From NCBI GenBank assembly GCA_027319905.1, contig DAHVMJ010000003.1:3669-67668 (forward strand): 64,000 nucleotides of DNA. Direction: 5' to 3'. Both the position numbers and the translations under genes were made by a program. This stretch comes from Candidatus Micrarchaeota archaeon. Lineage in GTDB: Archaea; Micrarchaeota; Micrarchaeia; Micrarchaeales; CABMGC01. The notes beneath the pieces are model-generated. The model had not been told where the DNA came from, ran no database searches, and saw nothing but the letters and a program-made list of their open reading frames with translations. How positions within the stretch are numbered: the stretch's first letter is position 1; the number at the start of each line of letters is the position of its first letter. Below are positions 1 to 64,000 of the stretch, piece by piece.

Positions 1-47
1 TTGAACTGCTTCTTTGTCTCCTTCTTCGCTCCCTTGTCCTCTGCCAT
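1..47 (-). CDS. Partial CDS, first 15 codons only (continues past the window start); possibly ribosomal protein S27ae
   Basis: ATG at 45-47 (complement), 13 nt after the S24e stop, reads MAEDKGAKKETKKQF. The Lys-rich start and the position after rps24e fit the common archaeal rps24e-rps27ae pair. Too short to confirm. Confidence 0.3.
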   Translation of the reverse strand, partial: MAEDKGAKKETKKQF

Positions 48-60
48 GCTAACCCCATTC

Positions 61-423
61 CTACTTCTTCTCTGCCTCTCCCTCCTTCGCCGCTGGTGCC
101 GCCGCGGTTGCGGTCTGCGGCTTCGCCTCCTTCTTGCCCTTCGCCTTCGGCCTCTCAAGCACGTGCTTCTGCGCCATTCTCATGGCCTCGGCGTCGTAGT
201 ACTCGTGCACGAGTACGCTGCCCTTCCTGCTTCCGTACAGCTGCCCCGCCCTCACGATCACCAGGTTATCCTGCTTCAGGTTTAGCTTGTCGGCGAGGCC
301 CTTCTTGATCTCCTCCCTCGAAGGCGTTCCGCCGTCGAACTCGAGCGCCACACGCAGCTCCCTGCGCCTGAGAAGCTTGTTGTCAAAATCGTTCTCTATG
401 TCTGCCTTGGTTATTGCCATCAT
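61..423 (-). CDS. rps24e: 30S ribosomal protein S24e
   Basis: 120 aa. The core NKLLRRRELRVALEFDGGTPSREEIKKGLADKL...VIVRAGQLYGSRKGSVLVHEYYD fits the S24e family pattern. Lys/Ala-rich tail. 4-nt overlap with the upstream aIF5A gene. Confidence 0.8.
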   Translation of the reverse strand: MMAITKADIENDFDNKLLRRRELRVALEFDGGTPSREEIKKGLADKLNLKQDNLVIVRAGQLYGSRKGSVLVHEYYDAEAMRMAQKHVLERPKAKGKKEAKPQTATAAAPAAKEGEAEKK

Positions 424-830
424 CCTCCACCTACAACTCTTGTTATCGCACGCCTTCCCATCGTCTCCAGCACCTCTACCTCTGCTCCTGCCTTTACCGA
501 CCCGCGCAGTTCCTCGGGCACCACGGACTCAAAGATTTCGTAGTTCTCCAGATCCATAAGCTGTGCGGTATTCTCAGTGATCGAGACCACCTGCGCCCTC
601 TTCTTCTTTATCTCGGGCACCTCCACTTCTCCGTGACCGGAAAGCAGAAGGGTCTTCTTCGAGCCGTCGAAGATGCCTATGGCGGTTATTCTGGACTTCG
701 CCGCACCGTGCTTCCCCGGCGCAGAGGTCTCTATGTCGACTATCCTGCAGGGTATCCCGTCGATTATGATGAAGCTTCCCTTGCCTATCTCCTTCGCGGA
801 CTTAAGGTTGTAGTTCGTGTCCTCTGCCAA
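420..830 (-). CDS. eif5a: Translation initiation factor 5A (aIF5A)
   Basis: 136 aa. Contains the hypusine-site loop ETSAPGKHGAAKSRITAIGIFDG followed by a C-terminal OB-fold-like region, typical of archaeal IF5A. Confidence 0.93.
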   Translation of the reverse strand: MAEDTNYNLKSAKEIGKGSFIIIDGIPCRIVDIETSAPGKHGAAKSRITAIGIFDGSKKTLLLSGHGEVEVPEIKKKRAQVVSITENTAQLMDLENYEIFESVVPEELRGSVKAGAEVEVLETMGRRAITRVVGGG

Positions 831-918
831 ATAACCACGATAAAATTCAGATTAGATAAGTCAAGAAGGTTAAAAATACCTTGCGTGCCTCGCACACAAA
901 TAAAACGTGCGTTAGCGC

Positions 919-1860
919 CTATGGAGGCGTATAATATGAGGTCCACTGGCTCGTATAGGTGACACTGTTGGGCACTCCGTTGTTGTTGTTTCCAGAGTAG
1001 TCGTTGGCATTTCCGTTCAGCGGCCACCAACCCACAAGATACTGCAGGTTTACCGGAGCACCGCCTATGCCCTCGTCATAGAGAGCACCGACTTCTGGGC
1101 CCGAGAGTGAGGCATTGTAGAGCTGTAGGTTCGCCATGTCCCCTACGAATGGTCCTCCGCCAGCGCCTTCATCATAAACATAACCTATTCCAAAATCTCC
1201 GTTTCCTCCTGTGTTTATGCCTGTTGCTATCGTGTTTGAGTCATAGACCTGATTATTGAAGCTGATGTACGCATAACCCGTTTGGCTGTTGTAGCTTGCT
1301 GCATAAAACACCCACGAACCTGAGTACTGATCCGGCACTCCGACGCAAGTGCCCGCGGGCCACTGAAAGGCACAAGTGCTGCCAACACCAAGCCCACAGT
1401 TATACCATGATGCGGGCGAGTAGAAGCCGCCGCATGCATTTCCTTGAATACAGATGTATCCAGCTATGCCCTGGTCACGCTGACATCCTTGTAAGAGGTA
1501 AAGCCATGCCGTGAATGTAAAGCTGCCCGTTATGAGATTTGTTATGGACGGAGTTATTACATGGGATTGAACTCCGCCCTGCGAACCGCTTGCTGTATTA
1601 GTAGCGAAAACTCCTACATATTGCGGCAACTCTCCGCTGCACACTCCTTCAAGGTTGATGTACGTGGCTGTTTCAGGCCCATTCGGCCTGAAGACCTGGC
1701 ATGCGCCCGGCGGAGCCCGAGGGGCGAAAGTAGAGGCGTTGAAGACGCCGAGCTGGAATAGGGCTCCGAGAACCACGGCGATGATGAGAATAGCCCATCC
1801 GTAGGTCATCAGGTACTCCATCGCGGACTGTGATTTCTTGTTGCGTATCGAGCACACCAC
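919..1860 (-). CDS. Archaeal type IV pilin-like protein with a LamG/concanavalin-like C-terminal domain
   Basis: GTG start. Class III signal peptide: basic leader RNKKS, then QSAMEYLMTYGWAILIIAVVLGALF (Q-x3-E plus a hydrophobic helix). C-terminal WPLNGNANDYSGNNNNG is typical of LamG-type domains. Paralog of 45667-46530. Confidence 0.75.
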   Translation of the reverse strand: MVCSIRNKKSQSAMEYLMTYGWAILIIAVVLGALFQLGVFNASTFAPRAPPGACQVFRPNGPETATYINLEGVCSGELPQYVGVFATNTASGSQGGVQSHVITPSITNLITGSFTFTAWLYLLQGCQRDQGIAGYICIQGNACGGFYSPASWYNCGLGVGSTCAFQWPAGTCVGVPDQYSGSWVFYAASYNSQTGYAYISFNNQVYDSNTIATGINTGGNGDFGIGYVYDEGAGGGPFVGDMANLQLYNASLSGPEVGALYDEGIGGAPVNLQYLVGWWPLNGNANDYSGNNNNGVPNSVTYTSQWTSYYTPP

Positions 1861-1921
1861 AGATCTTGCACCAGCGCATTGCTAACGCTAAACTAGCAAC
1901 AAAGGCATAAAAGCTCTACGC

Positions 1922-2947
1922 CTACCAGATCTGCTCTATGCTGTCCAGTCTGAGCCTCTCCACGTTCTCCAGCTTGGTCTTTAGTCCGAACTTCGCCTTC
2001 ACACCGGTCACCACGCTCATGACGCGTATCTGGTCCCTGAGCTCCGGTATGAGCCTTGCGCCGAAGATCACGTTCGCGTCTGGCGCGAGCCCTTCAGTGA
2101 CGCCCGCTCCTATCCTCGTCGCCTCCTCTATGGTGAGGTCTGCTCCTCCGGATACATGCACCAGTGCGCCCTTTGCTCCTTCGTAGTCGACGCTGAGCAG
2201 CGGATGCGTCCTTGTGGATCGTATGACCTGCTCTGCGCGGTCCGTACCGGTTCCGGTGCCTATGCTTATCACCGCTGTTCCGGTCCCCTTGACCACGGTC
2301 CTGAGGTCGGCGAAGTCCAGGTTGATCAGGCTTGGCAGCATTATCGTGTCTGCTATGCCCTTGACTGCGTTGCCTGTTATGTTGTCCGATAGCTCAAACG
2401 CCTTCTCCATCGGTAGGTTCGGCACGTAGTCGAGGAGTTTCTGGTTCTCTACCACTATCACCGCATCGGCTTCTTTGCTTAGCTGCTGCACTCCCCACTC
2501 CGCCTTGACCTTCCTGCTCCTCTCAAGGTCGAACGGGAACGTGACCGTCGCTATTACAGTGGCTCCCATCTCCCTTGCCACTCTGGCCACAGTGGGCGAG
2601 GCTCCTGTCCCTGTTCCTCCTCCCATTCCGGCCGCGATAAAGACAAGGTTGTAGCCCTCGAGCACCTTTTCCAGGTCGCCCTTGCTGACGTCAGCACATT
2701 TTGCCGCAACTTCCGGGAATCCTCCAGCCCCGAGGCCGTTGGTTATCTCCCTGCCTATCAGCACCCTCTTGTGCGCCTTAACCACGTTGAGGTGCGCAAG
2801 GTCGGTGTTTATGGCTATCGTGTGCGCGCTCTTTATGCCGTTGCTGAAGAGCCTGTTCACAAGGTTGCTTCCCTGTCCTCCAACTCCCACCACCGCAACG
2901 CGCGGCGTGAATGAATCATAGTCGAATTCGTCTGCCATCCCATTCAC
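1922..2947 (-). CDS. ftsZ: Cell division GTPase FtsZ (paralog)
   Basis: 341 aa. Has VGVGGQGSNLVNRL and the tubulin signature GMGGGTGTGASP. Its start directly abuts the stop of the upstream ftsZ paralog. Confidence 0.93.
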   Translation of the reverse strand: MNGMADEFDYDSFTPRVAVVGVGGQGSNLVNRLFSNGIKSAHTIAINTDLAHLNVVKAHKRVLIGREITNGLGAGGFPEVAAKCADVSKGDLEKVLEGYNLVFIAAGMGGGTGTGASPTVARVAREMGATVIATVTFPFDLERSRKVKAEWGVQQLSKEADAVIVVENQKLLDYVPNLPMEKAFELSDNITGNAVKGIADTIMLPSLINLDFADLRTVVKGTGTAVISIGTGTGTDRAEQVIRSTRTHPLLSVDYEGAKGALVHVSGGADLTIEEATRIGAGVTEGLAPDANVIFGARLIPELRDQIRVMSVVTGVKAKFGLKTKLENVERLRLDSIEQIW

Positions 2948-4003
2948 CTATATCGCGTCAAGGCCCGCGTAGTTTGTTTCCTTCTTCTCCGCGAACTTGC
3001 CGAGTATGCTCTCTCCCTTGACACCTGTGACGATTGCTACGATCTCGAGCTGGCCCTCATAGCCCGGCACGATCCTGGCGCCCCACTTGACAGTTGCCTT
3101 GGGGTCCATGCGCTCGGTGATTATCTCACCCGCCTTTATTGCGTCGCCCAGGGTAAGGTCGCTGGCTCCAGAGATGTGTATCAACGCTCCCTTCGCGTTC
3201 TCGAAGTCCACGTCAAGCAGCTTGTTCTTGAGCACAGACTCGCTCGCGCTCGTGACCTTGTCCGTTCCCTTGCCCGTGCCGACCGATATGAAGCCCACGT
3301 CTCCGCTTCCCATTATCGCGCGCACGTCAGCAAAGTCTATGTTGATCAGGCTCGGCTGCGTGATTGTCCACACAAGCCCTCCGATCGCCTTTGCAAGCAC
3401 GTCGTCTGCCACAGCGAATGCCTCGTTCATGGGCAGGTTTGGCACAAGTCTGACCAATCTGTTGTTGTCGACTATGACCACGCTGTCGCAGTACTTCCTA
3501 AGATTCTGTATGCCCTCCTCGGCCTTGACCTTCCTGACTCGCTCAAGGTCGAACGGGTATGTTACCATCGCCACAACTATGGCTCCGGTCTCCTTCGCTA
3601 TCTGCGCTATCACAGGAGCGGCTCCGGTTCCCGTGCCTCCTCCCATTCCCGCGCACAGGAATACGAGCTGCGAGCCGGAAAGCACCTCTTCGAGCACCTG
3701 CCTGTCAACTTCCGCGGCCTTGATGCCCACGCTCGGGTCTCCGCCCGCTCCCAATCCTTTCGTTATGGTTTTACCTATAAGCACTTTCTTTATACGGTCA
3801 TCCACTATCTTGAAGTGAGTGACATCGGTGTTTACCGCAACCAACTCTGTTCCCTTGACTCCAACCTTCAGGAGTCGGTTGACAGTGTTGTTTCCTGCTC
3901 CGCCTACTCCGATCGTGACTATCTTTATCTGTGGAGTAGCACCCGAACCGCTGGTACCCAAGAATTCTGTTCCAAAGTCGCCCATCTGATCGCCAATTAT
4001 CAT
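2948..4003 (-). CDS. ftsZ: Cell division GTPase FtsZ (paralog)
   Basis: 351 aa. Has IGVGGAGNNTVNRL and GMGGGTGTGAAPVIA. Alternative start at Met7 (3985). Confidence 0.93.
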   Translation of the reverse strand: MIIGDQMGDFGTEFLGTSGSGATPQIKIVTIGVGGAGNNTVNRLLKVGVKGTELVAVNTDVTHFKIVDDRIKKVLIGKTITKGLGAGGDPSVGIKAAEVDRQVLEEVLSGSQLVFLCAGMGGGTGTGAAPVIAQIAKETGAIVVAMVTYPFDLERVRKVKAEEGIQNLRKYCDSVVIVDNNRLVRLVPNLPMNEAFAVADDVLAKAIGGLVWTITQPSLINIDFADVRAIMGSGDVGFISVGTGKGTDKVTSASESVLKNKLLDVDFENAKGALIHISGASDLTLGDAIKAGEIITERMDPKATVKWGARIVPGYEGQLEIVAIVTGVKGESILGKFAEKKETNYAGLDAI

Positions 4004-4148
4004 CTTGCAATTAAGTTTAAATATCTTCTGTAGCCGTCGAGTTTATAAAGATGCTGAAACTTGCGGTATATATGCTGTTATCTGGTATATGGCACATATA
4101 TCTGAGTATATGATTTGGTAGCTGAATCTTGCCAAAAATCAGCGGTTT

Positions 4149-4760
4149 TTAGGCCCTTGCGACCCGTCTTACCGTTTCATCAAATGTTTCAGTTGTGGCC
4201 ACGTTCGTTATGTATGCGCCTCCAACCGCACGCACATAAAGGGAGTTGTGCATCTTGCTGAATAGTACCACGTTTCGGCGCGAACCCCGTCTTATCTCAT
4301 CTTTGGTCTCCCACGGACTGTCATTTACTGGTATCACGCACTTGCCCGGGTTCTTCTTCATCACCTCTAGCGTGTCCTCTGCCTTCTTATCTGAGTCGCA
4401 GTGTCTGGCTTCGACGACCAGTCCGTTCTCCGCCAATAGGTTCTGTATGCGCTGCGAATGGCCGTTTGAGGTGCGCATTACTATCTCTACTCCGTCCTCT
4501 TTATGTCTCTTCAGTGTTTCAATCAGCTCCTTGTCCAGCATCTGGCTCGAGAGCTCAGAGTTCTCCACGTGCTTCTTTCCAGCACCCGTTATGTCTCCGA
4601 ACATGAAGAGTATGTTGGCCGCTACCCTGGCCATCCTCTCGTGCCTTCTCAGGACAGGCTGCAACCGTGCCTCTATCTTCGGCATAACCGTGTTGCCTAC
4701 TGTTCCGTCGAAGTCAACGAGCTCAATCACGTGCTTCATGCCCTGTCTGGCTCTTTCCAT
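4149..4760 (-). CDS. HAD-superfamily-like hydrolase (tentative)
   Basis: 203 aa. N-terminal VIELVDFDGTVGNT resembles HAD motif I (DxDGT). The other HAD motifs could not be verified by eye. Confidence 0.45.
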   Translation of the reverse strand: MERARQGMKHVIELVDFDGTVGNTVMPKIEARLQPVLRRHERMARVAANILFMFGDITGAGKKHVENSELSSQMLDKELIETLKRHKEDGVEIVMRTSNGHSQRIQNLLAENGLVVEARHCDSDKKAEDTLEVMKKNPGKCVIPVNDSPWETKDEIRRGSRRNVVLFSKMHNSLYVRAVGGAYITNVATTETFDETVRRVARA

Positions 4761-4833
4761 GAAGTGGGTTCGGAAACAGCTTTTTAAATCAGTTGGCAGG
4801 GGCTACGGCTATCGTCTATTTTCCTCAAAGGCG

Positions 4834-6615
4834 CTATGCTGCAGTGTCTGCAAGCTTGGTCTTGCGCTGCTGCTTGAACATCTCGAGTATCTCCTTCGTC
4901 GTGGTCGCTTCATCCGGGCTCTTGTCCTCGCGCACGCCGTTGCTGACTATCCTCGGGAAACGGAGTGCATAGCCTACATCCTCGTCGCCCTCCCTGTGCC
5001 TGCCCGCCATGTGCATCGGCGACTTGGTTATCTCGTCAGCCCTGACGGTAACCACGTATCTTGGCTCTATCCAGTAGTCGGGCTCGACGAGCGAGCTCAC
5101 CCTGGTCGGTTTCTTCGCAGTCCTTATCTTCTCGAAGAGCTTCTTGAACGTCTTCATGTTCTCCTCGCTGAAGCCTGTGCCTATCCTGGTTATCGTCTCG
5201 AACATGTCTGTTTTGTCGTTGTACACCGCGGCCAGCATCCCACCGAATCCGAACTCGGTGCGTATGCCCTTGCCTGCATAGTAGCCCACCACAACTAGGT
5301 CGACAGTATCGGAGAGCTCGCCCTTGTAGCTCCTTTTCATCTTTATCCAGCTGAACTTCCTGGCGCCCGCGATATACGGCGCATCGAGGTCCTTCGCTAT
5401 TATTCCCTCCAGCCCGTCAGAGATCATCTCCTCGAAATACTTCTCCAGCTCTCTGGGTTTGGTGGCGATTATCCTGTTGGAAAGCCTGAACATCCCGTCT
5501 CCCTTCACTATCTTCTCAAGTCCAGCGCGCCTGTCGCTGTATTTTTTATTCAGGTAGCTCTCGCCGTCGAGGTATAGCAGGTCGAAGGAGAAGACGCGGA
5601 GCGGCAGCTCCTGGCTCTTCTCCTCTATCCCGTGCTTCCTCTTCCTCTGGATCGTCTCCTGGAACGCGTGGAACTGGTCCGTCGTTTCGTCGTAGGCGAT
5701 CGCTTCGCCCTCGAGTATCACCCTGTCGGCGTTTATCTCCTTGAGCGCAGCGCCGGTTACGTCAGGGAACATCTCGGTCATGCGCTCAAGCCTGCGGGAG
5801 AAGATCTCAACCTTCTTGCTTTTCTTGTCCAGGTGCACCTGGACGCGAAGGCCGTCGTACTTGCTCTCTACAGCGCACCTACCGTGCATCTTCTCTAGTA
5901 TCTCCTCTGCTGTCGGCAGCCTCTCGGCTAGCGCCGGCCTTATCGGGTCGAAGAGCGTGACCCTGAAGTCTTCTATGCCCTTCTTTCCCTCCTTCATAAG
6001 CGTCTCTCCCACAAGCCCGAGATCGCTGCATATGTTGAACGCCTCTTCCAGCCTTGGCTTGAACTCGCGATCTCCCGTGGCCGCTTTCGAGAGCGCCTCG
6101 AGTATCGTGGCGTCTCCGGCGCCGAGCCTAAGCTGGCCAAGCGCAAATCTCACTATGTACCTTGCCTCGAGGGGCGCGCTTGCTGCCAGAAGATTTGCGA
6201 GCATCTTTATCTTCGCTTCCTTGCTTCCCTCGCCGCTTGTCCTCGCTATCTTGAGCATCGTCTCGAACACTTCGTTTATCTCGAACTTCTCCCTGCTCAT
6301 TCTCCTGAGCTTGCTGGCCGAGATAAACTGCTCCGCGCTCAGGCCCAGGTCCCCTGTTTTCTTGAAGCCGGATTCAACCTTCTGTTTTTCCACGCCTGTG
6401 GCCGTTGCGATGGCCTCCTCCGCGAGCTTTTCCGCTATCCCAAGGTCCACGCCTTGGAACGGTGGCGCAGGCGATCCCACGGTCATGTAGATTATGTTCT
6501 TTATCTCGTTCTTCTTCGCCTTTGAGAACAGATCCGTGAGTATGTCGATCATGCCCAATCGCGAGCTTGTCGCCTCCAGCTTGCTGTAGTAACCGGCGAC
6601 TTCCTCGAAAAGCAT
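4834..6615 (-). CDS. lig: ATP-dependent DNA ligase
   Basis: 593 aa. Adenylation motif I ESKYDGLRVQVH (KxDG), then EGIIAK and the FSWIKMKRSY motifs typical of archaeal/eukaryotic ligase I. Confidence 0.95.
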   Translation of the reverse strand: MLFEEVAGYYSKLEATSSRLGMIDILTDLFSKAKKNEIKNIIYMTVGSPAPPFQGVDLGIAEKLAEEAIATATGVEKQKVESGFKKTGDLGLSAEQFISASKLRRMSREKFEINEVFETMLKIARTSGEGSKEAKIKMLANLLAASAPLEARYIVRFALGQLRLGAGDATILEALSKAATGDREFKPRLEEAFNICSDLGLVGETLMKEGKKGIEDFRVTLFDPIRPALAERLPTAEEILEKMHGRCAVESKYDGLRVQVHLDKKSKKVEIFSRRLERMTEMFPDVTGAALKEINADRVILEGEAIAYDETTDQFHAFQETIQRKRKHGIEEKSQELPLRVFSFDLLYLDGESYLNKKYSDRRAGLEKIVKGDGMFRLSNRIIATKPRELEKYFEEMISDGLEGIIAKDLDAPYIAGARKFSWIKMKRSYKGELSDTVDLVVVGYYAGKGIRTEFGFGGMLAAVYNDKTDMFETITRIGTGFSEENMKTFKKLFEKIRTAKKPTRVSSLVEPDYWIEPRYVVTVRADEITKSPMHMAGRHREGDEDVGYALRFPRIVSNGVREDKSPDEATTTKEILEMFKQQRKTKLADTAA

Positions 6616-6733
6616 GAAATCATGTTAGTATCCCGCTTAAAGTTTTAATACCTTGTATGGGCGCGAAGTGCGTATTGCGGCTCAAACAAGAAAAGCGTAA
6701 AAACTTTCCCGTCCATGAGCAATAGGCGATGGC

Positions 6734-7345
6734 GTGGTGTTCGTAGACATACTGACAAGCCAGCTGTTTGTTCTCGGTTTTGCGGGCCTCGTGATATCCT
6801 ACCTTGTGCTGCGCGGCTACATGTCCTCAAGGCGCGGAACTAGAAACTCCAATGACCTAAAGTCCGGAGTTGCCCCCATCGCGCTGTTAGGCCTTTACAT
6901 GTTCATAAGCGGCATCTGGGGCCAGTTCGCGTGGCCGCTGCCAGGCAGCTACAACATACTCTTCTATGACCTGTACACACTGGCCGGTTTGCTTGTCATC
7001 TCGTTCGCGTGGTCGCTGTACAATGATGGTGATCTCAGGAGCACTGGCGTCTTCGGCCTGCTGCTCGGGCTTGTGACAATTTACTACGGCTACGTGGGCT
7101 ACTCGCTCAACATGACACAGTCTCCGATAGCCCTGCTAGGCCTCTACTTCCTTTTCGGAATCGCAGGAGTTCTCGGCTGTCCTCTGACCCTGCTGCTCAA
7201 CAACATGCGCGCTGGAATAAAAAGCAAGGGCGGAGTGTGGCCCGCGCTGGTTGCCGTGTTCCTTATCGTGCTAGTGCTCGGCAGCCTGCTGTCGATATTC
7301 ATAGCGGGTAGCGCCATACCTGTGCATCTTGCGACGCCGCCCTAG
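6734..7345 (+). CDS. Integral membrane protein, function unknown
   Basis: 203 aa with about six hydrophobic helices across its length. No catalytic motif recognised. Confidence 0.5.
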   Translation: MVFVDILTSQLFVLGFAGLVISYLVLRGYMSSRRGTRNSNDLKSGVAPIALLGLYMFISGIWGQFAWPLPGSYNILFYDLYTLAGLLVISFAWSLYNDGDLRSTGVFGLLLGLVTIYYGYVGYSLNMTQSPIALLGLYFLFGIAGVLGCPLTLLLNNMRAGIKSKGGVWPALVAVFLIVLVLGSLLSIFIAGSAIPVHLATPP

Positions 7346-7368
7346 CGGGTCTTGGGAAAAGCAATCGG

Positions 7369-8610
7369 TCAGCTGCTTATCCTAAGCACTTCCTTTACCT
7401 TTCCCAGTGCAGCAACAGCCGTGTCGATTTCAGCATGCGTGTTGTATATGTAGAAGCTCATTCTCGGCACAGCGGGTTCGTTCAGGATCTTAGTGACCAG
7501 CGGCATCGCGCAGTGATGGCCAGATCTTATCGCAACGCCTTCGCTGTCGAGGATCTGTGCTATGTCGTGGGCATGCGCATCCTTCATCGAGAACGCTATC
7601 ACGCCCGCCCTCCTGTCAATTTCCGTTTTGTCCGGTCCGTAAACTGTAACTCCGGCCTCGCCCAGTTTGTCAAGCGCATAGCTTGTGAGCGTCTTCTCAT
7701 GCTCGCGCACGTTCTCCATGCCAAGCTTCTTCAGGTATTTCACCGCGGCCATAAGGCCGATCGCGCCCTCTATGTTCTGCGTTCCGGCTTCGAACTTCCA
7801 TGGCAGCTCGTTCCATGTCGACTCCTGAAAGTCCACGCTGCGTATCATGTCTCCGCCGCCGTGGAACGGTTCCATCGCATCCAGTATCTCCTCCTGACCG
7901 TACAGCACTCCGATGCCGCTGGGCCCAAGCATCTTGTGGCCTGAGAAAGCGTAGAAGTCTGCGCCAATCTCGCTTAGGTTTATGGGCATGTGCGGTACCG
8001 CTTGCGCACCATCAATCAGAACAGTTGCCCCGGCCTCGTGCGCAAGTTTGGTCATCTCTGCCGCGTTGTTTATGGTGCCGAGCACGTTAGAAACATGGGC
8101 GAAGGCCACGATCTTCGGTCTCATCGCGAGCTTTGCCGCAAAATCCTCGCGGCTTATGAACTTGCCATGGGCGAGCTTCGCATAATCGAGTACCGCTCCC
8201 TTTCTCTTCGCCAGCATCTGCCACGGCACGATGTTGCTGTGGTGCTCCATCTCGGTTATGAGTACGCGGTCTCCCTTACCAACGTTGGCGTCGCCCCACG
8301 CCCTCGCAACCGCGTTGATCGCTTCTGTGGTGCTCCTGAAGTATACTACGTTCCTGTAGCTCTCGGCTCCGACGAACCTAGCCACGGTCTCCTTGGACTT
8401 TATGTACTGGGCCGTGGCGTCCTCCGCCAGCTTGTATATGCCCCTGTGTATGTTCGCGTTATTTTTCCTGTAGTGCTTCGACACCGCGTTGATCACCTGC
8501 CGCGGCTTCTGCGAAGTTGCTGCGCTGTCAAGATAGACAAGCGGCTTGCCGTTGGTAACCGTGCTTAGTATCGGAAAGTCCTTCCTTATCTTCTCTACTT
8601 CAAGCGGCAT
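7369..8610 (-). CDS. sufS: Cysteine desulfurase SufS (class V aminotransferase)
   Basis: PLP-lysine region FSGHKMLGPSGIGVLYG and active-site Cys loop RSGHHCAMPL. The track ORF extends to 8685 but that overlaps sufC. Met26 (ATG 8608-8610), giving MPLEVEKIRKDFPIL, removes the overlap and is the preferred start. Confidence 0.92.
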   Translation of the reverse strand: MPLEVEKIRKDFPILSTVTNGKPLVYLDSAATSQKPRQVINAVSKHYRKNNANIHRGIYKLAEDATAQYIKSKETVARFVGAESYRNVVYFRSTTEAINAVARAWGDANVGKGDRVLITEMEHHSNIVPWQMLAKRKGAVLDYAKLAHGKFISREDFAAKLAMRPKIVAFAHVSNVLGTINNAAEMTKLAHEAGATVLIDGAQAVPHMPINLSEIGADFYAFSGHKMLGPSGIGVLYGQEEILDAMEPFHGGGDMIRSVDFQESTWNELPWKFEAGTQNIEGAIGLMAAVKYLKKLGMENVREHEKTLTSYALDKLGEAGVTVYGPDKTEIDRRAGVIAFSMKDAHAHDIAQILDSEGVAIRSGHHCAMPLVTKILNEPAVPRMSFYIYNTHAEIDTAVAALGKVKEVLRISS

Positions 8611-8614
8611 GAGA

Positions 8615-9337
8615 TCAGAACTTGTATCCCTCCTTCTCAATCCTGTCAGCGAGGTCTCTTCCGCCTTCCTTAACGATTTTTCCATCCACCATCACATGTA
8701 CGAAGTCTGGCTTCATATAGTTTAGTATGCGGCTGTAATGCGTGATCAGCAGCAGCCCCGCCTTTGTCCTCTGCTGGTAGTCGTTAACGTTCTGCGCGAC
8801 TACACGCACGGCATCGACGTCCAACCCGGAGTCAGGCTCGTCCAGTATTGCAATCTTGGGTTTGAGCAGCCGCATCTGCAATACCTCTATCTTCTTCTTC
8901 TCGCCTCCGGAGAAGCCGTAGTTGAGCGAGCGGCCGATTATGTCCTCCTTCACGTGTAGGTCCTTCGCAGTCTCCTTCACTTCCTCCATGAACTCTTTGA
9001 AGGGCAGGTTGCCCTGGAGCGACGCCTTGGCCGTGTTCAGGAAGTTGAGCAGACCGAGACCCTCGACCTCTATCGGGCTCTGAAAGAGCAGGAACAGGCC
9101 AAGCTTCGCGCGCTTGTCTGTTGGCATCTTGAGTATGCTTTCTCCGTCAATGAGTATGTCGCCTTTCGTCACTTTCATCTTCGTGTGGCCCAATATGGTT
9201 CGCGAAAGAGTTGTCTTGCCCGAGCCATTCGGTCCCATCAGCACGTGGAACTCACCCTCGTTAATCGTGAGACTTATGCCCCTTATTACCTCTTTGTCCT
9301 CAACTTCTACGTAAAGATCCTTTATCTCTAGCTTCAT
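8615..9337 (-). CDS. sufC: Fe-S cluster assembly ATPase SufC
   Basis: 240 aa. Walker A GPNGSGKTTL, ABC signature FSGGEKKK, Walker B ILDEPDSGLD. Confidence 0.95.
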   Translation of the reverse strand: MKLEIKDLYVEVEDKEVIRGISLTINEGEFHVLMGPNGSGKTTLSRTILGHTKMKVTKGDILIDGESILKMPTDKRAKLGLFLLFQSPIEVEGLGLLNFLNTAKASLQGNLPFKEFMEEVKETAKDLHVKEDIIGRSLNYGFSGGEKKKIEVLQMRLLKPKIAILDEPDSGLDVDAVRVVAQNVNDYQQRTKAGLLLITHYSRILNYMKPDFVHVMVDGKIVKEGGRDLADRIEKEGYKF

Positions 9338-9341
9338 TGTT

Positions 9342-10568
9342 TCACTTTTTCTTAGGCACTATCCAGAGGTTCTGCATGCTTATTCGCGGAACCGGCGAAT
9401 GCTTCCCGTTGTCAAGCTTGTCAAGTAGTATAGAGATTGCGATTTCCTTTACTATATCATTCTCTATCTCCGCAAGATATTTAGATAGGAAGCTCGCTAC
9501 GAAGATTCTCTTCGCCTTCGTCTCGTCAACGCCTCTCGACATAAGGTAGAAGAGCGCCTCCCTGTCCAGCGGCGCAGTCGCGGCGCTGTGCGACGCAAAC
9601 GCAACGTCCTTGCAATCGATTGACATGTCTGGCAGAGGCTGTATCCTTGCGTCAGGATCGAGCACGAGGCCCTTCTCCTCCACGTTCGAGTACGATCCGT
9701 TCGTGCCTCTTTCTACCTTTGCGTAGCCCTTGAGTATGCAGAACGATCTGTCCTTCAGCACCGCGCCTGTTTTCAGGACAGCCCTCGTCATCTGGTTTGA
9801 GTTGAGAATGAATGTGTTCACATCGAACTTCTGGTCTGCGTTACCCAGCACTATCTCGTTTACTAGAAGGTTGCTTCCTTTTCCGGCGGCCTCGGCGAAG
9901 GTGGACGACCTCGTTATCCTTCCCCCGTTATATATCCCGTTTAGTCGCACAGTAGAATCCTCGCCAGCGGAGATCTTGTTCAATGCCCCGATGCTCGTTT
10001 CCAGGCCCTCGTTGTGGAGCACATTGACCTCCACGTTGGACCTGTCTCCGGCATTTACAACATGCAGCGGCATGCTTGCGCATTCGGATCCGGGAGAAGA
10101 GCCGAACCATTCGAAGAGACTGAGGTGCGAACCTGCAGCGGCGTTCACTACTACCTCTAAAGGCATGCTGGAGCTGTCGCACAGGAAAAGGAAGTTGAGC
10201 TTTGCCTCTTTCCCCTCAGGAATATGGACCTCGACAACGCTTTCAGACCTGCTGGTTACGTAGCCGCCGAGCCTTTCCTCGAAACCCGCTTTGGCGTCTT
10301 CTTTATATTCGCGCGTGTCCTTCTTCGATACCCTCACAAACTCGCTGCCTGATACAAGTCCGTCCTTTCCATTATACAGGTCGAACCTCAATCTGGACTC
10401 GTCGGTTATCCGCTTTCTCAGCTCTTCGATTCCGGCGCCGTCTCCGGCTTTGGCACCCTGCGGCAACAGGAAATTCACTACATACTTCTTGTAGAGCTCG
10501 GCTGTCTCGAAAGGCATATGCTTGTAGCTCGCAATAGCTTGCTCTACAATCTTCTCGGCGTTCTCCAC
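9342..10568 (-). CDS. sufD: Fe-S cluster assembly protein SufD
   Basis: 408 aa with beta-helix-like repeats. The C-terminal DREALFYLMSRGVDETKAKRI is shared with SufB/SufD. Lies between sufB and sufC. Confidence 0.85.
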   Translation of the reverse strand: MENAEKIVEQAIASYKHMPFETAELYKKYVVNFLLPQGAKAGDGAGIEELRKRITDESRLRFDLYNGKDGLVSGSEFVRVSKKDTREYKEDAKAGFEERLGGYVTSRSESVVEVHIPEGKEAKLNFLFLCDSSSMPLEVVVNAAAGSHLSLFEWFGSSPGSECASMPLHVVNAGDRSNVEVNVLHNEGLETSIGALNKISAGEDSTVRLNGIYNGGRITRSSTFAEAAGKGSNLLVNEIVLGNADQKFDVNTFILNSNQMTRAVLKTGAVLKDRSFCILKGYAKVERGTNGSYSNVEEKGLVLDPDARIQPLPDMSIDCKDVAFASHSAATAPLDREALFYLMSRGVDETKAKRIFVASFLSKYLAEIENDIVKEIAISILLDKLDNGKHSPVPRISMQNLWIVPKKK

Positions 10569-10586
10569 AGTAATTACCTTGCGTTG

Positions 10587-12005
10587 CTAACCTACCGAAC
10601 CCGCCATGTCTAGCTTGATCAGTCTTTTGAGTTCAAGTGAGTACTCCATCGGCAGAACCTTTGTGAGGTCGTTGAGGAACCCCAGCACTATCATAGCTAT
10701 CGCGTCGCTTTCTGATATGCCCCTGGACATGAGGTAAAATACGTCATCTTCGCTTATCTTGCCCACCTTCGCCTCGTGGCTTATCATAGCATCGTTTCTC
10801 TGTATGTCGACATAGGGATATGTATTTGTCTTCGCGTGCTCGTCCATCAGAAGCGCGTCGCATGTTGTGTTCACCTTGGCGTTCTCAGCCTCCTTGCTCA
10901 CGTACACGAGCCCGCGGAAGGTTGTCAGTCCGCTTCCTTTTGATATGCTCTTTGAGACCATTCTTGAGGTGGTGTTCGGGGCGAGATGATAGACCTTGCC
11001 TCCAGAATCCTGCACCTGCCCATCAGCAGCAAGAGCTATCGACAGTATCTCGCCCTTAGAGTTCTTGCCCTTGAGATATACGCTCGGATACTTCATGTTG
11101 ACCGAGCTTCCTATGTTTGCGTCGATCCATTCCACGTGAGCGTTCTCGTGCGCGTAGGCCCGCTGGGTGACAAGGTTGTAGACGTTCTTTGCCCAGTTCT
11201 GGATTGTCACGTATCGTATGTGCGCATCTTTGTGCGCGACCATCTCAACGACAGCCGCATGCAGCGCATTCGCAGCATATACCGGAGCAGTGCAGCCCTC
11301 TATGTACGTAACGTCCGCGCCTTCGTCCGCGACTATCAGCGTTCTTTCAAACTGCCCTGATTTTTCCGCGTTTATCCTGAAATAAGCATTGAGAGGCATC
11401 GGCACCTTTACTCCCTTGGGTACGTAGATGACCGATCCGCCGCTCCAGGTGGCCGAATTCAGCGCCGCAAACTTGTTGTCGGTCGGCGGTATCACAGTTC
11501 CGAAGTACTTTTTCATCAGCTCCGGGTACTTCTTCACCGCGGTATCCGTGTCGGTGAAGATGACCCCCAGTTTCTCAAGCTGCTCGTTGACGTGCGAGTA
11601 AACAACACCAGAATCGAACTGTGCCTCCGCCCCCGCGAAGAACTTCCTCTCCGCTTCGGGCACCCCCAGCTTCTCATAAGTTTTCTTTATCTCTTCTGGG
11701 ACATCTTCCCACTTCGTGGATTCCTTGGCTTTCGGCATCCTGTAGTAGTAGATGTCATTGTAATCGATCTTGCTCAGGTCCGCGCCCCAGGTGGGCGTTG
11801 GCTTGCTATTGAACATCTTGTATCCGAGCAGGCGCTTGTCGAGCATCCACTGCGGCTCATTCTTTAACGCAGATATCTTTCTGACCACAGCTTCAGACAA
11901 ACCCTTCTCGAACTCAACGTATTCCGTCTTTGTCGAGAATCCGTAGCGTTCCTTGTAGTCCTCTGCCGCTAGTATATCCTGCACGTTTACTGCCATGTAA
12001 GCCAC
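10587..12005 (-). CDS. sufB: Fe-S cluster assembly protein SufB
   Basis: 472 aa. Typical SufB features: ...VIYVPKGVKVPMPLNAYFRIN... and a C-terminal DDVFYLMSRGISESDAIAMIV. Confidence 0.95.
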   Translation of the reverse strand: MAYMAVNVQDILAAEDYKERYGFSTKTEYVEFEKGLSEAVVRKISALKNEPQWMLDKRLLGYKMFNSKPTPTWGADLSKIDYNDIYYYRMPKAKESTKWEDVPEEIKKTYEKLGVPEAERKFFAGAEAQFDSGVVYSHVNEQLEKLGVIFTDTDTAVKKYPELMKKYFGTVIPPTDNKFAALNSATWSGGSVIYVPKGVKVPMPLNAYFRINAEKSGQFERTLIVADEGADVTYIEGCTAPVYAANALHAAVVEMVAHKDAHIRYVTIQNWAKNVYNLVTQRAYAHENAHVEWIDANIGSSVNMKYPSVYLKGKNSKGEILSIALAADGQVQDSGGKVYHLAPNTTSRMVSKSISKGSGLTTFRGLVYVSKEAENAKVNTTCDALLMDEHAKTNTYPYVDIQRNDAMISHEAKVGKISEDDVFYLMSRGISESDAIAMIVLGFLNDLTKVLPMEYSLELKRLIKLDMAGSVG

Positions 12006-12008
12006 CGG

Positions 12009-12380
12009 TCAGGCACCGTTCTGCATTGCGAGGCTCTCCGCGTAGGCGTGTGAGAATGCGCACATTATGTTGTTCGCCACGCTGCATATGGTGCAGACGC
12101 AAACGTTAACGTACTCATCCTTGCCTTCCGCGATCTTCCTTATGTACTCGTCTATGACCTCGCGATGCCCCTGTATCTTCCCCTCTATCTCCTCAACCTT
12201 CTTCTTGAGACTGTCAGAGTACTTTTCAGTCACGTACTTGCTAACCGCAGCCTGAGCGACCCCCAGATAACGTGCAACGTCGGCTTCCCTTATGTTGTAC
12301 TTCTCCACCAGGGCGCGCGCAATGATCGATTTTGCTACGGGCACTGTCTCATCGGCCGCGATTTCGTACTTGCTGGGCAT
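12009..12380 (-). CDS. HTH transcriptional regulator with a C-terminal Cys cluster, first gene of the suf operon
   Basis: 123 aa. HTH-like NIREADVARYLGVAQAAVSKYV. C-terminal VCVCTICSVANNIMCAF carries four Cys (C-x-C-x2-C-x9-C). Its stop lies 3 nt before the sufB start. Confidence 0.6.
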   Translation of the reverse strand: MPSKYEIAADETVPVAKSIIARALVEKYNIREADVARYLGVAQAAVSKYVTEKYSDSLKKKVEEIEGKIQGHREVIDEYIRKIAEGKDEYVNVCVCTICSVANNIMCAFSHAYAESLAMQNGA

Positions 12381-12402
12381 AGAAGTTCACGATATAACTC
12401 AG

Positions 12403-12435
12403 TTATAAATAATAAACACTTATACCTTTATATAT
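12403..12435. promoter_or_regulatory. Divergent TATA-like promoter pair
   Basis: ttataaataa (12403-12412) is centred about 28 nt upstream of the minus-strand ATG at 12380. tttatatat (12427-12435) is centred about 28 nt upstream of the plus-strand ATG at 12459. This spacing fits archaeal TATA boxes driving near-leaderless mRNAs. Confidence 0.45.
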
Positions 12436-12458
12436 CTAATTAATTAGCGTGTGATACG

Positions 12459-12845
12459 ATGTTGGACGCTAAAGCAAAAGCCATGATAAACGGGAAGAAC
12501 TTCGCCTTCATAGCCACCCTGGCCAGAGACGGCTCCCCGCAGCTCACCCCGGTCTGGGTCGATACCGATGGGAAGCACGTGATAGTGAATACTGCCATGG
12601 GCAGGGCGAAGCAGAGGAACACAGCGCGTGACAACAGGGTCGCAGTGGTGATATCAGACAGCAAGAATCCCTACAGCTACACATACGTAAAGGGGCGCGT
12701 TACAGAACAGAAAAAGGAGGGCGCATCGGAGCACATAGACAAGCTAGCCAAGAAATACCTTGACAAGGAGAGCTATCCGTGGAAGGATCCAAAAGAAACG
12801 CGTGTGATGCTTGTAATAACTCCTGAAAAGGTGATTTCGCAATGA
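12459..12845 (+). CDS. Pyridoxamine 5'-phosphate oxidase-like FMN/F420-binding split-barrel protein
   Basis: 128 aa. FAFIATLARDGSPQLTPVWV...NRVAVVISD fits the PNPOx-like split beta-barrel pattern. Confidence 0.75.
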   Translation: MLDAKAKAMINGKNFAFIATLARDGSPQLTPVWVDTDGKHVIVNTAMGRAKQRNTARDNRVAVVISDSKNPYSYTYVKGRVTEQKKEGASEHIDKLAKKYLDKESYPWKDPKETRVMLVITPEKVISQ

Positions 12846-13234
12846 TAAAATTCAACAAGGAAGAGGAGAAGCTGCTCAGAAAGCAGGATGTTGCGCGTAT
12901 AGCCACTGTTTCGGAAAAGGGCTGGCCGCAGGTAACTCCGGTGGTGCATCTCTACGACAACGGCGCGATCTATTTTATAACGGACTATGGCAGCAAGAAG
13001 CAGAGGAACATAGAGAAGAACAACAAGGTCGCCGTAGCTGTTGACGTGTATTCACGGCAGCCGCAGAGCGTGATAGTGCAGGGCCGCGCCGAGATGCTGA
13101 GGAAAGGAGAGGAGTTCAAGCGGATAGAGAAGCTCTTCGAGCAGAGGCACGCTTACTACAAGGCGAACCCTGTCAAAGAGGGAGACGCGCCGATAATCAA
13201 GGTAACCCCAGTAAACAAGTTCAGTTCCCTGTGA
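12842..13234 (+). CDS. Pyridoxamine 5'-phosphate oxidase-like split-barrel protein (tandem paralog)
   Basis: 130 aa. VARIATVSEKGWPQVTPVVH...NKVAVAVD. ATGA overlap with the upstream paralog. Confidence 0.75.
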   Translation: MIKFNKEEEKLLRKQDVARIATVSEKGWPQVTPVVHLYDNGAIYFITDYGSKKQRNIEKNNKVAVAVDVYSRQPQSVIVQGRAEMLRKGEEFKRIEKLFEQRHAYYKANPVKEGDAPIIKVTPVNKFSSL

Positions 13235-13820
13235 TCCCCGCTCTTCTGGCTCCCGCATAGACCTTTTGTACGAACCCGAACCTCTTTTCGAACCTTGCCC
13301 TCAGTGTCACATAGTCGTCCAGTCCGGTTCCGAAATACCTGTTGACCTGGAAATGGAGGTGTGGATTCTTCGTGAAGCCGGTGTTGCCACTTAGCGCTAT
13401 CACCTGACCTTTTTTGACGTGCTGGCCCGCCCGCACCCTTATCTTCTTGTAGGCAAGGTGTTCGTACCACGTGTACTCATTGCGGCTGTGTTTTATGTCA
13501 ATCCAGTTTCCCAGGTCCCAGTATCTGGTACTTATTCCATGCACATTTGAGTCGTCGCGCGTTGCGAAGACCACTCCGCCAGCAGCGGCTAAAACCGGCG
13601 TGCCCTCAGGCACATAAAAATCTATGGAGTTGCGCAGGTTGCCCTGGTGCGCCGGCGAGACGCCTCGCGCGCCGAACGCCATGATTGCGGAAGCCGGAAC
13701 CGGCAGCGTGTAAACGTTTGCAGACCTGTCGTTGCTGCTTCTTCTCAACACCAGCCTTTTGCGGAGCACCTCCGGGCGTTTCGCCAAAAATGCGTTAGGG
13801 ACCAGTTCCCGCTTGATCAT
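13221..13820 (-). CDS. M23 (LytM/lysostaphin-type) metallopeptidase
   Basis: 199 aa. SIDFYVPEGTPVLAAAGGVV and the C-terminal GNTGFTKNPHLHFQV (HxH zinc motif) match the M23 family. No obvious signal peptide. Confidence 0.8.
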   Translation of the reverse strand: MIKRELVPNAFLAKRPEVLRKRLVLRRSSNDRSANVYTLPVPASAIMAFGARGVSPAHQGNLRNSIDFYVPEGTPVLAAAGGVVFATRDDSNVHGISTRYWDLGNWIDIKHSRNEYTWYEHLAYKKIRVRAGQHVKKGQVIALSGNTGFTKNPHLHFQVNRYFGTGLDDYVTLRARFEKRFGFVQKVYAGARRAGITGN

Positions 13821-13905
13821 GTCATCTCCGCCGTCGTGCCTCCGATTGCAACTGCCTTTTCGATGTCTTTGACATTTTCAAAGTTCCTGAAAGCCATGCC
13901 ACACC

Positions 13906-16284
13906 TTACTCTGCCTTGATTTCAAGATGTATCTCGGTTTCGGGTACGGTGAGCGTTCCAGATCCCCTTGTAAGCCTTCCAATGTTCATCGCACCCTTTA
14001 CGTCCTCCTCCAGCCCCCCCAGATCTTCGCTCACCACAAGCTCCTTGAGTTCCGCATTCAGCGCCATCTTGTTGTTGTGCTTCCACTGCCTTATGTACTC
14101 TATTACCTTCTGCGCCATGTCGCCCTTCTTCAGGCTCGGCTCGTCGACCCACTTCTTGTCAAAGGTGGGCCACGCAGAAACATGTATTGACACCGCTTTG
14201 TCCAACTTTCCCCTGAATAACTTCTGGTATATCTCCTCAGTTGCGAAAGGCATAAACGGCGCCAGCATCTTGAGAACAAGCAGGAAGACATAGCCGAGGG
14301 TGGCATTTGCCGAGGAATCTTTTCCGTATATCCTGTACTTGATGAACTCGAGGTAGTTGTCGCTGAAGAACCAGAAGAACTCCTCGGCTACCCGCTTTGC
14401 TCCGGAGTAGTTGAAGTTCTCGAACAGCTCGGTGGCCTCCTTCAGCGCGTAGAGAGACCTGGCCGTTATCCATCTGTCGATCTCCTTTGGTTTGCTCTCA
14501 AATGTCTTGCAGTTCTGGTCTATGAACTTAGCTACGTTCCACAGCTTGTTAACAAGCCTCTGGCCGCTTATCATGTCCTTCTCCTGGAACGAGGAATCCT
14601 CTCCCAGGGTGGAGGAGCTGGCCCAGTACCTTACTGGATCTGCGCCGAACTTCTCCAGCGTCTTGTCGGCGTCAATTATGTTGCCCTCTGACTTGTGCAT
14701 TGGCTTGCCCTTCGGGTCCAGCCCGTGACCGGAGATCACAGCCTCAGCCCATGGCAGTTTTTTCGTGTGAAGGTAGCACTTTACTATCGTGGTGAAGAGC
14801 CAGAAGGTTATGATGTCGTGTGCCTGAGGCCTCAGGCTCATCGGATATATCTTGCCCATGTACTTCTTGTCTGTTGCCCACCTGGCGTTTATCAGAGGCG
14901 TTAGCGACGAAGTGGCCCACGTGTCCATCACGTCAGCCTCCGGCACAAATTCCGTGGATCCGCACTTGGCGCAGCCGAGCTTGGGTTTGTCAACGAGAGG
15001 GTTTACTGGTAGCTGGTCCCTGTCAGCAAGCTTCACCTCGCCGCAGTTCTTGCAGTACCAGACGGGGAATGGGATGCCAAAGAACCTCTGTCTGCTTATT
15101 CCCCAGTCCCACTGGAGTCCCTGCACCCAGTTGTCATAGCGGTGATGCATGTAATCGGGGTGCCACCTGAGCTGCTTACCGAGTCTTAGCAGCTCGTCCT
15201 TAAGGTCCAGGTACCTGATGTACCACTGCTCCTTGACTATGAACTCTATCTCGTTCTTGCATCTCTCGTGTACCTTGATGTCGTGGTCTATCTCCTGCTC
15301 CCTGGTTACGTAGCCACCCTTCTTCAGCTCCTCTACTATCTTCTGCCTCGCCTCCTTCGGTTTCATCCCCCTGTAGCCTTCCACTGTCATCCTCCCTGAG
15401 TCGTCGATTGCGATGCGCAGGCTAAGGTTATAGGCCTTGTACCACTCTATGTCCGTCTGGTCCCCGAATGTGCAGCACATCACCATCCCCGTGCCCTTTG
15501 TGGGGTCGACCCTCTGGTCAGCCATTATGCCTACCTCGTTTCCGAAGAGCGGCACCTTAACCTGCTTCCCAACGAGTTTCGCATGCTTCTTGTCTTCGGG
15601 GTTGACAAATATGGCGACGATTGCTGGCAGCAGCTCGGGCCTCGTGGTGGCTATCTCAACATCCTTTGAGAATTTTATGTAAACGAAATTCGTCTTCTCG
15701 GTCTTGTCCTGAAGCTCCATCTGCGAAACAGCCGTCCTGTCCTTCGGGCACCAGAGCGTCGGCGTTTCTTTCCTGTAGGCCCTGCCCATCTCATGCAGCT
15801 CGATGAAGGAGAGCTGCGATGCTATCCTGGAATCTTTGCTTATCGTTGTGTAGAGCAGTGACCAGTCCGCCGATATGCCGACAGCGCGCCAGATCTTCTT
15901 GTACTCCTCCTCATACTTGTCCTTGGTCTTTTCCACGAGCTCTATGAATTTCTCCCTTCCAAGCTTCTCGGCCACTACGTTGTGCTCCTTCTCCACCAGT
16001 ATCTCTGTCGGCAGGCCGTTGTTGTCGAGCCCGAAAGGATAGAAGACGTTGTAGCCGCTCATGCGTTTGTACCTTGCTATGAAATCCGCCTGCGAGTACG
16101 AGAAGAGGTGGCCGATGTGCAGATGACCGGAGATTGTCGGTGGCGGCGTGTCTATCGAATAGACCTTCCTGCTTGATTTCTCGTCAAAATCGTATATCTT
16201 CTCCTTCTTCCAAAGCTCGGCTATGCGTTTCTCCACCTCCCTGTAGTCATATCCGCCGAGCATCGAATAGCCTATTACTCGCAA
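13906..16284 (-). CDS. valS: Valyl-tRNA synthetase
   Basis: 792 aa. HIGH motif PPTISGHLHIGHLFSY. TTRPELLPAIVAIFVNPED and WGISRQRFFGIPFPVWYC are also present. KMSKS-equivalent is KPMHKSEGN. Confidence 0.88.
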   Translation of the reverse strand: MRVIGYSMLGGYDYREVEKRIAELWKKEKIYDFDEKSSRKVYSIDTPPPTISGHLHIGHLFSYSQADFIARYKRMSGYNVFYPFGLDNNGLPTEILVEKEHNVVAEKLGREKFIELVEKTKDKYEEEYKKIWRAVGISADWSLLYTTISKDSRIASQLSFIELHEMGRAYRKETPTLWCPKDRTAVSQMELQDKTEKTNFVYIKFSKDVEIATTRPELLPAIVAIFVNPEDKKHAKLVGKQVKVPLFGNEVGIMADQRVDPTKGTGMVMCCTFGDQTDIEWYKAYNLSLRIAIDDSGRMTVEGYRGMKPKEARQKIVEELKKGGYVTREQEIDHDIKVHERCKNEIEFIVKEQWYIRYLDLKDELLRLGKQLRWHPDYMHHRYDNWVQGLQWDWGISRQRFFGIPFPVWYCKNCGEVKLADRDQLPVNPLVDKPKLGCAKCGSTEFVPEADVMDTWATSSLTPLINARWATDKKYMGKIYPMSLRPQAHDIITFWLFTTIVKCYLHTKKLPWAEAVISGHGLDPKGKPMHKSEGNIIDADKTLEKFGADPVRYWASSSTLGEDSSFQEKDMISGQRLVNKLWNVAKFIDQNCKTFESKPKEIDRWITARSLYALKEATELFENFNYSGAKRVAEEFFWFFSDNYLEFIKYRIYGKDSSANATLGYVFLLVLKMLAPFMPFATEEIYQKLFRGKLDKAVSIHVSAWPTFDKKWVDEPSLKKGDMAQKVIEYIRQWKHNNKMALNAELKELVVSEDLGGLEEDVKGAMNIGRLTRGSGTLTVPETEIHLEIKAE

Positions 16285-16314
16285 TCATATAAACCTTAAA
16301 GCTTCATTAGAGAC

Positions 16315-16782
16315 ATGGACAGGCAAGACTGCATATTCTGCAGGATAGTTGCGGGTAGGCTCCCTGCATACAGGATATACGAAGACAGGAGATACGTGGC
16401 AATACTAGACATCTTTCCCAACACAAGAGGGCAGACGCTGGTCCTGCCCAAGAGACACATGGTCAGCCTGTTTTCCGACATAAGCGATGGTGAGCTGTCC
16501 CAGTTCGTGCTTGTCTCAAAAAAAGTTGCAAACCTGCTACGCAGAAAGTTGGGAGTGGCAAGGGTGCACATGGTACTCGAAGGCCTCGGGGCAAATCACC
16601 TGCATGCGAAGCTCTACCCCGCGAACGGGCTGACTTCAAGCAGATTCAGGCAGATTCTCGCTCCCGAAACCGCATACTTCAAAAGATATCCAGGGTACGT
16701 GAGTACCGTTCTGGGACCTCGCGCCAGTGACGCTTCGCTGAGGCGATTGCAAAAGCAGATTACGGGAAGAGTTGGTGCCTGA
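16315..16782 (+). CDS. HIT-family nucleotide hydrolase/transferase
   Basis: 155 aa. CIFCRIVAGRLPAYRIYEDRRYVAILDIFP, and a triad region GANHLHAKLYP (H-x-H-x-K, third His replaced by Lys). Confidence 0.82.
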   Translation: MDRQDCIFCRIVAGRLPAYRIYEDRRYVAILDIFPNTRGQTLVLPKRHMVSLFSDISDGELSQFVLVSKKVANLLRRKLGVARVHMVLEGLGANHLHAKLYPANGLTSSRFRQILAPETAYFKRYPGYVSTVLGPRASDASLRRLQKQITGRVGA

Positions 16783-17099
16783 TGCCCGCGATGCCGAAAA
16801 GATTCAAGCGCGTCATCGAGGATTTTGTCTGCTTCAACTGTGGAACCGAGATCAAGGGCGGCGGATATACGGACCACTGCCCAAACTGCCTCTGGGGCCT
16901 GCACGTGGACAATAATCCTGGTGATAGAGCTTCAAAATGCAAGGGGAGGCTAAAGCCGGTCGGCGCAGCCTACGATGGGTTCGGCTATATGATAGAATAT
17001 GAATGCCTAAAGTGCGGCGCCAAAAAGAGATTCGGAGCCTCTGAAAATGATAACGAGGAGCTGCTGATCTCGCTAGTTGAAAGGTCGGGAGCGGTCTAG
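16782..17099 (+). CDS. RNHCP-domain zinc-ribbon protein
   Basis: 105 aa. CFNCG...TDHCPNCLWGLHVDNNPGDRASKCKG...CLKCG matches the RNHCP domain signature. The ATG shares one base with the HIT stop (TGATG). Confidence 0.7.
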   Translation: MPAMPKRFKRVIEDFVCFNCGTEIKGGGYTDHCPNCLWGLHVDNNPGDRASKCKGRLKPVGAAYDGFGYMIEYECLKCGAKKRFGASENDNEELLISLVERSGAV

Positions 17100-17113
17100 C
17101 ACGTGCGGCCTGC

Positions 17114-17941
17114 TCATCTGTAGTAATCGTCTCCGTCCACTAGCTCTGCTGTCTGGCCCACCACTTTGTACACCTTTCGGTAGCCTATCCTCTTCAGGTT
17201 CTTCACCACCTGGGTGAACGCCTCGCCTCTTCTATGGCTGTCATCGACCACCAGAGCCACCTTGTTGGTGTTGTCCACCAGCGTCTTCAGCTCGAGCGGG
17301 TGAACGAAGAACTCGCGTTCCATCCTGCTTCCGTCCTCGAACGGCGTCTGCCCCTGGTTCGAGAAGCCAATGAGCGCGTAGCCTACGGGGTCCAGCTTCA
17401 TCTGCTTCATCTTCTCTATCACAAGCGGCGTTACCGTAAGTCCGCCGGTCATGTTCGTTATCACTATCGTCTCGCCCTTTGAGAAATACTGGAACGGACT
17501 GTGCATCCTGCAGGTAAACTCGCTTATAGTGTGCGCGTCTGGCGCGGCGAACGACCAGCCTCCGTTCGACGCATGCATGACGAACTGCTCTCCTCCCGCC
17601 TTGAGGCCTATCTCCACCTGCCTTCTCAGTATGCGCAGGCTTTCCGCGCACTCCTCAAGGCTGTTGTTCATGAACGCGCCAGCCCACAGCCTTCTGACCT
17701 TCCACTCTCCGAACATGTGGTCTTTATAGTCGAGGTCCCTGGCCAGTTTCATGAAGTCTTCAAGGTAGCGCTGATGCTGATACACGCTGAGAATCTTGGT
17801 CTTGTACACGTCCGGAACTCTAAAGCCAAATCTCTGGTTGAGTCTCGGGTCCCCTAGAACGTCTGCCTTGTCGTTTTTCTGCTCAGCTATCTTGGTCGCC
17901 GTCCTAGCGTCCTCATTGCTGTATTCCCTTACTATGTTCAT
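17114..17941 (-). CDS. Helical-domain + PRTase-like protein, operon gene 6 of 6 (degenerate PRPP loop)
   Basis: 275 aa. Motifs: FGFRVPDVY, RRLWAGAFMNNSLEECAESLRILRRQ, IVITNMTGGLTVTP, GYALIGFSNQGQTPFEDGS and VALVVDDSHRRGEAFTQV (PRTase-like hhhhDD, but [ST]G-x-[ST] is replaced by RG-E-A). ATGA overlap with gene 5. Confidence 0.75.
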   Translation of the reverse strand: MNIVREYSNEDARTATKIAEQKNDKADVLGDPRLNQRFGFRVPDVYKTKILSVYQHQRYLEDFMKLARDLDYKDHMFGEWKVRRLWAGAFMNNSLEECAESLRILRRQVEIGLKAGGEQFVMHASNGGWSFAAPDAHTISEFTCRMHSPFQYFSKGETIVITNMTGGLTVTPLVIEKMKQMKLDPVGYALIGFSNQGQTPFEDGSRMEREFFVHPLELKTLVDNTNKVALVVDDSHRRGEAFTQVVKNLKRIGYRKVYKVVGQTAELVDGDDYYR

Positions 17942-18825
17942 CTCCAGTACCTGTCTCCGTCTACCAGGTCCGCCGTCTCTCCGACGACCTTGTATACCTT
18001 CTTGTAGCCTATCATCTTCAGGTTTCGCACCACCTGGGTGAACGCCTCGCCCTTCCTGTGGCTGTCGTCAATGACCAGCGCAATCTTGTCCTTGTTCTCC
18101 ACCAGCGTCTTCAGCTCCTTGGGGTGCACGAAGAACTCACGCTCCATCGGGCTGCCATCCTCAAACTGCGTCTGCCCCTGGTTGGAAAATCCAATGAGCG
18201 CGTAGCCTACTGGATCCTTCCCAAGCTCCTTCATCTTTTCCAGCACCAACGGTGTTACCGGAAGACCTCCCGTCATGTTCACTATCGCCATAGTCTGTCC
18301 TTTTTCAAACGACCTGAATGGACCATCGAAGTTGCATGTGAACTCGTTGATTGTGTCGTCGCTTGGTGCAGCGAACGACCATCCGTACCTTGTCGCATGC
18401 TGTAGGAACTTCTCGCCTCCCATTGTCACTCCTCTCTCTATCTGCCTTTTCAGTATATTGAGGCACTCCACGCACTCCTCCAGGCTGTTGTTCATGTACA
18501 CTCCGGCCCACAGCCTTCTCACCTTGTATTCTGTGAACACCCTGTTTTCCGCATCGGCATTCCTCGCAAACTTCATGAAGCTCTTCAGGTACGGCTGCTC
18601 CTGGTATTCGCTTCGTATCGGATAGTAGTAGATGGCTGGCGTCCTGAATCCAAACTTCTGGTTAAGCGCCGGGTCGCCAAGGGGCAGGTCTTTCAGTTCC
18701 AGCGTATCCTCTGCCTTTTCCTGGTCCTCCTGCCTGTTCCTCCTGAGCTCTACCATGCGTGCCAGAGCCTTGGCGTCATTTCCTATGGTGTTTAGTACTC
18801 CCATATCCCTCTCCTCATTCTGCAA
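17938..18825 (-). CDS. Helical-domain + PRTase-like protein, operon gene 5 of 6 (degenerate PRPP loop)
   Basis: 295 aa. Closest paralog of gene 6: FGFRTPAIY, RRLWAGVYMNNSLEECVECLNILKRQ, MAIVNMTGGLPVTP, IALVIDDSHRKGEAFTQV. Confidence 0.75.
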   Translation of the reverse strand: MQNEERDMGVLNTIGNDAKALARMVELRRNRQEDQEKAEDTLELKDLPLGDPALNQKFGFRTPAIYYYPIRSEYQEQPYLKSFMKFARNADAENRVFTEYKVRRLWAGVYMNNSLEECVECLNILKRQIERGVTMGGEKFLQHATRYGWSFAAPSDDTINEFTCNFDGPFRSFEKGQTMAIVNMTGGLPVTPLVLEKMKELGKDPVGYALIGFSNQGQTQFEDGSPMEREFFVHPKELKTLVENKDKIALVIDDSHRKGEAFTQVVRNLKMIGYKKVYKVVGETADLVDGDRYWR

Positions 18826-19738
18826 TCACGTTCTTCTTGCGCGCTACCGCGCCCAGTTCCACCAGGCCCGGCGCATACGCGTTGGGCGATGCCGCCTCCT
18901 CTGCAGTGGTCTCCACTTCTTTCCTAGTCACTTTTACAAGCGGTATGATCGATGTCGCGTCAAGTTTCTGCTGCGCAATCTCGGCCGGTTTCTCAGCACC
19001 TCCTGCTACCGTGGCGCTCGTCTCCTCGTGCTTGGTCTCCGTCACTGTCACCGCCACAGCCGTCTTTCTTTTTCCGTCGAATTCGTCCCTCAGCTCCTTG
19101 ACCAGCTCCCTTGGGCTCTTGGAATAGATTATTGTGGATCCCTTGAGTATCTTCTTCAGGCGGTGGGCCTCGAGCTTTCTTACCTGGTCGGCGAGGCCTC
19201 CGGTTCTTTCAAGCACTCCTATCTTCTTGCCCTCCTTCACCGCAACCGCGAACTCGACCAGTGTGCCTTCCGCGCCTCCTATCACTATCGCCGCATCTGC
19301 TCCGGCAACCAGGGGCACGCTCCTGCCCGTGTCTCCCAAGCCCGTATACGTTATGTGGTCGTAAATCTCGTCCTTTTCAAGACCCCTGCCCAGTTTGGCT
19401 TTTTTGTTCTTCGGTACCATTACCATGACTTCGTCTTCCTCATCCTCACGAATTCCGTCCATGCCCCAGGCTTCGTAGCCGCCATAATACGCGTACGTCA
19501 CGTAGCTGTGAGCTTCCGAGTCGCCAGAAACCCCGTAAACCCTGCCTCCGTGCCTCCTCGCCCCTATCGCGACCTCTTCCGGAAGCCCGCTTCCTGCTCC
19601 GGTGACCACGTCGAACTTCTGTTCGGCGAGGGCTCTCCCGAGCTGGTGGGCCATCGCCTTTGCTCGCTTCGGGTAGTCGTATGTCTTGCCCCCTCCGATT
19701 ACCGCGATAGTCTTTCTCTTGTGCATCTTCTCAACCAT
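18815..19738 (-). CDS. LOG/SLOG-family Rossmann protein (lysine-decarboxylase-like nucleotide N-glycosidase family), operon gene 4 of 6
   Basis: 307 aa. Motifs: TIAVIGGGKT, FDVVTGAGSGLPEEVAIGARRHGGRVYGV and ADAAIVIGGAEGTLVEF (GGxxGTxxE). Has an internal acidic insert and a C-terminal low-complexity extension of about 110 aa. Confidence 0.75.
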   Translation of the reverse strand: MVEKMHKRKTIAVIGGGKTYDYPKRAKAMAHQLGRALAEQKFDVVTGAGSGLPEEVAIGARRHGGRVYGVSGDSEAHSYVTYAYYGGYEAWGMDGIREDEEDEVMVMVPKNKKAKLGRGLEKDEIYDHITYTGLGDTGRSVPLVAGADAAIVIGGAEGTLVEFAVAVKEGKKIGVLERTGGLADQVRKLEAHRLKKILKGSTIIYSKSPRELVKELRDEFDGKRKTAVAVTVTETKHEETSATVAGGAEKPAEIAQQKLDATSIIPLVKVTRKEVETTAEEAASPNAYAPGLVELGAVARKKNVIAE

Positions 19739-21281
19739 TCGTTGTCACTTTTGATTTTTCCTCAGTCCTTTTCCTTGCAGCTGTCTTGAGCGAAAGCCAT
19801 CCGACCAGCTCCTTCGGTTCGTTGGAGTAGAACACCTCGGTCTTCGCGTCCCTGGCCGCGGAGACAAACGCCTTTGTTCTTTTAATATCAACCCCGCTGC
19901 CCAGAAGGACTCCTATCGCCTTCTTCTGAGCCAGCGCGACGACAAGCTCCCTCTGTGTCATGAATTCGTTCCATCCTACCAGAGCGACTACGTCCACGCT
20001 GCTAACCAAATCGGAAGGCCATTGGAACACCCAGCCGTCCTTTTCCCGGTCAAAGCTGCTGTAGGCTATTTTTTTGTAAGCGGTTATCAGTTCCTGCGGT
20101 ATTTGACCTACGCCGAACACAGGGCCATCAGCCAGCACAGCATACACTCCAGCCCCGTTCTTTTTCGCTGTCTCTCCAACGTAGTCTGTAAGGTCCGGTT
20201 CCGGCTTGGTTCTTGAATAAACATCGAAACCGCTCTCTGCAAGCGTCTTCCCAAGTACTGTTGCTGCCATTCTTGCGGCGTGGCCTTGCTTTTTCCCAAA
20301 CAGGTGTGACTTGCCCATGAGCGAGGGGTCACCTCCTCCGATAATGCCAACCTTTTTCTTGTCGTCGCCCTTGTTTTTCGGTGCTGTATCAAGAAACGCA
20401 GGCGCCGGATGGTATGCTGTTTCGTACATGCCTGGAGACCACATCCCGTAACCCTCGTCGTTCATGTCTCTATACGCGTAGAACGCGGTGTGGCCGTTAA
20501 GACTCTTGCCGTCCTTGTCCAGGAGGTTGCCGTCATGCGTCGCTATCTTGAATATCTTAGTGTAGCCTATCTTTTCCAGGCCCGCTCTGATCATGTCGTA
20601 TGTCTTTCCAGTTATCTCGCTGTCGTCCACAACCAAGGCCGTCTTCTCCTTGAACTGTTGCAGCACCCCGAGCTCTGCCGGGTGGATGAAGAGTTCGTCG
20701 CGCATCGACGTCCCGTCCTCGAATCGGGTCTCTCCATTCTTTGACGCGCCGATCAGTACATAGCCGAGAGGCATGCCGCCAAGTTCCTTAAGCAGATCCA
20801 TCACCAGCGGTGTCGTTGGAATAGAACCCACGAGATTTGAGAGCACTATCACTTCCTCGTTTGCGAATCTAAGCAGCGGGCTTTTCGTCTTGCTTTCCAT
20901 GCTCTCTATATCGGATTTTAAGGGACCCATGAAAGCCCACGAACTCTTGTTCGTGACCTCGAAATACTTTCGGCCTCCCATCTGCAGGCCTTTGTCTAAC
21001 TGTTCCCTCAGTATACGCAGCGATTCCGCGCACTCCTCAAAGGTGTTGTGCGCAAACGTGCCGGCCCACAGTCTGCGTATGTCGTGCTCCAGCAATACTT
21101 CTCCCTTTGCGCTCTTTGCCGCCATCTCCTCGGTAAATTTGGATAGGTCATCTTTCCTGGTTATGTATTCTTTCGGTTCGACAAGTCCGAACGCGTTCCT
21201 GAACGGAAAGACCGCAGTCTCCTTCGGGTGCCACGCCCAATTGCCATTCTTGTATCCATCTATCTTTCTCAACTGAAGCAC
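19731..21281 (-). CDS. Fusion protein: helical domain + PRTase-like core + degenerate LOG/SLOG-like domain, operon gene 3 of 6
   Basis: 516 aa, GTG start. N-terminal part: RRLWAGTFAHNTFEECAESLRILREQ, IVLSNLVGSIPTTP and TALVVDDSEITGKTYDMI (canonical PRPP loop). C-terminal part: KVGIIGGGD... and VDVVALVGWNEFMTQRE, where the LOG motifs are only partly retained. Confidence 0.75.
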   Translation of the reverse strand: MLQLRKIDGYKNGNWAWHPKETAVFPFRNAFGLVEPKEYITRKDDLSKFTEEMAAKSAKGEVLLEHDIRRLWAGTFAHNTFEECAESLRILREQLDKGLQMGGRKYFEVTNKSSWAFMGPLKSDIESMESKTKSPLLRFANEEVIVLSNLVGSIPTTPLVMDLLKELGGMPLGYVLIGASKNGETRFEDGTSMRDELFIHPAELGVLQQFKEKTALVVDDSEITGKTYDMIRAGLEKIGYTKIFKIATHDGNLLDKDGKSLNGHTAFYAYRDMNDEGYGMWSPGMYETAYHPAPAFLDTAPKNKGDDKKKVGIIGGGDPSLMGKSHLFGKKQGHAARMAATVLGKTLAESGFDVYSRTKPEPDLTDYVGETAKKNGAGVYAVLADGPVFGVGQIPQELITAYKKIAYSSFDREKDGWVFQWPSDLVSSVDVVALVGWNEFMTQRELVVALAQKKAIGVLLGSGVDIKRTKAFVSAARDAKTEVFYSNEPKELVGWLSLKTAARKRTEEKSKVTTNG

Positions 21282-22153
21282 CTCTTCCCGTTACTGTCAA
21301 GGAAAACGCTGTCAACTGTAGCGACCTTGTATATCTTCTCAAATCCGATCTTCTTCAGTCCCTTTCTCATCCCAGCATAGGTCGTGCCGCCGCATTCAGT
21401 ATCATCTACCACAAGGGCGGTCTTCTTCTTGTTCCTGGCGAGCGTCTCAAGTTCCCTGGGTGGAACGAAGAACTCGCCTATCATGAGATCTCCATCCGCG
21501 AACCTCGTCTCCCCATGTTTTGAGTACCCTGCCAATACGTATGCGAATGGCTCTCTCCCAAGCTTCTGCATCAGCCCGATCAGAGGCGGCACACACTCGA
21601 ATCCGCCCACCATGTTCGCAACCACTACCGTTTCCTTTCTTTCGAAGTTTAACAGCGGGCTGCTCTGCTCGTCCTCTAGGTCTAACGCGAAGCCTTGAGG
21701 CATGCATTTCCAGCAGTCGTTTGTAAGACGCACCAGAGCGTCTCCTCCCTCGTACCTCTTCAGGCGCATGTCAACCACCTGCCTCAGTACGCTTAGAGAC
21801 TCGGCGCAGGCCACAAGGCTGTTGTTCCTGAACGACCCCGCCCAGAGACCGCGGATTCTGTCTTCATCGGCAGCAAGCCCGTCATTGATCGAAGCCTTAG
21901 CATACGATACCATGTCCGCGAGAGCCTCTCTTTTAAAACTGTAGGCGATTGGCTTCGGGAAGCCCAGTTCTGCAGTCAGCCTGAAGCCGAGGCCCTTCTT
22001 CTCCATGGCCTCTGAGCTCCCGCGAGCGTTTGGCAGTCTGGCCGTGTCCGCATCCGCGCCCCTCGTCGCTCGAGAAACCCCGCGCAATCTAGTTGTAGTA
22101 TCCAAATACACACCTCCCGTTTCCGTCAAGTACCGTGCTGTCCCCTGTAGCAA
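21269..22153 (-). CDS. Helical-domain + PRTase-like protein, operon gene 2 of 6
   Basis: 294 aa as called. Motifs: IRGLWAGSFRNNSLVACAESLSVLRQ, VVVANMVGGFECVP and TALVVDDTECGGTTYAGM. The first 49 codons read through a duplicated gene-1 3' segment in another frame, so the ATG at 22004-22006 (MEKKGLGFRL...) is the more likely start. Confidence 0.7.
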   Translation of the reverse strand: MLQGTARYLTETGGVYLDTTTRLRGVSRATRGADADTARLPNARGSSEAMEKKGLGFRLTAELGFPKPIAYSFKREALADMVSYAKASINDGLAADEDRIRGLWAGSFRNNSLVACAESLSVLRQVVDMRLKRYEGGDALVRLTNDCWKCMPQGFALDLEDEQSSPLLNFERKETVVVANMVGGFECVPPLIGLMQKLGREPFAYVLAGYSKHGETRFADGDLMIGEFFVPPRELETLARNKKKTALVVDDTECGGTTYAGMRKGLKKIGFEKIYKVATVDSVFLDSNGKRCFS

Positions 22154-23106
22154 AATATACAGCTCCCGTTTCCGTCAAGTACCATGCTGTCCCTCGTCGC
22201 AATCTTGTAAATGTTCTTGAACCCGATCTTGCGCAGTCCCTCTCTCATTCCACTGTAAGACCTGCCGCTGCATTCCGTGTCATCTACCACAATCACGGTT
22301 TTGTCCCTGTTCCTAACAAGCATCTCCAGCTCCCTCGCAGGCACGAAGAACTCATTAACCATTCTTTCTCCATCAGCAAATTCAGTTTCCCCATTGACCG
22401 AATAGCCAGCCAATGCGTACCCTGCCGGTTCCCTGTCAAGTTTCGTAAGCAGCTCGATCAGCTGGGCTGTGGTGTACAGACCTCCGGTCATGTTTGGCAC
22501 CACAATTGTCTCGTGCTTCTGGAAGCGCATCAGCGGGTTCTTGTTATTCGAGGTGCTCTCCAGGGCGGCCTCAACGAACCATCTCTGCATGCCTGCGCGC
22601 AAGCAGCTCGACTTGAGTGCTGCCACAGAGCAGTCGCTGAGTTCTCCAAGCCTGATCTCAAGATCGTTTTTCAGCAGTTGGAGGGCTTCTGTGCACTTTG
22701 GCTGCTGCCGGTCTGGATAGTCTTCTGGATCTACATCCTGATGCTGGGCGCGGTTAAGGAGCTCTCGAGCAGGGTGCTTGACAAGCTGGGGTTCGAGGGC
22801 CACGATAACATAAAGGGCCTGCTTGAGTTGGGCGCGGTGCTGCTCGCGTACGCGGTGCTCTCGATAGTGATACTGCTCTTCTTCCTGTTTATAGGCCCGA
22901 GCATCGGGATCTGAGACCTGGTTACCTTCAGATCGCCAAGCTTCAGCCGTATCTTTCTTCTGATTCAGACCGCACGCGAGGCGAGCGAAGCGAGCACTGT
23001 GTAGCCGTAGCTGGCTAGTGTCTGCAGCCTCTAGCCAGCCAAACCCAAAAACAATAAACATCAGCAACAGCAGCATCAACATCATCTGCATTTGCAGCTT
23101 GAGCAT
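22126..23106 (-). CDS. Divergent PRTase-like protein, operon gene 1 of 6 (start uncertain)
   Basis: 326 aa as called. The C-terminal 150 aa is clearly paralogous: TIVVPNMTGGLYTT, GYALAGYSVNGETEFADG, TVIVVDDTECSGRSYSGM. The RRLWAG motif is absent, leaving only PKCTEALQLLKNDLEIRL. The N-terminus is hydrophobic and low-complexity (MMLMLLLLMFIVFGFGW). The C-terminus is frameshifted by a 49-bp tandem duplication. Confidence 0.6.
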   Translation of the reverse strand: MLKLQMQMMLMLLLLMFIVFGFGWLEAADTSQLRLHSARFARLACGLNQKKDTAEAWRSEGNQVSDPDARAYKQEEEQYHYREHRVREQHRAQLKQALYVIVALEPQLVKHPARELLNRAQHQDVDPEDYPDRQQPKCTEALQLLKNDLEIRLGELSDCSVAALKSSCLRAGMQRWFVEAALESTSNNKNPLMRFQKHETIVVPNMTGGLYTTAQLIELLTKLDREPAGYALAGYSVNGETEFADGERMVNEFFVPARELEMLVRNRDKTVIVVDDTECSGRSYSGMREGLRKIGFKNIYKIATRDSMVLDGNGSCIFCYRGQHGT

Positions 23107-23291
23107 CAGCTTGAGCGACTACGAAGCCTCGTAGCCGAGCAGCAGCGACCTAAGCTAAATACTAGCCGGCGAATGTAACGCTCGGGCACGGGTCGGCCGC
23201 TCGTCGGCTCACGGCCTTCAGAATGCGCTCGCTATCTCAAACCAATCTTTAAATACGCGGAAAGCCATAACGTATTATCAAGGGTGGGAAG

Positions 23292-23329
23292 AAAAAGGAG
23301 GCGCTCATCGGAAGCGCCGCCTCCTTTTG
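23292..23329 (-). terminator. Hairpin plus T-run, candidate terminator after the alpha/beta hydrolase gene
   Basis: aaaaggagg (23293-23301) pairs with cctcctttt (23320-23328), with extra inner GC pairs. It starts 5 nt past the stop at 23334. On the minus strand the 3' arm ends in TTTTT. Confidence 0.4.
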
Positions 23330-23333
23330 AAAT

Positions 23334-23975
23334 TTAAGCCGCACCTTCCAGTTCCTTTAAAACAATTGAAATGACCTTCTCCTCGTTTGCATCTCTATTG
23401 CCTATGCCGGAAACCGGCTTGAAAGAGTGGTCCGCATTATCTATTGTGTATAGCTTGCATTTCGGCAGACGCTCCTTCAGAATGCTTACGTCGCAGTAAG
23501 GATCCTCGCTGCCCTTTATTATCACAAACGAGGGCTTCATATCTTTGACGCCGTTCAGGTCGAAGACGCTCGAAGGCTTTCCTTCTTCGTGCAGCGAATA
23601 ACCAAGCGCTACAACTTTTGGTATGCTGTATCTGCCTCTGGCTGCCTCTAGGGAGGATATGTAGCCCCCGAAGGACTTGCCTACCAGAGCCGTCTTCTTG
23701 CTTCCGAGGAAGCCGATGGCGGCCTCCATCTCCCCCACGCTTCGCTCGGCATCCATGTCTTCTGGTTTACCGGCAAAAGAAAAGTTGAACCTCAGGACAT
23801 CGTAATCATTGCTAAGCCTGGCGAAGAGTTTCTCCACTATGCTCGTGTGCATATCGTTGTACATGCCGTGGGAAAGAACTACCCCAAGTCCGTGTCCTCT
23901 TTTGGAGTATTCCACCTCCACTTTGCGACCGTCCACTTCAATAGTTTCATGACCATTTTCAGCCAATTCGCTCAC
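23334..23975 (-). CDS. Alpha/beta-fold hydrolase
   Basis: 213 aa. Nucleophile elbow LVGKSFGG (GxSxG), preceded by VVLSHGMYNDM, with a C-terminal DNADHSF (catalytic His region). Confidence 0.75.
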   Translation of the reverse strand: MSELAENGHETIEVDGRKVEVEYSKRGHGLGVVLSHGMYNDMHTSIVEKLFARLSNDYDVLRFNFSFAGKPEDMDAERSVGEMEAAIGFLGSKKTALVGKSFGGYISSLEAARGRYSIPKVVALGYSLHEEGKPSSVFDLNGVKDMKPSFVIIKGSEDPYCDVSILKERLPKCKLYTIDNADHSFKPVSGIGNRDANEEKVISIVLKELEGAA

Positions 23976-24245
23976 CAGTCATCATATATCGAACCTTATA
24001 TTAAGAAATGCTGCGCAGCCACTCCTCCTTTGTCAGTTTCGTGGGGCTCAAGAACGGATACTTCCTGACTGCGAAGTTGGTAAGCACAGCTATCTCTTCA
24101 CCAGCCTTCTTGATTGCGCTTGCCGCATCAGGAACCAGCCCTTCGATTTCGACCTGGAACAAACGCTCGCACGCCAACCCGCACTCGTTGTTTGGCTCTG
24201 AAAGGGAGTTGAACTCAAAAGTTTCTCCCTAAAAGAGATAAAAAG

Positions 24246-24620
24246 TTATGAGTCCAGCCCCAGGAGTGCATGCCCTAAAAGACTTCGCACCACCAGCGAT
24301 ATCGGGCGATATACGTTCGTCTTGATCGTTATAAAAGTTATAAAGTTTACAGCCCAATATACAGGTAGGTACCTTGGTAGTCGGATGACTCGAACCTCAG
24401 AACAGCAAGCTCTGGAAGGGATTCGAACCCCCTCTTTTACAATTTCCGTCGATAGTAAAATTCCATAATTTTGTTCAGGGTTAGAAGCCCGTGAGAGACA
24501 GTGGGGTTTCGTTACGGTCCTCGCAGCTTTTGTGCGCCCATTGGAGCTGTTAAGAAGCAAACCATTTGCTGTATTTCTGGTAGATTGGTGGTGTTGGTTG
24601 TCGGATAAGGGACGGCGCAA
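24246..24620 (-). ncRNA. Candidate structured RNA of unknown class (alternatively a 124-aa TTG-start ORF of atypical composition)
   Basis: A TATATAA box lies at 24644-24650 (complement), about 25 nt upstream. T5 and T4 runs follow directly after 24246 on the minus strand. Two tRNA T-arm-like motifs are present: GGGGGTTCGAATCCCTT (complement of 24416-24432) and GAGGTTCGAGTC (complement of 24388-24399). CACCACCA near the 5' end can pair with TGGTGGTG near the 3' end. No family could be assigned by eye. Confidence 0.3.
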
Positions 24621-24744
24621 TGGCCGCTAACCAATCCAAAGCGTTATATAGGGAGAGAACCCAACAACATTGTAAAATAACTGTGGAAAACCTATTTTTC
24701 CTTGTTTTTTTAGTCAGGTGTGAACGTTGACAGATTTTAGTTCA

Positions 24745-25980
24745 ATGAACCTCAAGCCAGAGCTTGTAGAATCGCTGAGAAGGATCGGCTTTGTCACTGC
24801 TACGGAGGTTCAGGAGAAGGCCATACCGGAGCTGATGCGCGGCAAGAACCTAATAGTCAGGGCCAAGACTGGGACAGGCAAGACCGCTGCGTTCATAGTT
24901 CCCATTTTCCAGGCGATCGGACGTTCCAGAGACCTGGAGGCGCTGATAATAGTGCCGACGCGCGAACTTGCGCTCCAGATCACAAAATTTGCGCAGCAGG
25001 TAGGGGCGCCGATGCACATAGGCACGATCCCTGTCTATGGAGGCGCGTCGATAAATGTGCAGCTCCAGGCGCTGCGGCAGGGGCCGAACGTTGTTGTCGG
25101 AACTCCAGGCAGGATAGTGGACCTGATGAACAGGGGTGCGCTGAGGCTGGACAAGGTCAAGTACCTGGTGCTCGACGAGGCCGACATAATGCTCGACATG
25201 GGATTCATCAACGACGTTGAGAAGATAATAAGAAACGCGCCGCGCACAAGGCAGATGATGCTCTTCTCAGCCACGATATCGAACGACGTCGCCAGGATAG
25301 CCGAGAGGCATTCGAACGGGAACGTCAGGATAAGCATAGGCAGCGAGGAGGAGCCTGTGGTGACCTCGATAAAGCACATGTACGCTGTCGTGCCATTCAG
25401 GCTGAAGTTCTCGGGCCTGCTGGCGTACATAAAAGAGTACTCGCCCAGAAAGGCGATAATATTCGCAAGGATGAAGCACGAGGCAGGGTCTGTGGCGAGG
25501 GTCCTGAACAGCCAGGGATACAACACCATACTGCTGCACGGCGGACTGAGGCAGTCTGCAAGGGAGAGATCGCTCGCCAGCTTCAGGAGCGGTTCCCAGT
25601 TCCTGATCGCGACAGACATAGCGTCAAGGGGGCTTGACATAGCCGACGTCACAGACATAATCAACTTCGGGGCTCCGGAGGAGCCAAGGACATACATTCA
25701 CAGGGTGGGCAGGTCAGCAAGGATGGGAAAGGAGGGCAGGGCCATGACCATAGCGTCGCCCGACCAGAAGGTCGCGCTGAAGGACATAGAGTACAGCACC
25801 AACATAAGGATGCAGGCGATAGAGCTGAACACCGCGCCTTTCGAGACGCTCAAGCTGCCGATAATCGAGAATGGACCGAGGCCTTTCGGCCGCGGCAGGT
25901 TCAGGGATGGAAGAAGGGGAAGAAGGGAATCGGCCCACGACGGATCCGGATTCCCGCCAAGGCGCAGGAGGTTCAGGTAG
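24745..25980 (+). CDS. DEAD-box ATP-dependent RNA helicase
   Basis: Motif I AKTGTGKTAAF, PTRELA, motif II VLDEADIML, SAT, HRVGRSARMG, and a C-terminal RG-rich tail. The track ORF starts at TTG 24727; ATG 24745 (MNLKPELVESL) is preferred. Confidence 0.95.
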   Translation: MNLKPELVESLRRIGFVTATEVQEKAIPELMRGKNLIVRAKTGTGKTAAFIVPIFQAIGRSRDLEALIIVPTRELALQITKFAQQVGAPMHIGTIPVYGGASINVQLQALRQGPNVVVGTPGRIVDLMNRGALRLDKVKYLVLDEADIMLDMGFINDVEKIIRNAPRTRQMMLFSATISNDVARIAERHSNGNVRISIGSEEEPVVTSIKHMYAVVPFRLKFSGLLAYIKEYSPRKAIIFARMKHEAGSVARVLNSQGYNTILLHGGLRQSARERSLASFRSGSQFLIATDIASRGLDIADVTDIINFGAPEEPRTYIHRVGRSARMGKEGRAMTIASPDQKVALKDIEYSTNIRMQAIELNTAPFETLKLPIIENGPRPFGRGRFRDGRRGRRESAHDGSGFPPRRRRFR

Positions 25981-25996
25981 CCAATTCAAAGCTCAA

Positions 25997-26068
25997 AGCC
26001 CCAGGAGGGGATTGAACCCTCGACTTCGAGTTTACGAAACTCGCACTCTACCACTGAGTTACTGGGGC
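25997..26068 (-). tRNA. tRNA-Thr (anticodon CGU)
   Basis: The complement reads GCCCCAG-TA-ACTC-AGTGGTA-GAGT-G-CGAGT-TTCGTAA-ACTCG-AAGTC-GAGGG-TTCAATC-CCCTC-CTGGGGC-T. This is a full cloverleaf with a 7-bp acceptor stem. CCA is not encoded and there is no intron. Confidence 0.9.
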
Positions 26069-26124
26069 GCGCTATCTATAAAAACATAGGAGCAAATAAA
26101 TACTTGCTCTCAATAGCGATTCTC

Positions 26125-29100
26125 ATGGACGACTCCGAGAACGAGGATGAGGAACCAAAGGAAGTTTCCCAGCCTCCCGAAGAAATGGCCACACTCGAAG
26201 CCGAAAATGAGGAAACGCAGCCAGCCCAGCAAGAAACCCCCCCTCCTGCACCACCACCCGGACCCGAAGAGGCGCCAGAAGAGGCCCCGCAGCAGCCCGC
26301 ACAGCAGGCCGCGCAGCCGGCGCCGGAGCAGGCTCCACAACCAGCTTCCCAGCCTACGCCCGCTCCCGAACAGCCTCCCCCGAAGAAGCCGCTCTTCGGC
26401 CAGGGCATGCCGATGTCCCTGCCGAACATCAAGATCCCACAACCAAGGATACTGCTGTCAATAATAGCGATAGTCATAATCGCAGCGCTGATACTCACGT
26501 TTACCCCAAGTGTCACCACGACCACGACTACCTCCACGACCACGGTGCAGCAGGTGAATCTTTCCAGGATAAGCGCGTGCGAGCAGATAAGCAAGCCGGG
26601 CACCTACTACCTAGAGGGCAGCATAAACGACACCTCCACTAGCGGCGCCTGCATAAGCGTCGCGTCGAGCAACGTCCGCATCGTGGGCAACCTGTACACC
26701 ATAGCGGGCAGCGGTCCCTACAGCGGTCTGCCCCCGTACTCGTACGGCATAGAGGTGCGGAACGTATCTAATGTGACCGTCACAACCTTCAGGGTGCTCA
26801 AATTCTCCTACGACCTGTTCGTCAGCAACTCCAAGAACGTCAACATAGTTAGCAACAACCTCACCACCTCGACGCTTTCAGCCATGTACCTGCTCAACGT
26901 CTCGAACAGCACGGTGCACGAGAACTCCGTCTCGGACTCGCAGAGCAAGCAGGGAGGCATCTTTCTCGTGAGCGGAAGCGGCAACAGTTTCTTCAACAAC
27001 TCCGTAGCGAACAACGCCTACTACGGCATAGTGGTCAACTCTACTGACAACAACTTCACACGCAACACCTTCGGAGGCAATGCCGCCGACATAGCCTGCA
27101 ACCTCACCTCCGCCGCCCGCTTCTCAAACAACTTCAGCAATTCAAAGTGCGCGATCAACGATTATTGCGCATTCGCCTCGTGCAGCACCAACGTCCCCTT
27201 CAACATCTCCGCGGTAAAGCTCGCCCCTGGGCCGGTCAGCACGTGCGGCTCGATATACTCTCCGGGCAACTACGTGCTCTCCCAGAGCATAAGCGCATCC
27301 GCGTATCTCAACCTCTCGAATCCGCTATCCCAGAGCATCCCCTGCATCAAGATACTCGCCCCCAACGTAAATTTCGACTGCAACAACCATGCGATTAACA
27401 ACTCCGGCTACGGGATATACGTGGGCGCGACGTCAAATGTTAACGTGTCGAGGTGCGCACTTTCAAAGGACAGCTACGGCATTTTCGTGACAGGCGCGTT
27501 CAACCCGCAGATAAGGAATACCAGTGCGCAGGCCGGCACCTATGGGGTCTACATAAGCAACACCACGGGCGGAAGGCTCTCCAACGTAACGCTCGCCAAG
27601 AACAATACCTACGGTCTGTTCGTGGACTCCACAAGCGGCCTTCTCCTTGACAGCGTGAGGGCGCAGAGCAACGTGTACGGCGTCTATATCAACAGCGGCG
27701 AGAACGACGTTTTCAACGGCGGCGTTACGAGAAACAACACAAAGGCGGACATCTACTGCAGCCCCGGTACATACAACTCCACCACAGACCTGGCGCAGAG
27801 CGTCTCCTGCGGCGTCACGGACTGCAACTGGGCGTCCGCATCGTGCGCCCAGACCGTGCAGCCCAAGCTTTCCGTGTATCCGATCAACAGCTGCAGGACG
27901 ATAACCAACCCGGGTAACTACACGCTTACCCAGAACACGCTCTCCTCAGGCACGTGCTTCGACATACAGTCAAACAACGTCGCATTCAGCTGCGCATCGC
28001 ACCTGATAGTGGGGCCGTCTCCAAAGAGCGCCTTCTACATAGCTAGCAGGCGCAACGTAAGCATATCCAACTGCATCATGAGCGGGTTCGGTTCTACCGT
28101 CAACGTGACCAACTCCTCGCAGATAGACCTCAACGACCTCACGATCAACGACACGAAGAGCGGCGTCGTCTTCTCTAAAGTGTCGAACAGCAGCGTCACC
28201 AACCTTAAGGTCACACTCCAGTCATCATTCGCCTACAACTTCACCGGCGTGAACACAAGCCTGGTGTCGCACGACATCGCCTTCGGAGGACTGGGACAGG
28301 GGAGCGGTTTCCTGTTCTCCAACTCTGGAAAGAACACTGTCTCGTTCAACAACGCCACCTCGAATCCACTGCTTGGCTTCAGCTTTGTCAACTCGCGGGA
28401 CAACACAGTCTACAACAACAGCGCGTTCTCGAACAGGAATTTCGACTACTCTTGCTCCGGCTCCTCCACCGGCCTGTACTCCAACCCCATCTCCATCAAC
28501 TCCGGCCTGGCGAAGAACCAGTGCGGCTGGATGGTGGTCGTGAATCCCCTGGCGCCAAGTTCCTCCGCGTGCTTGGCGCTGTTCTCTCCGTCCCAGGTGG
28601 TACTCGGCAGCGACATGCTCTACGCCGCGGGCAGCACGTGCATCAGCGCATATGTAACCAACACGGTGTCGGCCAACACGACAACGATAGACTGCGCCGG
28701 CCACACAGTATACGCCTCTCACGGGGGCACCTTTGCCTACATCAGCGGCGCCGCGGGAGTAAAGGTGTACAACTGCATACTTCTCAACTTCACCACCGGC
28801 GTGCGGAGCACCGGGGCGGGCACTCTCGTGTACAACAACACCTTCAACGGCGGGGGTACGGCCGTGCTCTTCAACTCCACCAACTCAGGCAGCGTGTACA
28901 AGAACATGGTCTACAACATAAGCAACGGCCTGCTCTTCTACAACTCCATAAGCCCCAACGTGCACAACAACGTGCTGTTCAACAGCACAGTCGGCATAGG
29001 CCTCTATGGCGGCTCTTCGGCAACGGTAGCCAACAACACCGCGACCAGGAGCGGCACCGGCCTGCTCCTCAGCAACAGCACGGGGGCCAGCGTGCAGAAC

Positions 29101-29253
29101 AACACCTTCGTCAACTCAAGTCAGGGTTCGATAGTGTGCAGCGGCACAGCCACGAACTCCACCAGCAGGAACATAGACGACGGCGGAAACACATGCCAGA
29201 ATCCGAGCTCAACGTGCACGTGGATAAGCCTCTCGAGCTCATGCAGGGCCTAG
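26125..29253 (+). CDS. Large membrane-anchored surface protein with right-handed parallel beta-helix (PbH1/NosD-like) repeats
   Basis: About 1,040 aa from ATG 26125 (the track starts at TTG 26104). It has an acidic then Pro/Gln/Ala-rich N-terminus, one TM helix (ILLSIIAIVIIAALILTF), a Thr-rich linker, then dozens of N-x-x-N...GI...S.N repeat units. I count more than 40 N-x-S/T sequons by eye. Confidence 0.85.
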   Translation: MDDSENEDEEPKEVSQPPEEMATLEAENEETQPAQQETPPPAPPPGPEEAPEEAPQQPAQQAAQPAPEQAPQPASQPTPAPEQPPPKKPLFGQGMPMSLPNIKIPQPRILLSIIAIVIIAALILTFTPSVTTTTTTSTTTVQQVNLSRISACEQISKPGTYYLEGSINDTSTSGACISVASSNVRIVGNLYTIAGSGPYSGLPPYSYGIEVRNVSNVTVTTFRVLKFSYDLFVSNSKNVNIVSNNLTTSTLSAMYLLNVSNSTVHENSVSDSQSKQGGIFLVSGSGNSFFNNSVANNAYYGIVVNSTDNNFTRNTFGGNAADIACNLTSAARFSNNFSNSKCAINDYCAFASCSTNVPFNISAVKLAPGPVSTCGSIYSPGNYVLSQSISASAYLNLSNPLSQSIPCIKILAPNVNFDCNNHAINNSGYGIYVGATSNVNVSRCALSKDSYGIFVTGAFNPQIRNTSAQAGTYGVYISNTTGGRLSNVTLAKNNTYGLFVDSTSGLLLDSVRAQSNVYGVYINSGENDVFNGGVTRNNTKADIYCSPGTYNSTTDLAQSVSCGVTDCNWASASCAQTVQPKLSVYPINSCRTITNPGNYTLTQNTLSSGTCFDIQSNNVAFSCASHLIVGPSPKSAFYIASRRNVSISNCIMSGFGSTVNVTNSSQIDLNDLTINDTKSGVVFSKVSNSSVTNLKVTLQSSFAYNFTGVNTSLVSHDIAFGGLGQGSGFLFSNSGKNTVSFNNATSNPLLGFSFVNSRDNTVYNNSAFSNRNFDYSCSGSSTGLYSNPISINSGLAKNQCGWMVVVNPLAPSSSACLALFSPSQVVLGSDMLYAAGSTCISAYVTNTVSANTTTIDCAGHTVYASHGGTFAYISGAAGVKVYNCILLNFTTGVRSTGAGTLVYNNTFNGGGTAVLFNSTNSGSVYKNMVYNISNGLLFYNSISPNVHNNVLFNSTVGIGLYGGSSATVANNTATRSGTGLLLSNSTGASVQNNTFVNSSQGSIVCSGTATNSTSRNIDDGGNTCQNPSSTCTWISLSSSCRA

Positions 29254-29763
29254 CACCGCGAGCTTCTTGTATCCCTTCTCACTCAGCCTGGGCTCTATCT
29301 CCTCGTACCTCTTGCCGCACAGCATCCCTCCGGCGAGGAACTCGTCTTCCGTGACCTCCGCCAGGCAGAAATCAGGGGGCGAGAAGGCGTTCATCGCATC
29401 CTCATTCTCGAATTCGAAGTCGATCAGGACCAGTCCCTCCAGGTCCTCCACATGTATCCCTATCTGGGCATCAAGCCCGTCTTTCTTGTAGAAGTACCTG
29501 GTCTTGTGCAGCCTCTTCCCCTCCGTGTGCGAGAGCGCCTCAAACTCCTCGCTTGTTATCGAAACAGTCTCCTCGTTCATCACGGCAGGGTTCTCGCTTG
29601 CAGGCTCCTTCTTGGTGATCTCAAACCTGTCTCCGTTCTTCCTTATCCTCAGCGTTGGATGTTCTCTGCTCTTCGGCACATAGATGTCTATCACTTCTCT
29701 GCTCGCGCATCCGCTAAGGTCAGGTACGTAACGCGCCAGAAATGTCCTCTCGAGCTCTTTCAT
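29239..29763 (-). CDS. CYTH-domain (triphosphate tunnel metalloenzyme) protein
   Basis: 174 aa. N-terminal ELERTFLARYVP (the ExExK-like start of CYTH), RIRKNGDRFEITKK, and alternating charged beta-strand residues. Confidence 0.7.
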   Translation of the reverse strand: MKELERTFLARYVPDLSGCASREVIDIYVPKSREHPTLRIRKNGDRFEITKKEPASENPAVMNEETVSITSEEFEALSHTEGKRLHKTRYFYKKDGLDAQIGIHVEDLEGLVLIDFEFENEDAMNAFSPPDFCLAEVTEDEFLAGGMLCGKRYEEIEPRLSEKGYKKLAVLGPA

Positions 29764-29811
29764 GCCCCCATTCGTATTCGGCTCTGGGGTTTATATATTT
29801 GAAAACAGGAA

Positions 29812-30126
29812 GTGAGTCATATGGTACAGTTAAGTGTAGCAGACGTAACGAACGCTCTCAAGAACACCGTTGACCCTGAGATAGGCATAAACATAGTCGA
29901 CCTGGGCCTTTTGTACGACATAAAGATAGACGCGCAGAACAATGTAGGCCTCAGGCTCACGATGACAAGCCCCATGTGCCCCGTGACGAGCGTGATAATG
30001 GCCGATGTGCAGCTCAGGCTTGAGAACCTGCCTGGAGTGGGGAAGGTGGCGCTGGATCTTGTTTGGGAGCCGGCGTGGAGCCCCGAGATGATAAGCGAGG
30101 AGTACAGGGTGGCGATGGGAGCCTAG
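29812..30126 (+). CDS. DUF59/MIP18-family Fe-S assembly protein (SufT-like)
   Basis: 104 aa. VDPEIGINIVDLGLLYDI...LTMTSPMCPV is characteristic of the DUF59 family. Confidence 0.85.
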   Translation: MSHMVQLSVADVTNALKNTVDPEIGINIVDLGLLYDIKIDAQNNVGLRLTMTSPMCPVTSVIMADVQLRLENLPGVGKVALDLVWEPAWSPEMISEEYRVAMGA

Positions 30127-30128
30127 TG

Positions 30129-30773
30129 CTACATCAGCATATCCCAAAATATTCCGAAAAACCTGTCAAACGCGTGGTCTTCCACGCCAATTGCCTCGTC
30201 TTTAAGGGCGCTGTATAGAAACTCTTTCGATGCTTTGCTTCTGATCTCGCCCTTGTCTTTTAGCTTGTCGAAGAAATCGTGGATTCTGGATGTGTTATCA
30301 AGGGAATTTCCGTATTCTGAAGTATAGCTGCCTACGTCGAACTGCAAACTTCCCTCCTTCAGGGCGCCGCTTTCTTCCCACAGCTTAATTTCTTCAGTCG
30401 CAACGGTTTCTGATTCAGATACGTGTAGCCCATTCATTCCCGCGCGCAACCCGTATTTGCCACGCAGCGATTGCTTTTCTGCCTTTTCTACCATCGTGCT
30501 TCCAAGCCCGCTTCTTATCTCATCTGCAGATACCGGTGTTTCTATAATAAAGGCAAAGGCATCGTAGCAAGTGATGTATCTGATTATCCAATCAAAGAAT
30601 GGTTTCTCGCTCAGATGCTTGTAATGTTTCTGCGCCAGCTCTCTGCTTATCACCAACTTCTTTGAAGCGATGATTTTTGCCTTGGAGATATCCATGAACG
30701 ATTTCAGCATTTTTGCTCCAGGGCCTCGCCGTATGACAAGATCAGGCTTTGCTATTATCAAAAGTTTTCCCAT
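30129..30773 (-). CDS. Divergent nucleoside diphosphate kinase-like protein with a C-terminal extension
   Basis: The start is taken at Met12 (MGKLLIIAKPD); the track ORF runs to 30806. The NDK-like landmarks are LIIAKPDLV, LRGKYG and NGLHVSES...EEIKLW (His in the catalytic position), followed by about 80 extra C-terminal residues. Confidence 0.6.
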   Translation of the reverse strand: MGKLLIIAKPDLVIRRGPGAKMLKSFMDISKAKIIASKKLVISRELAQKHYKHLSEKPFFDWIIRYITCYDAFAFIIETPVSADEIRSGLGSTMVEKAEKQSLRGKYGLRAGMNGLHVSESETVATEEIKLWEESGALKEGSLQFDVGSYTSEYGNSLDNTSRIHDFFDKLKDKGEIRSKASKEFLYSALKDEAIGVEDHAFDRFFGIFWDMLM

Positions 30774-30786
30774 GTTCAGACCCGGT

Positions 30787-31320
30787 CTAGAAGAAATGTT
30801 CCTCAAACAGATTTATCTCAGTTTCTACCCTGACCGGATCAGAGGCGTGGATGAGATTCCTCACCGTACGCCTTTCCAGGTTTGAGATGAGTATTGAGTC
30901 GTCACCCAGGTCTCCACGTATGGTTCCCTTGTTTGCTTTCACCGGGTCGGTCTTTCCCACCAGCCTCTTGACCTCTTCCTGAACGTTCTCGCCTCTGCCT
31001 TCAAGAACAACGGCAATCACATTATCCGAACTAGAATATTCCCTGTTCCATGCGTTGATTTGTTTGCCGAGCATGTAAGCATCCTGTGTTCCGAAGAGTT
31101 CCATTGCCTTGTCAGCTCCTACAGATTCCATCATCCGGGTCCCCATACCTGATAGCTGCTCCTCGGAATCCTCGTAAAGAAGCGCCGCAAGCTTGTCGCT
31201 GATTCTCCCGCTTTTTATTCTTGATACTACGAAGCCCTTTTCTTCAAGGCGCGATAGCATCTGGCCAACGAGCCCTCTCCTCAGCCCGTCCTTTTTGATG
31301 TAGATGAAACCACGCCCCAA
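30787..31320 (-). CDS. Divergent nucleoside diphosphate kinase-like protein
   Basis: 177 aa. FIYIKKDGLRRGLVGQMLSRLEEKGF, VIAVVLEG, GTIRGDLG and RNLIHASD (catalytic His motif NxxHxSD) match the NDK layout, with an insertion in the Kpn-loop region. Confidence 0.7.
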   Translation of the reverse strand: MGRGFIYIKKDGLRRGLVGQMLSRLEEKGFVVSRIKSGRISDKLAALLYEDSEEQLSGMGTRMMESVGADKAMELFGTQDAYMLGKQINAWNREYSSSDNVIAVVLEGRGENVQEEVKRLVGKTDPVKANKGTIRGDLGDDSILISNLERRTVRNLIHASDPVRVETEINLFEEHFF

Positions 31321-31414
31321 TCCGGCACCTAGAAAGCACGCACACGTGATTAGTATAACTCAGCCAGAATGTTTTTATGGTTTGATACGTTTAATATTAC
31401 CGTGACTTCTCGTT

Positions 31415-33175
31415 TTGGTGATGCCCGTGATACGCCAGCCGATAATAGTTGTTATGGGGCACGTGGACCACGGGAAAACGAGTTTGCTGGACAGGATAAG
31501 GAGTAGCGTCGTGGCCAGCAGAGAAGCCGGGGGCATAACGCAGCATATAGGTGCCAGCGAGGTTCCGCTCAACGTAATAGAGACAGTTTCAGGTCCTGTG
31601 CTCAGGCAGTTCGGAGCGAAGATCACAATACCTGGCCTGCTCTTCATCGACACCCCCGGGCACGAGGCGTTCACCAACCTCAGAAAGCGCGGAGGCTCAG
31701 TGGCCGACCTCGCCATACTTGTGGTCGATGTTTCCAAGAGTTTCGAGCCGCAGACGTACGAGGCGCTTGACATACTCAAGGAGTACAAAACGCCTTTCGT
31801 CCTTGCAGCGAACAAGATAGACCTCATCACCGGCTGGCGCGTCCAAAAGACGAGCAGCTTCGCAGAATCTCTGGGCAAGCAGGAGAAGAGCGTGCAGGAC
31901 GCGCTTGAGGCGAAGATCTACGAGCTTGTCGGGAAGCTGAGCGAGGTCGGCTTCTCCAGCGAACGCTTCGACCGAATCAAGGACTTCAGGAAGGAGGTCG
32001 CGATACTGCCCGTAAGCGCAAAGACGGGAGAGGGCATAGCAGAACTACTCGTCTTCACCGCCGGCATCGCGCAGAAGTTCCTGGAGACGCGCCTTAACAT
32101 AGAGGTTCAAGGACCTGGCAAGGGAAGCCTGCTTGAGAAGAAAGAGGAGAAGGGCCTCGGAACCACCATAGACGTCATACTGTACAACGGCACGCTGAAG
32201 GTGAATGACACGATAGCATTCGGTACTCCCGCTGGCGTCGCAAAGGCGAAGATCAGGGCATTGCTCAAGCCCAAGCCGCTGCAGGAGATGCGGGAGAGCA
32301 GCAGCAAGTTCTACTACGTGGACTCGGTTTCCGCCGCTTCGGGGGTGAAGATAAGCGGCGTGGGGTTCGAGGAGGCGCTGCCGGGGTCGCTGGTCATCTC
32401 AACCGAAGACAAGAGCTATGAGAAGGAGATAGCGACCGAGATGAAAGATGTCTTTGCCACCGAACAGAGCGGCATAATACTCAAGGCGGACACGATAGGC
32501 AGCATCGAGGCGCTGTCAAGGCTGCTGGCAAACGCCGGAGTCAAGATAAGCAAGAAGGGCATAGGCAACGTCAGCAAACGCGACGTGCTCGACGCCTTCG
32601 CGATGAGGGCCATAGACCCTTACAACGCAGTCGTACTAGCCTTCAACGTCTCCGCCGAGGTCGACGCGCAATCTGAGAGCGACGCCGCCAACGTGAAGAT
32701 AATCAGCGAGAACATAATCTACAAGATAATAGACGACTACAAGGAGTGGCTCGAGGATCAGAAGAGGAAGGAGAGGGAAGATGCAGGGAAGTCGCTTACC
32801 TTCCCGTGCATGGTCAAGATACTTCCGAATACCGCATTCAGGATCTCCCACCCCGCGATATTCGGGGTGGATGTTGTCGCGGGCAGGCTGAAATCTTCGG
32901 TGCTGCTTATGAACAAGCAGGGCGGGGTGATAGGCAGGGTGAGAGAGCTTCAGAACAACAGCATGCCCGTCAACGAGGCGAAGAAGGGCGAAAGCGTGGC
33001 AATATCCATAGACGGCATAACCTTCGGTAGGCAGGTGAAGGACAACGACGTGCTCTACGCTCACATAAACGACGAGGAGGAGCAGCTGCTGAGGTCAAAG
33101 TTCAACTACCTACTCAGCGACGAGGAGAAGGAATTGCTGAACGAGATATCTGTTATAAAAAGGAGCGGTAAGTAG
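31415..33175 (+). CDS. infB: Translation initiation factor aIF5B (IF-2 homolog)
   Basis: 586 aa. G1 GHVDHGKTSLLD, G3 DTPGHEAF, G4 NKID. Domain organisation is typical of aIF5B. Confidence 0.95.
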   Translation: MVMPVIRQPIIVVMGHVDHGKTSLLDRIRSSVVASREAGGITQHIGASEVPLNVIETVSGPVLRQFGAKITIPGLLFIDTPGHEAFTNLRKRGGSVADLAILVVDVSKSFEPQTYEALDILKEYKTPFVLAANKIDLITGWRVQKTSSFAESLGKQEKSVQDALEAKIYELVGKLSEVGFSSERFDRIKDFRKEVAILPVSAKTGEGIAELLVFTAGIAQKFLETRLNIEVQGPGKGSLLEKKEEKGLGTTIDVILYNGTLKVNDTIAFGTPAGVAKAKIRALLKPKPLQEMRESSSKFYYVDSVSAASGVKISGVGFEEALPGSLVISTEDKSYEKEIATEMKDVFATEQSGIILKADTIGSIEALSRLLANAGVKISKKGIGNVSKRDVLDAFAMRAIDPYNAVVLAFNVSAEVDAQSESDAANVKIISENIIYKIIDDYKEWLEDQKRKEREDAGKSLTFPCMVKILPNTAFRISHPAIFGVDVVAGRLKSSVLLMNKQGGVIGRVRELQNNSMPVNEAKKGESVAISIDGITFGRQVKDNDVLYAHINDEEEQLLRSKFNYLLSDEEKELLNEISVIKRSGK

Positions 33176-33185
33176 TAATTCTTTC

Positions 33186-33668
33186 ATGGACGTCAGGAGC
33201 CTCAAAATAAGCAAGATCGATGTCAAAGAGGAACTTGGGCCACTATATACTTTCGATGCAAGAGTGGCAAAGGCAAATCCGGCTCTCCTGGCCCGTGACG
33301 GCGAAGAATGGCTTCTCTCTTTTCTGACAAAAGAGCACGATTCCGAGACCTGGGTGTGGAAAACCGAGAGCGGCGATCTTGTGGGTTACATCTCGCTGAT
33401 AGACAAGCCCAAAGAAAACTCCATGGAGGTTCTCAGAATCTGCGTTGACCCTCCAAAGTGGCGTAAGAAGGTCGGCACGGAGATGATGGACTTCGCGGAA
33501 AAGATGGCGCTGAAACTGGGGAGAAGGAAAGTGGACCTGGCGACGAACAAGGCCAACGCGCAGGCCATCGCTTTCTACAAGAAACTCGGTTATCGCATAG
33601 CAAAGGAGGTCGAGAACTACTATGGGGAAGGCGAGATACGGTATATATTCGAGAAGGCGCTGAGCTAG
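33186..33668 (+). CDS. GNAT-family N-acetyltransferase
   Basis: 160 aa. The acetyl-CoA-binding region is RKKVGTEMMDFAEKMA...NAQAIAFYKKLGYR. Confidence 0.85.
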   Translation: MDVRSLKISKIDVKEELGPLYTFDARVAKANPALLARDGEEWLLSFLTKEHDSETWVWKTESGDLVGYISLIDKPKENSMEVLRICVDPPKWRKKVGTEMMDFAEKMALKLGRRKVDLATNKANAQAIAFYKKLGYRIAKEVENYYGEGEIRYIFEKALS

Positions 33669-33684
33669 TCCGTCTCGGAATAAA

Positions 33685-34755
33685 TCATTTTTGAGGCTGC
33701 GGTTGTGGAGGCGACTCCTGAGGACCGAAATCCGTTGTCCACTTTATGGTCTTGTACTCGTTCTTTATGTCAACGCTTCTTATCGGCAGTCTGCCCAGGA
33801 TAATCTCTTTCACCTCTCCGGTCACACGCCTTGGACTATGTTTCGCGTACATCTTCTTGTGGTACGCGAGTCCGTATTTGTATGCGGACTTCTGGTCGTC
33901 AAACACGGACATCACGAAAAGCGTGTGGCTCCCTGTCAGAGGCCCGGATATCAGGTACCTGCTTATCAGCGGGTACTCCTCATCAAACATGATGACCTTC
34001 CTCGCCTTCGCAGAACTCTCCTCGAACCCCTCCGTCGGGGTGAAGTCATCGAAAAACGTCATGAATGACAGTTTCTTTTGCAGGTCCATCGTTATTGTTG
34101 CCCTCTTTATGTAGCCGCTTTTCATCAGTTTGTCGAAGTTGTACTTGACAGTGTTGAAGTGCATTCCCAGTTTTTTTGATATCTGCTGGAACGACATCCT
34201 TGCGTTGTCGTTCAGGCACAGGAGAAGGCTCTTGGACTTTTCATCGATGTTGGCCCTGCTTACCGTTTCGTTTCTGAGCGGGAAGAAGCCAAGGTGTCTG
34301 TGGATCATTTCCGAGGCGTGCCACGACACTCCGTACTCTGATAGAAGTACTATCATCGCCATGTTCCAGTGCATGTACTCTCTGCCTGAGAAGGCGTTCG
34401 CGTATATGACCAGGTCATATGAGCCATTCACTGAAAAAGCCACCTGCGGTATGTAAGACTTCGCCAGCATCTCCCTTATCTTGCCGTAATCCGGCTTCTT
34501 CTTGAACTTTACCTCTATGATGTGCGGGCTGTTCAGGCCTAGCGCGCGCTCGTCCAGCTCAAGTATGTACCTCATTCCCGCCTCCTTCTCCAGCCTTTCT
34601 ATCTTATTCTTGATTGTGGCCCTCGAGACGCTGAGCCGCTTCGCAATTTCGGAAACTGACATCCTGGAGTTTTCCGAAAGGAGTCTTACTATTTTTCTTG
34701 AAAGCAGGCTGTACTGCTTGTTGAAGCTGCTCTCGACCTCATACTCTAGGCTCAT
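33685..34755 (-). CDS. Transcriptional regulator with two Lrp/AsnC-type HTH modules
   Basis: 356 aa. The first module is RKIVRLLSENSRMSVSEIAKRLSVSRATIKNKIERL. The second is LLLCLNDNARMSFQQISKKLGMHFNTVKYNFDKL. Each is followed by a RAM-like segment. Confidence 0.75.
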   Translation of the reverse strand: MSLEYEVESSFNKQYSLLSRKIVRLLSENSRMSVSEIAKRLSVSRATIKNKIERLEKEAGMRYILELDERALGLNSPHIIEVKFKKKPDYGKIREMLAKSYIPQVAFSVNGSYDLVIYANAFSGREYMHWNMAMIVLLSEYGVSWHASEMIHRHLGFFPLRNETVSRANIDEKSKSLLLCLNDNARMSFQQISKKLGMHFNTVKYNFDKLMKSGYIKRATITMDLQKKLSFMTFFDDFTPTEGFEESSAKARKVIMFDEEYPLISRYLISGPLTGSHTLFVMSVFDDQKSAYKYGLAYHKKMYAKHSPRRVTGEVKEIILGRLPIRSVDIKNEYKTIKWTTDFGPQESPPQPQPQK

Positions 34756-34865
34756 GCAAAAGCATCGGATGCCAAGAAATATATAACTTTCATAATAACA
34801 AAGAAGCTTCTCAATGTTGCGAAAAAATGAAGCCTTTATTAAAACGCGACACTGATTAGTTCTTG

Positions 34866-36143
34866 ATGGACATCAAGACAAAGGCTTACGTATTCATTAC
34901 GCTCGCGATGGTAGGCGGAGCACTGTTCCCGCTGGCGCTCAAGGTCGCCACAGACAACGGCGCCAACATATTCACCTTCATGTTCTTCTCCTACATAATC
35001 GCCACCGCAACATCATTCACGCTGGTGGTTCTGAAGGGAAAGCTGCCGGAGCTCAGGACCTACCTCCGCAGGCCAAAGGAATACGTCAAAACGGGACTCG
35101 CGGGCTTCGCTTTTGCAGGACTGATATTCTATGGGCTGATCTACGCGGAGCAGTTCATCGCTGCCACGTTCGCCACTGTGATATACAGGATGCAGCCTCT
35201 GCTCATGCTCGCGTTCATCCCGTTCCTGCTCAGAGAGAAAATATCCAGGACGCAGATAGCGGCATTGCTGCTCGGCGTCGGAGGCATATACATAGCACTT
35301 AGCGGCGGCAACCTTCTCGCCTTCTCCGGGGCAAGCACAGTCATGGTACTGTTCCTGTTGCTGATTGTGTTCATCGGGGCGTTCGCAGCGATTTTCATCA
35401 AGAGATACGCGACCAACATGGAGTGCACCATGTTCATGTTCAACTCCGTCTCACTGGTCTTTGCGACAGCTCTCTTCTTCTTCAGCGGTGCGCATCTCAT
35501 GGCGTTTAACACGCTCTCTTTCCTTGCGCTGCTCTACATCGGCATACCAACCAGTGTCTTCGTAACGTACTTCTACTTCAGGGCGTTCAGGACGCTTAAG
35601 ACGACGTTCGTGACAAACTTCTACCTGCTCTCGCCCTTCATAACCGCCGTGTTCGCTGCAGCATTCCTCAGCGAGACGATAGAGCCGTATTATCTGGCAA
35701 TCGCAGTCCTGGTATCTATCGGCATATTCATCCAGAGGTTCGACAAGAAGGGCGGAACATATGCGACGAAGAGCGGGAACAAGCTCAGGGACTTTGTCAT
35801 ATTCGACGTCAGTGGCGCCTTCTCCAACACCGGGGAGGTGGGCATAGCAAACGTGCTGAGGAACGGCGGGAGGGTGCTAGCGGTCAAGCTGTCTGCGAAG
35901 CATGAAAACGCGGTCATGGATATGATAAAAGAGAAGAGCTATTCGAACGTATATACGCACAGGCACGCTCCAATAGCCGAGGAGGTAAACTTCGTCAAGG
36001 AAACTACGGGCGCAGGCCCGGACGACATGATACTGCTCAAGGCCGGAGGGTTCGACGATGGCGAGGCGTTCTTCAGCGATGTGTCCGATGCCGTGGGTCC
36101 GGAGGCTCTCGAGAAGCTCGATTACCATAATAACAACAAGTAG
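34866..36143 (+). CDS. EamA/DMT-superfamily transporter with a soluble C-terminal domain of about 130 aa
   Basis: About 10 TM helices in two EamA-like halves, then a non-membrane tail (KLRDFVIFDVSGAF...LKAGGFDDGEAFF). ATG at 34866; the track uses TTG 34863. Confidence 0.7.
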   Translation: MDIKTKAYVFITLAMVGGALFPLALKVATDNGANIFTFMFFSYIIATATSFTLVVLKGKLPELRTYLRRPKEYVKTGLAGFAFAGLIFYGLIYAEQFIAATFATVIYRMQPLLMLAFIPFLLREKISRTQIAALLLGVGGIYIALSGGNLLAFSGASTVMVLFLLLIVFIGAFAAIFIKRYATNMECTMFMFNSVSLVFATALFFFSGAHLMAFNTLSFLALLYIGIPTSVFVTYFYFRAFRTLKTTFVTNFYLLSPFITAVFAAAFLSETIEPYYLAIAVLVSIGIFIQRFDKKGGTYATKSGNKLRDFVIFDVSGAFSNTGEVGIANVLRNGGRVLAVKLSAKHENAVMDMIKEKSYSNVYTHRHAPIAEEVNFVKETTGAGPDDMILLKAGGFDDGEAFFSDVSDAVGPEALEKLDYHNNNK

Positions 36144-36286
36144 TGTCAATCCTGCAGGATTCAGGAGCCTATTTAAATAAGAAGTTCCATATGTATTGAC
36201 AGGGATCTCAGTTAGCAAAATCTATTTTGTTTAACGAAAATCCCACCCACCCATAAAAGAGGCATGCCTTAAGGCGTGTCCTCTTT

Positions 36287-38125
36287 CTATTTAACAAGCT
36301 TGTTCAGCTCATCGCCGTCGACGTTGAGCCTGTGCCTGCTCATTATGTTCCTCATTATCTCGGCTTTCCCCTCGCCCTTGCCCTCTTCGCGCACAAGCTT
36401 CTCCAGGTTCTTCCCGCTTATCCTTTCCAGCTTCCTTGACCTTATAATCTTATCAACGCCCTTCGCGTCGAGCGGGACCTGCCTGATTATCTCTTCTATG
36501 GCTGCTTTCGTTATCCTCTTCCTGCTGTACTCCTCGAATATGTGCAGCATCGCTCCGTCGGTTATGGCGTCTACGTCTATGCCAAGCCTCCTGGCCTGGG
36601 TCGTTTTCTCCAGCAGCACAGACGCGACCGTACCGCCATCAGCGCCAGTCTTGTCCACTACCTCTAGGAAGAGGCCAAGTTGTGGAGACCAGAGCATCTG
36701 CTCCTCCAGCTGTCTGTTCTTTATCTCCCTGCCCAGCTTCCTCATCGTTTTTTCCACGTCAACGGCGGCTTTCTTTGCCCTCTCGTACTCCTCGGCATCG
36801 AGAGGGATCGGTCTCACGTCAGTCTCAGGATACATCCTCGCCCCTCCCGGAAGCGGCCTCAGGAATGTGGTGACGAGCAGTTTCGGGTCCACGCCCCGCG
36901 TTTCGTTCGGTATCTCGAGCGCCGCCTGCTGCGCCCTTATGTTCGCGAACGCAAGCGCGTTCTCGCAGACGCGCTTCTCTCCGGCGACCATCATGAATGC
37001 GTCGCCTTCCTGGACGCCCAGCATGCGCCTCAGCCCCTCCAGTTCCTCCTCTGCAAAACCATATGCTCCGAGGTCTTCGTCGCTGTGAATTATGCCTCCC
37101 ACTCCGGCAAGCCTTGCGTACCCGCTTATCTCGCTCCCCAGCCGCCGTCCGGGGTTTATCTCCTTGCCCAGCAGTCCCGCGTAACCCTTCAGCCTCGATG
37201 CCATGACCGCGCCGTCAGGGTCTTCAAGGCTTTTCCTTACAATTTTCACCTTCGTGTCTCCCAGCACGCTGGTCACGTCTATCGGAGGATGCACGCGTGC
37301 GTTTCTGCTTTGCAGTTCCTTCTTTATGTCTATAAGGGCGAGCTGTCTCTGCACCTCGCTCTCTATGACCTTGTCCATCGTTTCGAGATCCTGGAATCCC
37401 TTTATCTCCACCCTCGCGCCTCCGCGTATTGAGACGTTCACGTCCTGCCTTATCGAGCCTATGCCTCGCTGCACCCTGCCCGTGAGCCTGAGCGCAAGCC
37501 CTATCCTTCTCGCAACCTCCTTCGCTTCGGCAGGGCTCCTTATCTCGGGTTCTGTGTCTATCTCCACGAGCGGGATCCCGAGCCGGTCGACGTTGTAGAT
37601 AACCGTGCTGCCGTCGCTGTACTCTATTCCGCTCGACTCCTCCTCAAGGAAGATCGAGGTTATGCCTATGCTCCTGCCCCCAGTCTCCAGGTTTCCCCCG
37701 TGTCCTACCAAGAGCGTTCGCTGGAACGCGCTGGGGTCGCTGCCGTCAACCACCTCCTTTCTCATCGGCTCGAGCTCTGCCGGCGCCCACGCGCCGAATG
37801 ACGCAACTATCTGCAGCGCTGTATGGAGCGCCTCCCCGTTCAGCTCGTGCGGAGGTTCCTCGTCCGCGTCCACCAGGCACGTGGTGTTCCTGAAAACGTT
37901 GTAAACGAACTTTCTGCCACGCTGCGTCTCGAACGCCGCGGAGAGGTCTATCCTGCCCAGCTCGCCCGCCACCGCCCTCTGCCGCCTCTGTATCTCGGCT
38001 ACAGAGATGTCGTTTTGCAGCTGCGCATCGCACGAGCAGAAGAGCTTGTGCTGTGTCGCGAGGCGTTGGTGTATCTCCAGCCCGCACATGAACCCAAGCT
38101 TCTCGTAGTCTGTCTCTGACGCCAT
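36287..38125 (-). CDS. gatE: Glutamyl-tRNA(Gln) amidotransferase subunit E
   Basis: 612 aa. N-terminal GLEIHQRL and an archaea-specific insertion. Lies immediately downstream of gatD. Confidence 0.95.
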   Translation of the reverse strand: MASETDYEKLGFMCGLEIHQRLATQHKLFCSCDAQLQNDISVAEIQRRQRAVAGELGRIDLSAAFETQRGRKFVYNVFRNTTCLVDADEEPPHELNGEALHTALQIVASFGAWAPAELEPMRKEVVDGSDPSAFQRTLLVGHGGNLETGGRSIGITSIFLEEESSGIEYSDGSTVIYNVDRLGIPLVEIDTEPEIRSPAEAKEVARRIGLALRLTGRVQRGIGSIRQDVNVSIRGGARVEIKGFQDLETMDKVIESEVQRQLALIDIKKELQSRNARVHPPIDVTSVLGDTKVKIVRKSLEDPDGAVMASRLKGYAGLLGKEINPGRRLGSEISGYARLAGVGGIIHSDEDLGAYGFAEEELEGLRRMLGVQEGDAFMMVAGEKRVCENALAFANIRAQQAALEIPNETRGVDPKLLVTTFLRPLPGGARMYPETDVRPIPLDAEEYERAKKAAVDVEKTMRKLGREIKNRQLEEQMLWSPQLGLFLEVVDKTGADGGTVASVLLEKTTQARRLGIDVDAITDGAMLHIFEEYSRKRITKAAIEEIIRQVPLDAKGVDKIIRSRKLERISGKNLEKLVREEGKGEGKAEIMRNIMSRHRLNVDGDELNKLVK

Positions 38126-38132
38126 GGAATCA

Positions 38133-39458
38133 CTACTCCCATTCGACCTCCGTTCTTTCAGTTATCTCGCCCGCGATGTTCTTGTTCAGCATCTTCGCAG
38201 CCTCAGCGCGCTTGTGGTTGCCCAGCAGCCAGCCAAGCTTGACGAGCGCCACCTCGGGCAGCATGTCCTCGCAGTATATCGCCCCTGTGCCTGCGGCCAG
38301 CCTGAGGTTTCTGTACACGTTAGGGTTGACCCTTCCATACAGCGTCTGGGAGGTTATGCCCACCACCATGCCAGCGTCCACGGCTCTTTTCATGTGTCCT
38401 ATCCACGAGTATCTCTCGTCAGACGGCGCGACGGCAACATGCCCCATGCCCGTCGCCTCGATTATTATGCCCCTGTACCTCTTGCCTATGTAATAATCTA
38501 TTATCTCAGGATCGGAGTTGGGGTAGAACTTCAGCAGAGCCACCTTTGGCTCGTATCCTACTGCAGCCCTCGTAGAAGCGCCTTCTTCTGTCCTTCTCCT
38601 GCTGCCCTCCAGATACTCGATGTTCCCTTCCACGTCCACCCTCGCTATCGGCTTTGAGTTGACCGGCCTGAAGGCGTCGCGTCTGGTCGTGTGCATCTTC
38701 CTCACCTTTGTCCCACGCGTAAAGTTGCAGAACGTGTCTGACGAGCTTGCGTGCATGCAGATGCCCACTTCTGCGATGTTGGCCTTCGCCGCGAGGTGCG
38801 CGGAGCACACGAGATTGACGAACGCGTCGCTGGATCCCCGGTCCACGCTGCGTTGCGCCCCTGTTATCACTACCGGCCCGCTCAGCCCGCTGAGCATGAA
38901 GCTCAGCGCAGCGGAGGTGTAGTGCATTATGTCCGTGCCCTCTGTTATCATAACCCCGTGCGAATCAGACAACGCCTTCGCCGCCGCCCTTGCCATCACC
39001 TGCCAATCCGTGTACATCATGTCCTCGCTCGCCTTCCGCATCGGATTTATGACCTTGATGTTCGCTATGTCGAGTATCTCAGGGACCTGAGCAAGCATCT
39101 CCTCCGGCTCCACCACCATGTGAACCCCGCCGGTTACATAATCGACCTTGCTCTCTATCGTGCCTCCGGTCGAGATCAGCGTGATGTCAGGCAGGCCCTG
39201 CCTCCTGCTGAGCTCCACTCTTGGAAATGCAAACTCCTCCTTCCCGCGCGCCAGCTTCTCCACCTTCGCGCCCCTGCCGATGCTCAGGCCAATGTTGTAT
39301 CCGTTCCTCAACTTGAGAACAACCGCGCCCTGGTCTCCGAACTCTGGCCTCGGGAGCAGGATGCCCTCGAAAGTCTTCCCTTTAGAAACAACGCGCACTG
39401 TGTCGCCTGGCGTTATGCCCTTTTTGTTCAGCAGCGCCTCCAGTTCCTGGGAGTACAT
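38133..39458 (-). CDS. gatD: Glutamyl-tRNA(Gln) amidotransferase subunit D
   Basis: 441 aa. Asparaginase-like STGGTIESKVDYVTGGV and ITHGTD-like ITEGTDIM motifs. Confidence 0.95.
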   Translation of the reverse strand: MYSQELEALLNKKGITPGDTVRVVSKGKTFEGILLPRPEFGDQGAVVLKLRNGYNIGLSIGRGAKVEKLARGKEEFAFPRVELSRRQGLPDITLISTGGTIESKVDYVTGGVHMVVEPEEMLAQVPEILDIANIKVINPMRKASEDMMYTDWQVMARAAAKALSDSHGVMITEGTDIMHYTSAALSFMLSGLSGPVVITGAQRSVDRGSSDAFVNLVCSAHLAAKANIAEVGICMHASSSDTFCNFTRGTKVRKMHTTRRDAFRPVNSKPIARVDVEGNIEYLEGSRRRTEEGASTRAAVGYEPKVALLKFYPNSDPEIIDYYIGKRYRGIIIEATGMGHVAVAPSDERYSWIGHMKRAVDAGMVVGITSQTLYGRVNPNVYRNLRLAAGTGAIYCEDMLPEVALVKLGWLLGNHKRAEAAKMLNKNIAGEITERTEVEWE

Positions 39459-39560
39459 GTTGCAAACTTCGCTTCGCTATTTTAAATTCCTTTCACTACA
39501 CTGTCTGAGATGTGTTTTTATATCTTAACTGAGCAAGGCATCTGCAAATAGTGAGTTACA

Positions 39561-39776
39561 ATGCGATGCGAAAGATGCGGAAGAGAGCTCTTCAAGTTCG
39601 TGGTATGCAACTACTGCAACAGGAAGATAGGGCAGGAGTGCGTAAAGAGCTCGAAGAGGAAGAGCAAGGTGGTCAAGCTTACCATATGCAAGGACTGCTG
39701 GAGCGTCATGCCGAGAAGGAAGGCTTACAAGAACGCCGAGGCGAGCGTCCAGGCGGCGGCGCAGCAGCCGCGCTGA
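39561..39776 (+). CDS. Small zinc-ribbon protein
   Basis: 71 aa. It has three CxxC pairs (CERCG, CNYCN, CKDCW) and a basic tail. Confidence 0.45.
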   Translation: MRCERCGRELFKFVVCNYCNRKIGQECVKSSKRKSKVVKLTICKDCWSVMPRRKAYKNAEASVQAAAQQPR

Positions 39777-39780
39777 CTTG

Positions 39781-42700
39781 CTACAGTTTCTCTATAGCCA
39801 GGTTTAGCTTCTCATCTTCTATCTCGAACTCCTTGGCGTCCGTTCCTCCGGCCACGCCCTCTCGAAGCTCCCTGGCGTTGACGTCCTTCTTTATCTTGGC
39901 GTGGTTCTTTTTCACCACAAGAGCGAGCGGTTCGCTGGCAGCATAGCGCACGTCTATCTTGTCTGCTTTCTTCAGTTGCTTCTCCTTCCTCGCCAGCTGC
40001 ACCCTGCGCTCAAACTCGCGAACCATTCCCTCCTCCCAGAGCTCCTTGCTCATCTTGCCGTCTACCGAGGCTATGCCGTGTCCGAACACCACGGCGTTCT
40101 CGCTTTCCAGCCGCTGCACTATGGCGAAGTGGTTTGCATTGACGTCGACCAGTCCCTTCTCCGTGTGAAGGGAGTAGTGCCCGCTTTCCGCTACAGCGCG
40201 CTCAAGCGCGTCAGCGTTTTCCTTTCTTAGCGCGTCAGCGACCGCACCGGCTTTCTCCTTAAAGTCAGGCCCTATCTTCGCGAAGACCGGCCTCACCTCC
40301 CTGTTGAACGCCTCGACCTTCTTCACGGAAACCTTCTTCGTGTTGGTGTAGTTCTCTATGGTAGGAGCGAGTTTCTCGAACACCTCCTGGGCGTGCGCGT
40401 CTCTGACCTCCAGGACGGCGTTGGCTATCGGCCATCTTAGCTTCAATCCCGCCTTCTCCCGCGCGTTAAGCAAAGCCGTGGTTGCCTCTATCACCATCGC
40501 GAACTCGACCTCTATCTCTTTCCTTATAAGGCTCTCCCTGTACTTCGGCCATGGGAGCAGGGAGACGCTGTCCTCCTGCGCGTAGGTGCTTCTGTACTGT
40601 GCCTCTGTGGCGAAAGGCGCCACCGGCGTTAGCATTATCAGCAGGTTGTAGAAGATGTAGTTGATTGTGTCCATGGTGCGTTTGGCATCGGCCTTCCTGC
40701 CCTCAACTATTCTCTTCTTGGCCGTCTTGAGGTATACTCTGCTGAAGTCGTTTATCAGGAAATCAGTTGTTCCGTTCACGTACTCGTGTATCTCGTACCC
40801 GTCGAGGTGCTCGGTGGCTTCCTTGAGCAGTGTGTTGAACCTCGACACTATCCAGGCATCTTCGCTGACCAGGTTTTCCAGATTTCTCGGCTTCCTTATC
40901 TTTGTGTGTGAATAGCCAAGCGCGGAAGAGTACTCGGAAATAAGGTTGGAGATGTTGTAAAGCATGACTATCGGCCTGCTCGCCTCGTTTATGTGCTCGT
41001 CGCTGAATATGAGATCATACTGCGGGGTGTGCGAAGTGCACCATATCCTGAACGCGTCCGCCGTGTGCTTCTTCAGGAGCTCGTCGAGCGGCACGTAGTT
41101 GCCAAGCCGCTTGTGCATCTCCCTGCCGTCCGCGCCGAGAAGCATGCCATGCGTCACCACGTTGCGGAACGGAGTCTTCCTGTACACCATCACGCTGCTT
41201 TTCAGCTGGTATGCGAACCACGCCCTGAGCTGCTCGACTGCCTCGAGTATGAAGTCCATCGGAAAGAGCTGCTCGAACTGCTCTGCCGTCAGGCTAGCCC
41301 TGAAGGCTATGCTCGAGTCGAACCACACGTCGAGTATGTCCGATACTCTGCGCATCTCCTTGCCGCACTTCTCGCATCTCAGCGCTATCCTGTCTATGTA
41401 CGGCCTGTGAAGGTCTTGGAGCGAGTCAACCGCTTCCTTGCTTGTCGCCCGTTCTTTGAGCTCTGAGCGCGAGCCCACCACCGCGAACTCGCCGCATTCG
41501 CACTCCCATATCGGCATCGGCGCGCCCCAGTACCTCTGCCTCGATACTGTCCAATCCGGCGAGCTGACGAGCACGTTTTCTTCCCACTCTCTCGCCTCAT
41601 TCGGATGCCAGCTCACCTTCCTGTTCTCGCTCACAAGCTTCTTCTTCACCTTCTGTATGTTAATGAACCACTGCTTCGTGGAGATGAACAGAAGCTTTGT
41701 ATCGCATCTCCAGCAGTGCGGGTAGCTGTGCTTTATCGTGCCGCTCCAGGCCAGCGCCCCGGATGATGCCAGGTCGTCAAGCACTCTCCTGTTCGCCTCT
41801 TCCGGCACCTTCAGGCCGGCGTAGGCTCCGGCCTCGCCCGTATATACTGCCTGCTCGTTTACCGGAGAGAAGATTGGCATGCGGTTCTTCTTTCCCAGCA
41901 GATAGTCCTCGAACCCGTGTCCCGGCGCTATGTGCACCAGCCCCGTGCCTTCGTCGCTGGCCACCAGTCCCTCGTCAAGCAAGACCCTGTGATATTTCCT
42001 AAGCTTCTTTTGCTGCTCCACCAGGCTCTCAAGCGGGTTGAAGTAGTATATGCCTTCAAGCTCGCTTCCGTAGAACTCCGCTTCTATGACAAGGCTCTCG
42101 TTCAGCACAGCGGATACCGCCTCGAGCCTGCCCTTTGCCAATATCAGGTGCCTTCCCCCTGCCTTTACCCTGACATAGAGCTCCTTTGGGTTTGCAGCAG
42201 CGGCAACGTTGGCTGGAAGCGTCCAAGGGGTGGTGGTCCAGATCAGCAGGAAGGTCTTGTCCCCGAGCTCTATCCTGGGCTTCGAAAGCTTGGCATTTAT
42301 CTCGAACGCAACGAACACTGACGGGTCTTCGTCCTTCTGGTACTCTATCTCCATGCCGCCCTGCGACACAGCGGTCCCGCAGCTGGGGCAATAGAGCGTG
42401 GCGCGCAGGTCCCTGTATACAAGTTTCTTCTTCCACATCTCCTTGAAGAACCACCATTCCATCTCGATGTACTCATTCTTGTAGGGCAGGTACGGGCTAG
42501 AGAAATCGAGCGACATTCCGAAGCGTTCGTAATCGGCGTCCATCTTCCCTATGTACGCGGTGACGAACTCCTTGCAGCTCTCTATGAACTTCTCAACGCC
42601 TATCTTTGCCTCTATGTCCTTCTTTGAGCCCACGTGCAGATTCGCCTCCACTTTTTTCTCTATAGGCAGGCCGTGCACGTCGTAGCCCGCGCGGTCGTAT

Positions 42701-42915
42701 ACGTCAAAGCCCCGAAGCCTCTTGTACCTGAGTATGACGTCCTTCATCGACTTTACCCACATCTGTCCAGGATGTAGGTCTCCGCTCACGAATGGCGGGC
42801 CGTCGAGAAAGTAGAAGCTTTTCCTCCCCCTGTTCTTTTCCCTAACCTGCTTCATTATGCCCTTTTCGCGCCAGTAGCGTAGTATCTCTTCTTCGCTCTT
42901 GATAGGGTCTAGCAC
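39781..42915 (-). CDS. ileS: Isoleucyl-tRNA synthetase
   Basis: 1044 aa. IWTTTPWTLPANVA and WTVSRQRYWGAPMPIWEC are present. The HIGH region reads GDLHPGQ and the KMSKS region reads REMHKRLGN. Confidence 0.93.
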   Translation of the reverse strand: MLDPIKSEEEILRYWREKGIMKQVREKNRGRKSFYFLDGPPFVSGDLHPGQMWVKSMKDVILRYKRLRGFDVYDRAGYDVHGLPIEKKVEANLHVGSKKDIEAKIGVEKFIESCKEFVTAYIGKMDADYERFGMSLDFSSPYLPYKNEYIEMEWWFFKEMWKKKLVYRDLRATLYCPSCGTAVSQGGMEIEYQKDEDPSVFVAFEINAKLSKPRIELGDKTFLLIWTTTPWTLPANVAAAANPKELYVRVKAGGRHLILAKGRLEAVSAVLNESLVIEAEFYGSELEGIYYFNPLESLVEQQKKLRKYHRVLLDEGLVASDEGTGLVHIAPGHGFEDYLLGKKNRMPIFSPVNEQAVYTGEAGAYAGLKVPEEANRRVLDDLASSGALAWSGTIKHSYPHCWRCDTKLLFISTKQWFINIQKVKKKLVSENRKVSWHPNEAREWEENVLVSSPDWTVSRQRYWGAPMPIWECECGEFAVVGSRSELKERATSKEAVDSLQDLHRPYIDRIALRCEKCGKEMRRVSDILDVWFDSSIAFRASLTAEQFEQLFPMDFILEAVEQLRAWFAYQLKSSVMVYRKTPFRNVVTHGMLLGADGREMHKRLGNYVPLDELLKKHTADAFRIWCTSHTPQYDLIFSDEHINEASRPIVMLYNISNLISEYSSALGYSHTKIRKPRNLENLVSEDAWIVSRFNTLLKEATEHLDGYEIHEYVNGTTDFLINDFSRVYLKTAKKRIVEGRKADAKRTMDTINYIFYNLLIMLTPVAPFATEAQYRSTYAQEDSVSLLPWPKYRESLIRKEIEVEFAMVIEATTALLNAREKAGLKLRWPIANAVLEVRDAHAQEVFEKLAPTIENYTNTKKVSVKKVEAFNREVRPVFAKIGPDFKEKAGAVADALRKENADALERAVAESGHYSLHTEKGLVDVNANHFAIVQRLESENAVVFGHGIASVDGKMSKELWEEGMVREFERRVQLARKEKQLKKADKIDVRYAASEPLALVVKKNHAKIKKDVNARELREGVAGGTDAKEFEIEDEKLNLAIEKL

Positions 42916-42991
42916 ACATGCACCAAAGCAATAGCGTTAGCACTATACTTGCCAATATTATAAAGTTTATGTGCTATACTCGTAGGATTCG

Positions 42992-43603
42992 ATGCGACAG
43001 GCAGACATAACGACCCTCCTGAGATTACCGCTACTCCTGATCGTGATATACACTATCGTAGCCCGCGCAAATCCGCTGATCGTGCTGTTCGCGATTGCGG
43101 TGCTTTTCATCTCCGACGCGGCTGACGGCTACATGGGCACGCAGCACAGGCACACGCTGCCCGATTTCACCCATTACCTGCTAGAAGAGGCGCATCTCGC
43201 AAAGAGGAGAGAGCGAAAACGCGCCCAAGCGCCAGGCTATGCGCCGTTCCTTGACATAGCAGTCGACAGGATAATAGAATACGCCTTTTGGCTGACGTTC
43301 ACCTACCTGCAGATACTTCCGTGGTTCGTTGTTGTCATAATATTTGTCAGGAACACGATTGCCGACGCGCTGGTTTTCAGGAAAGGCAGGACGTTCAGCA
43401 CGATGGAAAGCAGGTTCGGCAGGCTGGCGTCATCGCACATCAGCAGGGGCGCCTACGCCATAATAAAGGCGGTAAACTTTGCCTACCTGGCCATGGTGGC
43501 TGTGGCGTCGTGGCCCATAAGCGTGGGCTATGTGGCGACAACAGTAGTGGTTGCATTTTCTTTGTTGCGCGGAGCTGCTGAAATCTCCGAAGCGCTACGC
43601 TGA
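42992..43603 (+). CDS. CDP-alcohol phosphatidyltransferase-like membrane protein (divergent)
   Basis: 203 aa, multi-TM. SDAADGYMG ... GYAPFLDIAVDRI resembles the D-G-x2-A-R...G-x3-D-x3-D motif, but with a charged insert and no AR. Confidence 0.5.
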   Translation: MRQADITTLLRLPLLLIVIYTIVARANPLIVLFAIAVLFISDAADGYMGTQHRHTLPDFTHYLLEEAHLAKRRERKRAQAPGYAPFLDIAVDRIIEYAFWLTFTYLQILPWFVVVIIFVRNTIADALVFRKGRTFSTMESRFGRLASSHISRGAYAIIKAVNFAYLAMVAVASWPISVGYVATTVVVAFSLLRGAAEISEALR

Positions 43604-43635
43604 TACTCTAATAAACCCTCTTTCATCATACCATC

Positions 43636-44106
43636 ATGCGATCGCAGAGCGCAGTCGAGTTCCTTACCACCTATGGCTGGGCCTTCATCATACTGATGAT
43701 AGTCCTGCTTGCCCTGTTCGAGACCGGTTTCTTCAACCCAGGCACATACTCGGCGCAACAGTGCGTGCTGACCTCTGGGTTCGGCTGCCTGAACTTCTTC
43801 CTGTACTCAAACGGCCTTCTCTACGTGAACCTGCAGCAGTCGCTCAGCGCTCCAATAAATATCACTGCGCTCGGATGCAACAGCAATGCCATAATAGCCA
43901 ACATGCAGGCCCCGTACAACCCGCCGAGCAACCAGATCTTCCTGCCAATTGGCGCCAACTACACCTTCACCATCCAGTGCTACTCGGGTTCAAGCACGGT
44001 GATAGGCAACTCTACCTTCAGCGGCGCGCTCGCCGTAAACTATACCAACGACCTTACGCACCTGCCCTCAACAGCCGTCGGCAAGCTCACGGCGAAACCC
44101 ACATAA
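43636..44106 (+). CDS. Archaeal type IV pilin-like protein
   Basis: 156 aa. Class III signal peptide: MRS then QSAVEFLTTYGWAFIILMIVLLALF. Confidence 0.7.
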   Translation: MRSQSAVEFLTTYGWAFIILMIVLLALFETGFFNPGTYSAQQCVLTSGFGCLNFFLYSNGLLYVNLQQSLSAPINITALGCNSNAIIANMQAPYNPPSNQIFLPIGANYTFTIQCYSGSSTVIGNSTFSGALAVNYTNDLTHLPSTAVGKLTAKPT

Positions 44107-44154
44107 CTTTGTTGCGCCGATTTCTCTCTCAAAACTGTGAAAACTTAATAAACT

Positions 44155-45504
44155 GTGGTTCTTCATATACTCAACACTGGTTTGATGATGGGTCCCGACG
44201 AGTTTTACAACTTCGAATACAAGATATTCGAGGAACTTGAGAGCAAGCTCGCACTGATCCCTGAGGAGGCGGACAGGAGCAGGCGCATCGAGACCATAGC
44301 AAAGACGCTCTCTCCCGCGGCGTCGCAAGAGGACATAAGGAAGGTGACCGCCGATGCAAAAAGTTTCGGCATACTGGACAAATACCTCAACGACCAGGGC
44401 GTTGAGGATATAATGATAAACAACACGAGCAACCTCTTCGTCTACCATTCAAGCAGCGGTTACGAGAAGGCGCCCGAGCATGTGGAGAGCAAGAAGACTC
44501 TGGACCTGCTGGTTACCAAGCTGAAGATGTACGCGACCACCTCGGTCTCAAACCAGAAGATATTCGACGTGCACCTGCCCAACGGCTCGAGGGCTAACAT
44601 AGTCGACTCGCCGATAGGCGCAGACATAACAGTGAGGAACTTCAAGAGAGGCGCGCTGAGCGTGATAGACCTGATAAACAACGGGGAGCTCAGCTACAAT
44701 CTCGCCGGAAGGCTCTGGCTCTACACCGAAGGGCTCAAGATCAGACCCGCAAACCTGCTCATAGGGGGCATGCCGGCGAGCGGCAAGACGACTCTGCTTA
44801 ACGCGATGTTCAGCTTCTTCAGGCCGGAGCAGAGAGTAGTCGTCATAGAGGAGACCTACGAGCTCAACACAGAGACGCAGGAGAATACGGTTAGGCTGGA
44901 GACCAGCCCCTCGCTGTCTATGGAAGAGCTGGTAAAGAACTCGCTGCGTATGAGGCCCGACCTGATAATCATAGGCGAGGTGCGAGGTGCGGAAGCAAAG
45001 GACATGCTCACAGCGATGAACATAGGCAAAATATCTATGGGCACGATACACGCGAGCACCGCGAGGGATGTCATTACAAGGCTTGAGCACTCGCCGATGG
45101 ACATAGAGATGGACATAATACCTCTCATAGATGCGATAGTGATAGTCTCGCAGGTGAACGAGAACAACAAGCTGGTCAGGAAGATAACCCAGGTAAGCGA
45201 GATATCAGGCATAGAGACCCAGGTGCTGCTGTCAGACCTGTACACATATGATTACAAGACCCACCGCAGCTCTGACGTGCTGCCGAGCGTCACCTACAGG
45301 GACACGCTCGCAAAGCTCACTGGCTACACGCCCACCGAGATAGTGATAGAGGAGCAGCGAAGGGGCAAGATACTCGAGAGACTCAGCAAGCTCGGCATAA
45401 ACGACCTTAGGAGCATAAACTCGTTCGTCAAGGAGTACTACCAGGACCCGAAGAAGGCGCTTGCTAAGATAGACCTGCAGACCCTTGGCACGCTGCCGTG
45501 GTAG
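44155..45504 (+). CDS. Type II/IV secretion-family ATPase (archaeal PilB/FlaI-like)
   Basis: 449 aa. Walker A GGMPASGKTTLLNA, Asp box VVVIEETYEL, Walker B LIIIGEVRGAEA, His box GTIHAS. Confidence 0.9.
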   Translation: MVLHILNTGLMMGPDEFYNFEYKIFEELESKLALIPEEADRSRRIETIAKTLSPAASQEDIRKVTADAKSFGILDKYLNDQGVEDIMINNTSNLFVYHSSSGYEKAPEHVESKKTLDLLVTKLKMYATTSVSNQKIFDVHLPNGSRANIVDSPIGADITVRNFKRGALSVIDLINNGELSYNLAGRLWLYTEGLKIRPANLLIGGMPASGKTTLLNAMFSFFRPEQRVVVIEETYELNTETQENTVRLETSPSLSMEELVKNSLRMRPDLIIIGEVRGAEAKDMLTAMNIGKISMGTIHASTARDVITRLEHSPMDIEMDIIPLIDAIVIVSQVNENNKLVRKITQVSEISGIETQVLLSDLYTYDYKTHRSSDVLPSVTYRDTLAKLTGYTPTEIVIEEQRRGKILERLSKLGINDLRSINSFVKEYYQDPKKALAKIDLQTLGTLPW

Positions 45505-45584
45505 ACATGTCAACTCCGCACGAAGCGTACAGGCAGAACACTGTCGCAGATTCAAGACGAATGCGCATTCGTCGCTCGGTTTCC

Positions 45585-45606
45585 AGAGAGAGAGAGAGAG
45601 AGAGAG
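45585..45606. repeat. (AG)11 dinucleotide microsatellite
   Basis: A perfect agagag... run of 22 nt, lying between the ATPase stop (45502-45504) and the pilin ORF. Confidence 0.97.
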
Positions 45607-45666
45607 GCTAAGCCGATAATTTTTCTAGAAAAAGTCCTGCCAAAAAACCCGAAAGCACAGTCGGCG

Positions 45667-46530
45667 ATGGAATACCTCATGACCTATGGATGGGCCATCT
45701 TGATTATAGCCGTAGTTCTTGGAGCCCTGTTTCAGCTCGGCGTCTTCAACGCAGGCACTTTCGCGCCTCGTGCACCACCTGGCGCGTGCCAGGTCTTCAG
45801 GCCTAACGGCCCTGGCAGCGTTCAGTTCATCAACCTCGAGGGAGTGTGCAACGGCGAGCTGCCGCAGTATGTTGGTGTTTTTAGTGGTTCAAGCTCCTCG
45901 GACATCTCTATTCCAGATTCCGCTTCACTCAAACCTTCTAGTATCAGCGTATTCGCGTGGGTTGAGTACCCCAGTCCATTGCCCACAGCCCTGCTTGGAG
46001 TAGTAAGCAAAGGGGCAGATGAACATCACGGGTTTCAACTTGGATGGGATTTTAGAACCGGTAGCTATTTTTGGGCAGAGATAGGTGACGGAACAGCGTC
46101 ATTCTATACATGCGGGCAGCAGCCATCGCCACTTCCAACTGCAGGCTCAATACACCAGATAGGAATGACCTATGATGGTTCTACCATGTCTGTTTATTTC
46201 GATGGAAAACTAGCGGGCAGTACTTGTTCGCCTAATGTAGCAATAGCGTGGAGTACCGACCCCTTACGCATCGATAGCATAATAGGAGGGTACTTCGGGT
46301 CCTGGCCGTTCATCGCTAATGTGCAGATTTACAACACATCGCTTTCCGCAAACGAAGTTCAAGCTTTGTATCTAGAAGGGATTGGCGGAGCTCCGATCAG
46401 GCTGCAGAACCTTGCGGGCTGGTGGCCGCTCAACGGAAATGCCAACGACTACAGCGGAAATAACAACAACGGTGTGCCAAACGGAGTAACGTACACGAAC
46501 CAGTGGTCAAGCGGATACACGCCTCCTTGA
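45667..46530 (+). CDS. Archaeal type IV pilin-like protein with a LamG-like domain (start codon unresolved)
   Basis: 287 aa from ATG 45667 (MEYLMTYGWAILIIAVVLGALF). The in-frame upstream DNA encodes ...PKNPKAQSA, a leader like those of the other pilins, but has no ATG/GTG/TTG. The C-terminal WPLNGNANDYSGNNNNG is present. Confidence 0.72.
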   Translation: MEYLMTYGWAILIIAVVLGALFQLGVFNAGTFAPRAPPGACQVFRPNGPGSVQFINLEGVCNGELPQYVGVFSGSSSSDISIPDSASLKPSSISVFAWVEYPSPLPTALLGVVSKGADEHHGFQLGWDFRTGSYFWAEIGDGTASFYTCGQQPSPLPTAGSIHQIGMTYDGSTMSVYFDGKLAGSTCSPNVAIAWSTDPLRIDSIIGGYFGSWPFIANVQIYNTSLSANEVQALYLEGIGGAPIRLQNLAGWWPLNGNANDYSGNNNNGVPNGVTYTNQWSSGYTPP

Positions 46531-46539
46531 CCAGCCTCG

Positions 46540-47052
46540 TCATCTAAGAACCTTGCCGAAGATATAGCTGTCCACGTACCTGCCGTCATCGAGCAGCAGT
46601 CCTGCCTTCTTCCTCCCTTCTATCCTGAAACCGCATCTCTTTGCCAGCTTCACGCTGGGGACGTTCTCCGCCGCCGCTTCGGCCTCTACTTTCCTGAATC
46701 CTCGCCTCCTTGCCTCTTTTATCACGGCCCTTACGAGCTTTGTGCCTATCCCTCTTCCGGAATAGCTCTTCCTGACGCTCCACCCCATCTCGCCGCGGTG
46801 CCTTGTCCTGCCCTTCCCTGAATGAAAATCAGCTATGCCCACTATCTTATTTGTAATGCTGTCTTCAGCAACAAACAGAAAACGCCTTTTCTTGTGTTCG
46901 TCGAACTCGTCTTGGTATCTTCCGATATCCTTTTTCGTAACAGAAGTGTTTCTGCCTGTATACTTGTTAAATCCGTTCCTCATTCCCTCATTGCGCATCT
47001 CTGCCATTTTTGGGAAATCGGAGCGAACCACCGGCCTGATGACTATCGCCAT
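46540..47052 (-). CDS. GNAT-family N-acetyltransferase
   Basis: 170 aa. SGRGIGTKLVRAVIKEARRRGFRKVEAEAAAENVPSVKLAKRCGFRIEG. Confidence 0.88.
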   Translation of the reverse strand: MAIVIRPVVRSDFPKMAEMRNEGMRNGFNKYTGRNTSVTKKDIGRYQDEFDEHKKRRFLFVAEDSITNKIVGIADFHSGKGRTRHRGEMGWSVRKSYSGRGIGTKLVRAVIKEARRRGFRKVEAEAAAENVPSVKLAKRCGFRIEGRKKAGLLLDDGRYVDSYIFGKVLR

Positions 47053-47108
47053 GGTTTACCCTGCTCTCAGAATTTATTAATTCTTTTTGTGCGATCAGAG
47101 AATTAGCG

Positions 47109-48206
47109 TTACGGCAGCCAGTCCTGGTTCTTTATCTTCTCCCTCACGTAGTCGTCCACGAAGGTGAGCTTCGGCCCCTGCAGCGCGTCCTGCTCGAGCT
47201 TGACCTTGCTCTTTATCATGCGCTCGAGCTCGTGCACCCACTCCTTGTGCTTCTTTATCCACTCGTACTGCAGCATCTCCTGCGCGCGCTTGAGGTCCAC
47301 GTCGCTCGCCTTTATGGTGAGCTTCTTCAGGAAGTCGTACTTGTCGAGGTCGCTCATCGTCACTCCCAAGAACTTCGCCTCCGGCGTCGCGACGTCGTTG
47401 CCTATGTACGCGAGGTTTATGCTGCCCGTCTTTATCGTCCAGTAGATGTACCATCCCCACGCATCGGAATCGGTGAACACGTATACGGGCAGGCCCTCGT
47501 CAGCGAGCTTGCGTATCAGCCGCCGCGTGCCTCGCGCCGCCTGTCCCTGCGGCGTTATGAGTATGCAGTTCTCCTTCTTCCAGAACTTGTCCTCGTTCAG
47601 CCTCTGCCACCGCGCGTCCTTCTCGCACACGAGCACGTACCTGGCCTTTATGTCTATGAACCTTATGTCGTTGTCTACGTCGCTCGGTATGGCCCAACCG
47701 CTCCTTCCCATCCTGCTCGCGTCTATTATCTGCTTCTCATCTCCGAACGTGTCCTCAACCTTGAGATTGCCTGCGAGCACGCCCTTCCTGTTGGCGTTGA
47801 GGTTCAGCTCCTCCCTCTTCAATCCCAGCGAGACCTCAAGATCCTCGATGAGCGGGTTGCTCTCAGCCTGCTCGCTGAATATGCTTTCGTCGACGTCCTC
47901 GCCAAGGGAGAACTTGAGCTGGTAGAAGAGGCCTCTTATCGTGGTGTGCAGGTCCTCCTCAAGGAACTTGTGGCACTTCGCTGCTATCGCGATGGTCTGC
48001 ATGAACTTCCTGCTCTGCGCCACGTTGATGAACGTCCTCTCCTCCTTGGCCGTGCCGAGTTTTAGGTAGCCTTCCTTCTTGTCGAAGACTATGTTGCTTC
48101 TGGTCCTCGCCGCAGTCACGAATTTGGGGTTCTTGCCCTCCTTGATGTCGCCCACCACCTCCTTTCCAAGCTCTTCTATCTTCTTGAGCGCCTCTTTTTG
48201 CTGCAT
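47109..48206 (-). CDS. top6A: DNA topoisomerase VI subunit A (Spo11 family)
   Basis: 365 aa. The Toprim region has YVLVCEKDARWQRL and VFTDSDAWGWYIY. No top6B gene is adjacent. Confidence 0.92.
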   Translation of the reverse strand: MQQKEALKKIEELGKEVVGDIKEGKNPKFVTAARTRSNIVFDKKEGYLKLGTAKEERTFINVAQSRKFMQTIAIAAKCHKFLEEDLHTTIRGLFYQLKFSLGEDVDESIFSEQAESNPLIEDLEVSLGLKREELNLNANRKGVLAGNLKVEDTFGDEKQIIDASRMGRSGWAIPSDVDNDIRFIDIKARYVLVCEKDARWQRLNEDKFWKKENCILITPQGQAARGTRRLIRKLADEGLPVYVFTDSDAWGWYIYWTIKTGSINLAYIGNDVATPEAKFLGVTMSDLDKYDFLKKLTIKASDVDLKRAQEMLQYEWIKKHKEWVHELERMIKSKVKLEQDALQGPKLTFVDDYVREKIKNQDWLP

Positions 48207-48210
48207 GCGT

Positions 48211-50208
48211 TCACTTCACCGGGTGCACGCTGCCGCCTATCAGCAGCGGCGCGCGTTCCTTGTAGTCTGCGCTGAGGTAGCGTTTCAGCTCCTTTATTAT
48301 CGCATTCCTTCTCCTGCTGGGCTTCAGCGAGTATCCGAGCACGTCCGCTATGTTCCTGGCGTAGAGCAGCTTTATCTTCTTGGCCTCGCTCTTGTCAAGG
48401 TAGACGTCCTCCTTGTTGCTCTCTGGTATTATCACGTACCGCATGCCGGCCCCTATCGCGGCCTTGACCTTCGCAGTTATGCCTCCCACTGGCAGCACCA
48501 TCCCGCGTACTGAGAGCGAGCCGGTCATGGCCGTGTCCTGTCTGACTGGTATGCCTTCGAGCGCGGATATCACGCTCACCGCGACAGAGACGCTGGCGCT
48601 ATCGCCTTCCACGCCCGCGTATGTCTGTATGAACTGAACGTGTATGTCATAGCTTGCGATGTCGCGGTGCATGTGGCGCTTGATCACGGCGCTTATGTTC
48701 TTCACCGCCTCCTGCGCTATCTTGCCGAGCTTGCCCGTGGCTATGAGCTTGCCCTCAGATCTTGAGCTCGCTGGCGTTACCTCAGCAGCTATCGGAGTCA
48801 CGATGCCCGTCGCGGTTACGTCGCTGCCCATTACTGCGAGGCCGTTGACCCTGCCTATGGCGTAGCCGCTTGTGGTGAACACCTGGTAGTCCTTGGTGTA
48901 GTCCAGCGCCTGCTCAGCGTACTGCGCCTCCACAGGCTTGGTGTAGCCGAGCGCCTCAAGAACGTCGTCGCCGCTCACGATCTTCCTTCCGTGCTCGACC
49001 GCTATGTCTCCCGCGGCCCTCACCAATCCCCCGAGGTCTCTGAGTATGAGCGTGAGCCTGTGCTTCCTGCCTGCCCTTCTCCTTGCCTCGTCCATTATCG
49101 TCATGCACGCATCATAGCTGAACGGCGGTATTCGAGTGTCCTTCGCCACCTCCTGCGCTATGAACCTGACTATCTTCTCCCTGTTCTCGTCGTTGTCCAG
49201 CATGGTCGATTCCATGTAGACCTCGTAGCCGTAACCGCGTATCCTTGACCTGAGCGCGGGGTGCATGCGCGATATGTCCTGCAGGTTGCCCGCTGCGACT
49301 AGCAGGAAGTCGCTTGGCACCGGCTCCGTCCTCACTATCGCCCCGGAGCTTAGTTCGCTCTGTCCAGTTATTGAGTACTTCTTTTCCTGCATTGCGGTCA
49401 GCAGTTCTTGCTGCGACTTGGGCTCAAGATCCGCTATCTCATCTATAAACAACACGCCCTTGTTGGCCCTGTGCACAGCCCCGCTCTCTACTCTAAGATG
49501 CGCCGGTGTGCCAAGTCCGCCACTCTGCAACGGGTCGTGCTTCACGTCGCCCAGCAGCGCTCCGGCGCGCGAGCCTGTGGCATCAACGAACGGGGCGTGG
49601 ATCATGCCCGTGTTGTCGACTATCAGCTTCGGTTCGTTGGATTCGAAGAGGCCTGGGAACATGCCCGCTCTCCTGAAACTGCTCACGAAGATGAACGCGG
49701 AGGCGAAGATGAGCACGCCAAGTATCAACGCGGCAACAACTAGTATCTGATAGCCCGAGAGGAAGCTGCTCAGGGCGAACGCAAGCAGAAGAAGCACGAG
49801 CATGGCCGTTATCGGAAGAACGCTGCTTCTGGTTTGCGGCGCGTCAACCCTGCCCCGCAACTTCTCCCTTTGCACTATCTGCCTGCCCTGCCCGTCTCCC
49901 AGCTGTTTTTGCTTCTCGTCAGACTTGGGCTCCGTCTTTGGATAGGTCTTGACTGCCTTCACTAGTGGTCTGTTCTCGTCGTTGGGATTCTTGTAGACCA
50001 GCACATCCTCAAGTTCTGTCACCGGAATCAGCTCGGCCATCGCCTGCGCGAGCATCGTCTTCCCCGTTCCGGGCTGGCCGATTAGCAAAACGTTGCGGTG
50101 CTGTCTGGCCGCTTTCCTGACTATATCCACGGCCTTTTCCTGCCCTATGACCTGGTCAACGAGTTTGGTCGGCAGTTTTATTTCAGCCGTGCTGGAGAAT
50201 TTTTTCAT
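48211..50208 (-). CDS. lonB: Archaeal membrane-bound Lon protease (LonB)
   Basis: 665 aa. Walker [11 protein letters not shown], two TM helices inserted in the AAA+ module, and the protease Ser region [19 protein letters not shown]. Confidence 0.95.
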
Positions 50209-50556
50209 AGAATCCGTATGCTGTCTCTACTATATTGTTTGTTAGGGTTAATATTAGTAACTTTTTGTGCAGGAAACTTTTTGTATTCGGAAAAAGAGGA
50301 ATAGCGGAAGGGATTTGAAAATTGAGCATGAGGCGTTTAGAGGGTGGGGAATAACGGGTAATAATACGCTCTAAACGCTTGGTAAAAACTAATTACTCAG
50401 ATATTTATATAGCTTTCTGAGTTCCGAATCCTGCAGAAACCCGATTCTTTGTTTGTCGTCGGTGCTTTATAACTCTGTTTTGGCCATTGCGCGGCATGGC
50501 GAAAAACTTCGCCCAAATTGAAGGCAAGGATTAAAAGATAACTAGCAGCAATAGCT

Positions 50557-51648
50557 GTGAGCACCATGGACGTCGATACGAAGATTTCGGTCATAAGAAG
50601 TTTCGCCGCAGAGATAGTCACTGAAGAGGAGCTTCGCTACGTTTTCGAGACGAAAGAGCACCCGCTCGCGTACGACGGCTTCGAACCTTCGGGATTGGCA
50701 GCGATACACTTCGGTCTTCTCCGCGCCAAGATACTAAAGAAACTGCTGAGCACAGGCATACATTTCAACCTCTACCTTGCCGATTACTTCGCTTACCTGA
50801 ACAACAAGTTGGGTGGCGATATAGACCACATAAGAACCTCTGGCAAATACTTCATCGAGGTCTGGAAAGCGGCGGGAGTCGATGTAAGCAAGGTGCATAT
50901 AATCTGGAACAAGGACCTGATGCACGAGTTTTCATACTGGGAGCGCTTCCTGAAAGTGGGCAAAGCCATCTCGCTTGACAGGGTAAAGCGGGCGATAACC
51001 ATAATGGGCAGAAAGGAGGGCGAGGCCGTTTCTGCAGGCCAGCTCTTCTATCCGGTCATGCAGGTGACAGATATATTTCAGATGGATGTTGACATCTGCC
51101 AGCTAGGCTTGGACCAAAGGAAGGCCAACATACTCGCCAGAGAGGTGGCACAGAAGTACGGATGGAAGGTTCCGGTCATTGTGAGCCACCCGCTTATGCT
51201 CGGACTTGGGGGAATGCCGCCAGAGCTCAAAACGAAGGACGAGGCTGTGCTGATGGAGTATAAGATGTCAAAGTCGGATCCTAAGAGCGGGATAAGCGTT
51301 CACGATTCCGCTGCCGCTATAAGCGAAAAGATAAGCAAGGCCTACTGCCCAGAGCGCGTAGTCGCCGGCAACCCGATGTTCGACTACCTAGAAAAGCTCA
51401 TAGTAGAAGACAAAAAGCAGCCTATATCGATCGATAGGCCTGAAAAGTTCGGTGGAAGGCTTGAGGCTAAGGACTATCAAGAGCTGGTCAAAATGTACGA
51501 GGAGGGCAGACTACATCCTGCTGATGTAAAGGGATTTGTTGCAGCTGAGCTCGAGAAGCAGGTCAGGCCTGTGCGCGAGCATTTCGAAAAGAACAAAGAA
51601 GCAAGGGAACTCTACGAACAGGTAAAAAGTTTCTCAGTAACCAGATAG
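50557..51648 (+). CDS. tyrS: Tyrosyl-tRNA synthetase
   Basis: 363 aa. Collinear with archaeal TyrRS: YDGFEPSGLAAIHFGL, YPVMQVTDI, KMSKSDPKSGISVHD, AYCP...GNP, RPEKFGG. Confidence 0.92.
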   Translation: MSTMDVDTKISVIRSFAAEIVTEEELRYVFETKEHPLAYDGFEPSGLAAIHFGLLRAKILKKLLSTGIHFNLYLADYFAYLNNKLGGDIDHIRTSGKYFIEVWKAAGVDVSKVHIIWNKDLMHEFSYWERFLKVGKAISLDRVKRAITIMGRKEGEAVSAGQLFYPVMQVTDIFQMDVDICQLGLDQRKANILAREVAQKYGWKVPVIVSHPLMLGLGGMPPELKTKDEAVLMEYKMSKSDPKSGISVHDSAAAISEKISKAYCPERVVAGNPMFDYLEKLIVEDKKQPISIDRPEKFGGRLEAKDYQELVKMYEEGRLHPADVKGFVAAELEKQVRPVREHFEKNKEARELYEQVKSFSVTR

Positions 51649-51653
51649 CGCCT

Positions 51654-51989
51654 TCAGCTCAGTCCTATGAGCACCGTGCCTATCGTTATCAGAAATATGC
51701 CGTCCCAGCGAAGCAGAGGCACAGCCTCGCCAAGGAAGAGGTAGGCGATTACGCTCGCAAATATGTAGCTCAGGCCCGTGAACCCGTAGGCCCAGCTGAG
51801 ATGGGTGCGGCTGAGCACGTAAAAGTATGAAACCGTGGCCACTCCGTACGCTGCCATGCCTATCGCCACAAATACCACAAGCTGGGTGAGGTCTCCGGTT
51901 ACCCCCAGTTTGAAGAAGAGCTGCCCCGCAGCTCCGAGCAGCGTGCTGAACAAGAGAAGAAAAACGAACGCCAGCTTGCCCTGTTTCAT
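51654..51989 (-). CDS. Small 4-TM DMT/EamA-like membrane protein
   Basis: 111 aa with four hydrophobic helices. One of a tandem pair with 51993-52361, in the style of half-size SMR/ArnE-ArnF transporter pairs. Confidence 0.65.
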   Translation of the reverse strand: MKQGKLAFVFLLLFSTLLGAAGQLFFKLGVTGDLTQLVVFVAIGMAAYGVATVSYFYVLSRTHLSWAYGFTGLSYIFASVIAYLFLGEAVPLLRWDGIFLITIGTVLIGLS

Positions 51990-51992
51990 TCT

Positions 51993-52361
51993 CTACACCG
52001 GAAAAGTGAGCGATATCACTGCTATGCCCGCTATTATGAACGCCATGCCCGCGACCCTGTGGAGGTTCACGCGCTCGTGGAACACAAACTTTGATATGAG
52101 CAAAACGAATACGAACGTGCTCGCAAACACCGGGTACACGAAAGAAATGAGGGGCGCGTTGTCCAGGGCGAAGAGGTAGATGAAAAGGCTGAGCACGTAT
52201 AGCACGCCCCCGATGAGTATGTCCCTTTTCTTGAATACGTCTATGATCTCGCGCATGTTGAGCGCGAACGCCTGGATGCCGCGCTTGTACATGTACTGCG
52301 CCGCCGCTGCCACCAACGCAGAAACGAGGGTTATGCCTATTATCTCCAGGGCGCCTAGCAT
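51993..52361 (-). CDS. Small 4-TM DMT/EamA-like membrane protein
   Basis: 122 aa with four hydrophobic helices. Its stop lies 3 nt before the next small DMT gene. Confidence 0.65.
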   Translation of the reverse strand: MLGALEIIGITLVSALVAAAAQYMYKRGIQAFALNMREIIDVFKKRDILIGGVLYVLSLFIYLFALDNAPLISFVYPVFASTFVFVLLISKFVFHERVNLHRVAGMAFIIAGIAVISLTFPV

Positions 52362-52417
52362 CGGAATACAACTGGGATGCGCTACTAAGCCTTATAATTT
52401 TTCGCCTTTATAAGAGA

Positions 52418-52675
52418 ATGCGCCGTGAGCCGATGCAACTGAACCTGGACTTTATCGAAAACGAACACGAAAAGCAGGCGTTCATGTTCTCTGTGGGAGT
52501 GATAGGCCTGAGCGTGATAGCGGTTCTCGCTTTCGTATTTTCCGGAGGCAGCATCTTCTTCTACATCTTTGCCATACTTGCGGTCGCGCTGGGCCTCTAC
52601 ATGTCCTATCACCTGTCCAAAACCCCTGAGTCGACCAACCAGAAGCCGGAGAAGAAGCGATCAGGCAGACGGTAG
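52418..52675 (+). CDS. Small two-TM membrane protein
   Basis: 85 aa with two hydrophobic helices and a basic tail. No homolog recognised. Confidence 0.35.
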   Translation: MRREPMQLNLDFIENEHEKQAFMFSVGVIGLSVIAVLAFVFSGGSIFFYIFAILAVALGLYMSYHLSKTPESTNQKPEKKRSGRR

Positions 52676-52684
52676 CTGATCCCG

Positions 52685-54868
52685 ATGCGCAATCTAATAG
52701 TTGCGGAAAAACCAAGCGTAGCTCTGCGAATAGCGCTCTCGCTTGGCAACGGAAGGCCGCTGAGAAAGAGCATAAACGGCATCGGGTACTTCGAGATGTT
52801 CAGGGACGGCAACACCCTGCTCGTGGTGGCCGCAGCGGGGCACCTGTTCACGCTAGCGCAGAAGGGCGAGACCAGAACGCTGCCGATCTTCGACCTCGAG
52901 TGGGTGCCGTCATTCAAGGTCAGCAAGGACGCGTATTTCACCAAGAAGTATCTCGACACGATAAAGGAGGTGAGCCGCGGCTGCGACGAGTTCACCAACG
53001 CCTGCGACTATGATGTGGAGGGCACCGTAATAGGCACCAACATAATCAAGTACGTCAAGACCAACGACGTGAACAAGGAACCGGACTGGGAGAACGTGAA
53101 GCGCATGCACTTCTCGACCACGACCAACCTGGACCTGCTTGCCGCGTACGAGAAGCGCGAGGGGTTCGACAAGGGCAACTTCGAGGCCGGAGAAGCGAGG
53201 CACGTGCTCGACTGGATGTGGGGGATAAACTTCAGCAGGGCGCTGATGAATGCGATGTACTCCACGGGCAACAGGAAGACGATGAGCATAGGCAGGGTGC
53301 AGGGGCCCACTCTGGCGATACTCGCCGAAAGGGAGAAGGAGATCAAGGCATTCAAGCCCAGGGACTACTGGGAAGTGTTTGTGCACGCGAATGGCGTAGA
53401 GTTCAGGAACAGACGCGGCGCCATATACGAGGAGGCCGTGGCCGAGGGACTGGTGAGGGAAGCCAGCGGAGCAAAGGCAAATGTTGACCTGGCAGAAACG
53501 CGTGAGGCGAAGCTCTTCCCGTTTCCGCCTTTCGACCTCACTTCTTTGCAGCTTGAAGCCAGCAGGACCCTGGGTCTCGATCCCTCACGGACGCTCGCCC
53601 TGGCTCAGGCGCTCTACGAACGCTCGTACATCTCATACCCGAGAACAGCCTCGCAGAAGCTGCCGTACTCGCTCAACCTGCCACGCATAATAAACGCACT
53701 CGCTGGCAATCCGAAATACAAGGAGCTCGCCGATGCGCTAATCAAGGCATCTAGATTCAGGCCGATCGAGGGCAGGAAGGAAGACGAGGCGCACCCAGCC
53801 ATATACCCCACCGGCGAGACGCCGAGCAGGCTCACCGTTGAGGAGGAAAAGCTCTACGATCTGATAGCGAGGCGTTTCCTCTCAGTGTTCGCGGAACCAG
53901 CGACCATCGAGCATACGGATGTACAGCTCTCGGTGGGCCAGGAGAAGTACGAGGCAAAGGGAAGCAGGACCGTGGCCCAGGGCTGGCTTAGCTACTACCC
54001 CTACTACAAGCCGCAGGAAGCACACATGCCGGCCTTCAAAGCTGGGGCATCGCACGGCGTTGAAAAGGCGCAGAGCAGGAAGTTGGTTACGAAGCCGCCT
54101 GACAGGTACACCAAAGCCAGCCTCATAGCGCTTCTCGAGTCCAAAGAACTTGGGACCAAGGCCACGCGAGCCGCGATAGTTGACACGCTCTTCAACCGCG
54201 GCTACATAGGCAACAAGCGAATAGAGGTGACGGCATACGGGATGAGCGTCTACGAAGCGCTGAGGCAACACGTTTCCCCAATACTCGACGAGGCGCTTAC
54301 GAGAAAGCTTGAGGAGGACATGGATGGCATAACCCGTGGCAAGACCACAGAGCAGGCTGTGATAAGCGAGGGCAAGGAGATGGTAGTCCAGACGATACAG
54401 CTCTTCAAGAAGAACGAGAAAGCAATAGGCACAGGGCTGGGCGAGGGCCTGGAGAAAACCAACCAGTCAAACGTGCTTGGCAAGTGCCTCAAGGACGGCG
54501 GCAACCTCGTCGTCAGATACTCGCGCGCTGGCAAGCAGTTCGTCGGGTGCGCGAACTGGCCAAAGTGCAATCAGACGTATCCTCTGCCGCAGTACGCCAA
54601 GATAGTCCCCACTGGCAAGGTTTGCCCGCTGTGTCACACTCCGATAGTCAAGGTTTTCAGGAAGGGCAAAGTCTTCGAGATGGACCTCGATCCCAACTGC
54701 GAGACAAAGAAGGACTGGGGTAAAAAGACTGAGACTGCGGTGAAGGCTGCTGATGAAACCGCGGCGAAAGAGCCAAAGATTCAGAAAGCAGCCGAGCTTA
54801 AAAAGACCAAGCCCGCAAAGAAGATAGCAAAGAAACCCAGAGCGGTGAAGGCTAAGAAGGTGGATTGA
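52685..54868 (+). CDS. topA: Type IA DNA topoisomerase
   Basis: 727 aa. Toprim start LIVAEKPSVA, active-site Tyr region ISYPRTASQKLP, C-terminal zinc ribbons (CANWPKCNQTYPLP, CPLCHTP), and a Lys-rich tail. Confidence 0.93.
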   Translation: MRNLIVAEKPSVALRIALSLGNGRPLRKSINGIGYFEMFRDGNTLLVVAAAGHLFTLAQKGETRTLPIFDLEWVPSFKVSKDAYFTKKYLDTIKEVSRGCDEFTNACDYDVEGTVIGTNIIKYVKTNDVNKEPDWENVKRMHFSTTTNLDLLAAYEKREGFDKGNFEAGEARHVLDWMWGINFSRALMNAMYSTGNRKTMSIGRVQGPTLAILAEREKEIKAFKPRDYWEVFVHANGVEFRNRRGAIYEEAVAEGLVREASGAKANVDLAETREAKLFPFPPFDLTSLQLEASRTLGLDPSRTLALAQALYERSYISYPRTASQKLPYSLNLPRIINALAGNPKYKELADALIKASRFRPIEGRKEDEAHPAIYPTGETPSRLTVEEEKLYDLIARRFLSVFAEPATIEHTDVQLSVGQEKYEAKGSRTVAQGWLSYYPYYKPQEAHMPAFKAGASHGVEKAQSRKLVTKPPDRYTKASLIALLESKELGTKATRAAIVDTLFNRGYIGNKRIEVTAYGMSVYEALRQHVSPILDEALTRKLEEDMDGITRGKTTEQAVISEGKEMVVQTIQLFKKNEKAIGTGLGEGLEKTNQSNVLGKCLKDGGNLVVRYSRAGKQFVGCANWPKCNQTYPLPQYAKIVPTGKVCPLCHTPIVKVFRKGKVFEMDLDPNCETKKDWGKKTETAVKAADETAAKEPKIQKAAELKKTKPAKKIAKKPRAVKAKKVD

Positions 54869-55440
54869 TGTTCATCTATCCAAGGATATACAAGAAAATG
54901 AAGCGCGGGCCGCAGGTTATCCTGCCGAAGGACATAGGCATGATAATCGCCTACTCAGGAGTCGGCAAAGATAGCGTTTGCGTAGACGCAGGAACGGGCA
55001 GCGGCTGGCTTACGGTGAGCCTGGCTCGAATCAGCAAGCACGTTTACGGCTACGACGTGCGCGACGATTTCCTGAAAATCACGAAACACAACGTTGACCT
55101 TGTGGGAGTGGACAACGTGACCTTGAAGAATCAGGACATCTTCAAGAGGATAGATGAGAAGAACGTTGACCTTGTCACGCTCGACCTGCCAAATGCGGAG
55201 AAAGCAGTAAAGAATGCGAAGAAGGCACTGAAGCCAGGGGGTTGCATCGTGGGCTACATGCCGCACGTAGAGCAGGTCAAGAAATACGTTGAGAGCCTGG
55301 AGAAACTGGGGTTTGTTGACATCTACACCATAGAGAGTATAGTTAGAGACATGCTTGTCAGAAAGGAGGGATCAAGACCTTCGACAAAGGGAGTCTGGCA
55401 CACAGGCTACCTGACCTTTGCCAGAAGCCCCATACTCTGA
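54868..55440 (+). CDS. trmI: tRNA (adenine-N1)-methyltransferase, TrmI/Trm61 family
   Basis: About 190 aa. GPQVILPKDIGMII and the SAM motif VDAGTGSGWLTVSLAR. Short N-terminus. Overlaps the topA stop. Confidence 0.75.
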   Translation: MFIYPRIYKKMKRGPQVILPKDIGMIIAYSGVGKDSVCVDAGTGSGWLTVSLARISKHVYGYDVRDDFLKITKHNVDLVGVDNVTLKNQDIFKRIDEKNVDLVTLDLPNAEKAVKNAKKALKPGGCIVGYMPHVEQVKKYVESLEKLGFVDIYTIESIVRDMLVRKEGSRPSTKGVWHTGYLTFARSPIL

Positions 55441-55450
55441 TCTTGCCTGT

Positions 55451-56053
55451 CTAGACTGTAATAATTTGCGGGTCGATGGTGGGGTATGACAACTCACGCA
55501 CAACTCCAACTATGGGAAACTTATCTTGGAGCTCTTTGTATACCTGAACCACACAACCAGGCTGGAATCCTGATTGCCCCTTGTGAAAAATTTCTTTGGT
55601 GAATTCTTCTTCATCCAAACCAGCTCTTTTCGCGACTCTTGCATCTAATATCTGAGTCTTCTTCAGGACTTCAACAAGACGCCTCCTTTTCTCTTCCGGC
55701 AATTTTTTAGTGTAGTTCTTGATATTTTGTGTTATGTCTGCCACGCCGTACCACCACAAAAACTCTCCGCATACGCCTACAGCTTCGACTTTATCTTTTC
55801 TTAAAACAGATACAAGTTCATCTACGTCACACGCCCCCAATCTGTCACTTAATATGTGCGTGGCACCTCGCAAACCGGGAGGTGTTGCGTCTTTCCTGTA
55901 TAGAAGCACTGCAGACGGTTGCGACCTCACCGCTCTGCTCAAGCTTGACGTGTACTCCTGGTAGTCCCCATAAGAACTGATGGCGTTGTGACCGACAGCG
56001 TGACCTGCCGCATAATAACCAGGATGAACCACTATCAATGAAGATTTTGGCAT
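55451..56053 (-). CDS. Hypothetical protein
   Basis: 200-aa ORF filling an otherwise empty interval. No motif recognised. Confidence 0.4.
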   Translation of the reverse strand: MPKSSLIVVHPGYYAAGHAVGHNAISSYGDYQEYTSSLSRAVRSQPSAVLLYRKDATPPGLRGATHILSDRLGACDVDELVSVLRKDKVEAVGVCGEFLWWYGVADITQNIKNYTKKLPEEKRRRLVEVLKKTQILDARVAKRAGLDEEEFTKEIFHKGQSGFQPGCVVQVYKELQDKFPIVGVVRELSYPTIDPQIITV

Positions 56054-56109
56054 ACCTTTATACTCTTTTTAAGCTTATTTATTGATTTCTCTAATTTTAG
56101 AAAAAGAGT

Positions 56110-57075
56110 CTACTTCTTCTCGAGAAGTGCGAGGTTAGCGAGCATCGCCTCGAGCTGTATGCGCTCGTTCGCTCCCTCCACTATTCGGAAGTTGTACTCG
56201 CCTATCGCCTTGAGCAGGCTGAGCTTCATGTGCTCCCCTACTGGAAGGTTGAGCGCCTCCCTGTAGCACTGCAGGAGAACGTCCTCACCGCTCATGCCGT
56301 AGTTGAGCAGCAGTGTGTTGAGTTCGTTCCGCGCCTTCTGGAAGTCGCCGTCCATCGCGTACTTGAGCATCGAGTTCACTTCCTTTGGCCTGGCCCTCGA
56401 GGCGATATCGTATACTTCGCGTTCTCCAACCTTCGAGTTGAGAACTGCGGCGCTCTGCAGCACATTCGTAAGCTTTCTCAGGTCACCCTCGCTCACATAG
56501 ACAAGCGCCTCAACTGCCTTCTCTTCTATCTGCAGTCCCTCCCCCTTCTCTATCCTGTGTATGTACTTCTTCACCTCCTCCTCGTTCAGCGGCTTGAATC
56601 TCAGCACCACGCATCTGCTCTGTATCGGCTCTATTATTTTGCTCGCATAGTTTGCGCTGAACACGAATCGCGTTGTTGCTGAGTATCGCTCCATCGTCCT
56701 CCTGAGCGCGTGCTGCGCCTCAGGAGTTAGCGCGTCGGCTTCGTCGAGGAAGATGATCTTCACCAGCCCGCTCGTGAGCGGCAGCGTCCTTGCAAACTCC
56801 TTTACGCTTCCCCTTATGACGTCTATGCCCCTGCTGTCGCTGGCGTTCAGTTCCTTGAACGCCTCACCCAGCTCATTGCCGTACAGCTCCTTCGCCATTG
56901 CGAGCGCGGACGTCGTCTTTCCCACGCCAGCCGGTCCGGCGAATATCATGTTCGGGAAGCTTTTGGATTTGACAAAAGCCTCGAGCCTGTGCGCTATCGC
57001 CTCCTGCCCTATTATCTCAGAAATCTTCGAAGGCCTGTACTTTTCAGTCCAGGCGATATCCTCTATACTGACCAT
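56110..57075 (-). CDS. rfcS: Replication factor C small subunit
   Basis: WTEKYRP, Walker A GPAGVGKTTSA, DEADALT, and the SRC motif (IQSRCVVLRF). The track ORF starts at 57105; Met11 (57075) is the more typical start. Confidence 0.95.
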   Translation of the reverse strand: MVSIEDIAWTEKYRPSKISEIIGQEAIAHRLEAFVKSKSFPNMIFAGPAGVGKTTSALAMAKELYGNELGEAFKELNASDSRGIDVIRGSVKEFARTLPLTSGLVKIIFLDEADALTPEAQHALRRTMERYSATTRFVFSANYASKIIEPIQSRCVVLRFKPLNEEEVKKYIHRIEKGEGLQIEEKAVEALVYVSEGDLRKLTNVLQSAAVLNSKVGEREVYDIASRARPKEVNSMLKYAMDGDFQKARNELNTLLLNYGMSGEDVLLQCYREALNLPVGEHMKLSLLKAIGEYNFRIVEGANERIQLEAMLANLALLEKK

Positions 57076-57125
57076 AGACAAAAACCCACGGGGGTTAAGC
57101 CACAACTATTTGGTTGTAAAGTTTA

Positions 57126-57395
57126 TTAAACATAGGTAACGAGTTTTCTCTTGAAGAAGAGAATACCGAGGCCGAGGAGGCCCGCCAGAGACCCAACCGC
57201 GATGAAGAGCGGGCCGTTGGACCTGCACGGACATGTGCTTGCAACCTGCTGCGGAGTCGCATTGACAGGAATTTCGGGGCAGCTGCATGCAGTGTTTGTG
57301 ACGAGGTAAAGCCCGACCGCCGCGGACAGCACTCCCGCGAGAATCCATGCGGCTCCAACCAATTGTATGCGTCTTTCAGCATCGCTTCGTTTCAA
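57126..57395 (-). CDS. Small two-TM membrane protein with a Cys-rich loop
   Basis: 89 aa. Two hydrophobic helices flank TNTACSCPEIPVNATPQQVASTCPC. Confidence 0.45.
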   Translation of the reverse strand: MKRSDAERRIQLVGAAWILAGVLSAAVGLYLVTNTACSCPEIPVNATPQQVASTCPCRSNGPLFIAVGSLAGLLGLGILFFKRKLVTYV

Positions 57396-57399
57396 TCAC

Positions 57400-58467
57400 T
57401 CATCCGGGCACAATGTTGTCCACAACGAACTTCGGGTCATATAGGACAAGGTCGGTATACTTCTCTCCCATGCCGAAGTAAAGTATCGGCACCGTGGTGT
57501 CGCTCAGTATGGAGAGCGTGTTGCCTCCTTTCGCATCAACATCCAGCTTTGTTAGTATCACTCCATCGAGCTTCGCTGCCTGGTCGAACTGCTTTACCTG
57601 CTCGAGAAGCGAGTTGCCCGCTATGCCCTCGCCCACGAAGACGCAGAGGTCGGGCTTGTTCACCCTCACCATCTTCTTCAGCTCCTCTATCAGGCTCTTG
57701 TTTGTCTCCTGTCTGCCCGCGCTGTCGATCAGCACCACGTCCAGATCGTGCGCTTTGGCGTACGCCACAGCATCGAAGGCTATGCTCGCCGGATCTGCCC
57801 CGTAAGTACCCTTTATCACGTCCACCCCAAGCCTTTTTGCGTGTATGGCCGACTGCTCTATCGCTGCCGCCCTGAAGGTGTCGCTCGCCGAGATTACGCA
57901 ACTCATGCCGCTGCCCTTGAACATGTGCGCCATCTTCGCTATCGTGGTTGTCTTGCCGGCTCCGTTCGGCCCGAGGAAGAGTATCTTGAAGGGCCCCTCG
58001 CCTTTTTGTTTTTTCTCCCTCGCGCGCTGCATCACATCAATCCCGCTGTTCTTTGTGAGCGTCTGCATCAACGAGTTCCTTATCTCGTCCCTTATCTCCT
58101 TCTTCATGTCTCTCGAACTCACCTCCTTGTTCACAAGGTTGTCATGAAGCCTGGCGACGAGCCGCTCGGCAACGTCATAGTTGACATCGGTCTGCAGCAG
58201 AGCCACGCGGAGCTGCTCCAGGAACGGATCCGCATCCTTCTCTCCCACGCTCACCCTCCCAAGCACCGCGCCCTTTATCTTTGTGGCGAGCGTGACGTCT
58301 GGTGATTTTTCCCCTTCTCCCTTCTTAGCGGCGTGTTGCTCGTGCGGTACAGTGCGTTGCCCCTCTGCCCTTTCCTCAGTTTTCGCTTCTTCTTTCTTTT
58401 CCTTGCCGCTGAGGCCTTCTACAAAATCAGAGAACTTCTTCTTAAGCCCTTCAAACATTCGAATCAA
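57400..58467 (-). CDS. ftsY: Signal recognition particle receptor FtsY
   Basis: 355 aa. Acidic/Lys-rich N-terminus. NG domain with GPNGAGKTTTIAK, DSAGRQ and TKLD. Confidence 0.95.
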   Translation of the reverse strand: MIRMFEGLKKKFSDFVEGLSGKEKKEEAKTEERAEGQRTVPHEQHAAKKGEGEKSPDVTLATKIKGAVLGRVSVGEKDADPFLEQLRVALLQTDVNYDVAERLVARLHDNLVNKEVSSRDMKKEIRDEIRNSLMQTLTKNSGIDVMQRAREKKQKGEGPFKILFLGPNGAGKTTTIAKMAHMFKGSGMSCVISASDTFRAAAIEQSAIHAKRLGVDVIKGTYGADPASIAFDAVAYAKAHDLDVVLIDSAGRQETNKSLIEELKKMVRVNKPDLCVFVGEGIAGNSLLEQVKQFDQAAKLDGVILTKLDVDAKGGNTLSILSDTTVPILYFGMGEKYTDLVLYDPKFVVDNIVPG

Positions 58468-58570
58468 TCAGTATTTCGTGCTGAATTTAATATTCCTTGC
58501 TTGTTGCGCCCTGGACGTTTCATACGATAGGTTATTATGTATTTCATCTGTCTGATGGTAAGCTGATTGC

Positions 58571-58927
58571 TTGGCTGGAAATCAACACGGTCTTGAGGTA
58601 CGCAGGGTCTTCCTGTTTCTCTCATTATTCTTCGTCTTGGCAATGCTCTTGGATGCATTCACAGAACTGGATCTTCCTACGCACGCTGTCGATGAGATAG
58701 GCATTGCTGTCCTGTCTTTGATAGCATTGATTTACCTGGCCGTTTCTTGGAGGAAGACAGGGGTCGAAGCGATTACAACGCAGAACAACGTTCTCTTCGC
58801 GTTCTTCGTGCTAATGCTGCTGTTCCAGATTTATGGGATAGTTGTAGAAGCAGGTACGAACGATTTCGGAAACGAGATACCCGTACTTATTGGGATAGTA
58901 TTGGCGCTTGTGAACAGGTTCACATAG
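58571..58927 (+). CDS. Hypothetical 4-TM membrane protein
   Basis: 118 aa, TTG start, four hydrophobic helices. Confidence 0.4.
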   Translation: MAGNQHGLEVRRVFLFLSLFFVLAMLLDAFTELDLPTHAVDEIGIAVLSLIALIYLAVSWRKTGVEAITTQNNVLFAFFVLMLLFQIYGIVVEAGTNDFGNEIPVLIGIVLALVNRFT

Positions 58928-58995
58928 GCGTTGGTAGGTTGAGCGAGGCCGTCTTTACTTAATGTTTGCTGAGTCGCGCGGGCAGAAATGAGTTG

Positions 58996-59724
58996 CTAGC
59001 TTCTTATTGCGCCAACCCACGGACCGTGAATGAAAGAAGTATGCTGATCACGGTCTTCCAGCTCGTCATTCTTCTCATGTCTGCCTGCCGTGCCGTCTCT
59101 CATGAAAAGCCTGACCACATCTCTCTTCATCTGCGTTCCAAGCGATCTGTCGATCAAGCCTCTCAGTCTGCCTCTGTCCTCCAGGACCTCCCAGTTGATC
59201 CCGAACGCCCAGGCCATCTCGTGGCTGACCGTATGCATGACCGCAAGCGTCGTAGCCTCAGCGCCTATTATCCACCTGTTCGGGTCCGGTTCTTTGAAGA
59301 GCGGGGTGCAGAACTTGACAAACGCAATCCCTTCTCCGCTCTGGGGGAACCTGCTCAGTTCTATCATTGGATAGTTGAATCTATATTGGTCGTCAACCGG
59401 TTTGTTGCCGCCAAGCAGCGCACCGTTTACTCCGTTCTTTAGGGCCTCGTCCACGTTTTTATTAGACAGCATCCCAGCCATCGATCTTATGTATCTGTCC
59501 TCGTGTTTCTGCTGCGCAAGCTTGGGTATCTGTATCGGTAAAAAGAAAGCGAAACGGAAGTACCTCGCATCCTTGTATACCATCTCTTCTTTCTGCTCGA
59601 AGCTGGGAAACGACGGGCCCGCCTTTTCGGTCTCTCCCCATTCCTTTGGTTTCAATCCGCGCGTGGCAGAAACAAGGGCGCACCTGGCGCTGGACTCATC
59701 AGGTAAAATAACTATTCTGGACAT
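58996..59724 (-). CDS. Uncharacterised protein, tandem paralog A
   Basis: 242 aa. Shares DDQ[YF]-x-F-x-YP ... PDPNRW/SDPERW and the upstream hhhhP-h-x-h-P segment with 59787-60533. Confidence 0.55.
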   Translation of the reverse strand: MSRIVILPDESSARCALVSATRGLKPKEWGETEKAGPSFPSFEQKEEMVYKDARYFRFAFFLPIQIPKLAQQKHEDRYIRSMAGMLSNKNVDEALKNGVNGALLGGNKPVDDQYRFNYPMIELSRFPQSGEGIAFVKFCTPLFKEPDPNRWIIGAEATTLAVMHTVSHEMAWAFGINWEVLEDRGRLRGLIDRSLGTQMKRDVVRLFMRDGTAGRHEKNDELEDRDQHTSFIHGPWVGAIRS

Positions 59725-59786
59725 CTCCCCGATCGGAGAGCTATTGATCTACCTGTTTATATTGTTTGGCTTCACCCTAACGGTTC

Positions 59787-60533
59787 CTATACCGGGCTTC
59801 CCGGAGTGCCGGACGGCCCGACCGTGGCAGGCAGTTTACCAGAAAGCCAGAACGTCAAATACGGCCTGTCCTCCCGCTCCTTGCCCGGCGCGATGAAAAG
59901 ATTTACGGGATACGGCATCGAAGCATCGTTCCATTTATCCCACACCTTGTTTAGTTTTTCAGGATCGGCCACGGCTTCGGCGTCTATGTCGACCTTGCCC
60001 AAACCGGCGACCATCATGTTTCGCGTAACGTCAAGCAGCGTTTTGTGTATTCTTTCTTTCCATCGCTCAGGATCAGAAGGTCTGAGGTACGGACTGGTCA
60101 CCAGAAGGAACGCGTTGATTCCGCCTCCGGCATGATTAACCACCACGAACGCATCTGGATACACGAAACCGAACTGGTCGTCAGTGGCCTCTTTGTTTTC
60201 GCTATCAAACATGTTTCTTCCGACCACGCCCTTGAGCTTGTCATCGCCTACCTTCTGAGCCAGGTAGTCCCTCGCCGCATACGCTAATGCGTGCCCCCTA
60301 TTGTGCGACAGCCCCTCCGGGAGCTTCAGCGGCACTATGAGCGCGTAAAAAAGGACCTGCTGCCCGGTCTCGGCCCTCTCTTCTATGTAAGCCCTCACGC
60401 TCGCGGTAAGTTTGTTGGTCAGTTCGTCTGGGCTTAATGTTGCTGTTTGGTTGTCGTCCCTGCTTCTGAGTTCGCTTCGGAGTGTCGTCTTGGCCCCTTC
60501 CCCTGCCCTGAAAATGTTCCACATCCTCGTCAC
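59787..60533 (-). CDS. Uncharacterised protein, tandem paralog B
   Basis: 248 aa. DDQFGFVYPDAFVVVNHAGGGINAFLLVTSPYLRPSDPERW aligns with paralog A. Confidence 0.55.
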   Translation of the reverse strand: MTRMWNIFRAGEGAKTTLRSELRSRDDNQTATLSPDELTNKLTASVRAYIEERAETGQQVLFYALIVPLKLPEGLSHNRGHALAYAARDYLAQKVGDDKLKGVVGRNMFDSENKEATDDQFGFVYPDAFVVVNHAGGGINAFLLVTSPYLRPSDPERWKERIHKTLLDVTRNMMVAGLGKVDIDAEAVADPEKLNKVWDKWNDASMPYPVNLFIAPGKEREDRPYLTFWLSGKLPATVGPSGTPGSPV

Positions 60534-60593
60534 TCAACAGTAGCGCGTGCCATATTTATAGCTTGTCTTTGGTTTCGCCCGGTTTGCGCCCGC

Positions 60594-61019
60594 CTAGCGG
60601 TCTTGCTGCATCGCTTCTATTGCGTACTGCACCCGCATTATCTCGCTCTCGAGCTTCTGCTTTTCTCCGGCGAGTCTCTCCAGGGTTCCTTTGCTCATTT
60701 CCTTGTTCTTGCCGATGAACTCCTTGGCCTGTTCTATGTCCTTCTCAACAAGATAGCCCGCGCCGACGTACGTTAGGACCTTCTTGATGTCCTTTACATT
60801 CGCTTCAAAATATGTGCCGCCCTCTCCGCTCACCAGTATGTTTGTCCCCTTGATTGTGTCCCTCTTCTCAAACAACTGCAGGTTCCTGTCCAGTGCAGCC
60901 TGCGCTATGCTCATCGTTGTTATCTCGTTCATAAGTGCCTCGTACTGCTGGTTGTAAAGGCTTTGCAGATAGAACAGCCTGTTTATCTCGTCCTCGCGCT
61001 TGCTCCTCTCTTCTGCCAC
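60594..61019 (-). CDS. pfdA: Prefoldin alpha subunit
   Basis: 141 aa, GTG start. Coiled coil, then a beta-hairpin region (ILVSGEGGTYFEANVKDIKKVLTYVGAGYLVEK), then coiled coil. Lies in the conserved position next to ftsY. Confidence 0.85.
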   Translation of the reverse strand: MAEERSKREDEINRLFYLQSLYNQQYEALMNEITTMSIAQAALDRNLQLFEKRDTIKGTNILVSGEGGTYFEANVKDIKKVLTYVGAGYLVEKDIEQAKEFIGKNKEMSKGTLERLAGEKQKLESEIMRVQYAIEAMQQDR

Positions 61020-61026
61020 GCAATCA

Positions 61027-61185
61027 TCATTCTGGGGTCTTTAGAGGCGTGTTGGCCTGCCTTCTTAGGTCACCCTCGCTGAGTCCCCGGGTTCTTTCCA
61101 TGGCCTCGCGCCGTCTGCTGTAGATAAGCTCTTGGACTTCAAGCGTTGAGACATCCTTCTCCTTGCTGGTTCTTGTTTTCTTCAT
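61027..61185 (-). CDS. Small basic ORF (52 aa), identity unknown
   Basis: Not in the ORF track because it is under 60 aa. ATG at 61183-61185 (complement) and TGA at 61027-61029. Reads MKKTRTSKEKDVSTLEVQELIYSRRREAMERTRGLSEGDLRRQANTPLKTPE. It fills the eIF6-pfdA gap. Confidence 0.3.
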   Translation of the reverse strand: MKKTRTSKEKDVSTLEVQELIYSRRREAMERTRGLSEGDLRRQANTPLKTPE

Positions 61186-61225
61186 GTAACCACGTTTGCT
61201 TAGCACATTTATAATACCGATCGCG

Positions 61226-61906
61226 TCACGAGATGTCCAAAGCGTCTGCTATTCTCGAGAGCTCAAAGCCTGTAGTGGTCTCACCCACCACCAGGCCTCT
61301 GGAGTTAGCCACGGTGCACAGACCTATGCTCACAGAGCCAAGATTCGCTGTCGACTGTTCCGCGTTCGCGCCCACAAACTTCTCCAGTGTTGCTTTCTCG
61401 TGCTCCGTGGCCCTGTTGTTGACCACCAGGCCTTTGTTTGTTAGTATGTTGTTTGCGCCTACCGTGGCGAAGCCGCCGGCGCTGGCTTTAATGACCTCCA
61501 CCTGCAATGCGTCTGCTATGGCTTTCTCCTCAGCCCTGCTGTAGGCCGGATTTATCACGGCGTACCTGTCGTTGACCAGTATGTTGTTCCTGAGCGCGTT
61601 GTAGTCGGTGTTCAGTACATCGACAGCAAGTCCGCGCAGTTCGTGCCTGATCGCGGCGAGTTCCCTGTCTTCCGTGCCATGCGGGAGCAGCACTCCGTTG
61701 GAGTTCGCAGCGACATACACGCCGACGAATCCGGAGTTGGCAACGCTGGTCCTTATTCCCTCGACTCCCAGCGTCTGGCGAAGCTTGTGCTCCTCGCCCA
61801 CGCTGACCTCGTTTCCCATCAAGAAGAATTTCTCAGTCGCCACGACCCAGGCGCCTATGTAATCGTTGCCCAGTATCTCGAGCTTCTCTATGCCCATCTT
61901 GATCAA
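61226..61906 (-). CDS. eif6: Translation initiation factor 6 (aIF6)
   Basis: 226 aa. Pentein repeats with GNDYIGAWVVATEKF, GVYVAANSNGVLLP and GANNILTNKGLVV. Confidence 0.93.
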   Translation of the reverse strand: MIKMGIEKLEILGNDYIGAWVVATEKFFLMGNEVSVGEEHKLRQTLGVEGIRTSVANSGFVGVYVAANSNGVLLPHGTEDRELAAIRHELRGLAVDVLNTDYNALRNNILVNDRYAVINPAYSRAEEKAIADALQVEVIKASAGGFATVGANNILTNKGLVVNNRATEHEKATLEKFVGANAEQSTANLGSVSIGLCTVANSRGLVVGETTTGFELSRIADALDIS

Positions 61907-62295
61907 GCTTGCTTAGGCCGCTCAGGTTCTTTGTTTGCCTTCGCCTTTTCTGGTTCGCCCTTGACTCGCGCCTTTGGCTTCTTATCCTCGGCCTTCTGTG
62001 CGGGCTGTGCCGCAGGAGCCGCCGCCGCTGCCTTGGCAGCCTGAAGTTTAACGTCCACCCTGTCTTCTGATTTCTCAACACTAAGCGCCAGCCTGGACCA
62101 CATAAACGATGCGCCGTTTGCGTTCTTCTCTATGAACTCGTTCAGGTCCCTGCCTATCCTGATCTTGTTTATGTCTGACTTGGACAGCTTCGCTACTGCC
62201 TCTCTCACCAGACCCGCCGCCCGCTTCCTCCTCCTGATGCTGTGCAGTCTCAGCAGCCTCTTCCTGAGGTTTATCGTCATGGTCATGCTCTGCAT
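61903..62295 (-). CDS. rpl31e: 50S ribosomal protein L31e
   Basis: 130 aa. MTINLRKRL...RKRAAGLVREAVAKL...IRIGRDLNEFI fits L31e. Carries an Ala/Lys-rich C-terminal extension. Confidence 0.85.
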   Translation of the reverse strand: MQSMTMTINLRKRLLRLHSIRRRKRAAGLVREAVAKLSKSDINKIRIGRDLNEFIEKNANGASFMWSRLALSVEKSEDRVDVKLQAAKAAAAAPAAQPAQKAEDKKPKARVKGEPEKAKANKEPERPKQA

Positions 62296-62299
62296 TCGA

Positions 62300-62461
62300 T
62301 CACTTTATTTTCAGCTTCAGCTTCCTGTGGCGCCAGTCCCTCTGGAACTTGTTGGACTGCAGTCTGCGGTGCGTGCGCACCATCGCAAGTACCGGCATGC
62401 GCCTGTTCTGCTTTAGCTTCTTGCCCAGCCTAAGCTTCTTTGCCAAACTCTTCTTGCTCAT
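62300..62461 (-). CDS. rpl39e: 50S ribosomal protein L39e
   Basis: Not in the ORF track (53 aa). The complement reads MSKKSLAKKLRLGKKLKQNRRMPVLAMVRTHRRLQSNKFQRDWRHRKLKLKIK, the typical L39e pattern. Confidence 0.85.
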   Translation of the reverse strand: MSKKSLAKKLRLGKKLKQNRRMPVLAMVRTHRRLQSNKFQRDWRHRKLKLKIK

Positions 62462-62465
62462 TGCA

Positions 62466-62789
62466 TCACTTGTGCCTGAACTGTATCTTCGATTCCGGCT
62501 TGAACGTAAGTCTCGAGAGCAGGTCCCTGAGCTGCGGCTCTGTTATCTGACCCGTTACGCGGCTGTTCCTCGCCATCGCTATTATAAGGTCGAGCAGCTG
62601 CGCGTACAACTCATAGTTTGCCACGCGCACGTTCATTAGCCGCTCATAAGCATCTGGTGTCATGAGTTTCTTCACCGCATTCTTCTTCTCCTGCTCAATC
62701 TGCATCTCCCTGAGACGTTTGTTTAATTCTTTCTTTATCTTCGCCTGGGTCTCGTTCTCGTTCTGTGCAGCATCGTTTGCCAAATTCAA
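62466..62789 (-). CDS. PDCD5/TFAR19-family DNA-binding protein
   Basis: 107 aa. LMTPDAYERLMNVRVANYELYAQLLDLIIAMA...ITEPQLRDLL matches the archaeal PDCD5-like family. Confidence 0.85.
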   Translation of the reverse strand: MNLANDAAQNENETQAKIKKELNKRLREMQIEQEKKNAVKKLMTPDAYERLMNVRVANYELYAQLLDLIIAMARNSRVTGQITEPQLRDLLSRLTFKPESKIQFRHK

Positions 62790-63202
62790 GCACCGCGGGA
62801 TATCTCGTTTGCAACCTTGTCCAGGAACGACCTGCCGCTTGGGGTTATCTCCCTTCCCGTCTTCCCCTTCTTTACGTAGCCCTGCTTCTCCAGCGCGTTG
62901 AGCGCGTCTGTGATTATGCTTCCTCCGGCGCGGACGTGGTGGTGTCTGCTTACCACGTGGCCCTTCCTGCTTCCGTATCTTGTCCTGAGCCTAGAAACGC
63001 CGAGCGGGCCATTGACATATACCTGCCTCAGCACCGAGGAGCAGCGTATGTACCAGAACTCCTTCTGCGATGGTATGCGCTCCTTGCTCGGTCCCGTCTT
63101 GACGTAAGCGAGATAGGCAGGCCTCTCCATTCCCTTCTCCTTGAGCCTGCGCGCCGCTACGTCTATCAGTTTGCCTGAATCTACGTCGTATACATTGGCC
63201 AT
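62786..63202 (-). CDS. rps19e: 30S ribosomal protein S19e
   Basis: 138 aa. FWYIRCSSVLRQVYVNGPLGVSRLRTRYGSRK...GGSIITDALNALEKQGYV. Confidence 0.93.
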   Translation of the reverse strand: MANVYDVDSGKLIDVAARRLKEKGMERPAYLAYVKTGPSKERIPSQKEFWYIRCSSVLRQVYVNGPLGVSRLRTRYGSRKGHVVSRHHHVRAGGSIITDALNALEKQGYVKKGKTGREITPSGRSFLDKVANEISRGA

Positions 63203-63278
63203 GCTGTTGACCCAAAATAGCGAATATACTGCTACGTTAAGCTATAAATATGTAAGGATAGCAATAAAATAGCTTATT

Positions 63279-63563
63279 GTGGTTGATGTAATGCCCATAA
63301 AGGTCAATATAATCGAGGATGAGAGCAAGAGCTTTGTCGCAGAACTTGTGGGCGCGGACAGGAGCGTAGCGGAACTGATAAAGGAGAAGCTGTCCGAGAA
63401 CAAGGAGGTTGAGTTCTCAAGCGTGGAGAAGGACCACCCTGAAACCGGCGACCCAAGAATTGTGGTCAAGTCATCGAAAAACGCGAAAGGACTCGTTCTC
63501 AAGGCGATTGAGCAGGCTGAAGAGGAGCTTAAGGACATCGAGGGCGAAATACCCAAGAAGTAG
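63279..63563 (+). CDS. rpoL: DNA-directed RNA polymerase subunit L (Rpo11)
   Basis: 94 aa. The layout ...FVAELVGADRSVAELIKEKL...VEFSSVEKDHP...IVVKS...LKAIEQAEEEL parallels archaeal RpoL, although the usual EDHT is replaced by ADRS. Confidence 0.65.
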   Translation: MVDVMPIKVNIIEDESKSFVAELVGADRSVAELIKEKLSENKEVEFSSVEKDHPETGDPRIVVKSSKNAKGLVLKAIEQAEEELKDIEGEIPKK

Positions 63564-63567
63564 TTAA

Positions 63568-64000
63568 ATGCAGATGAAGCAGGGCATACGCATACTCGCG
63601 CTTGACGACTCGTCTTTTAAGAAAGGGGAAAGGGACAACCTTATCGTTGGCGTAGTTGGGAGAGGTGACCTGATAGAGGGCATACTCTCGTTCAGGGTCG
63701 CCGTAGACGGGGATGACGCTACCGGGAAGATAATAAAAAAGGTGAGAGGATCAAGGTTCTCCGGCCAAATCAAACTGATTGTCGTGAATGGCATAGCCAT
63801 CGCGGGCCTGAACTTCGTTGACATAGGCGAGGTGAGCAGGTCGCTGAGGATTCCTGCTGTTAACATAGTGAGGAGAAAACCGCACAGCACAGAGTTGTCC
63901 AAGGCCATCCGGGCATCTGGAGCCTCTGCAAAAAAGAAACTGGCGCTGCTCAAAAAGTTGAACTCAGAGTTCAAGATAACAAAGGTTGGAGGCTTCTACG
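63568..64000 (+). CDS. DUF99/UPF0215-family protein (endonuclease V-like fold), 3'-truncated by the window end
   Basis: Not in the ORF track. ATG at 63568. Reads MQMKQGIRILALDDSSFKKGERDNLIVGVVGRGDLIEGILSFRVAVDGDDATGKII...IVVNGIAIAGLNFVDIGEVSRSLRIPAVNIVRRKP, the typical DUF99 pattern. No stop occurs before 64000. Confidence 0.7.
   Translation, partial: MQMKQGIRILALDDSSFKKGERDNLIVGVVGRGDLIEGILSFRVAVDGDDATGKIIKKVRGSRFSGQIKLIVVNGIAIAGLNFVDIGEVSRSLRIPAVNIVRRKPHSTELSKAIRASGASAKKKLALLKKLNSEFKITKVGGFY

Follow-up and report, generated by a model that had tools for sequence, protein, structure and literature searches.

An archaeal operon of phosphoribosyltransferase-like paralogs interleaved with SLOG domains

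What might a run of repeated phosphoribosyltransferase (PRTase)-like genes interleaved with SLOG domains do in an archaeon, and does it belong to any known system? The question is raised by a stretch of 64,000 nucleotides from Candidatus Micrarchaeota (contig DAHVMJ010000003.1), here called the window, in which six tightly coupled minus-strand ORFs occupy positions 17114-23106. All six lie at the coordinates given in the first-pass annotation, and the longest ORFs overlap at the junctions it listed (17938-17941, 18815-18825, 19731-19738, 21269-21281 and 22126-22153), bearing out its view of a coupled operon. With independent gene calls from near-identical assemblies, which use slightly later starts, the junctions become +20, -4, -8, +10 and -4 nt, a spacing that is still operon-like. 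The neighbourhood is core chromosome (ValRS, IleRS, SufBCD, LonB, topoisomerase and ligase), and the setting in a "salvage-dependent archaeon" proposed earlier found no support. An Rfam search of the window returned tRNA only. The features, in the order of transcription, are as follows.

22703..23106, minus strand: 5' extension of the G1 ORF, outside the PRTase family, upstream of the breakpoint at 22702/22703
22126..22702, minus strand: homologous part of G1, a 5'-truncated PRTase-like paralog (ORF residues 136-326)
22098..22195, no strand assigned: 49-nt tandem duplication across the G1/G2 junction (repeat search, 86% identity)
21269..22153, minus strand: G2, PRTase-like paralog (AlphaFold2 model, Foldseek)
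20466..21281, minus strand: N-terminal two thirds of G3, helical N-domain and PRTase core (alignment, Pfam, family HMM)
19731..20366, minus strand: C-terminal fusion of G3, degenerate SLOG domain assigned to cluster 4 (HMM from free SLOGs)
18815..19738, minus strand: G4, free-standing SLOG protein assigned to cluster 4 (Pfam PF18306)
17938..18825, minus strand: G5, PRTase-like paralog whose PRPP loop is non-canonical (paralog comparison, family HMM)
17114..17941, minus strand: G6, last in the operon, PRTase-like paralog whose PRPP loop is also non-canonical (paralog comparison)

The kinship of the five paralogs is far above chance, with BLASTP E-values between paralogs of 3e-57 to 4e-132 and identities of 31-64% (64% between G5 and G6). 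A helical N-domain of about 120 aa, marked by R-x-L-W-A-G, and a type I PRTase core of about 125 aa are complete in four of the five, and the motifs found were RRLWAG or RGLWAG, NM[TV]GG, G[YFA]S-x2-G-[EQ]-T-x-F-x-DG and hhhVDD-x3/4-G. PF00156 was matched by 16 of 24 family members (best E 2.3e-9); the PRTase-like proteins of the window fall singly under the Pfam threshold (E=0.0057 for G1, 0.031 for the PRTase part of G3, no match for G5 by itself), and the local family HMM recognised the G3 part at 2e-62 and G5 at 4e-68. A PDB search with the family profile returned 6-oxopurine PRTases at 3.4e-8, followed by PRPP synthetase and PurF, and the AlphaFold2 model of G2 (pLDDT 88.6, pTM 0.89) gave HGPRT (5esx_B) and PurF (1ecf) as the best Foldseek matches in the PDB, with probabilities of 0.99-1.00 over about 125-133 columns. 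Family profile, PDB profile and structure thus agree on the PRTase-like core that had been proposed, and the five paralogs are diverged type I PRTase-like proteins, an assignment valid at the family level. None of them matched an NCBIfam salvage model (Apt, Hpt, Upp or PyrE) at threshold or was placed at full length in these families, and no curated family or defence model of NCBIfam, PADLOC or PHROGs reached threshold. The N-terminal region could be placed in no named family by profile or structure searches, as the first-pass annotation had said; Foldseek found no structural relative of the helical domain, and no HTH or other DNA- or RNA-binding fold was seen in it.

The loops expected of type I PRTases are kept to different degrees. 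Near-invariant across the family are the Arg and Trp of the N-domain motif, the Gly of the PPi loop, F-x-DG, and the Asp and Gly of the PRPP loop, and G1-G3, like most of the wider family, keep all three catalytic loops. The homologous part of G1 comprises the last stretch of the helical N-domain (PKCTEALQLL), NMTGG, GYSVNGETEFADG and VVDDTECSGRSY; G2, whose true start is likely at 22006 (245 aa; N-domain about 21644-22006, PRTase core about 21272-21643), has the canonical PRPP loop VVDDTECGGTTY; and G3 has RRLWAGT, NLVGS, GASKNGETRFEDG and VVDDSEITGKTY. It is the 49-nt duplication that gives G1 its odd C-terminus and makes the G2 ORF seem extended at the N-terminus. In G5 (VIDDSHRKGEAF) and G6 (VVDDSHRRGEAF) the PRPP loop is non-canonical, with [RK]-G-E-A where T-G-x-T is expected, so that not all five paralogs are likely to be catalysts.

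The earlier description of five products sharing a two-part architecture applies in full to four paralogs, but to G1 only from residue 136 (window positions up to 22702), where the gene is cut; the first 135 aa of its ORF are unrelated sequence without FGF..Y or RRLWAG. Residues 136-326 are 100% identical to residues 98-288 of an intact 288-aa gene in the near-identical assembly L001, and L001 and a second such assembly, L003, are 99.96-99.98% identical to the window up to 22702 and diverge completely past it. In both, G1 is intact, and a third SLOG gene and two divergent paralogs come before it; in L001 these two paralogs have degenerate PRPP loops (DW and DVD instead of DD). The opposite strand of the window at 22703-22914 reads as the C-terminal part of a membrane protein, a hydrophobic 74-aa plus-strand fragment with a weak DUF3566 match. 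There is thus strain-level structural variation at 22702, with one strain or assembly lacking the 5' part of the locus.

The two Rossmann domains had been called LOG-type. Their membership of the SLOG superfamily, their interleaving with the PRTases and the fusion of one of them stand, but by profile comparison they belong to SLOG cluster 4, related to TIGR00725 and distinct from LOG proper, whose model PF03641 stayed under threshold. G4 matched PF18306 at 1.5e-25 (90 bits, cutoff 26.3) and TIGR00725 with 57 bits (cutoff 106.9); its residues 2-60 also matched STALD (40.6 bits), overlapped by the stronger LDcluster4 match. Its domain, at about 19031-19732, contains an internal insert and is followed by a low-complexity tail of about 70 aa (about 18818-19030). 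The extra SLOG genes of L001 and of the distant lineage L009 likewise matched PF18306 at about 1e-25, and the free copies keep the LOG-like Gly-rich loop, Arg and GGxGTxxE (in G4, TGAGSGLP, GRS and GGAEGTLVE). In the copy fused to G3 the Gly-rich loop, Arg and GGxGT are gone and the Glu and a C-terminal YS..P.EL remain; it matched Pfam LDcluster4 at E=0.034 and an HMM of the free SLOGs, built without it, with 43 bits (E 2e-15). Among solved structures, TM1055 (1rcu) and the Moco carrier protein (2iz5, E=4.8e-4 against the L001 SLOG) are the closest; the latter is a ligand binder, and N-glycosidase activity of these SLOGs can thus only be presumed. In the literature on SLOG cluster 4 we found no member with a described activity.

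The PRTase family is very rare and patchy, with 48 real representatives in 1.84 billion proteins, and searches of phages, plasmids, viral contigs and PHROGs turned up no relatives. Most members are solitary genes: two genomes, whose proteins are 41% identical, have a single-copy relative at a conserved VIT1-X-aIF5A position, others adjoin HMG-CoA reductase, and further ones lie amid PurF-like, dCMP deaminase-kinase, YfbR-like HD, SurE and NUDIX genes. These metabolic and housekeeping neighbourhoods, the core-chromosomal location and the want of phage or plasmid relatives give the family a cellular or metabolic flavour. As to conservation of the cluster, which the first-pass annotation had made a test, the complete six-gene organisation occurs only within the same population (contigs 99.8-99.98% identical), but a minimal SLOG-PRTase pair exists in a second, distant lineage (L009/L010), the only other SLOG-linked context, where 22 nt separate the SLOG gene from a 29% identical PRTase downstream of it; in L009 an AbiEi/AbiEii pair stands on either side, with a type II methyltransferase and a DDE transposase nearby. 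The five paralogs form a single clade in the tree, with saturated dS and dN/dS of 0.2-0.5 (G6 versus G5, dN/dS 0.22 and dS about 1.2); these are old duplicates on which purifying selection acts.

We tentatively prefer to read the locus as a hetero-oligomeric accessory module that forms and cleaves a ribotide. Tandem expansion within the lineage may have produced it from a unit of two genes, in which a PRTase of the rare archaeal family follows a SLOG cluster 4 gene. G1-G3, whose PPi, flexible and PRPP loops are canonical, would transfer phosphoribose from PRPP to a nucleobase-like acceptor held under the family-specific helical "hood" with its near-invariant Arg and Trp; the free SLOGs (G4 and one upstream in the sister assemblies) would bind the N-ribotide or hydrolyse it to base and ribose-5-phosphate; and G5, G6 and the degenerate SLOG of G3 may be non-catalytic or regulatory subunits of a hetero-oligomer of PRTase paralogs and SLOG parts. 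The role would be control of a nucleobase or modified-base pool, apart from the standard salvage enzymes. The PRTase and SLOG identities, the G3 fusion and the L009/L010 pair count for such a module, as do the age and maintenance of the duplicates and the cellular or metabolic flavour of the family. A PRTase requires PRPP and a LOG-type enzyme releases ribose-5-phosphate; since no exchange cycle is closed without a PRPP synthetase, a plain make/break pair looks futile, which counts against it, as do a SLOG cluster without a characterised enzyme, the mere ligand binding of the Moco carrier protein, the AbiE-flanked L009 pair, the variation at 22702 and the sub-threshold PF00156 scores of the single window proteins. 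Extreme rarity and patchiness would suit accessory or conflict genes too.

Among the roles suggested earlier (base exchange, a modified nucleotide or defence), the context evidence is divided between metabolism and conflict. The main rival, possible though somewhat unlikely, would be a nucleotide-centred toxin-antidote or abortive-infection module analogous to ShosTA, whose PRTase toxin depends on PRPP and whose antitoxin is a DprA-like member of the SLOG superfamily (PMC11961720, PMC12961424). In such a module a PRTase paralog may use up PRPP or produce a toxic ribotide, a SLOG partner may sense or hydrolyse it as antidote, and the paralog array may diversify triggers or specificities. Besides the ShosTA precedent itself, weak PADLOC matches agree (G1 to ShosT, 0.002; G4 to PsyrA, 4e-5, and ShosA, 0.0035), as do the surroundings of the L009 pair, the missing 5' part and the patchy rarity of the family. 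These matches are, however, limited to the generic PRPP loop (in G1) or the generic SLOG N-terminus, and ShosT is built differently, as a 424-aa protein with an N-terminal pyrophosphatase-like Rossmann domain (PMC11961720, PMC12961424). Solitary genes at conserved housekeeping positions, the absence of mobile-element, phage and plasmid relatives, and retained substrate-site residues under purifying selection, with no signs of diversification, also argue against conflict, and the PRTase::SLOG fusion speaks for cooperation over antagonism.

The unique, conserved hood without a structural relative, old paralogs with varying PRPP loops and hoods, and a cofactor carrier among the SLOG relatives would suit biosynthesis of a specialised ribosylated compound, be it a metabolite, a cofactor or a signal, with phosphoribose placed on a non-nucleobase acceptor, the SLOG carrying or trimming the intermediate and the paralogs taking successive or alternative substrates; we consider this unlikely, as the operon and its flanks lack methylases, oxidoreductases, ligases and transporters as tailoring enzymes and no biosynthetic cluster surrounds the solitary relatives. 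Less probable still, the paralogs may be mostly non-catalytic sensors of PRPP or nucleotides, comparable to PyrR, PurR and GfcR, with the N-domain as output or interaction module. The degenerate PRPP loops of G5, G6 and the two divergent L001 paralogs and the degenerate fused SLOG favour such regulators, but the N-domain has no nucleic-acid-binding fold and the catalytic loops are intact in G1-G3 and most relatives. That these are ordinary salvage PRTases (Apt, Hpt/Gpt, Upp, PyrE) beside a housekeeping LOG is very improbable: the NCBI pipeline names two products, G2 among them, "phosphoribosyltransferase" and 6-oxopurine PRTases are the nearest solved relatives, but the likeness is restricted to the core, the N-domain being unique, and the null result with the salvage models and the rarity of the family largely refute it. 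By sequence comparison, the catalytic Asp that precedes the T-G of the PRPP loop in HGPRT is missing here, which we count against ordinary salvage as well.

The operon organisation is real and like that of no described system, and its PRTase family is undescribed. Type I PRTases (PF00156; 5esw/5esx, 1vdm, 1ecf) share with the paralogs a five-stranded Rossmann-like core, the PPi loop NM[TV]GG (cf. LKGG), a flexible loop after strand 2 and the PRPP loop hhhVDDxxx[TSG]GxT, with HGPRT similar in layout from flexible loop to PRPP loop; in the paralogs, however, the usual hood is replaced by the all-helical N-terminal domain, G5 and G6 depart at the PRPP loop, and Pfam and salvage-family thresholds are not reached. 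SLOG cluster 4 and TIGR00725-like proteins (PF18306; 1rcu) and LOG (PF03641) share the LOG-catalytic motifs of the free SLOGs, whereas G4 has its insert and tail and is sub-threshold for TIGR00725 and PF03641, and the G3 copy is fused and degenerate. The Moco carrier protein, small and of SLOG/LOG fold, binds a phosphorylated heterocyclic ligand but does not turn it over; it is a distant relative, and no molybdenum-cofactor genes surround the operon. Thoeris ThsA (SIR2/TIR/Macro-SLOG) uses SLOG as a nucleotide-ligand sensor in a conflict system, and retrons use PRTase as an effector domain; G4 has its STALD match, but the operon lacks a SIR2, TIR or Macro effector, ThsB, a reverse transcriptase and msr/msd. 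ShosTA also pairs genetically a PRTase-domain protein, for which PRPP binding is important, with a SLOG-superfamily protein; direct binding of ShosT and ShosA to each other is not known, ShosA is DprA-like and binds ssDNA and RecA, and the N-terminal domain of ShosT is a pyrophosphatase-like hydrolase domain (PMC11961720, PMC12961424). The operon, with only fragmentary PADLOC matches, differs in its LOG-like cluster 4 partner, its helical N-domain, its five to seven PRTase paralogs and its PRTase::SLOG fusion.

The six minus-strand ORFs and their junction overlaps were found at exactly the coordinates described in the first-pass annotation, and the motifs that it cited are present in the paralogs. 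In order of transcription, the genes and the features upstream of them are as follows (PRTase, phosphoribosyltransferase).

G1, 22126-23106, minus strand, PRTase-like paralog cut by a breakpoint at 22702
G2, 21269-22153, minus strand, PRTase-like paralog with helical N-domain
G3, 19731-21281, minus strand, PRTase-like paralog fused to a C-terminal SLOG domain
G4, 18815-19738, minus strand, free-standing SLOG protein
G5, 17938-18825, minus strand, PRTase-like paralog with helical N-domain
G6, 17114-17941, minus strand, PRTase-like paralog with helical N-domain
23300-23318, hairpin followed by a T-run, after the upstream alpha/beta-hydrolase gene
23334-23975, alpha/beta-hydrolase gene (Abhydrolase_11, 5e-17), upstream of the operon

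Gene calls on near-identical public contigs, with later starts for G2, G3 and G5, gave junctions of +20, -4, -8, +10 and -4 nt, and under either set of starts G1 to G6 form a single tightly packed co-directional unit, from which the hairpin and T-run set the hydrolase gene apart. BLASTP comparisons among the five PRTase-like products (3e-57 to 4e-132) identify them, as judged by sequence, as true paralogs, with 64% identity for G5/G6, 48-49% for G1/G2 and 31-41% for the remaining pairs. The genes for a HIT-family nucleotide hydrolase and an RNHCP zinc-ribbon protein (16315-17099, plus strand) converge on the operon and stop 15 nt from the G6 stop codon, and the same arrangement is seen in three further assemblies containing this DNA, ENA ERZ27237364 (L001), GCA_021823435.1 (L002) and Logan SRR13206618 (L003). 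Two plus-strand antisense ORFs, of 385 aa (18632-19789, overlapping G3-G5) and 259 aa (22135-22914, overlapping G1), are probably non-coding by-products of strand compositional skew, which is strong in the region (GC skew -0.22, AT skew -0.29). A 49-nt tandem duplication (22098-22146 and 22147-22195, 86% identity) lies at the G1/G2 junction; as 49 nt is not a multiple of three, it alters the C-terminus of G1 (…CYRGQHGT) and produces an apparent N-terminal extension of the G2 ORF.

L001 (from window position 7114) and L003 (from window position 15225) were 99.96-99.98% identical to the window up to 22702, beyond which (window 22702/22703, L001 2413/2414, L003 156/157) both diverged completely at a sharp breakpoint, the shared identity beginning at CCAAAGTGCACAGAAGCC. 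The G1 homologue in L001 and L003 is intact, with 288 aa, and contains LGFSEPRAY and IRELWAGSFRNNSLPKCTEALQLL. The earlier description of G1 as a full two-part paralog does not hold for the window, in which only residues 136-326 of the ORF match and the first 135 aa (22703-23106) are unrelated. Upstream of G1, L001 carries three more genes.

L001, upstream of G1, third SLOG cluster 4 gene, 221 aa (PF18306, 6e-25)
L001 581-1291, minus strand, divergently transcribed PRTase-like gene, 236 aa
L001 2-574, minus strand, another divergently transcribed PRTase-like gene, truncated where the contig stops (at least 191 aa)

Both divergent genes matched the family profile with an hhalign probability of 99.5%, are 54% identical to each other, cluster with the profile-search representatives P0039, P0041 and P0049, and belong to a different subfamily (R-x-x-W-x-x-x-F-D-P). 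Missing from the window are thus the 5' end of G1, the third SLOG gene and the two divergent genes. The complete locus comprises at least nine genes, seven of them PRTase-like, and has three SLOG domains. The gene order, SLOG-P-P-P::SLOG'-SLOG-P-P (P, PRTase-like), suggests that a SLOG-PRTase(-PRTase) unit was duplicated several times over. The window holds a deletion allele at 22702 or, alternatively, a chimeric join of the contig. The plus strand of 22703-22914 encodes some 70 hydrophobic residues up to a stop codon; they look like the orphaned C-terminus of another membrane protein, as would be left if a deletion had taken away the 5' part of its gene. The window is just what would result from a deletion with one endpoint within G1 and the other within a plus-strand gene downstream. 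Other assemblies also break within the locus, L002 starting in G5 and P0002, the window's own truncated fragment, ending in G5; breaks of this kind would be expected from paralogous repeats.

A PRPP-binding loop of four hydrophobic and two acidic residues followed by x3-4-[TS]-G-x-[TS] was present in G1 (VVDDTECSGRSY), G2 (VVDDTECGGTTY) and G3 (VVDDSEITGKTY), the family consensus being VDDxxxTGxT. The loops compare as follows.

G1, DDTECSGRS, canonical
G2, DDTECGGTT, canonical
G3, DDSEITGKT, canonical
G5 and G6, DDSHR[KR]GEA (DDSHR[KR]GEAF), non-canonical
Two divergent L001 genes, DW and DVD replacing DD, non-canonical

The presence of both canonical and altered loops suggests that the locus is a probable mix of putative catalysts and pseudo-enzymes. 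In a neighbour-joining tree, G1, G2, G3, G5 and G6 formed one clade, ((G5,G6),G3),(G1,G2), with a small metagenomic group (P0006-P0012) as its sister. Synonymous sites were saturated even in the closest pair (dS ~1.2), and dN/dS was 0.2-0.5; the duplicates are therefore old and have been maintained; intact and degenerate paralogs are both under purifying selection.

None of the window proteins reached the gathering threshold of Pfam PF00156 (26.3 bits), scoring 13.4-16.4 bits or giving no match; searched singly, G1-G3 were marginal (E 0.006-0.05) and G5 and G6 gave no match. Since 16 of 24 aligned family members matched PF00156, with a best E of 2.3e-9, while the window proteins remained below threshold, membership holds only at the family level. 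A 48-sequence profile searched against the PDB matched the Legionella 6-oxopurine PRTase (5esw/5esx, 3.4e-8), followed by PRPP synthetases and PurF, with the PPi loop also aligned. In the AlphaFold2 model of G2 (245 aa; pLDDT 88.6, pTM 0.89), residues 1-120 form six to seven helices, after which comes a beta/alpha core, and the top Foldseek matches, over ~125-133 columns, were to HGPRT (5esx_B, E 5.1e-3, prob 1.00) and PurF (1ecf_A, E 6.1e-3, prob 0.99). The PRPP-handling loops of G1-G3 are thus intact on a PRTase fold, whose predicted core includes the PPi loop and the flexible loop.

Modelled alone (pLDDT 81.8), the N-domain matched no PDB structure better than E 1.5, and in the representative search it never occurred apart from the PRTase core, save in P0002; it may represent an enlarged, family-specific hood. 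Near-invariant throughout the family are an Arg and a Trp of the N-domain (R-x-x-W), the PPi-loop Gly, F-x-DG, and the Asp and Gly of the PRPP loop, a pattern more in keeping with a conserved active site than with a sensor that evolves fast. Just upstream of P0012, a 163-aa ORF (contig L015, 161-652, plus strand; no Pfam match) starts with EVGFSEPIAFS, resembling the motif h-G-F-x-x-P-x-x-Y found at the very N-terminal end of the paralogs in the window.

G4 belongs to SLOG cluster 4, scoring 90 bits with PF18306 (gathering threshold 26.3), and the SLOG copies of L001 and of another contig, L009, scored 88 and 88.3 bits. With TIGR00725, G4 scored 57.3 bits, under the NCBIfam cutoff of 106.9, and of the NCBIfam LOG equivalog models CtkRMPhLog alone matched it, marginally (13.5 bits, cutoff 300). 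Matches to the LOG family PF03641 were absent or below threshold, the L001 and L009 copies scoring 18-23 bits (threshold 27). The nearest PDB relatives of the L001 protein were TM1055 (1rcu, 3.4e-11), the Moco carrier protein (2iz5, ~5e-4) and LOG enzymes (~4e-3). The free SLOG copies retain the Gly-rich loop TGAGSGLP, GR[SN] and GGxxGTxxE (GRS...GGAEGTLVE in G4), which align with the catalytic Arg and Glu motifs of LOG. The C-terminal domain of G3, which lacks the Gly-rich loop, the Arg segment and GGxGT, is a real SLOG relative, with 43 bits in a local HMM of the free copies built without it; in Pfam it scored only 14.2 bits. Our literature search found no description of PF18306, TIGR00725 or a SLOG plus PRTase system.

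In contigs L009 and L010, P0007 (29% identical to G5) is preceded, at a distance of 22 nt, by a SLOG cluster 4 gene (190 aa; PF18306 5e-25; 38% identical to G4). This adjacency and the G3 fusion show that SLOG and PRTase are genetically coupled and that their linkage is selected. The L009 pair is flanked by two complete AbiEi/AbiEii pairs (5126-6411 and 11028-12427). Less than 10 kb away are a type II methyltransferase and a DDE transposase, and the surroundings also include a nucleoside 2-deoxyribosyltransferase, a CYTH gene and an isochorismatase. A local HMM scan found no SLOG gene in any other informative family context. P0009 and P0010 (41% identical) occupy the same slot between VIT1 and aIF5A/S24e/S27ae; P0008 and the member on a 1.5-kb contig, L005, adjoin HMG-CoA reductase; and some subfamily-B members lie near a PurF-like gene, dCMP deaminase-kinase, a YfbR-like HD phosphohydrolase, SurE and NUDIX, and further ones near Fic and lipoate genes. 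On contig L016, a 285-aa gene (9125-9982, plus strand) 18 nt upstream of P0010 has a sub-threshold match to the SAM hydroxide adenosyltransferase C-terminal domain (E 1.4e-4), and would be a candidate nucleoside-forming enzyme adjoining a solitary family member. The window itself, from a source annotated as a Nitrososphaerota archaeon, is core chromosome (ValRS, IleRS, SufBCD, GatE, LonB, topoisomerase, DNA ligase, aIF5B). Next to its tRNA-Thr(CGU) (25997-26068), a plus-strand gene (26104-29253) encodes what is probably a surface protein of 1049 aa; its N-terminus is of low complexity and rich in Pro, Glu and Gln, and it contains several NosD/right-handed beta-helix repeats. The solitary relatives look cellular or metabolic, whereas the two SLOG-linked loci look accessory, one lying in a toxin-antitoxin/defence-rich island and one varying between strains or assemblies; the context evidence is split between metabolism and conflict.

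The family is very rare. In a search of 1.84 billion representatives, the five-paralog profile matched just 49 proteins (E<=1e-3), of which P0040 was rejected as a repeat-protein false positive. Word-index protein searches returned almost entirely self matches, with P0018 and P0051 the sole non-self members. Scanning genome and metagenome contigs for the RRLWAG pattern yielded L005 and two bacterial false positives (L004 and L006), and viral contigs, phages and plasmids (tblastn) and PHROGs contained no relative of the PRTase family. The 219-aa neighbour on contig L007 and the 285-aa neighbour on L016 are not paralogs. The multi-gene form of the locus was seen in just one population of an uncultured organism. 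Its anatomy is solid and unusual, and its parts come from known superfamilies, type I PRTase and SLOG. New are an undescribed PRTase family with a new N-terminal domain, its tie by fusion and conserved adjacency to SLOG cluster 4, itself of no known function, and a natural enzyme/pseudo-enzyme paralog array in an archaeon; none of these had a counterpart in Pfam, NCBIfam, PADLOC, PHROGs or the searchable literature.

PRTases and LOGs are obligate oligomers. With PRPP as donor, G1-G3 may add phosphoribose to a base-like acceptor that sits in the helical hood, the SLOG proteins may bind or hydrolyse the resulting ribotide, and G5, G6 and the fused SLOG could be non-catalytic subunits of a hetero-oligomer. 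We tentatively favour an accessory module in which a nucleobase ribotide is both formed and broken down, a plausible reading though short of probable; a metabolic role would imply a new phosphoribosyl acceptor or base-recycling route in Nitrososphaerota. The metabolic reading is weakened by the fact that a plain PRTase and LOG pair acting on one base would run a futile, PRPP-draining cycle. Such a cycle is exactly what a toxin would do. A conflict module resembling ShosTA is possible but somewhat unlikely. We regard it as unlikely that PRPP chemistry here serves an archaeal immune or toxin-antidote system, in which a hetero-oligomer of active and pseudo-PRTases, once triggered, would make a non-canonical ribotide or drain PRPP and the LOG-like SLOGs would read or destroy the ribotide.

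Biosynthesis of a specialised metabolite is quite unlikely as the role of the locus, and regulatory pseudo-enzymes are a very unlikely reading. NCBI names G2 and G3 plainly 'phosphoribosyltransferase'. Ordinary salvage is scarcely credible: no NCBIfam PRTase family, including the curated salvage equivalogs (Apt, Hpt/Gpt, Upp, PyrE), was matched by any paralog, the NCBIfam matches being just PRPP-synthetase fragments at E>0.1. Whether making and breaking a ribotide or conflict is the role, the PRTase paralogs and SLOG proteins are small and soluble, and directly amenable to in vitro work.

In Thoeris, a SLOG domain is joined to an effector domain (SIR2, TIR or Macro), and a second gene encodes the TIR-domain protein ThsB. 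The STALD/ThsA models matched just the N-terminal 60 residues of G4, and neither an effector domain nor a TIR gene was found at the locus, so that membership in Thoeris was rejected. In its logic, the locus comes closest to ShosTA, where the partner of a PRTase toxin is a protein of the SLOG superfamily. ShosT has an N-terminal pyrophosphatase-like hydrolase domain and a C-terminal PRTase, and ShosA is a DprA-like ssDNA-binding protein (PMC11961720). The architecture of both proteins, however, differs from that found here, where the N-domain is helical rather than Rossmann, and the PADLOC matches were fragmentary (ShosT, E=0.002, 36 residues of G1 only; ShosA, E=0.0035, 28 residues of G4); the locus is therefore not a ShosTA member. 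If it is a conflict module, the PRPP-based toxin logic of ShosTA would extend to archaea and SLOG cluster 4 would gain a ligand, and the immune or toxin-antidote form, if true, would parallel ShosTA/Thoeris logic in archaea, with a 'hood' domain as a new sensor.

Follow-up and report, generated by a model that had tools for sequence, protein, structure and literature searches.

In a 64,000-nucleotide stretch of a Candidatus Micrarchaeota contig (the window), six minus-strand genes, g1 to g6, overlap or abut their neighbours by 4-28 nt and encode five phosphoribosyltransferase (PRT)-like paralogs together with a LOG-like SLOG protein. Two of these paralogs, g5 and g6, differ from the others in the PRPP-type loop that follows the Asp-Asp pair. 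It appears quite possible, and is tentatively favoured here, that their predicted ligand site is functional and has been re-charged, not destroyed, and that a phosphorylated ribose-type ligand is bound with a specificity unlike that of g1-g3. On this reading, g5 and g6 stem from the most recent duplication within a tandem expansion that is specific to this lineage and belongs to a rare archaeal PRT-like family. Each protein is predicted to combine an N-terminal helical domain with a type I PRT-like core, and the PRT-like genes would be co-transcribed with LOG-like SLOG proteins. At the putative ribose-5-phosphate site, the loop keeps its length and its Gly, and the Asp-Asp pair is retained together with the predicted beta-strand before it and the N-terminus of the helix after it. 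The re-charged site would still hold phosphate and its specificity would have changed.

The preliminary description, which covered exactly g6 plus g5 (17114-18825), had set a canonical PRPP loop in g1-g3 against a substituted one in g5 and g6. This split is borne out when each loop is translated from its coordinates (Table 1). g5 and g6 are indeed the most similar pair, with 65% amino-acid identity, 100% bootstrap and 79% DNA identity over the 3' 300 nt. Two further loop positions were found to differ, the Glu at the second position after the Asp-Asp pair (DD+2) being replaced by His and the residue at DD+3 by Arg. Four side chains are thus altered in g5 and g6 (E to H, x to R, S/T to K/R and T/S to A) and, because DD+2 and DD+3 change too, the loop as a whole passes from acidic to basic. 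The residues after the pair are TEC in g1 and g2, SEI in g3 and SHR in g5 and g6. They follow the duplication tree clade by clade, as expected for specificity divergence.

Table 1. Features of the g1-g6 cluster, in window coordinates.
Feature	Coordinates	Strand	Description
g6	17114..17941	-	ORF, 275 aa; PRT-like paralog; predicted N-terminal helical domain and C-terminal type I PRT-like core
g6 PRPP-type loop DDSHRRGEA	17219..17245	-	From translation; register relative to Hpt, PyrE and PurF
g5	17938..18825	-	PRT-like paralog; ORF of 295 aa from TTG; called gene of 288 aa from ATG at 18804
g5 PRPP-type loop DDSHRKGEA	18043..18069	-	Between strand 208-213 and helix 220-232 in the AF2 model
g5 PPi-loop equivalent NMTGGL	18262..18279	-	Counterpart in g6 at 17438-17455
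g5 flexible-loop equivalent FSNQGQTQFEDGS	18151..18189	-	Counterpart in g6 at 17327-17365
g4	18815..19738	-	307 aa; SLOG/LOG-like; IGGG, TGAGSGLP and GGAEGTLVE motifs intact
g3	19731..21281	-	516-aa fusion of an N-terminal PRT-like domain and a C-terminal divergent SLOG (about 19731-20363)
g3 loop DDSEITGKT	20601..20627	-	HGPRT-like; in the N-terminal PRT-like domain
g2	21269..22153	-	PRT-like paralog; loop DDTECGGTT at 21380-21406
g1	22126..23106	-	PRT-like paralog; loop DDTECSGRS at 22258-22284
g1, portion common to other assemblies	22126..22702	-	
g1 ORF, 5' portion	22703..23106	-	Found in this window alone; no relation to the family N-terminal domain

The g6 protein has identical copies on three other contigs, and the same protein as g2 is named 'phosphoribosyltransferase [Nitrososphaerota archaeon]' by NCBI. 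The window is 99.97-99.98% identical to two other contigs, L003 and L005, up to position 22702 and diverges from them beyond. In L003 the N-terminus of g1 is the normal one of the family. The dissimilar 5' portion of g1 in the window therefore indicates that the sequence was either rearranged or chimerically assembled at 22702/22703. The arrangement in L003 is fuller: besides an SLOG gene and a pair of PRT genes, it includes a PRT-SLOG fusion, another SLOG gene, a further pair of PRT genes and one additional PRT-like gene that is transcribed divergently. A scan for bacterial-type promoters and terminators, which relied on bacterial consensus in an archaeal host, returned a single hairpin located after the upstream hydrolase gene.

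The assignment of the paralogs to the PRT fold draws on predicted structures and on profile alignments. AF2 models of g5 (pLDDT 82.7) and g3 (pLDDT 74.6), built on alignments of only 5-6 sequences, have their strand/helix order in common. Both display a five-stranded parallel alpha/beta core with PRT topology, whose predicted order of strands and helices is that of type I PRTases such as Hpt/HGPRT and the PurF domain. The best PDB matches of g5 in Foldseek were purine PRTs, HGPRT and PyrR (probability 0.9-1.0, E about 1e-2), and the best folds for g3 were PurF, PRT-related proteins and HGPRT. Almost all of the best fold matches of the two models were type I PRTases, with weak E-values of 1e-3 to 1e-2 and TM of 0.3-0.45 on the target, and a viral fold library returned generic PRTase matches only. 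HMMER and hhalign aligned the DD...G of the paralogs on the DD/ED...G of PurF, Hpt and PyrE. Against single E. coli sequences the profile gave the expected register at low probability (Hpt 30%, PyrE 2%). Pfam PF00156 (gathering threshold 26.3 bits) scored 16.4 bits for g1, 13.4 for g2 and 14.0 for g3; the search of g5 and g6 with this profile gave no match. The threshold was passed by the remoter family members P0016 (33.3 bits) and P0025 (29.6 bits).

As in type I PRTases, a hydrophobic strand terminates in the acidic pair, and the seven-residue loop that comes next has its Gly at the helix N-terminus; a Gly-rich PPi loop comes after the first strand, and a long hairpin corresponds to the flexible loop. 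The TGKT of the g3 loop resembles that of HGPRT and the pre-Gly Arg of g6 that of PurF. Unlike type I PRTases, the paralogs carry about 130 additional N-terminal residues, predicted to form a helical domain, in which the motif R-R-L-W-A-G-x-F-x-N is conserved, and the subfamily has Glu (His in g5 and g6) where canonical type I PRTases have a hydrophobic residue. A PurR-like winged helix was considered for this N-terminal domain and discarded on account of the poor global fold match (TM 0.24).

The PRT-like family is archaeal and very rare, only 52 representatives being known from 1.84 billion proteins, and it is expanded about six-fold in the window operon, where LOG-like SLOG domains lie interspersed among its members. 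Word-indexed homology searches with g5, a five-paralog profile and a 12-sequence profile returned nothing outside this same protein population, and no relatives were found in the metagenome contigs and viral contigs scanned. An exhaustive HMMER search supplied 46 other representatives for comparison. The pre-Gly residue is Thr or Ser in 36 of these 46 and Arg in one, and the residue two positions after the Gly (+2) is Thr or Ser in 43/46 (93%) and Ala in one (P0030). The pre-Gly Arg and the Ala at +2 occur together in none of the 46. A basic pre-Gly residue with Ala at +2 is restricted to g5 and g6 among 51 family sequences. Judged from these counts, the split exceeds chance variation in the family.

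The preliminary description had read the split as a partition between catalytic paralogs and pseudoenzymes. g5 and g6 would then lack PRPP binding or catalysis and have a regulatory or scaffolding role within hetero-oligomers that also contain g1-g3 or g4. The split itself stands, being genuine and uncommon in the family, and several observations agree with the proposal. The loop Gly of g5 and g6 is flanked by no hydroxyl residue, whereas PurF and PyrE each retain at least one; their lack of a Pfam PRT match points the same way, as does the mirror-image pattern of loops and SLOG motifs described below for g3 versus g4 with g5 and g6. Overlapping stop and start codons couple the six genes tightly (the g6 ATG overlaps the g5 stop codon as ATGA), as expected for subunits of a complex, and type I PRTases form oligomers. 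Inactive PRTase paralogs are documented, for example the APRT2 proteins of T. brucei and yeast (PMC8836349).

Nevertheless, the argument for such a partition relied on an over-strict motif rule. The loop of E. coli PurF, VLLVDDSIVRGTT (DDSIVRGTT), has Arg before the Gly, and that of E. coli PyrE, VMLVDDVITAGTA (DDVITAGTA), has Ala before the Gly and Ala at +2, as read from the translated sequences. Each apparent loss in g5 and g6 therefore occurs singly in an active type I PRTase. This goes part of the way to refuting the proposed partition, although the combination R/K-G-E-A was found in no known enzyme. Conversely, T. brucei APRT2 displays the canonical motif VLIVDDFIGTGST and is nonetheless inactive (PMC8836349), which makes the PRPP motif a poor predictor of activity. 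Since known pseudo-PRTases such as this one retain the canonical motif, the g5/g6 loop is not their signature. The loops of g1-g3, for their part, are not quite as canonical as had been stated, their Pfam PF00156 scores lying below threshold and the PROSITE-type signature being unmatched. The PROSITE pattern PS00103 describes a hydrophobic strand and two acidic residues followed by x-x-x-[STAR]-[GAC]-x-[STAR]; in this form, the full pattern was matched by 0/5 paralogs, 1/46 relatives and 5/6 E. coli control enzymes. The Asp-Asp pair, the loop length and the Gly are present in all five paralogs. In g6, the flagged residues R and A are allowed by the pattern, the mismatches being the preceding His and Arg.

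Additionally, g5 and g6 look maintained, not decaying, at the sequence level. The dN/dS between them amounts to 0.22, and to 0.17 within the PRT domain alone, and both retain all 12 family-invariant residues. The acidic pair, whose second Asp is lost in 8/46 other members, is kept in g5 and g6 along with the Gly, the NMTGG PPi loop (whose Asn and first Gly are invariant in all five paralogs) and the S..G.T.F.DG flexible loop, the top-conserved motif of the family. No rate acceleration is seen, the distances from the common ancestor to the tips being 0.317 and 0.323 for g5 and g6 and 0.322-0.329 for g1-g3. The segment DDSHR[KR]GEAFTQVV is the same in both proteins except for the K/R, despite 35% of protein positions differing. 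Decaying pseudogenes were discarded as a description of g5 and g6, their ORFs being intact and dN/dS being 0.17-0.22. Given that each substitution occurs in an active enzyme and that both genes are under purifying selection, the loop alone does not show g5 and g6 to be dead enzymes, and their being non-catalytic partners of the other paralogs seems rather unlikely.

A switch to another ligand or specificity, which had been offered as the second option, stays the best reading of the split, although binding itself is something that we only infer. Hpt and Gpt have an Asp at the third position after the acidic pair, and this Asp contacts the purine. The Arg found there in g5 and g6 therefore suggests that the acceptor or ligand is another one and is probably more anionic. 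Some aspects count against a re-charged and functional site. The Ala at +2 represents a real loss of a phosphate-contacting hydroxyl, since Thr or Ser is 93% conserved at this position, and binding could be hampered by the Glu that lies beside the putative phosphate site. Pfam PF00156 weakly matches g1-g3 and does not match g5 and g6. The Foldseek E-values are weak, too, and the models draw on few sequences. Purifying selection is equally expected for a functional subunit without catalysis.

The gene context is more interesting than the loop. The SLOG classification reportedly goes back to Burroughs et al. 2015. g4 passes Pfam LDcluster4 (PF18306) at 1.5e-25 and 90 bits for a cut-off of 26.3 bits; it scores 57.3 bits (1.2e-15) with TIGR00725, whose cut-off is 106.9, and 19.3 bits with TIGR00730, whose cut-off is 96, the catalytic motif PGGxGTxxE of LOG phosphoribohydrolases (TIGR00730/PF03641) being present as GGAEGTLVE. 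The best PDB matches of the SLOG profile were 1RCU, Moco carrier protein and LOG enzymes. PF18306 is also passed by the upstream SLOG of L003 (88 bits) and by an SLOG of an unrelated contig, L006 (88.3 bits), and all three proteins retain the GGxxGTxxE-type motif but fall short of the TIGR00725 and TIGR00730 cut-offs. g4 further differs from SLOG cluster 4, TIGR00725 and LOG proteins by about 50 inserted residues and by a low-complexity tail 80 residues long. With PF18306, the C-terminal domain of g3 reaches 14.2 bits, below the 26.3-bit threshold, and it matches g4 in BLASTP at E 6e-6; its Gly-rich motifs are replaced and its LOG motif is degenerate (GWNEFMTQRE). The Pfam entry for PF18306 reportedly mentions fusions to PRTase domains, as in g3. 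The loops and the SLOG domains form a mirror image, the canonical-loop g3 having a degenerate SLOG and the canonical SLOG g4 preceding g5 and g6. Searches on LDcluster4/PF18306/TIGR00725 and on DPANN salvage PRTases yielded nothing relevant.

It is unlikely, but conceivable, that the cluster, with its fuller form in L003, represents an undescribed archaeal multi-paralog SLOG-PRTase system, in which LOG-like and PRT-like proteins with deliberately differing ribose-phosphate loops would handle different phosphorylated ligands, g5 and g6 working with g4 and g3 with its own degenerate SLOG. Such a system might modify nucleotides or bases, or else act in conflict by depleting PRPP or nucleotides. 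Another proposal, which we likewise regard as unlikely, is that no paralog is a classical salvage enzyme and that the cluster is a nucleotide-centred conflict or signalling module of ShosTA-like logic, with diversifying PRT-like effectors or sensors of which the g5/g6 loop would be one product. The LDcluster4 SLOG and PRT-like pairing does recur in one unrelated contig (L006/L007), beside AbiEii toxin-antitoxin genes, a transposase and a methylase, and the family shows a lineage-specific expansion, hypervariable loops and extreme rarity. PADLOC models gave weak matches, g1 to ShosT (0.002) and g4 to ThsA-STALD (2e-7), PsyrA (4e-5) and ShosA (3.5e-3), although these span only 28-60 residues. 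In ShosTA, the ShosT PRTase binds PRPP and its toxicity requires its DD pair (PMC11961720), and one branch of the YpsA-type SLOG family is likewise linked to PRTase genes (PMC6459960). However, most members of the PRT-like family are single-copy, have no SLOG partner and lie in housekeeping neighbourhoods of small archaeal genomes (eIF5A, S24e, S27, S19e and topoisomerase VI genes). The neighbours of the window operon are ValRS, HIT, Suf and DEAD-helicase genes, not defence genes, and the viral contigs scanned held no relatives.

That the loop differences are meaningless for function, g5 and g6 being dosage or redundant copies of the g1-g3 role, is very improbable: the loop is the least conserved of the three family motifs (10 kinds of residue before the Gly, 14 at +1) and type I PRTases hold the 5'-phosphate mainly through backbone amides, those of the helix N-terminus, but the g5/g6 loop has stayed fixed in the two copies, against a divergence of 35% at other positions, and four of its seven residues are altered together, with reversal of charge, including a +2 position that is otherwise 93% T/S.

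If the re-charged loop does reflect a changed ligand, g5 and g6 would widen the chemistry of the PRT fold, and the natural pair of loop variants (SEITGKT and SHR[KR]GEA) would allow the role of the PRPP loop to be probed beyond backbone contacts. If it is ordinary variation, PRPP-motif residues alone would be no basis for naming PRT pseudoenzymes. Retention of the fold with lost or changed catalysis would liken g5 and g6 to the PRTase paralogs TbAPRT2 and yeast APRT2 and to PurR and PyrR of B. subtilis. PurR has an additional N-terminal domain, and the effector bound by its PRT domain is PRPP. Both PurR and PyrR are among the fold matches, the full-length alignment with PurR being poor (TM 0.24).

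A close parallel in gene organization is ShosTA, a toxin-antitoxin defence system composed of the ShosT PRTase and ShosA, in which ShosT binds PRPP and its acceptor is not known (PMC11961720). As in ShosTA, a PRTase-like protein is encoded beside a Rossmann protein of the SLOG superfamily. ShosT consists of an N-terminal pyrophosphatase domain and a C-terminal PRTase (PMC11961720), whereas the N-terminal domain of the PRT-like paralogs is predicted to be helical. ShosA, a DNA-binding DprA-like protein, has a SAM domain; g4 is instead LDcluster4/TIGR00725/LOG-like. The ShosT model of PADLOC matched only g1 (E 0.002), over residues 267-302 in the PRPP loop region and not over its full length, and the match of g4 to ShosA (E 3.5e-3) covers 28 residues. 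Membership in ShosTA was rejected because of this mismatch in architecture. ShosTA has one PRT and one SLOG protein, whereas the present set, in an archaeal host, has five or six PRT paralogs and a total of three SLOG domains. Overall, a SLOG-PRTase association was already known from comparative genomics and ShosTA; five or six PRT-like proteins co-transcribed with three LOG-like SLOG domains would make an unusually rich instance of it, and an archaeal version with several specificities could help to find the substrates of such PRTases.

Six minus-strand genes are packed into window 17114-23106, with neighbouring ORFs overlapping by 4-28 nt. Five code for paralogs resembling phosphoribosyltransferases (PRTs). 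The sixth, g4, codes for a protein of the Rossmann-type SLOG superfamily that matches the Pfam family LDcluster4 at 1.5e-25 (90 bits, cut-off 26.3 bits) and TIGR00725 at 1e-15, under the cut-off of that model. The C-terminal domain of g3 (window 19731-20363) is homologous to g4 (BLASTP E 6e-6), with both Gly-rich nucleotide-binding motifs replaced, TGAGSGLP by SRTKPEPDL and GGAEGTLVE by GWNEFMTQRE. Thus g3, the PRT with the most canonical loop, is fused to a degenerate SLOG domain, and the intact SLOG protein g4 precedes the PRTs with a remodelled loop. Proteins identical to those of the cluster are assigned by NCBI to a 'Nitrososphaerota archaeon' MAG.

Genes of the SLOG-PRT cluster in the window and on contig L003, which carries the same locus
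Gene	Location	Strand	Description
g1	window 22126-23106	-	PRT-like paralog
g2	window 21269-22153	-	PRT-like paralog
g3	window 19731-21281	-	PRT-like paralog ending in a second, divergent SLOG-like domain
g4	window 18815-19738	-	SLOG-superfamily protein
g5	window 17938-18825	-	PRT-like paralog; called start is the ATG at 18804
g6	window 17114-17941	-	PRT-like paralog
Third SLOG gene	L003 1442-2107	+	221 aa, LDcluster4 6e-25; precedes g1
Sixth PRT-like gene	L003 581-1291	-	236 aa, divergently transcribed; upstream of the third SLOG gene

The same locus is found on three other contigs (L003, L004 and L005) at 99.8-99.98% identity. L003 and L005, one from ENA and one from Logan, which may derive from the same reads, match the window at ~99.97% identity as far as 22702 and part from it exactly at 22702/22703, inside g1 (L003 1-2413; L005 1-156). 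Their g1 has the normal N-terminus of the family (…EIRELWAGSFRNNSL…). The 5' part of the window g1 (22703-23106, starting MLKLQMQMMLMLLLL…) is unrelated sequence, which makes this N-terminus either a rearranged strain variant or a chimeric assembly join; its plus-strand translation over 22703-22914 resembles a membrane-protein C-terminus. The fuller cluster is ordered SLOG, g1, g2, g3 (PRT with the degenerate SLOG domain), g4 (SLOG), g5 and g6, so that a sister pair of PRT paralogs follows each intact SLOG gene. The sixth PRT-like paralog is from another family clade, and the second Asp has been lost from its loop (LLLLDWCKNSGAT).

A 49-nt tandem duplication (window 22098-22146 and 22147-22195, 86% identity) spans the g1 end and the 5'-extended part of the g2 ORF. 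The repeat length of 49 is not divisible by three, so g1 ends with seven codons (RGQHGT-stop) that are the second copy in a different frame. In the arrangement of the window, a strong GC-rich hairpin between A and T runs (23288-23330, AAAAAGGAGGCGC…GCGCCGCCTCCTTTT) lies just downstream of an alpha/beta-hydrolase gene (23334-23975, minus strand) and is likely the terminator parting this gene from the PRT cluster. A tRNA-Thr (CGT) gene is located ~3 kb further upstream (25997-26068).

Sequence support for the PRT identity of the paralogs is weak, and fold support is better. None of the five reaches the curated score for membership in the type I PRTases (PF00156): g1-g3 score 13-16 bits, under the threshold of 26.3 bits, and g5 and g6 gave no match in this search. 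The more distant family members P0016 and P0025 exceed the Pfam threshold. A five-paralog profile retrieved PurF and a Pyrococcus purine PRT from the PDB at E 0.035-0.08 only, the aligned part being just strand, DD pair, loop and helix. In the AF2 models of g5 (pLDDT 82.7) and g3 (pLDDT 74.6), the order of elements is identical: a helical N-terminal domain of ~130 residues, a strand with a Gly-rich loop and a helix, a strand with a long hairpin and a helix, then a strand ending in DD, the loop and a helix. The best Foldseek matches of both models in the PDB are nearly all type I PRTases (HGPRT, purine PRT, PurF, PyrR, PurR, PRPP synthetase), with probabilities of 0.9-1.0 and modest E-values of 1e-3 to 1e-2. 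From these models, the C-terminal half of the paralogs is concluded to be a type I PRT-like core. A motif in the N-terminal domain, R-R-L-W-A-G-x-F-x-N, is strongly conserved (17678-17695 in g6, 18502-18519 in g5, with equivalents in g2 and g3) and covered by no Pfam family; a looser [RK]-x-x-W-…-F-[DN] form is discernible in a few distant members.

Translation from exact coordinates gives the loops DDTECSGRS (g1), DDTECGGTT (g2), DDSEITGKT (g3), DDSHRKGEA (g5) and DDSHRRGEA (g6), which bears out the preliminary description of canonical loops in g1-g3 and of substituted Thr/Ser positions in g5 and g6. The family is very rare: among 1.84 billion representative proteins, searched exhaustively with HMMER, only 52 are relatives at E≤1e-3. 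Among the 46 aligned relatives, copies from this locus left out, the residue before the Gly is T/S in 36, R in one and K in none, the residue at +2 is T/S in 43 and A in one (P0030, VTGRA), and Glu occupies +1 in six. A basic residue before the Gly and Ala at +2 are found together in none of the 46, which makes the g5/g6 loop a genuine outlier. The preliminary description leaves out two more changes: DD+2 is Glu in g1-g3 and in 6/7 of the closest outside relatives and His in g5 and g6, and DD+3 is C/I in g1-g3 and Arg in g5 and g6. The whole loop thereby shifts from net acidic to net basic.

After DD, g1 and g2 thus have TEC, g3 has SEI, and g5 and g6 have SHR. The pocket for ribose and acceptor is lined by these positions in characterised PRTases, and in Hpt and Gpt the third of them is an Asp, which contacts the purine. 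The switch to His-Arg-Lys/Arg, with the loss of hydroxyls around the Gly, would re-tune the site towards another phosphorylated ligand or acceptor, perhaps a more anionic one. Such re-tuning, a mechanism suggested by the residues themselves, is tentatively the best reading of the g5/g6 loop.

That g5 and g6 are instead pseudoenzymes or scaffolds is unlikely. This proposal started from a loop said to read normally DD-x3-[ST]-G-x-[ST], which is too strict. Among six PRTase genes of E. coli K-12, fetched and translated as controls, PurF has Arg before the Gly (VLLVDDSIVRGTT) and PyrE has Ala both there and at +2 (VMLVDDVITAGTA); the loops of Hpt, Gpt and Apt read VLIVEDIIDSGNT, FIVIDDLVDTGGT and VLVVDDLLATGGT. 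The PROSITE-type PRPP signature permits [STAR] at both positions and matched five of the six controls. Each substitution stressed earlier therefore occurs singly in a fully active enzyme, which goes halfway to making R/K-G-E-A a known functional variant. This fits the accepted view that type I PRTases grip the 5'-phosphate chiefly by backbone amides at the helix N-terminus. Genuine degeneration in the family also looks different: the second Asp is gone in 8/46 relatives (N, G, H, F or R instead) and the Gly in a few, whereas g5 and g6 keep both. Known non-catalytic PRT-fold proteins retain canonical PRPP loops, unlike g5 and g6, whose loop is thus not a recognised pseudoenzyme signature. The motif also fails to predict activity in the reverse direction, as T. 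brucei APRT2 retains the canonical VLIVDDFIGTGST with no detectable PRTase activity (PMC8836349).

An LDcluster4 SLOG gene immediately upstream of a family member recurs on an unrelated contig (L006/L007). The L006 cassette (7406-8861) comprises a SLOG protein (LDcluster4, 190 aa) and the PRT-like P0008 (286 aa), flanked by two AbiEii-type toxin-antitoxin loci, with a DDE transposase and a DNA methylase nearby. These surroundings resemble a mobile element or defence island. The other copies are single, one tandem pair excepted, have no SLOG gene alongside and lie among housekeeping genes of small archaeal genomes, Micrarchaeota included, beside eIF5A, S24e and S27, or S19e, or topoisomerase VI. 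A system-level conflict or signalling role of the cluster is rather improbable.

On Micrarchaeota-type contigs (L002 7962-8636; L008 6001-6690; L010; L011), the family member keeps a conserved place between a VIT1-family gene, replaced in L002 by an uncharacterised 285-aa gene, and eIF5A–S24e–S27. Loops of these positional orthologs are also non-canonical (DDSESSDGIS, with one extra residue, and DDTENIGVS). Contig L019, on which many genes look fragmented, comes from another small archaeal genome and carries two members of the wider family in tandem, P0023 and P0015 (7288-7941 and 8001-8786), with the loops DDSSVTKNT (no Gly) and DGCIETGST (no second Asp). Judging by such loops, canonical copies may recurrently be paired with non-canonical ones.

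In a neighbour-joining tree, the five operon paralogs group together (79% bootstrap) as ((g1,g2),(g3,(g5,g6))), with 98.5% for g1+g2 and just 46% for the placement of g3. As previously proposed, g5 and g6 are the closest pair (65% amino-acid identity, 79% DNA identity over the 3' 300 nt, 100% of bootstraps). Path lengths from the common ancestor of the five (g1 0.322, g2 0.329, g3 0.324, g5 0.317, g6 0.323) reveal no acceleration in g5 or g6, and each paralog has a mean identity of 31-33% to seven outgroup proteins. For g5 against g6, the Nei-Gojobori dN/dS comes to 0.22 (0.27/1.24) overall and 0.17 (0.15/0.89) over the PRT-like domain, both approximate as dS is near saturation. The two proteins retain 12/12 invariant columns of a 12-sequence subfamily alignment, the PPi-loop equivalent NMTGG and the flexible-loop motif S-x-x-G-x-T-x-F-x-D-G, and the loop with its following helix, DDSHR[KR]GEAFTQVV, is fixed in both. 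These comparisons argue for a maintained, functional site, compatible with a different ligand or a functional non-catalytic subunit alike. The earlier proposal of a catalytic-plus-pseudoenzyme partition or ligand switch is supported in part: the variant loop is real, selected and unique, and it gives no evidence for loss of function. Neutral variation, which would leave the loop differences without consequence, is very unlikely beside such conservation.

Taken alone, the loop is only modestly interesting; the rare SLOG-PRT cluster around it, with its expansion, adds somewhat to this and is the more interesting part. By modelled fold, the paralogs resemble type I PRTs, HGPRT and PurF most closely. 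Among solved structures, the SLOG proteins are related to T. maritima 1RCU, the Moco carrier protein and LOG phosphoribohydrolases, so that the SLOG partner could either cleave nucleotides as an N-glycosidase or carry a phosphorylated ligand. Membership in the toxin-antitoxin defence system ShosTA is ruled out by architecture, and the PADLOC matches span 28-36 residues only. The ShosTA PRTase binds PRPP, its toxicity needs the DD pair and its acceptor is unknown (PMC11961720); the likeness lies in a PRT-like protein paired with a SLOG protein (PMC11961720), a pairing similar to that of YpsA-PRTase gene pairs (PMC6459960).

Follow-up and report, generated by a model that had tools for sequence, protein, structure and literature searches.

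A degenerate SLOG domain fused to a PRTase-like paralog beside an intact SLOG cluster4 gene in a Micrarchaeota operon

The pairing of SLOG and PRTase genes is a known and recurrent theme, on which the fusion of a dead SLOG copy described here is a new variation. In the ShosTA and PsyrTA toxin-antitoxin systems, a PRTase-domain toxin is encoded beside a DprA-like antitoxin of the SLOG superfamily (PMC11961720; PMC12961424; bioRxiv 10.1101/2022.05.11.491447), and the toxicity of ShosT requires PRPP binding by its DD motif (PMC11961720, PMC12961424). Within the YpsA SLOG family, one branch forms a strongly coupled gene pair with a PRTase domain (Burroughs et al. 2015; Brzozowski et al. 2019; PMC6459960). 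The SLOG domain of ThsA (Thoeris) is fused to an enzyme, a SIR2 effector, acts allosterically through the SLOG dimer, and binds 3'cADPR through G289/S290, R371, G399 and E403 (bioRxiv 10.1101/2022.05.07.491051). Regarding the LOG/PpnN phosphoribohydrolases, CgLOG binds phosphate through the backbone of a GxG motif and a Thr, its Arg99 binds the ribose and catalyses together with Glu122, and its pocket is built by dimerisation, the interface consisting mainly of the helices after the motif (PMC4979012). The locus described here shares with ShosTA/PsyrTA a gene for a PRTase-domain protein beside a SLOG-superfamily gene, whereas those systems have neither a fusion of the partners nor an array of paralogs. 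The YpsA-clade pair differs in its SLOG clade (YpsA versus cluster4) and its bacterial setting, and no dead-copy fusion has been described for it.

The window (i.e., the whole stretch of 64,000 nucleotides analysed, positions 3,669 to 67,668 of contig DAHVMJ010000003.1 of Candidatus Micrarchaeota archaeon) contains a minus-strand operon of six tightly overlapping genes, g1 (truncated), g2, g3, g4, g5 and g6, flanked by ValRS/HIT/RNHCP on one side and a DEAD-box helicase on the other; all features below are on the minus strand. Five tandem PRTase-like paralogs are present in the window and seven in the sister assembly, and the array differs among assemblies at one edge (blastn, DNA alignment). 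Gene 1 (22126..22702) is a 5'-truncated PRTase-like paralog; according to blastn of loci L001 and L002 against the window and to the DNA alignment, its homology to the intact L001 copy (L001 2124-2990) stops at the junction 22702/22703. Gene 2 (21269..22153, called start 22105) is a paralog with an ORF of 294 aa that matched Pfam Pribosyltran with an E-value of 0.047. Gene 5 (17938..18825, called start 18804, 295-aa ORF), recognized by alignment with the paralogs, is 65% identical to gene 6 (17114..17941, 275 aa; ORF and alignment), and the family HMM matched the identical L001 copy of gene 5 with an E-value of 2e-98. Gene 3 (19731..21281) is a 516-aa ORF comprising a PRTase-like domain, a linker and a degenerate SLOG domain; public assemblies annotate it with a start at 21272 and 513 aa, and three assemblies carry an identical protein. 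The ORFs of gene 3 and of the SLOG gene 4 (18815..19738, 307 aa), as delimited by the first-pass annotation, were confirmed. The stop codon of gene 3 and the ATG of gene 4 overlap by 8 nt (ATGGTTGA), the gene 5 stop and the gene 6 start by 4 nt, and both overlaps are counted as probable translational coupling.

Gene 4 yielded 90 bits with Pfam PF18306 'SLOG cluster4' (cut-off 26.3, E 1.5e-25), and its closest solved relative was TM1055 from Thermotoga (PDB 1rcu, E 2.1e-9). It remained below the curated cut-off of the related TIGR00725 (57 versus 107 bits). Assignment to the LOG family proper was considered and rejected: PF03641 (LOG) gave no match at E<=1, TIGR00730 reached 19 bits, far under its cut-off of 96, and the leading Pro of PGGxGTxxE is missing. 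The earlier label 'LOG domain' thus holds for the fold and its elements and was corrected for the family, gene 4 being, as judged from its sequence, a member of SLOG cluster4, a LOG-like sister clade. The Gly-rich loop VVTGAGSGLPEEV (19571..19609) and the motif GGAEGTLVE (19253-19279), both noted before, are present in the checked translation, and the LOG-type Arg139 (19322-19324; together with the motif 19253..19324) is kept as well. T46, G47, G51 and P53 of the loop as well as R139, G154, G155, G158 and E162 are invariant among five cluster4 SLOGs, with TGxxxGxP, YTGxGxxGR and GGxxGTxxE common to gene 4 and five relatives. R139 and GGxxGTxxE are the positional counterparts of Arg99 and Gly116-Glu122 in CgLOG (PMC4979012). 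In this alignment, all LOG-type pocket and catalytic elements are kept in gene 4, which is distinguished by an acidic insert of ~50 residues and a low-complexity tail of ~78 residues. In the literature search, neither TIGR00725 nor LDcluster4 was mentioned by any paper found, and PF18306 appeared in a single metagenomics survey.

Regarding the C-terminal domain of gene 3 (19767..20360), which starts with KVGIIGGG in the checked translation, BLASTP of the last ~200 residues against gene 4 yielded an E-value of 5e-6 and 25% identity across the whole domain, and hhalign against the five cluster4 SLOGs yielded a probability of 97.8% (E 1.3e-12). By these comparisons the homology of the two is well above chance, and the fold proposed for this region, the same as that of gene 4, was upheld. 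The isolated domain matched Pfam LDcluster4 under the cut-off (E 0.0057) and is best described as a divergent cluster4 homolog that has lost the pocket. The AF2 model, which has an alignment of four sequences behind it and is unreliable at residues 96-132, shows a core with pLDDT 80-95; helices matching the dimer-interface helices of LOG are predicted in the same pLDDT range. The top Foldseek matches of this model were all SLOG-superfamily structures, the best being the Moco carrier protein 2iz5 (TM 0.76), followed by TM1055, 1rcu (TM 0.72), and further by LOGs, DprA and the SLOG of ThsA (7uxs).

The first, Gly-rich phosphate-binding loop of this domain has been eroded to VYSRTKPEPDLTDYV (20178..20222; checked translation), which is without glycine and two residues longer than in the intact SLOGs. 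The segment YTGLGxxGR with the LOG-type Arg is missing in the MAFFT alignment; in the hhalign alternative, a Trp occupies the position of the Arg. GGxxGTxxE has become VGWNEFMTQRE (19947..19979; checked translation), i.e., GGxxGT is changed to GWNEFMT and the Glu alone is kept. The replacement of both loops had been recognized correctly at first reading; with the Arg segment, all three pocket elements are lost from gene 3. The hydrophobic core and the structural motifs specific to the family, IGG, GVLxGxG and YSxxPxEL, are kept in the alignment.

The first-pass annotation had taken such a dead copy for a ligand sensor, and in this reading the degenerate SLOG would sense a small molecule and switch the fused PRTase-like domain allosterically, as the ThsA SLOG switches SIR2, with the stand-alone active SLOGs making or destroying the ligand. 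SLOG domains that sense a ligand, or carry one without catalysis, are indeed known (ThsA with 3'cADPR; the Moco carrier 2iz5), the order enzyme plus SLOG is similar to known sensor-effector fusions, and the sole retained element, the Glu, is the counterpart of ThsA E403, which contacts ribose hydroxyls. However, the Gly loops and the Arg missing from gene 3 are all in place in ThsA (G289/S290, R371, G399); because ThsA binds its ligand through these elements, sensing by the gene 3 domain would need a new, non-canonical pocket. A signal-generating enzyme (TIR, cyclase, SMODS) was not found among the ORFs and Pfam matches of the operon. The proposal is weakened by these findings, and we regard it as unlikely.

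The N-terminal half of gene 3 carries a PRTase-like domain at residues ~40-262 (20496..21164; AF2, Foldseek and profile search), consisting of an N-terminal helical bundle followed by a PRTase core, with pLDDT >90 across most of residues 40-260. The best matches in sequence and structure were the 6-oxopurine and purine PRTases (5esx, 4rqa, 1vdm): Foldseek yielded the HGPRTs 5esx and 4rqa and the PurF 8w7d, and the family profile matched 5esx in the PDB with an E-value of 0.0017. The TM-scores were just 0.40-0.45, and Pfam Pribosyltran remained under its cut-off (E 0.031 for gene 3; 13-16 bits for the PRTase-like proteins versus a gathering threshold of 26.3). The motif VVDDSEITGKT (20601..20633; checked translation) lines up with the PRPP loop of 5esx and 1vdm; D219 and G225 do not vary among 20 members of the family, nor does D220 among the 12 that are closer; an acidic pair, a TGKT-type 5'-phosphate loop and an xxVGG PPi-loop strand are common to gene 3 and the purine PRTases. 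Differences from the latter are the additional N-terminal helical bundle of ~100 residues, which bears the family-specific motif RRLWAG (21060..21077), and the catalytic Asp of HGPRT (D137 in human HPRT), whose position is not conserved in the PRTase-like family. R69, W72, A73 and G74 of RRLWAG are almost invariant in an alignment of 12 sequences, and the motif recurs in distant relatives as well as in four of the window's five paralogs, the exception being the truncated gene 1. The N-terminal half is a PRTase-fold paralog of a divergent type I PRTase-like family, as had been assumed. Between the two domains lies an aromatic-rich linker of 45 residues (20361..20495) with pLDDT <50, to which no homolog was aligned in the family and SLOG alignments.

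In the tree, the dead domain falls into a clade (87% bootstrap) that also contains gene 4, the SLOG of locus L005, the sister assembly's second SLOG and three close relatives from the GTDB scan, of which two are labelled Micrarchaeota and one is labelled Saccharimonadales; this suggests a local origin of the copy; its branch is ~3x longer than those of its intact clade mates. The very long branch, the loss of every catalytic element and the restriction of the known fusion to one population are features expected of a functionless relic, formed by loss of the start of a duplicated SLOG gene, or of the stop upstream of it, and decaying as the translated tail of gene 3; the truncation of the adjacent gene 1 in the window likewise indicates an array in flux. 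The 227-residue reading frame of the region is, however, intact and free of stops, the loss is confined to the pocket, and the core is predicted with good pLDDT, if from four sequences only. Selectivity of this kind speaks for a maintained pseudoenzyme and against random decay, and we consider a relic improbable.

The PRTase-like family is very rare, with 50 profile matches in 1.84 billion representative proteins, and none of the other real matches exceeds 366 aa. None of 80 GTDB loci with a cluster4 SLOG encodes a member of the family within 6 kb. Fusion of a SLOG domain to this family is so far unique to gene 3, and because it does not recur in other genomes, a selected sensor-effector architecture is without comparative support. 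Adjacency of a cluster4 SLOG and a PRTase-like gene was seen in two of the 12 lineage contexts examined, i.e., in one other lineage, and a functional link between the two could therefore be incidental. This second pair is that of L005, with the SLOG directly upstream of the PRTase-like protein P0007, and it is surrounded by genes for AbiEii, a transposase and a methyltransferase, as would be expected in a conflict system.

The array may also be read as a toxin-antitoxin or defence-type system like ShosTA/PsyrTA, in which the PRTase-like proteins would be toxins disturbing nucleotide pools, the SLOGs antitoxins that perhaps reverse the toxic product enzymatically, and the fused dead SLOG a built-in, inactivated antitoxin. 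Besides the described systems of PRTase toxin and DprA-like antitoxin and the YpsA branch paired with a PRTase (PMC6459960), weak partial PADLOC matches of gene 4 and the L005 SLOG to PsyrA and ShosA, the variable edge of the array and the tandem diversified paralogs typical of conflict loci point in this direction. On the other hand, the PRTase-like proteins matched no PADLOC or PHROG model and are without the N-terminal pyrophosphatase-like domain of ShosT. The SLOGs are of the LOG-like, catalytic cluster4 type, not DNA-binding DprA-like proteins (DNA_processg_A 19.5 bits, cut-off 29.6), and five to seven putative toxins would face two antitoxins. Most members of the family stand alone among housekeeping genes, e.g., beside aIF5A, ribosomal-protein or exosome genes, where a free toxin would not be tolerable, and relatives were not found in plasmid, phage and IMG/VR collections. 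The context of the cluster appears metabolic rather than mobile, and a toxin-antitoxin function is improbable.

The favoured explanation, held tentatively and at slightly less than even chances, is that the dead domain is a pseudoenzyme with a docking or regulatory role, exerted through oligomerisation with the active SLOG in a nucleotide-salvage or turnover cluster. At this locus, a gene pair of nucleotide metabolism would have undergone a lineage-specific expansion. Its SLOG cluster4 partner would be a nucleotide N-glycosidase, converting a nucleoside 5'-monophosphate to base and ribose 5-phosphate, and the PRTase-like partner would bind PRPP or a 5-phosphoribosyl compound via its DD...G.T loop. 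Gene 3 probably arose when a PRTase-like paralog was fused with a duplicate of the local SLOG gene; the phosphate loop, the Arg and GGxxGT then disappeared from the copy, which evolved ~3x faster than its intact relatives and retained the Rossmann-like core, the LOG-type dimer-interface helices, GVLxGxG and YSxxPxEL. This combination of losses and retentions is the reason for regarding the domain as a probable pseudoenzyme, which most likely acts via protein-protein contacts. Its partner may be the active SLOG encoded by gene 4, which overlaps gene 3 on the downstream side, or another copy of the same domain; the PRTase-like catalytic domain would thereby be tethered to the SLOG enzyme or coupled to it allosterically. 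Regarding the neighbours of other cluster4 SLOGs, two near relatives of gene 4 in Micrarchaeota loci are located directly downstream of a ribulose-phosphate 3-epimerase gene, in line with a metabolic context, and many bacterial members are encoded beside CoA-ester enzymes, not PRTases.

Six minus-strand open reading frames are arranged head to tail at positions 17114-23106, with adjacent genes overlapping or almost touching: gene 1 (22126-23106, an ORF of 326 aa), gene 2 (21269-22153, 294 aa), gene 3 (19731-21281, 516 aa), gene 4 (18815-19738, 307 aa), gene 5 (17938-18825, 295 aa) and gene 6 (17114-17941, 275 aa). The start of gene 4 contains the stop of gene 3 (ATGGTTGA), and genes 5 and 6 overlap by 4 nt. 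Genes 1, 2, 5 and 6 and the N-terminal half of gene 3 are paralogs that encode phosphoribosyltransferase (PRTase)-like domains, mostly with 28-40% identity (65% for genes 5 and 6, 45% for genes 1 and 2). The C-terminal ~200 residues of gene 3 form a degenerate SLOG domain, hereafter the dead domain, and gene 4 encodes an intact SLOG; the public name of the gene 3 product is 'MAG: phosphoribosyltransferase [Nitrososphaerota archaeon]'. Translation placed all peptides quoted in the first-pass annotation at the expected positions. The array is flanked by housekeeping genes (ValRS, HIT, RNHCP, SufBD, DEAD-box helicase and IleRS). An origin from a mobile element was rejected, as plasmid and phage (tblastn) and IMG/VR collections yielded no relatives and the sole tRNA gene of the window is located ~2.9 kb outside the array. 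RNA families other than this tRNA were not found in the window. The gene, a tRNA-Thr(CGT) at 25997-26068, is followed after 36 bp by an opposite-strand ORF of 1049 aa (26104-29253), whose product has a Pro/Glu/Ala-rich N-terminal region and then NosD / right-handed beta-helix repeats.

A sister assembly shows a more extensive array. Contigs from ENA and Logan (L001) are 99.96-99.98% identical to the window from position 22702 downstream and carry an intact gene 1, a second intact cluster4 SLOG of 221 aa directly upstream of gene 1 (L001 1442-2107, plus strand), which is 46% identical to the SLOG of another lineage (L005) and 41% identical to gene 4, and, on the opposite strand, two highly divergent PRTase-like ORFs (L001 2-580 and 584-1357, minus strand; family HMM E ~1e-10). 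One of these two reads LLLLDWCKNSG where the family has VVDDxExxG. Both the window and the NCBI contig L003 switch sharply to unrelated sequence at 22702/22703 (L001 2413-2414), so that gene 1 of the window is a 5'-truncated remnant. Beyond the junction, the apparent 3' part of a plus-strand membrane-protein ORF (~22703-22914) was recognized by eye, followed by an apparent alpha/beta hydrolase (23334-23975); the 5' part is missing at the junction from gene 1 and apparently also from the plus-strand ORF. The junction suggests either that part of the population carries a deletion or that the assembly contains a chimeric join. The full system is composed of about seven PRTase-like proteins, two intact SLOGs and one dead SLOG.

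Gene 4 matched the Pfam model for SLOG cluster4 (PF18306, LDcluster4) with 90 bits (E 1.5e-25), above the gathering cut-off of 26.3 bits, and the closest solved structure was TM1055 (1rcu; E 2.1e-9). A match to STALD (residues 2-60, 40.6 bits) was weaker and less complete than that to LDcluster4. Regarding the LOG models, PF03641 gave no match at E<=1, TIGR00730 gave 19.3 bits, under its cut-off of 96.35, and the cut-off of TIGR00725 was likewise not reached. Membership of the LOG family proper was rejected on the results for PF03641 and TIGR00730, and since TIGR00725 fails as well, what the first-pass annotation called an intact LOG domain is better named a LOG-like SLOG cluster4 domain; its intactness was upheld, as the loop, the Arg and GGxxGTxxE are all kept. 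When gene 4 is aligned with five relatives, little or no variation is seen in the TGxxxGxP loop, the YTGxGxxGR segment and GGxxGTxxE; R139 and E162 are invariant, and the last motif reads IGGAEGTLVE, without the leading Pro of PGGxGTxxE. The LOG motif together with the catalytic Arg and Glu (PGGxGTxxE + Arg/Glu) was accordingly recognized in gene 4 and not in the dead domain of gene 3. In the LOG of C. glutamicum (CgLOG) the phosphate is bound by the GxG backbone and a Thr and the ribose by Arg99, and catalysis depends on Arg99 and Glu122 (PMC4979012). Because the invariant elements of gene 4 match these elements of defined role, the protein looks catalytically competent; a literature search found no activity assay for any cluster4 member. 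Two further features of gene 4 are an acidic insert of ~50 residues (~77-128), placed after strand 3 and before the Arg loop, and a low-complexity Ala/Thr/Glu/Lys tail of 78 residues (230-307). The second SLOG and the dead domain have shorter inserts at the same site and relatives from outside the array have none, which fits a local duplication.

Residues ~308-505 of gene 3 are homologous to gene 4 and its relatives (BLASTP E 5e-6), and hhalign against five cluster4 members gave 97.8% (E 1.3e-12, 176 columns), whereas the Pfam LDcluster4 model gave an E of 0.0057 and 14-17 bits, below its 26.3-bit cut-off. The domain is thus a predicted cluster4 homolog too divergent for the curated model. The two domains of gene 3 were modelled separately, since a combined MAFFT alignment placed the SLOGs on the N-terminal domain; in a model of the full-length protein the C-terminal half was without aligned homologs and its pLDDT was <50. 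The AlphaFold2 model of the dead domain, built from a 4-sequence alignment, had a mean pLDDT of 69.6, with a core at 80-95 and unreliable residues 96-132. Its top PDB matches were SLOG-superfamily structures exclusively: the Moco carrier protein 2iz5 (TM 0.76), 1rcu (TM 0.72), the LOGs 2a33, 1t35 and 5its, DprA, and the SLOG of the Thoeris protein ThsA (7uxs). The SLOG fold that had been proposed for this domain was therefore recovered by hhalign and structure comparison alike, and a lack of fold similarity, which would have spoken against the proposal, was not observed.

The Gly loop of the dead domain is lost, with VYSRTKPEPDL in its place; the Arg segment is deleted or replaced, depending on the alignment used, with no basic residue at the position of the Arg; and GGxxGT is replaced by GWNEFMT (GWNEFMTQRE), the Glu alone surviving, as the first-pass annotation had stated. 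The dead domain still has the core of the fold (IGG, LG..LA, vDvv) as well as the family motifs GVLxGxG and YSxxPxEL, and the degeneracy, as read from the alignment, is real and selective. That the domain is a decaying relic fits poorly with this selective retention of structural motifs and is considered quite unlikely. In a neighbour-joining tree a clade of 87% bootstrap support unites the dead domain with gene 4, with both the L005 SLOG and the second SLOG from the sister assembly, and with three close relatives from the GTDB scan, of which two are labelled Micrarchaeota and one Saccharimonadales. The dead domain has a branch ~three times longer than those of its companions, and either local SLOG as the parent of the dead copy has a bootstrap of 28-34%.

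Loss of the catalytic motifs had been taken as an indication that the dead domain senses a small molecule and controls the PRTase-like domain. This premise is at odds with the sensor SLOG of ThsA, which keeps its Gly loops, Arg and Glu (bioRxiv 10.1101/2022.05.07.491051); among the elements of a sensor-SLOG pocket (Gly loop, Arg/Lys, second Gly, Glu) the gene 3 domain retains only the Glu, and a sensory role seems unlikely. The dead domain may rather be a pseudoenzyme that acts through oligomerisation. This reading is favoured because the pocket of LOG-type proteins sits at a dimer interface built by the helices after the motif (PMC4979012), because gene 3 retains these helices with high confidence in the model, and because the apparently active gene 4 is translated from the overlapping next gene. 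We regard as very unlikely a new type of archaeal nucleotide-based regulatory or conflict system, in which a pseudo-SLOG whose pocket has been rebuilt would control a PRTase-like effector, the stand-alone catalytic SLOGs would make or clear the ligand and each of the diversified paralogs would serve its own base or target; if true, it would be an archaeal counterpart of the Thoeris/ShosTA logic from a previously undescribed PRTase-like family.

The possibility that the fusion is a sequencing or annotation artefact was rejected, as the reading frame runs uninterrupted and the ENA, Logan and NCBI assemblies give the identical protein, to the extent that these, possibly not from independent samples, count separately. 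Recurrence of the fusion in other genomes, which had been suggested as a check, was not found. An exhaustive HMMER search with a five-paralog profile yielded 50 proteins at E<=1e-3 among 1.84 billion representatives, 11 of them at E<1e-27 including fragments of the window's own paralogs; leaving aside gene 3 and one spurious repeat protein, the longest match has 366 aa, and the fusion therefore does not recur. The PRTase-like family was uncovered by this search only. Word-index protein searches with gene 3 and with the 20-sequence family alignment returned the query alone (with gene 4, the query and two short SLOGs), a GTDB scan with PRTase-like patterns returned nothing, and a scan of JGI metagenomes returned one contig of 1.5 kb. 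The only taxonomically labelled member (P0030) is from Micrarchaeota, two others are located on contigs of 620-660 kb, and two are annotated as HGPRT by JGI. The family is very rare and without a Pfam model of its own, and its members are from uncultured archaea, including at least one Micrarchaeota genome; if the hosts are small-genome archaea, salvage PRTases could matter to them.

Scores against Pfam PF00156 were under the 26.3-bit cut-off for genes 1 (16.4 bits), 2 (13.4 bits) and 3 (14.0 bits), and genes 5 and 6 gave no match. An AlphaFold2 model of gene 3 built with 19 family sequences was very confident (pLDDT >90) over residues ~40-260, and Foldseek returned HGPRTs and PurF as the best matches, with a probability of 0.97-1.00 and a TM of only 0.40-0.45. 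The family profile aligned the segment VVDDxExxGxS/T with the PRPP loops of both 5esx and 1vdm. Across 20 members D219 and G225 never vary; for D220 this holds in the 12 closer ones. Profile and model thus predict a PRTase fold with a PRPP loop. The family has in addition an N-terminal helical bundle carrying [IV]RRLWAGxFxN.

Systems that combine a PRTase toxin with a DprA-like antitoxin are known (PMC11961720, PMC12961424, bioRxiv 10.1101/2022.05.11.491447), as is a YpsA-PRTase pair (PMC6459960), and the SLOGs gave weak, partial PADLOC matches: in gene 4 the first ~60-70 residues matched PsyrA (4e-5) and residues 6-33 only matched ShosA (3.5e-3). The L005 context is moreover rich in mobile elements. 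A ShosTA/PsyrTA-like toxin-antitoxin system is nevertheless improbable, as its defining features were looked for and not found: gene 4 is not a DprA-like antitoxin by these partial matches and by its score for Pfam DNA_processg_A (19.5 bits, under the cut-off of 29.6), and the N-terminus of the PRTase-like proteins is a helical bundle, whereas ShosT has an N-terminal pyrophosphatase-like hydrolase domain (PMC11961720). The PRTase-like proteins gave no PADLOC match at E<=0.1 and no PHROG match, and membership of ShosTA/PsyrTA, of retron-type PRTase effectors or of a phage family was rejected on these results. An intrinsic toxin is also hard to reconcile with the family members that stand alone among core genes.

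Among the 12 lineage contexts read for the PRTase-like family, a cluster4 SLOG adjoins the PRTase-like gene in two, the lineage of the window and L005, where a SLOG of 190 aa is found 22 bp upstream of the PRTase-like gene P0007. In the other contexts the gene stands alone or, at L013, as a tandem duplicate, with aIF5A/S24e/S27ae, S19e/L39e, the exosome superoperon, topoisomerase VI or HMG-CoA reductase as neighbours. A general rule that cluster4 SLOGs accompany the family was rejected, as none of 80 GTDB loci had a family member within 6 kb of a cluster4 SLOG. Micrarchaeota loci (L019 5232-6516, L020 816-2668) contribute two of the SLOGs most closely related to gene 4; each is located directly downstream of a ribulose-phosphate 3-epimerase gene of the same orientation and precedes genes for an AdoMet decarboxylase and a Hel308-like helicase; a link of cluster4 SLOGs to pentose-phosphate metabolism is possible on account of the epimerase.

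What can be regarded as secure about the locus is that it combines two domain families, that the dead copy has kept its fold, that genes are translationally coupled, that the paralogs have expanded and that the context is one of housekeeping genes. With regard to mechanism, the intact SLOGs would hydrolyse the N-glycosidic bond of some nucleotide, the PRTase-like proteins may have PRPP or a 5-phosphoribosyl compound as their ligand and make such bonds or, in the reverse direction, cleave them, and the two together would constitute a salvage or turnover module, for which the epimerase adjacency in Micrarchaeota hints at a connection to pentose-phosphate supply. This explanation as a whole, including the oligomerising pseudoenzyme, is proposed tentatively and with modest confidence. 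Pairing of SLOG-superfamily and PRTase genes now extends to three SLOG clades, DprA-like (ShosTA, PsyrTA), YpsA and, here, cluster4 as a third independent case, and this repetition suggests some general biochemical rationale for joining a maker of the N-glycosidic bond of 5-phosphoribosyl compounds to a binder or breaker of them. The components and the SLOG-PRTase partnership were already known; new are the SLOG clade involved, the undescribed PRTase-like family with its tandem expansion, and the covalent attachment of a dead SLOG copy. Only one uncultured population is so far known to carry this fusion, and the statements on function are all inferred. With a natural covalent fusion, and with an active copy adjoining a dead one, the locus is a compact system for the study of physical interaction between the partners and of SLOG pseudoenzyme function, and, being real and tidy, it could make the SLOG-PRTase relationship experimentally tractable.

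Further observations were made at individual loci. At L018 (2191-3300, minus, and 3837-4361, plus), an ORF of 370 aa, about 250 aa from its first Met, is located divergently upstream of the SLOG that is closest to gene 4 in GTDB. By eye it resembles an orotate PRTase with an altered PRPP loop (VLVDDLVTRFDSK), its match to Pfam Pribosyltran is weak (E 0.0074), and it would be a second, unrelated PRTase beside a cluster4 SLOG; the record is labelled Saccharimonadales and the neighbouring genes look archaeal. Distant PRTase-like genes, a tandem pair at L013 (5288-5941, 6001-6786), around which many genes appear fragmented, and a single gene at L016 (5001-5675), have a conserved place after the archaeal exosome superoperon (proteasome alpha, SBDS, Rrp4/41/42, L37ae). 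At L007 a gene of 285 aa (9125-9982), absent from the otherwise syntenic L010, is found 18 bp upstream of the PRTase-like gene P0009 and weakly resembles the C-terminal domain of SAM hydroxide adenosyltransferase (E 1.4e-4, below cut-off). About 20 bacterial loci (L030-L069 and others) from Binatia, delta-proteobacteria, Syntrophobacter and Chloroflexota have cluster4 SLOGs near apparent CoA-ester enzymes; the neighbours, putatively identified by eye from their sequences, are an apparent MaoC-like hydratase and family III CoA-transferase on the same strand and an apparent acyl-CoA dehydrogenase and amidohydrolase on the opposite strand.
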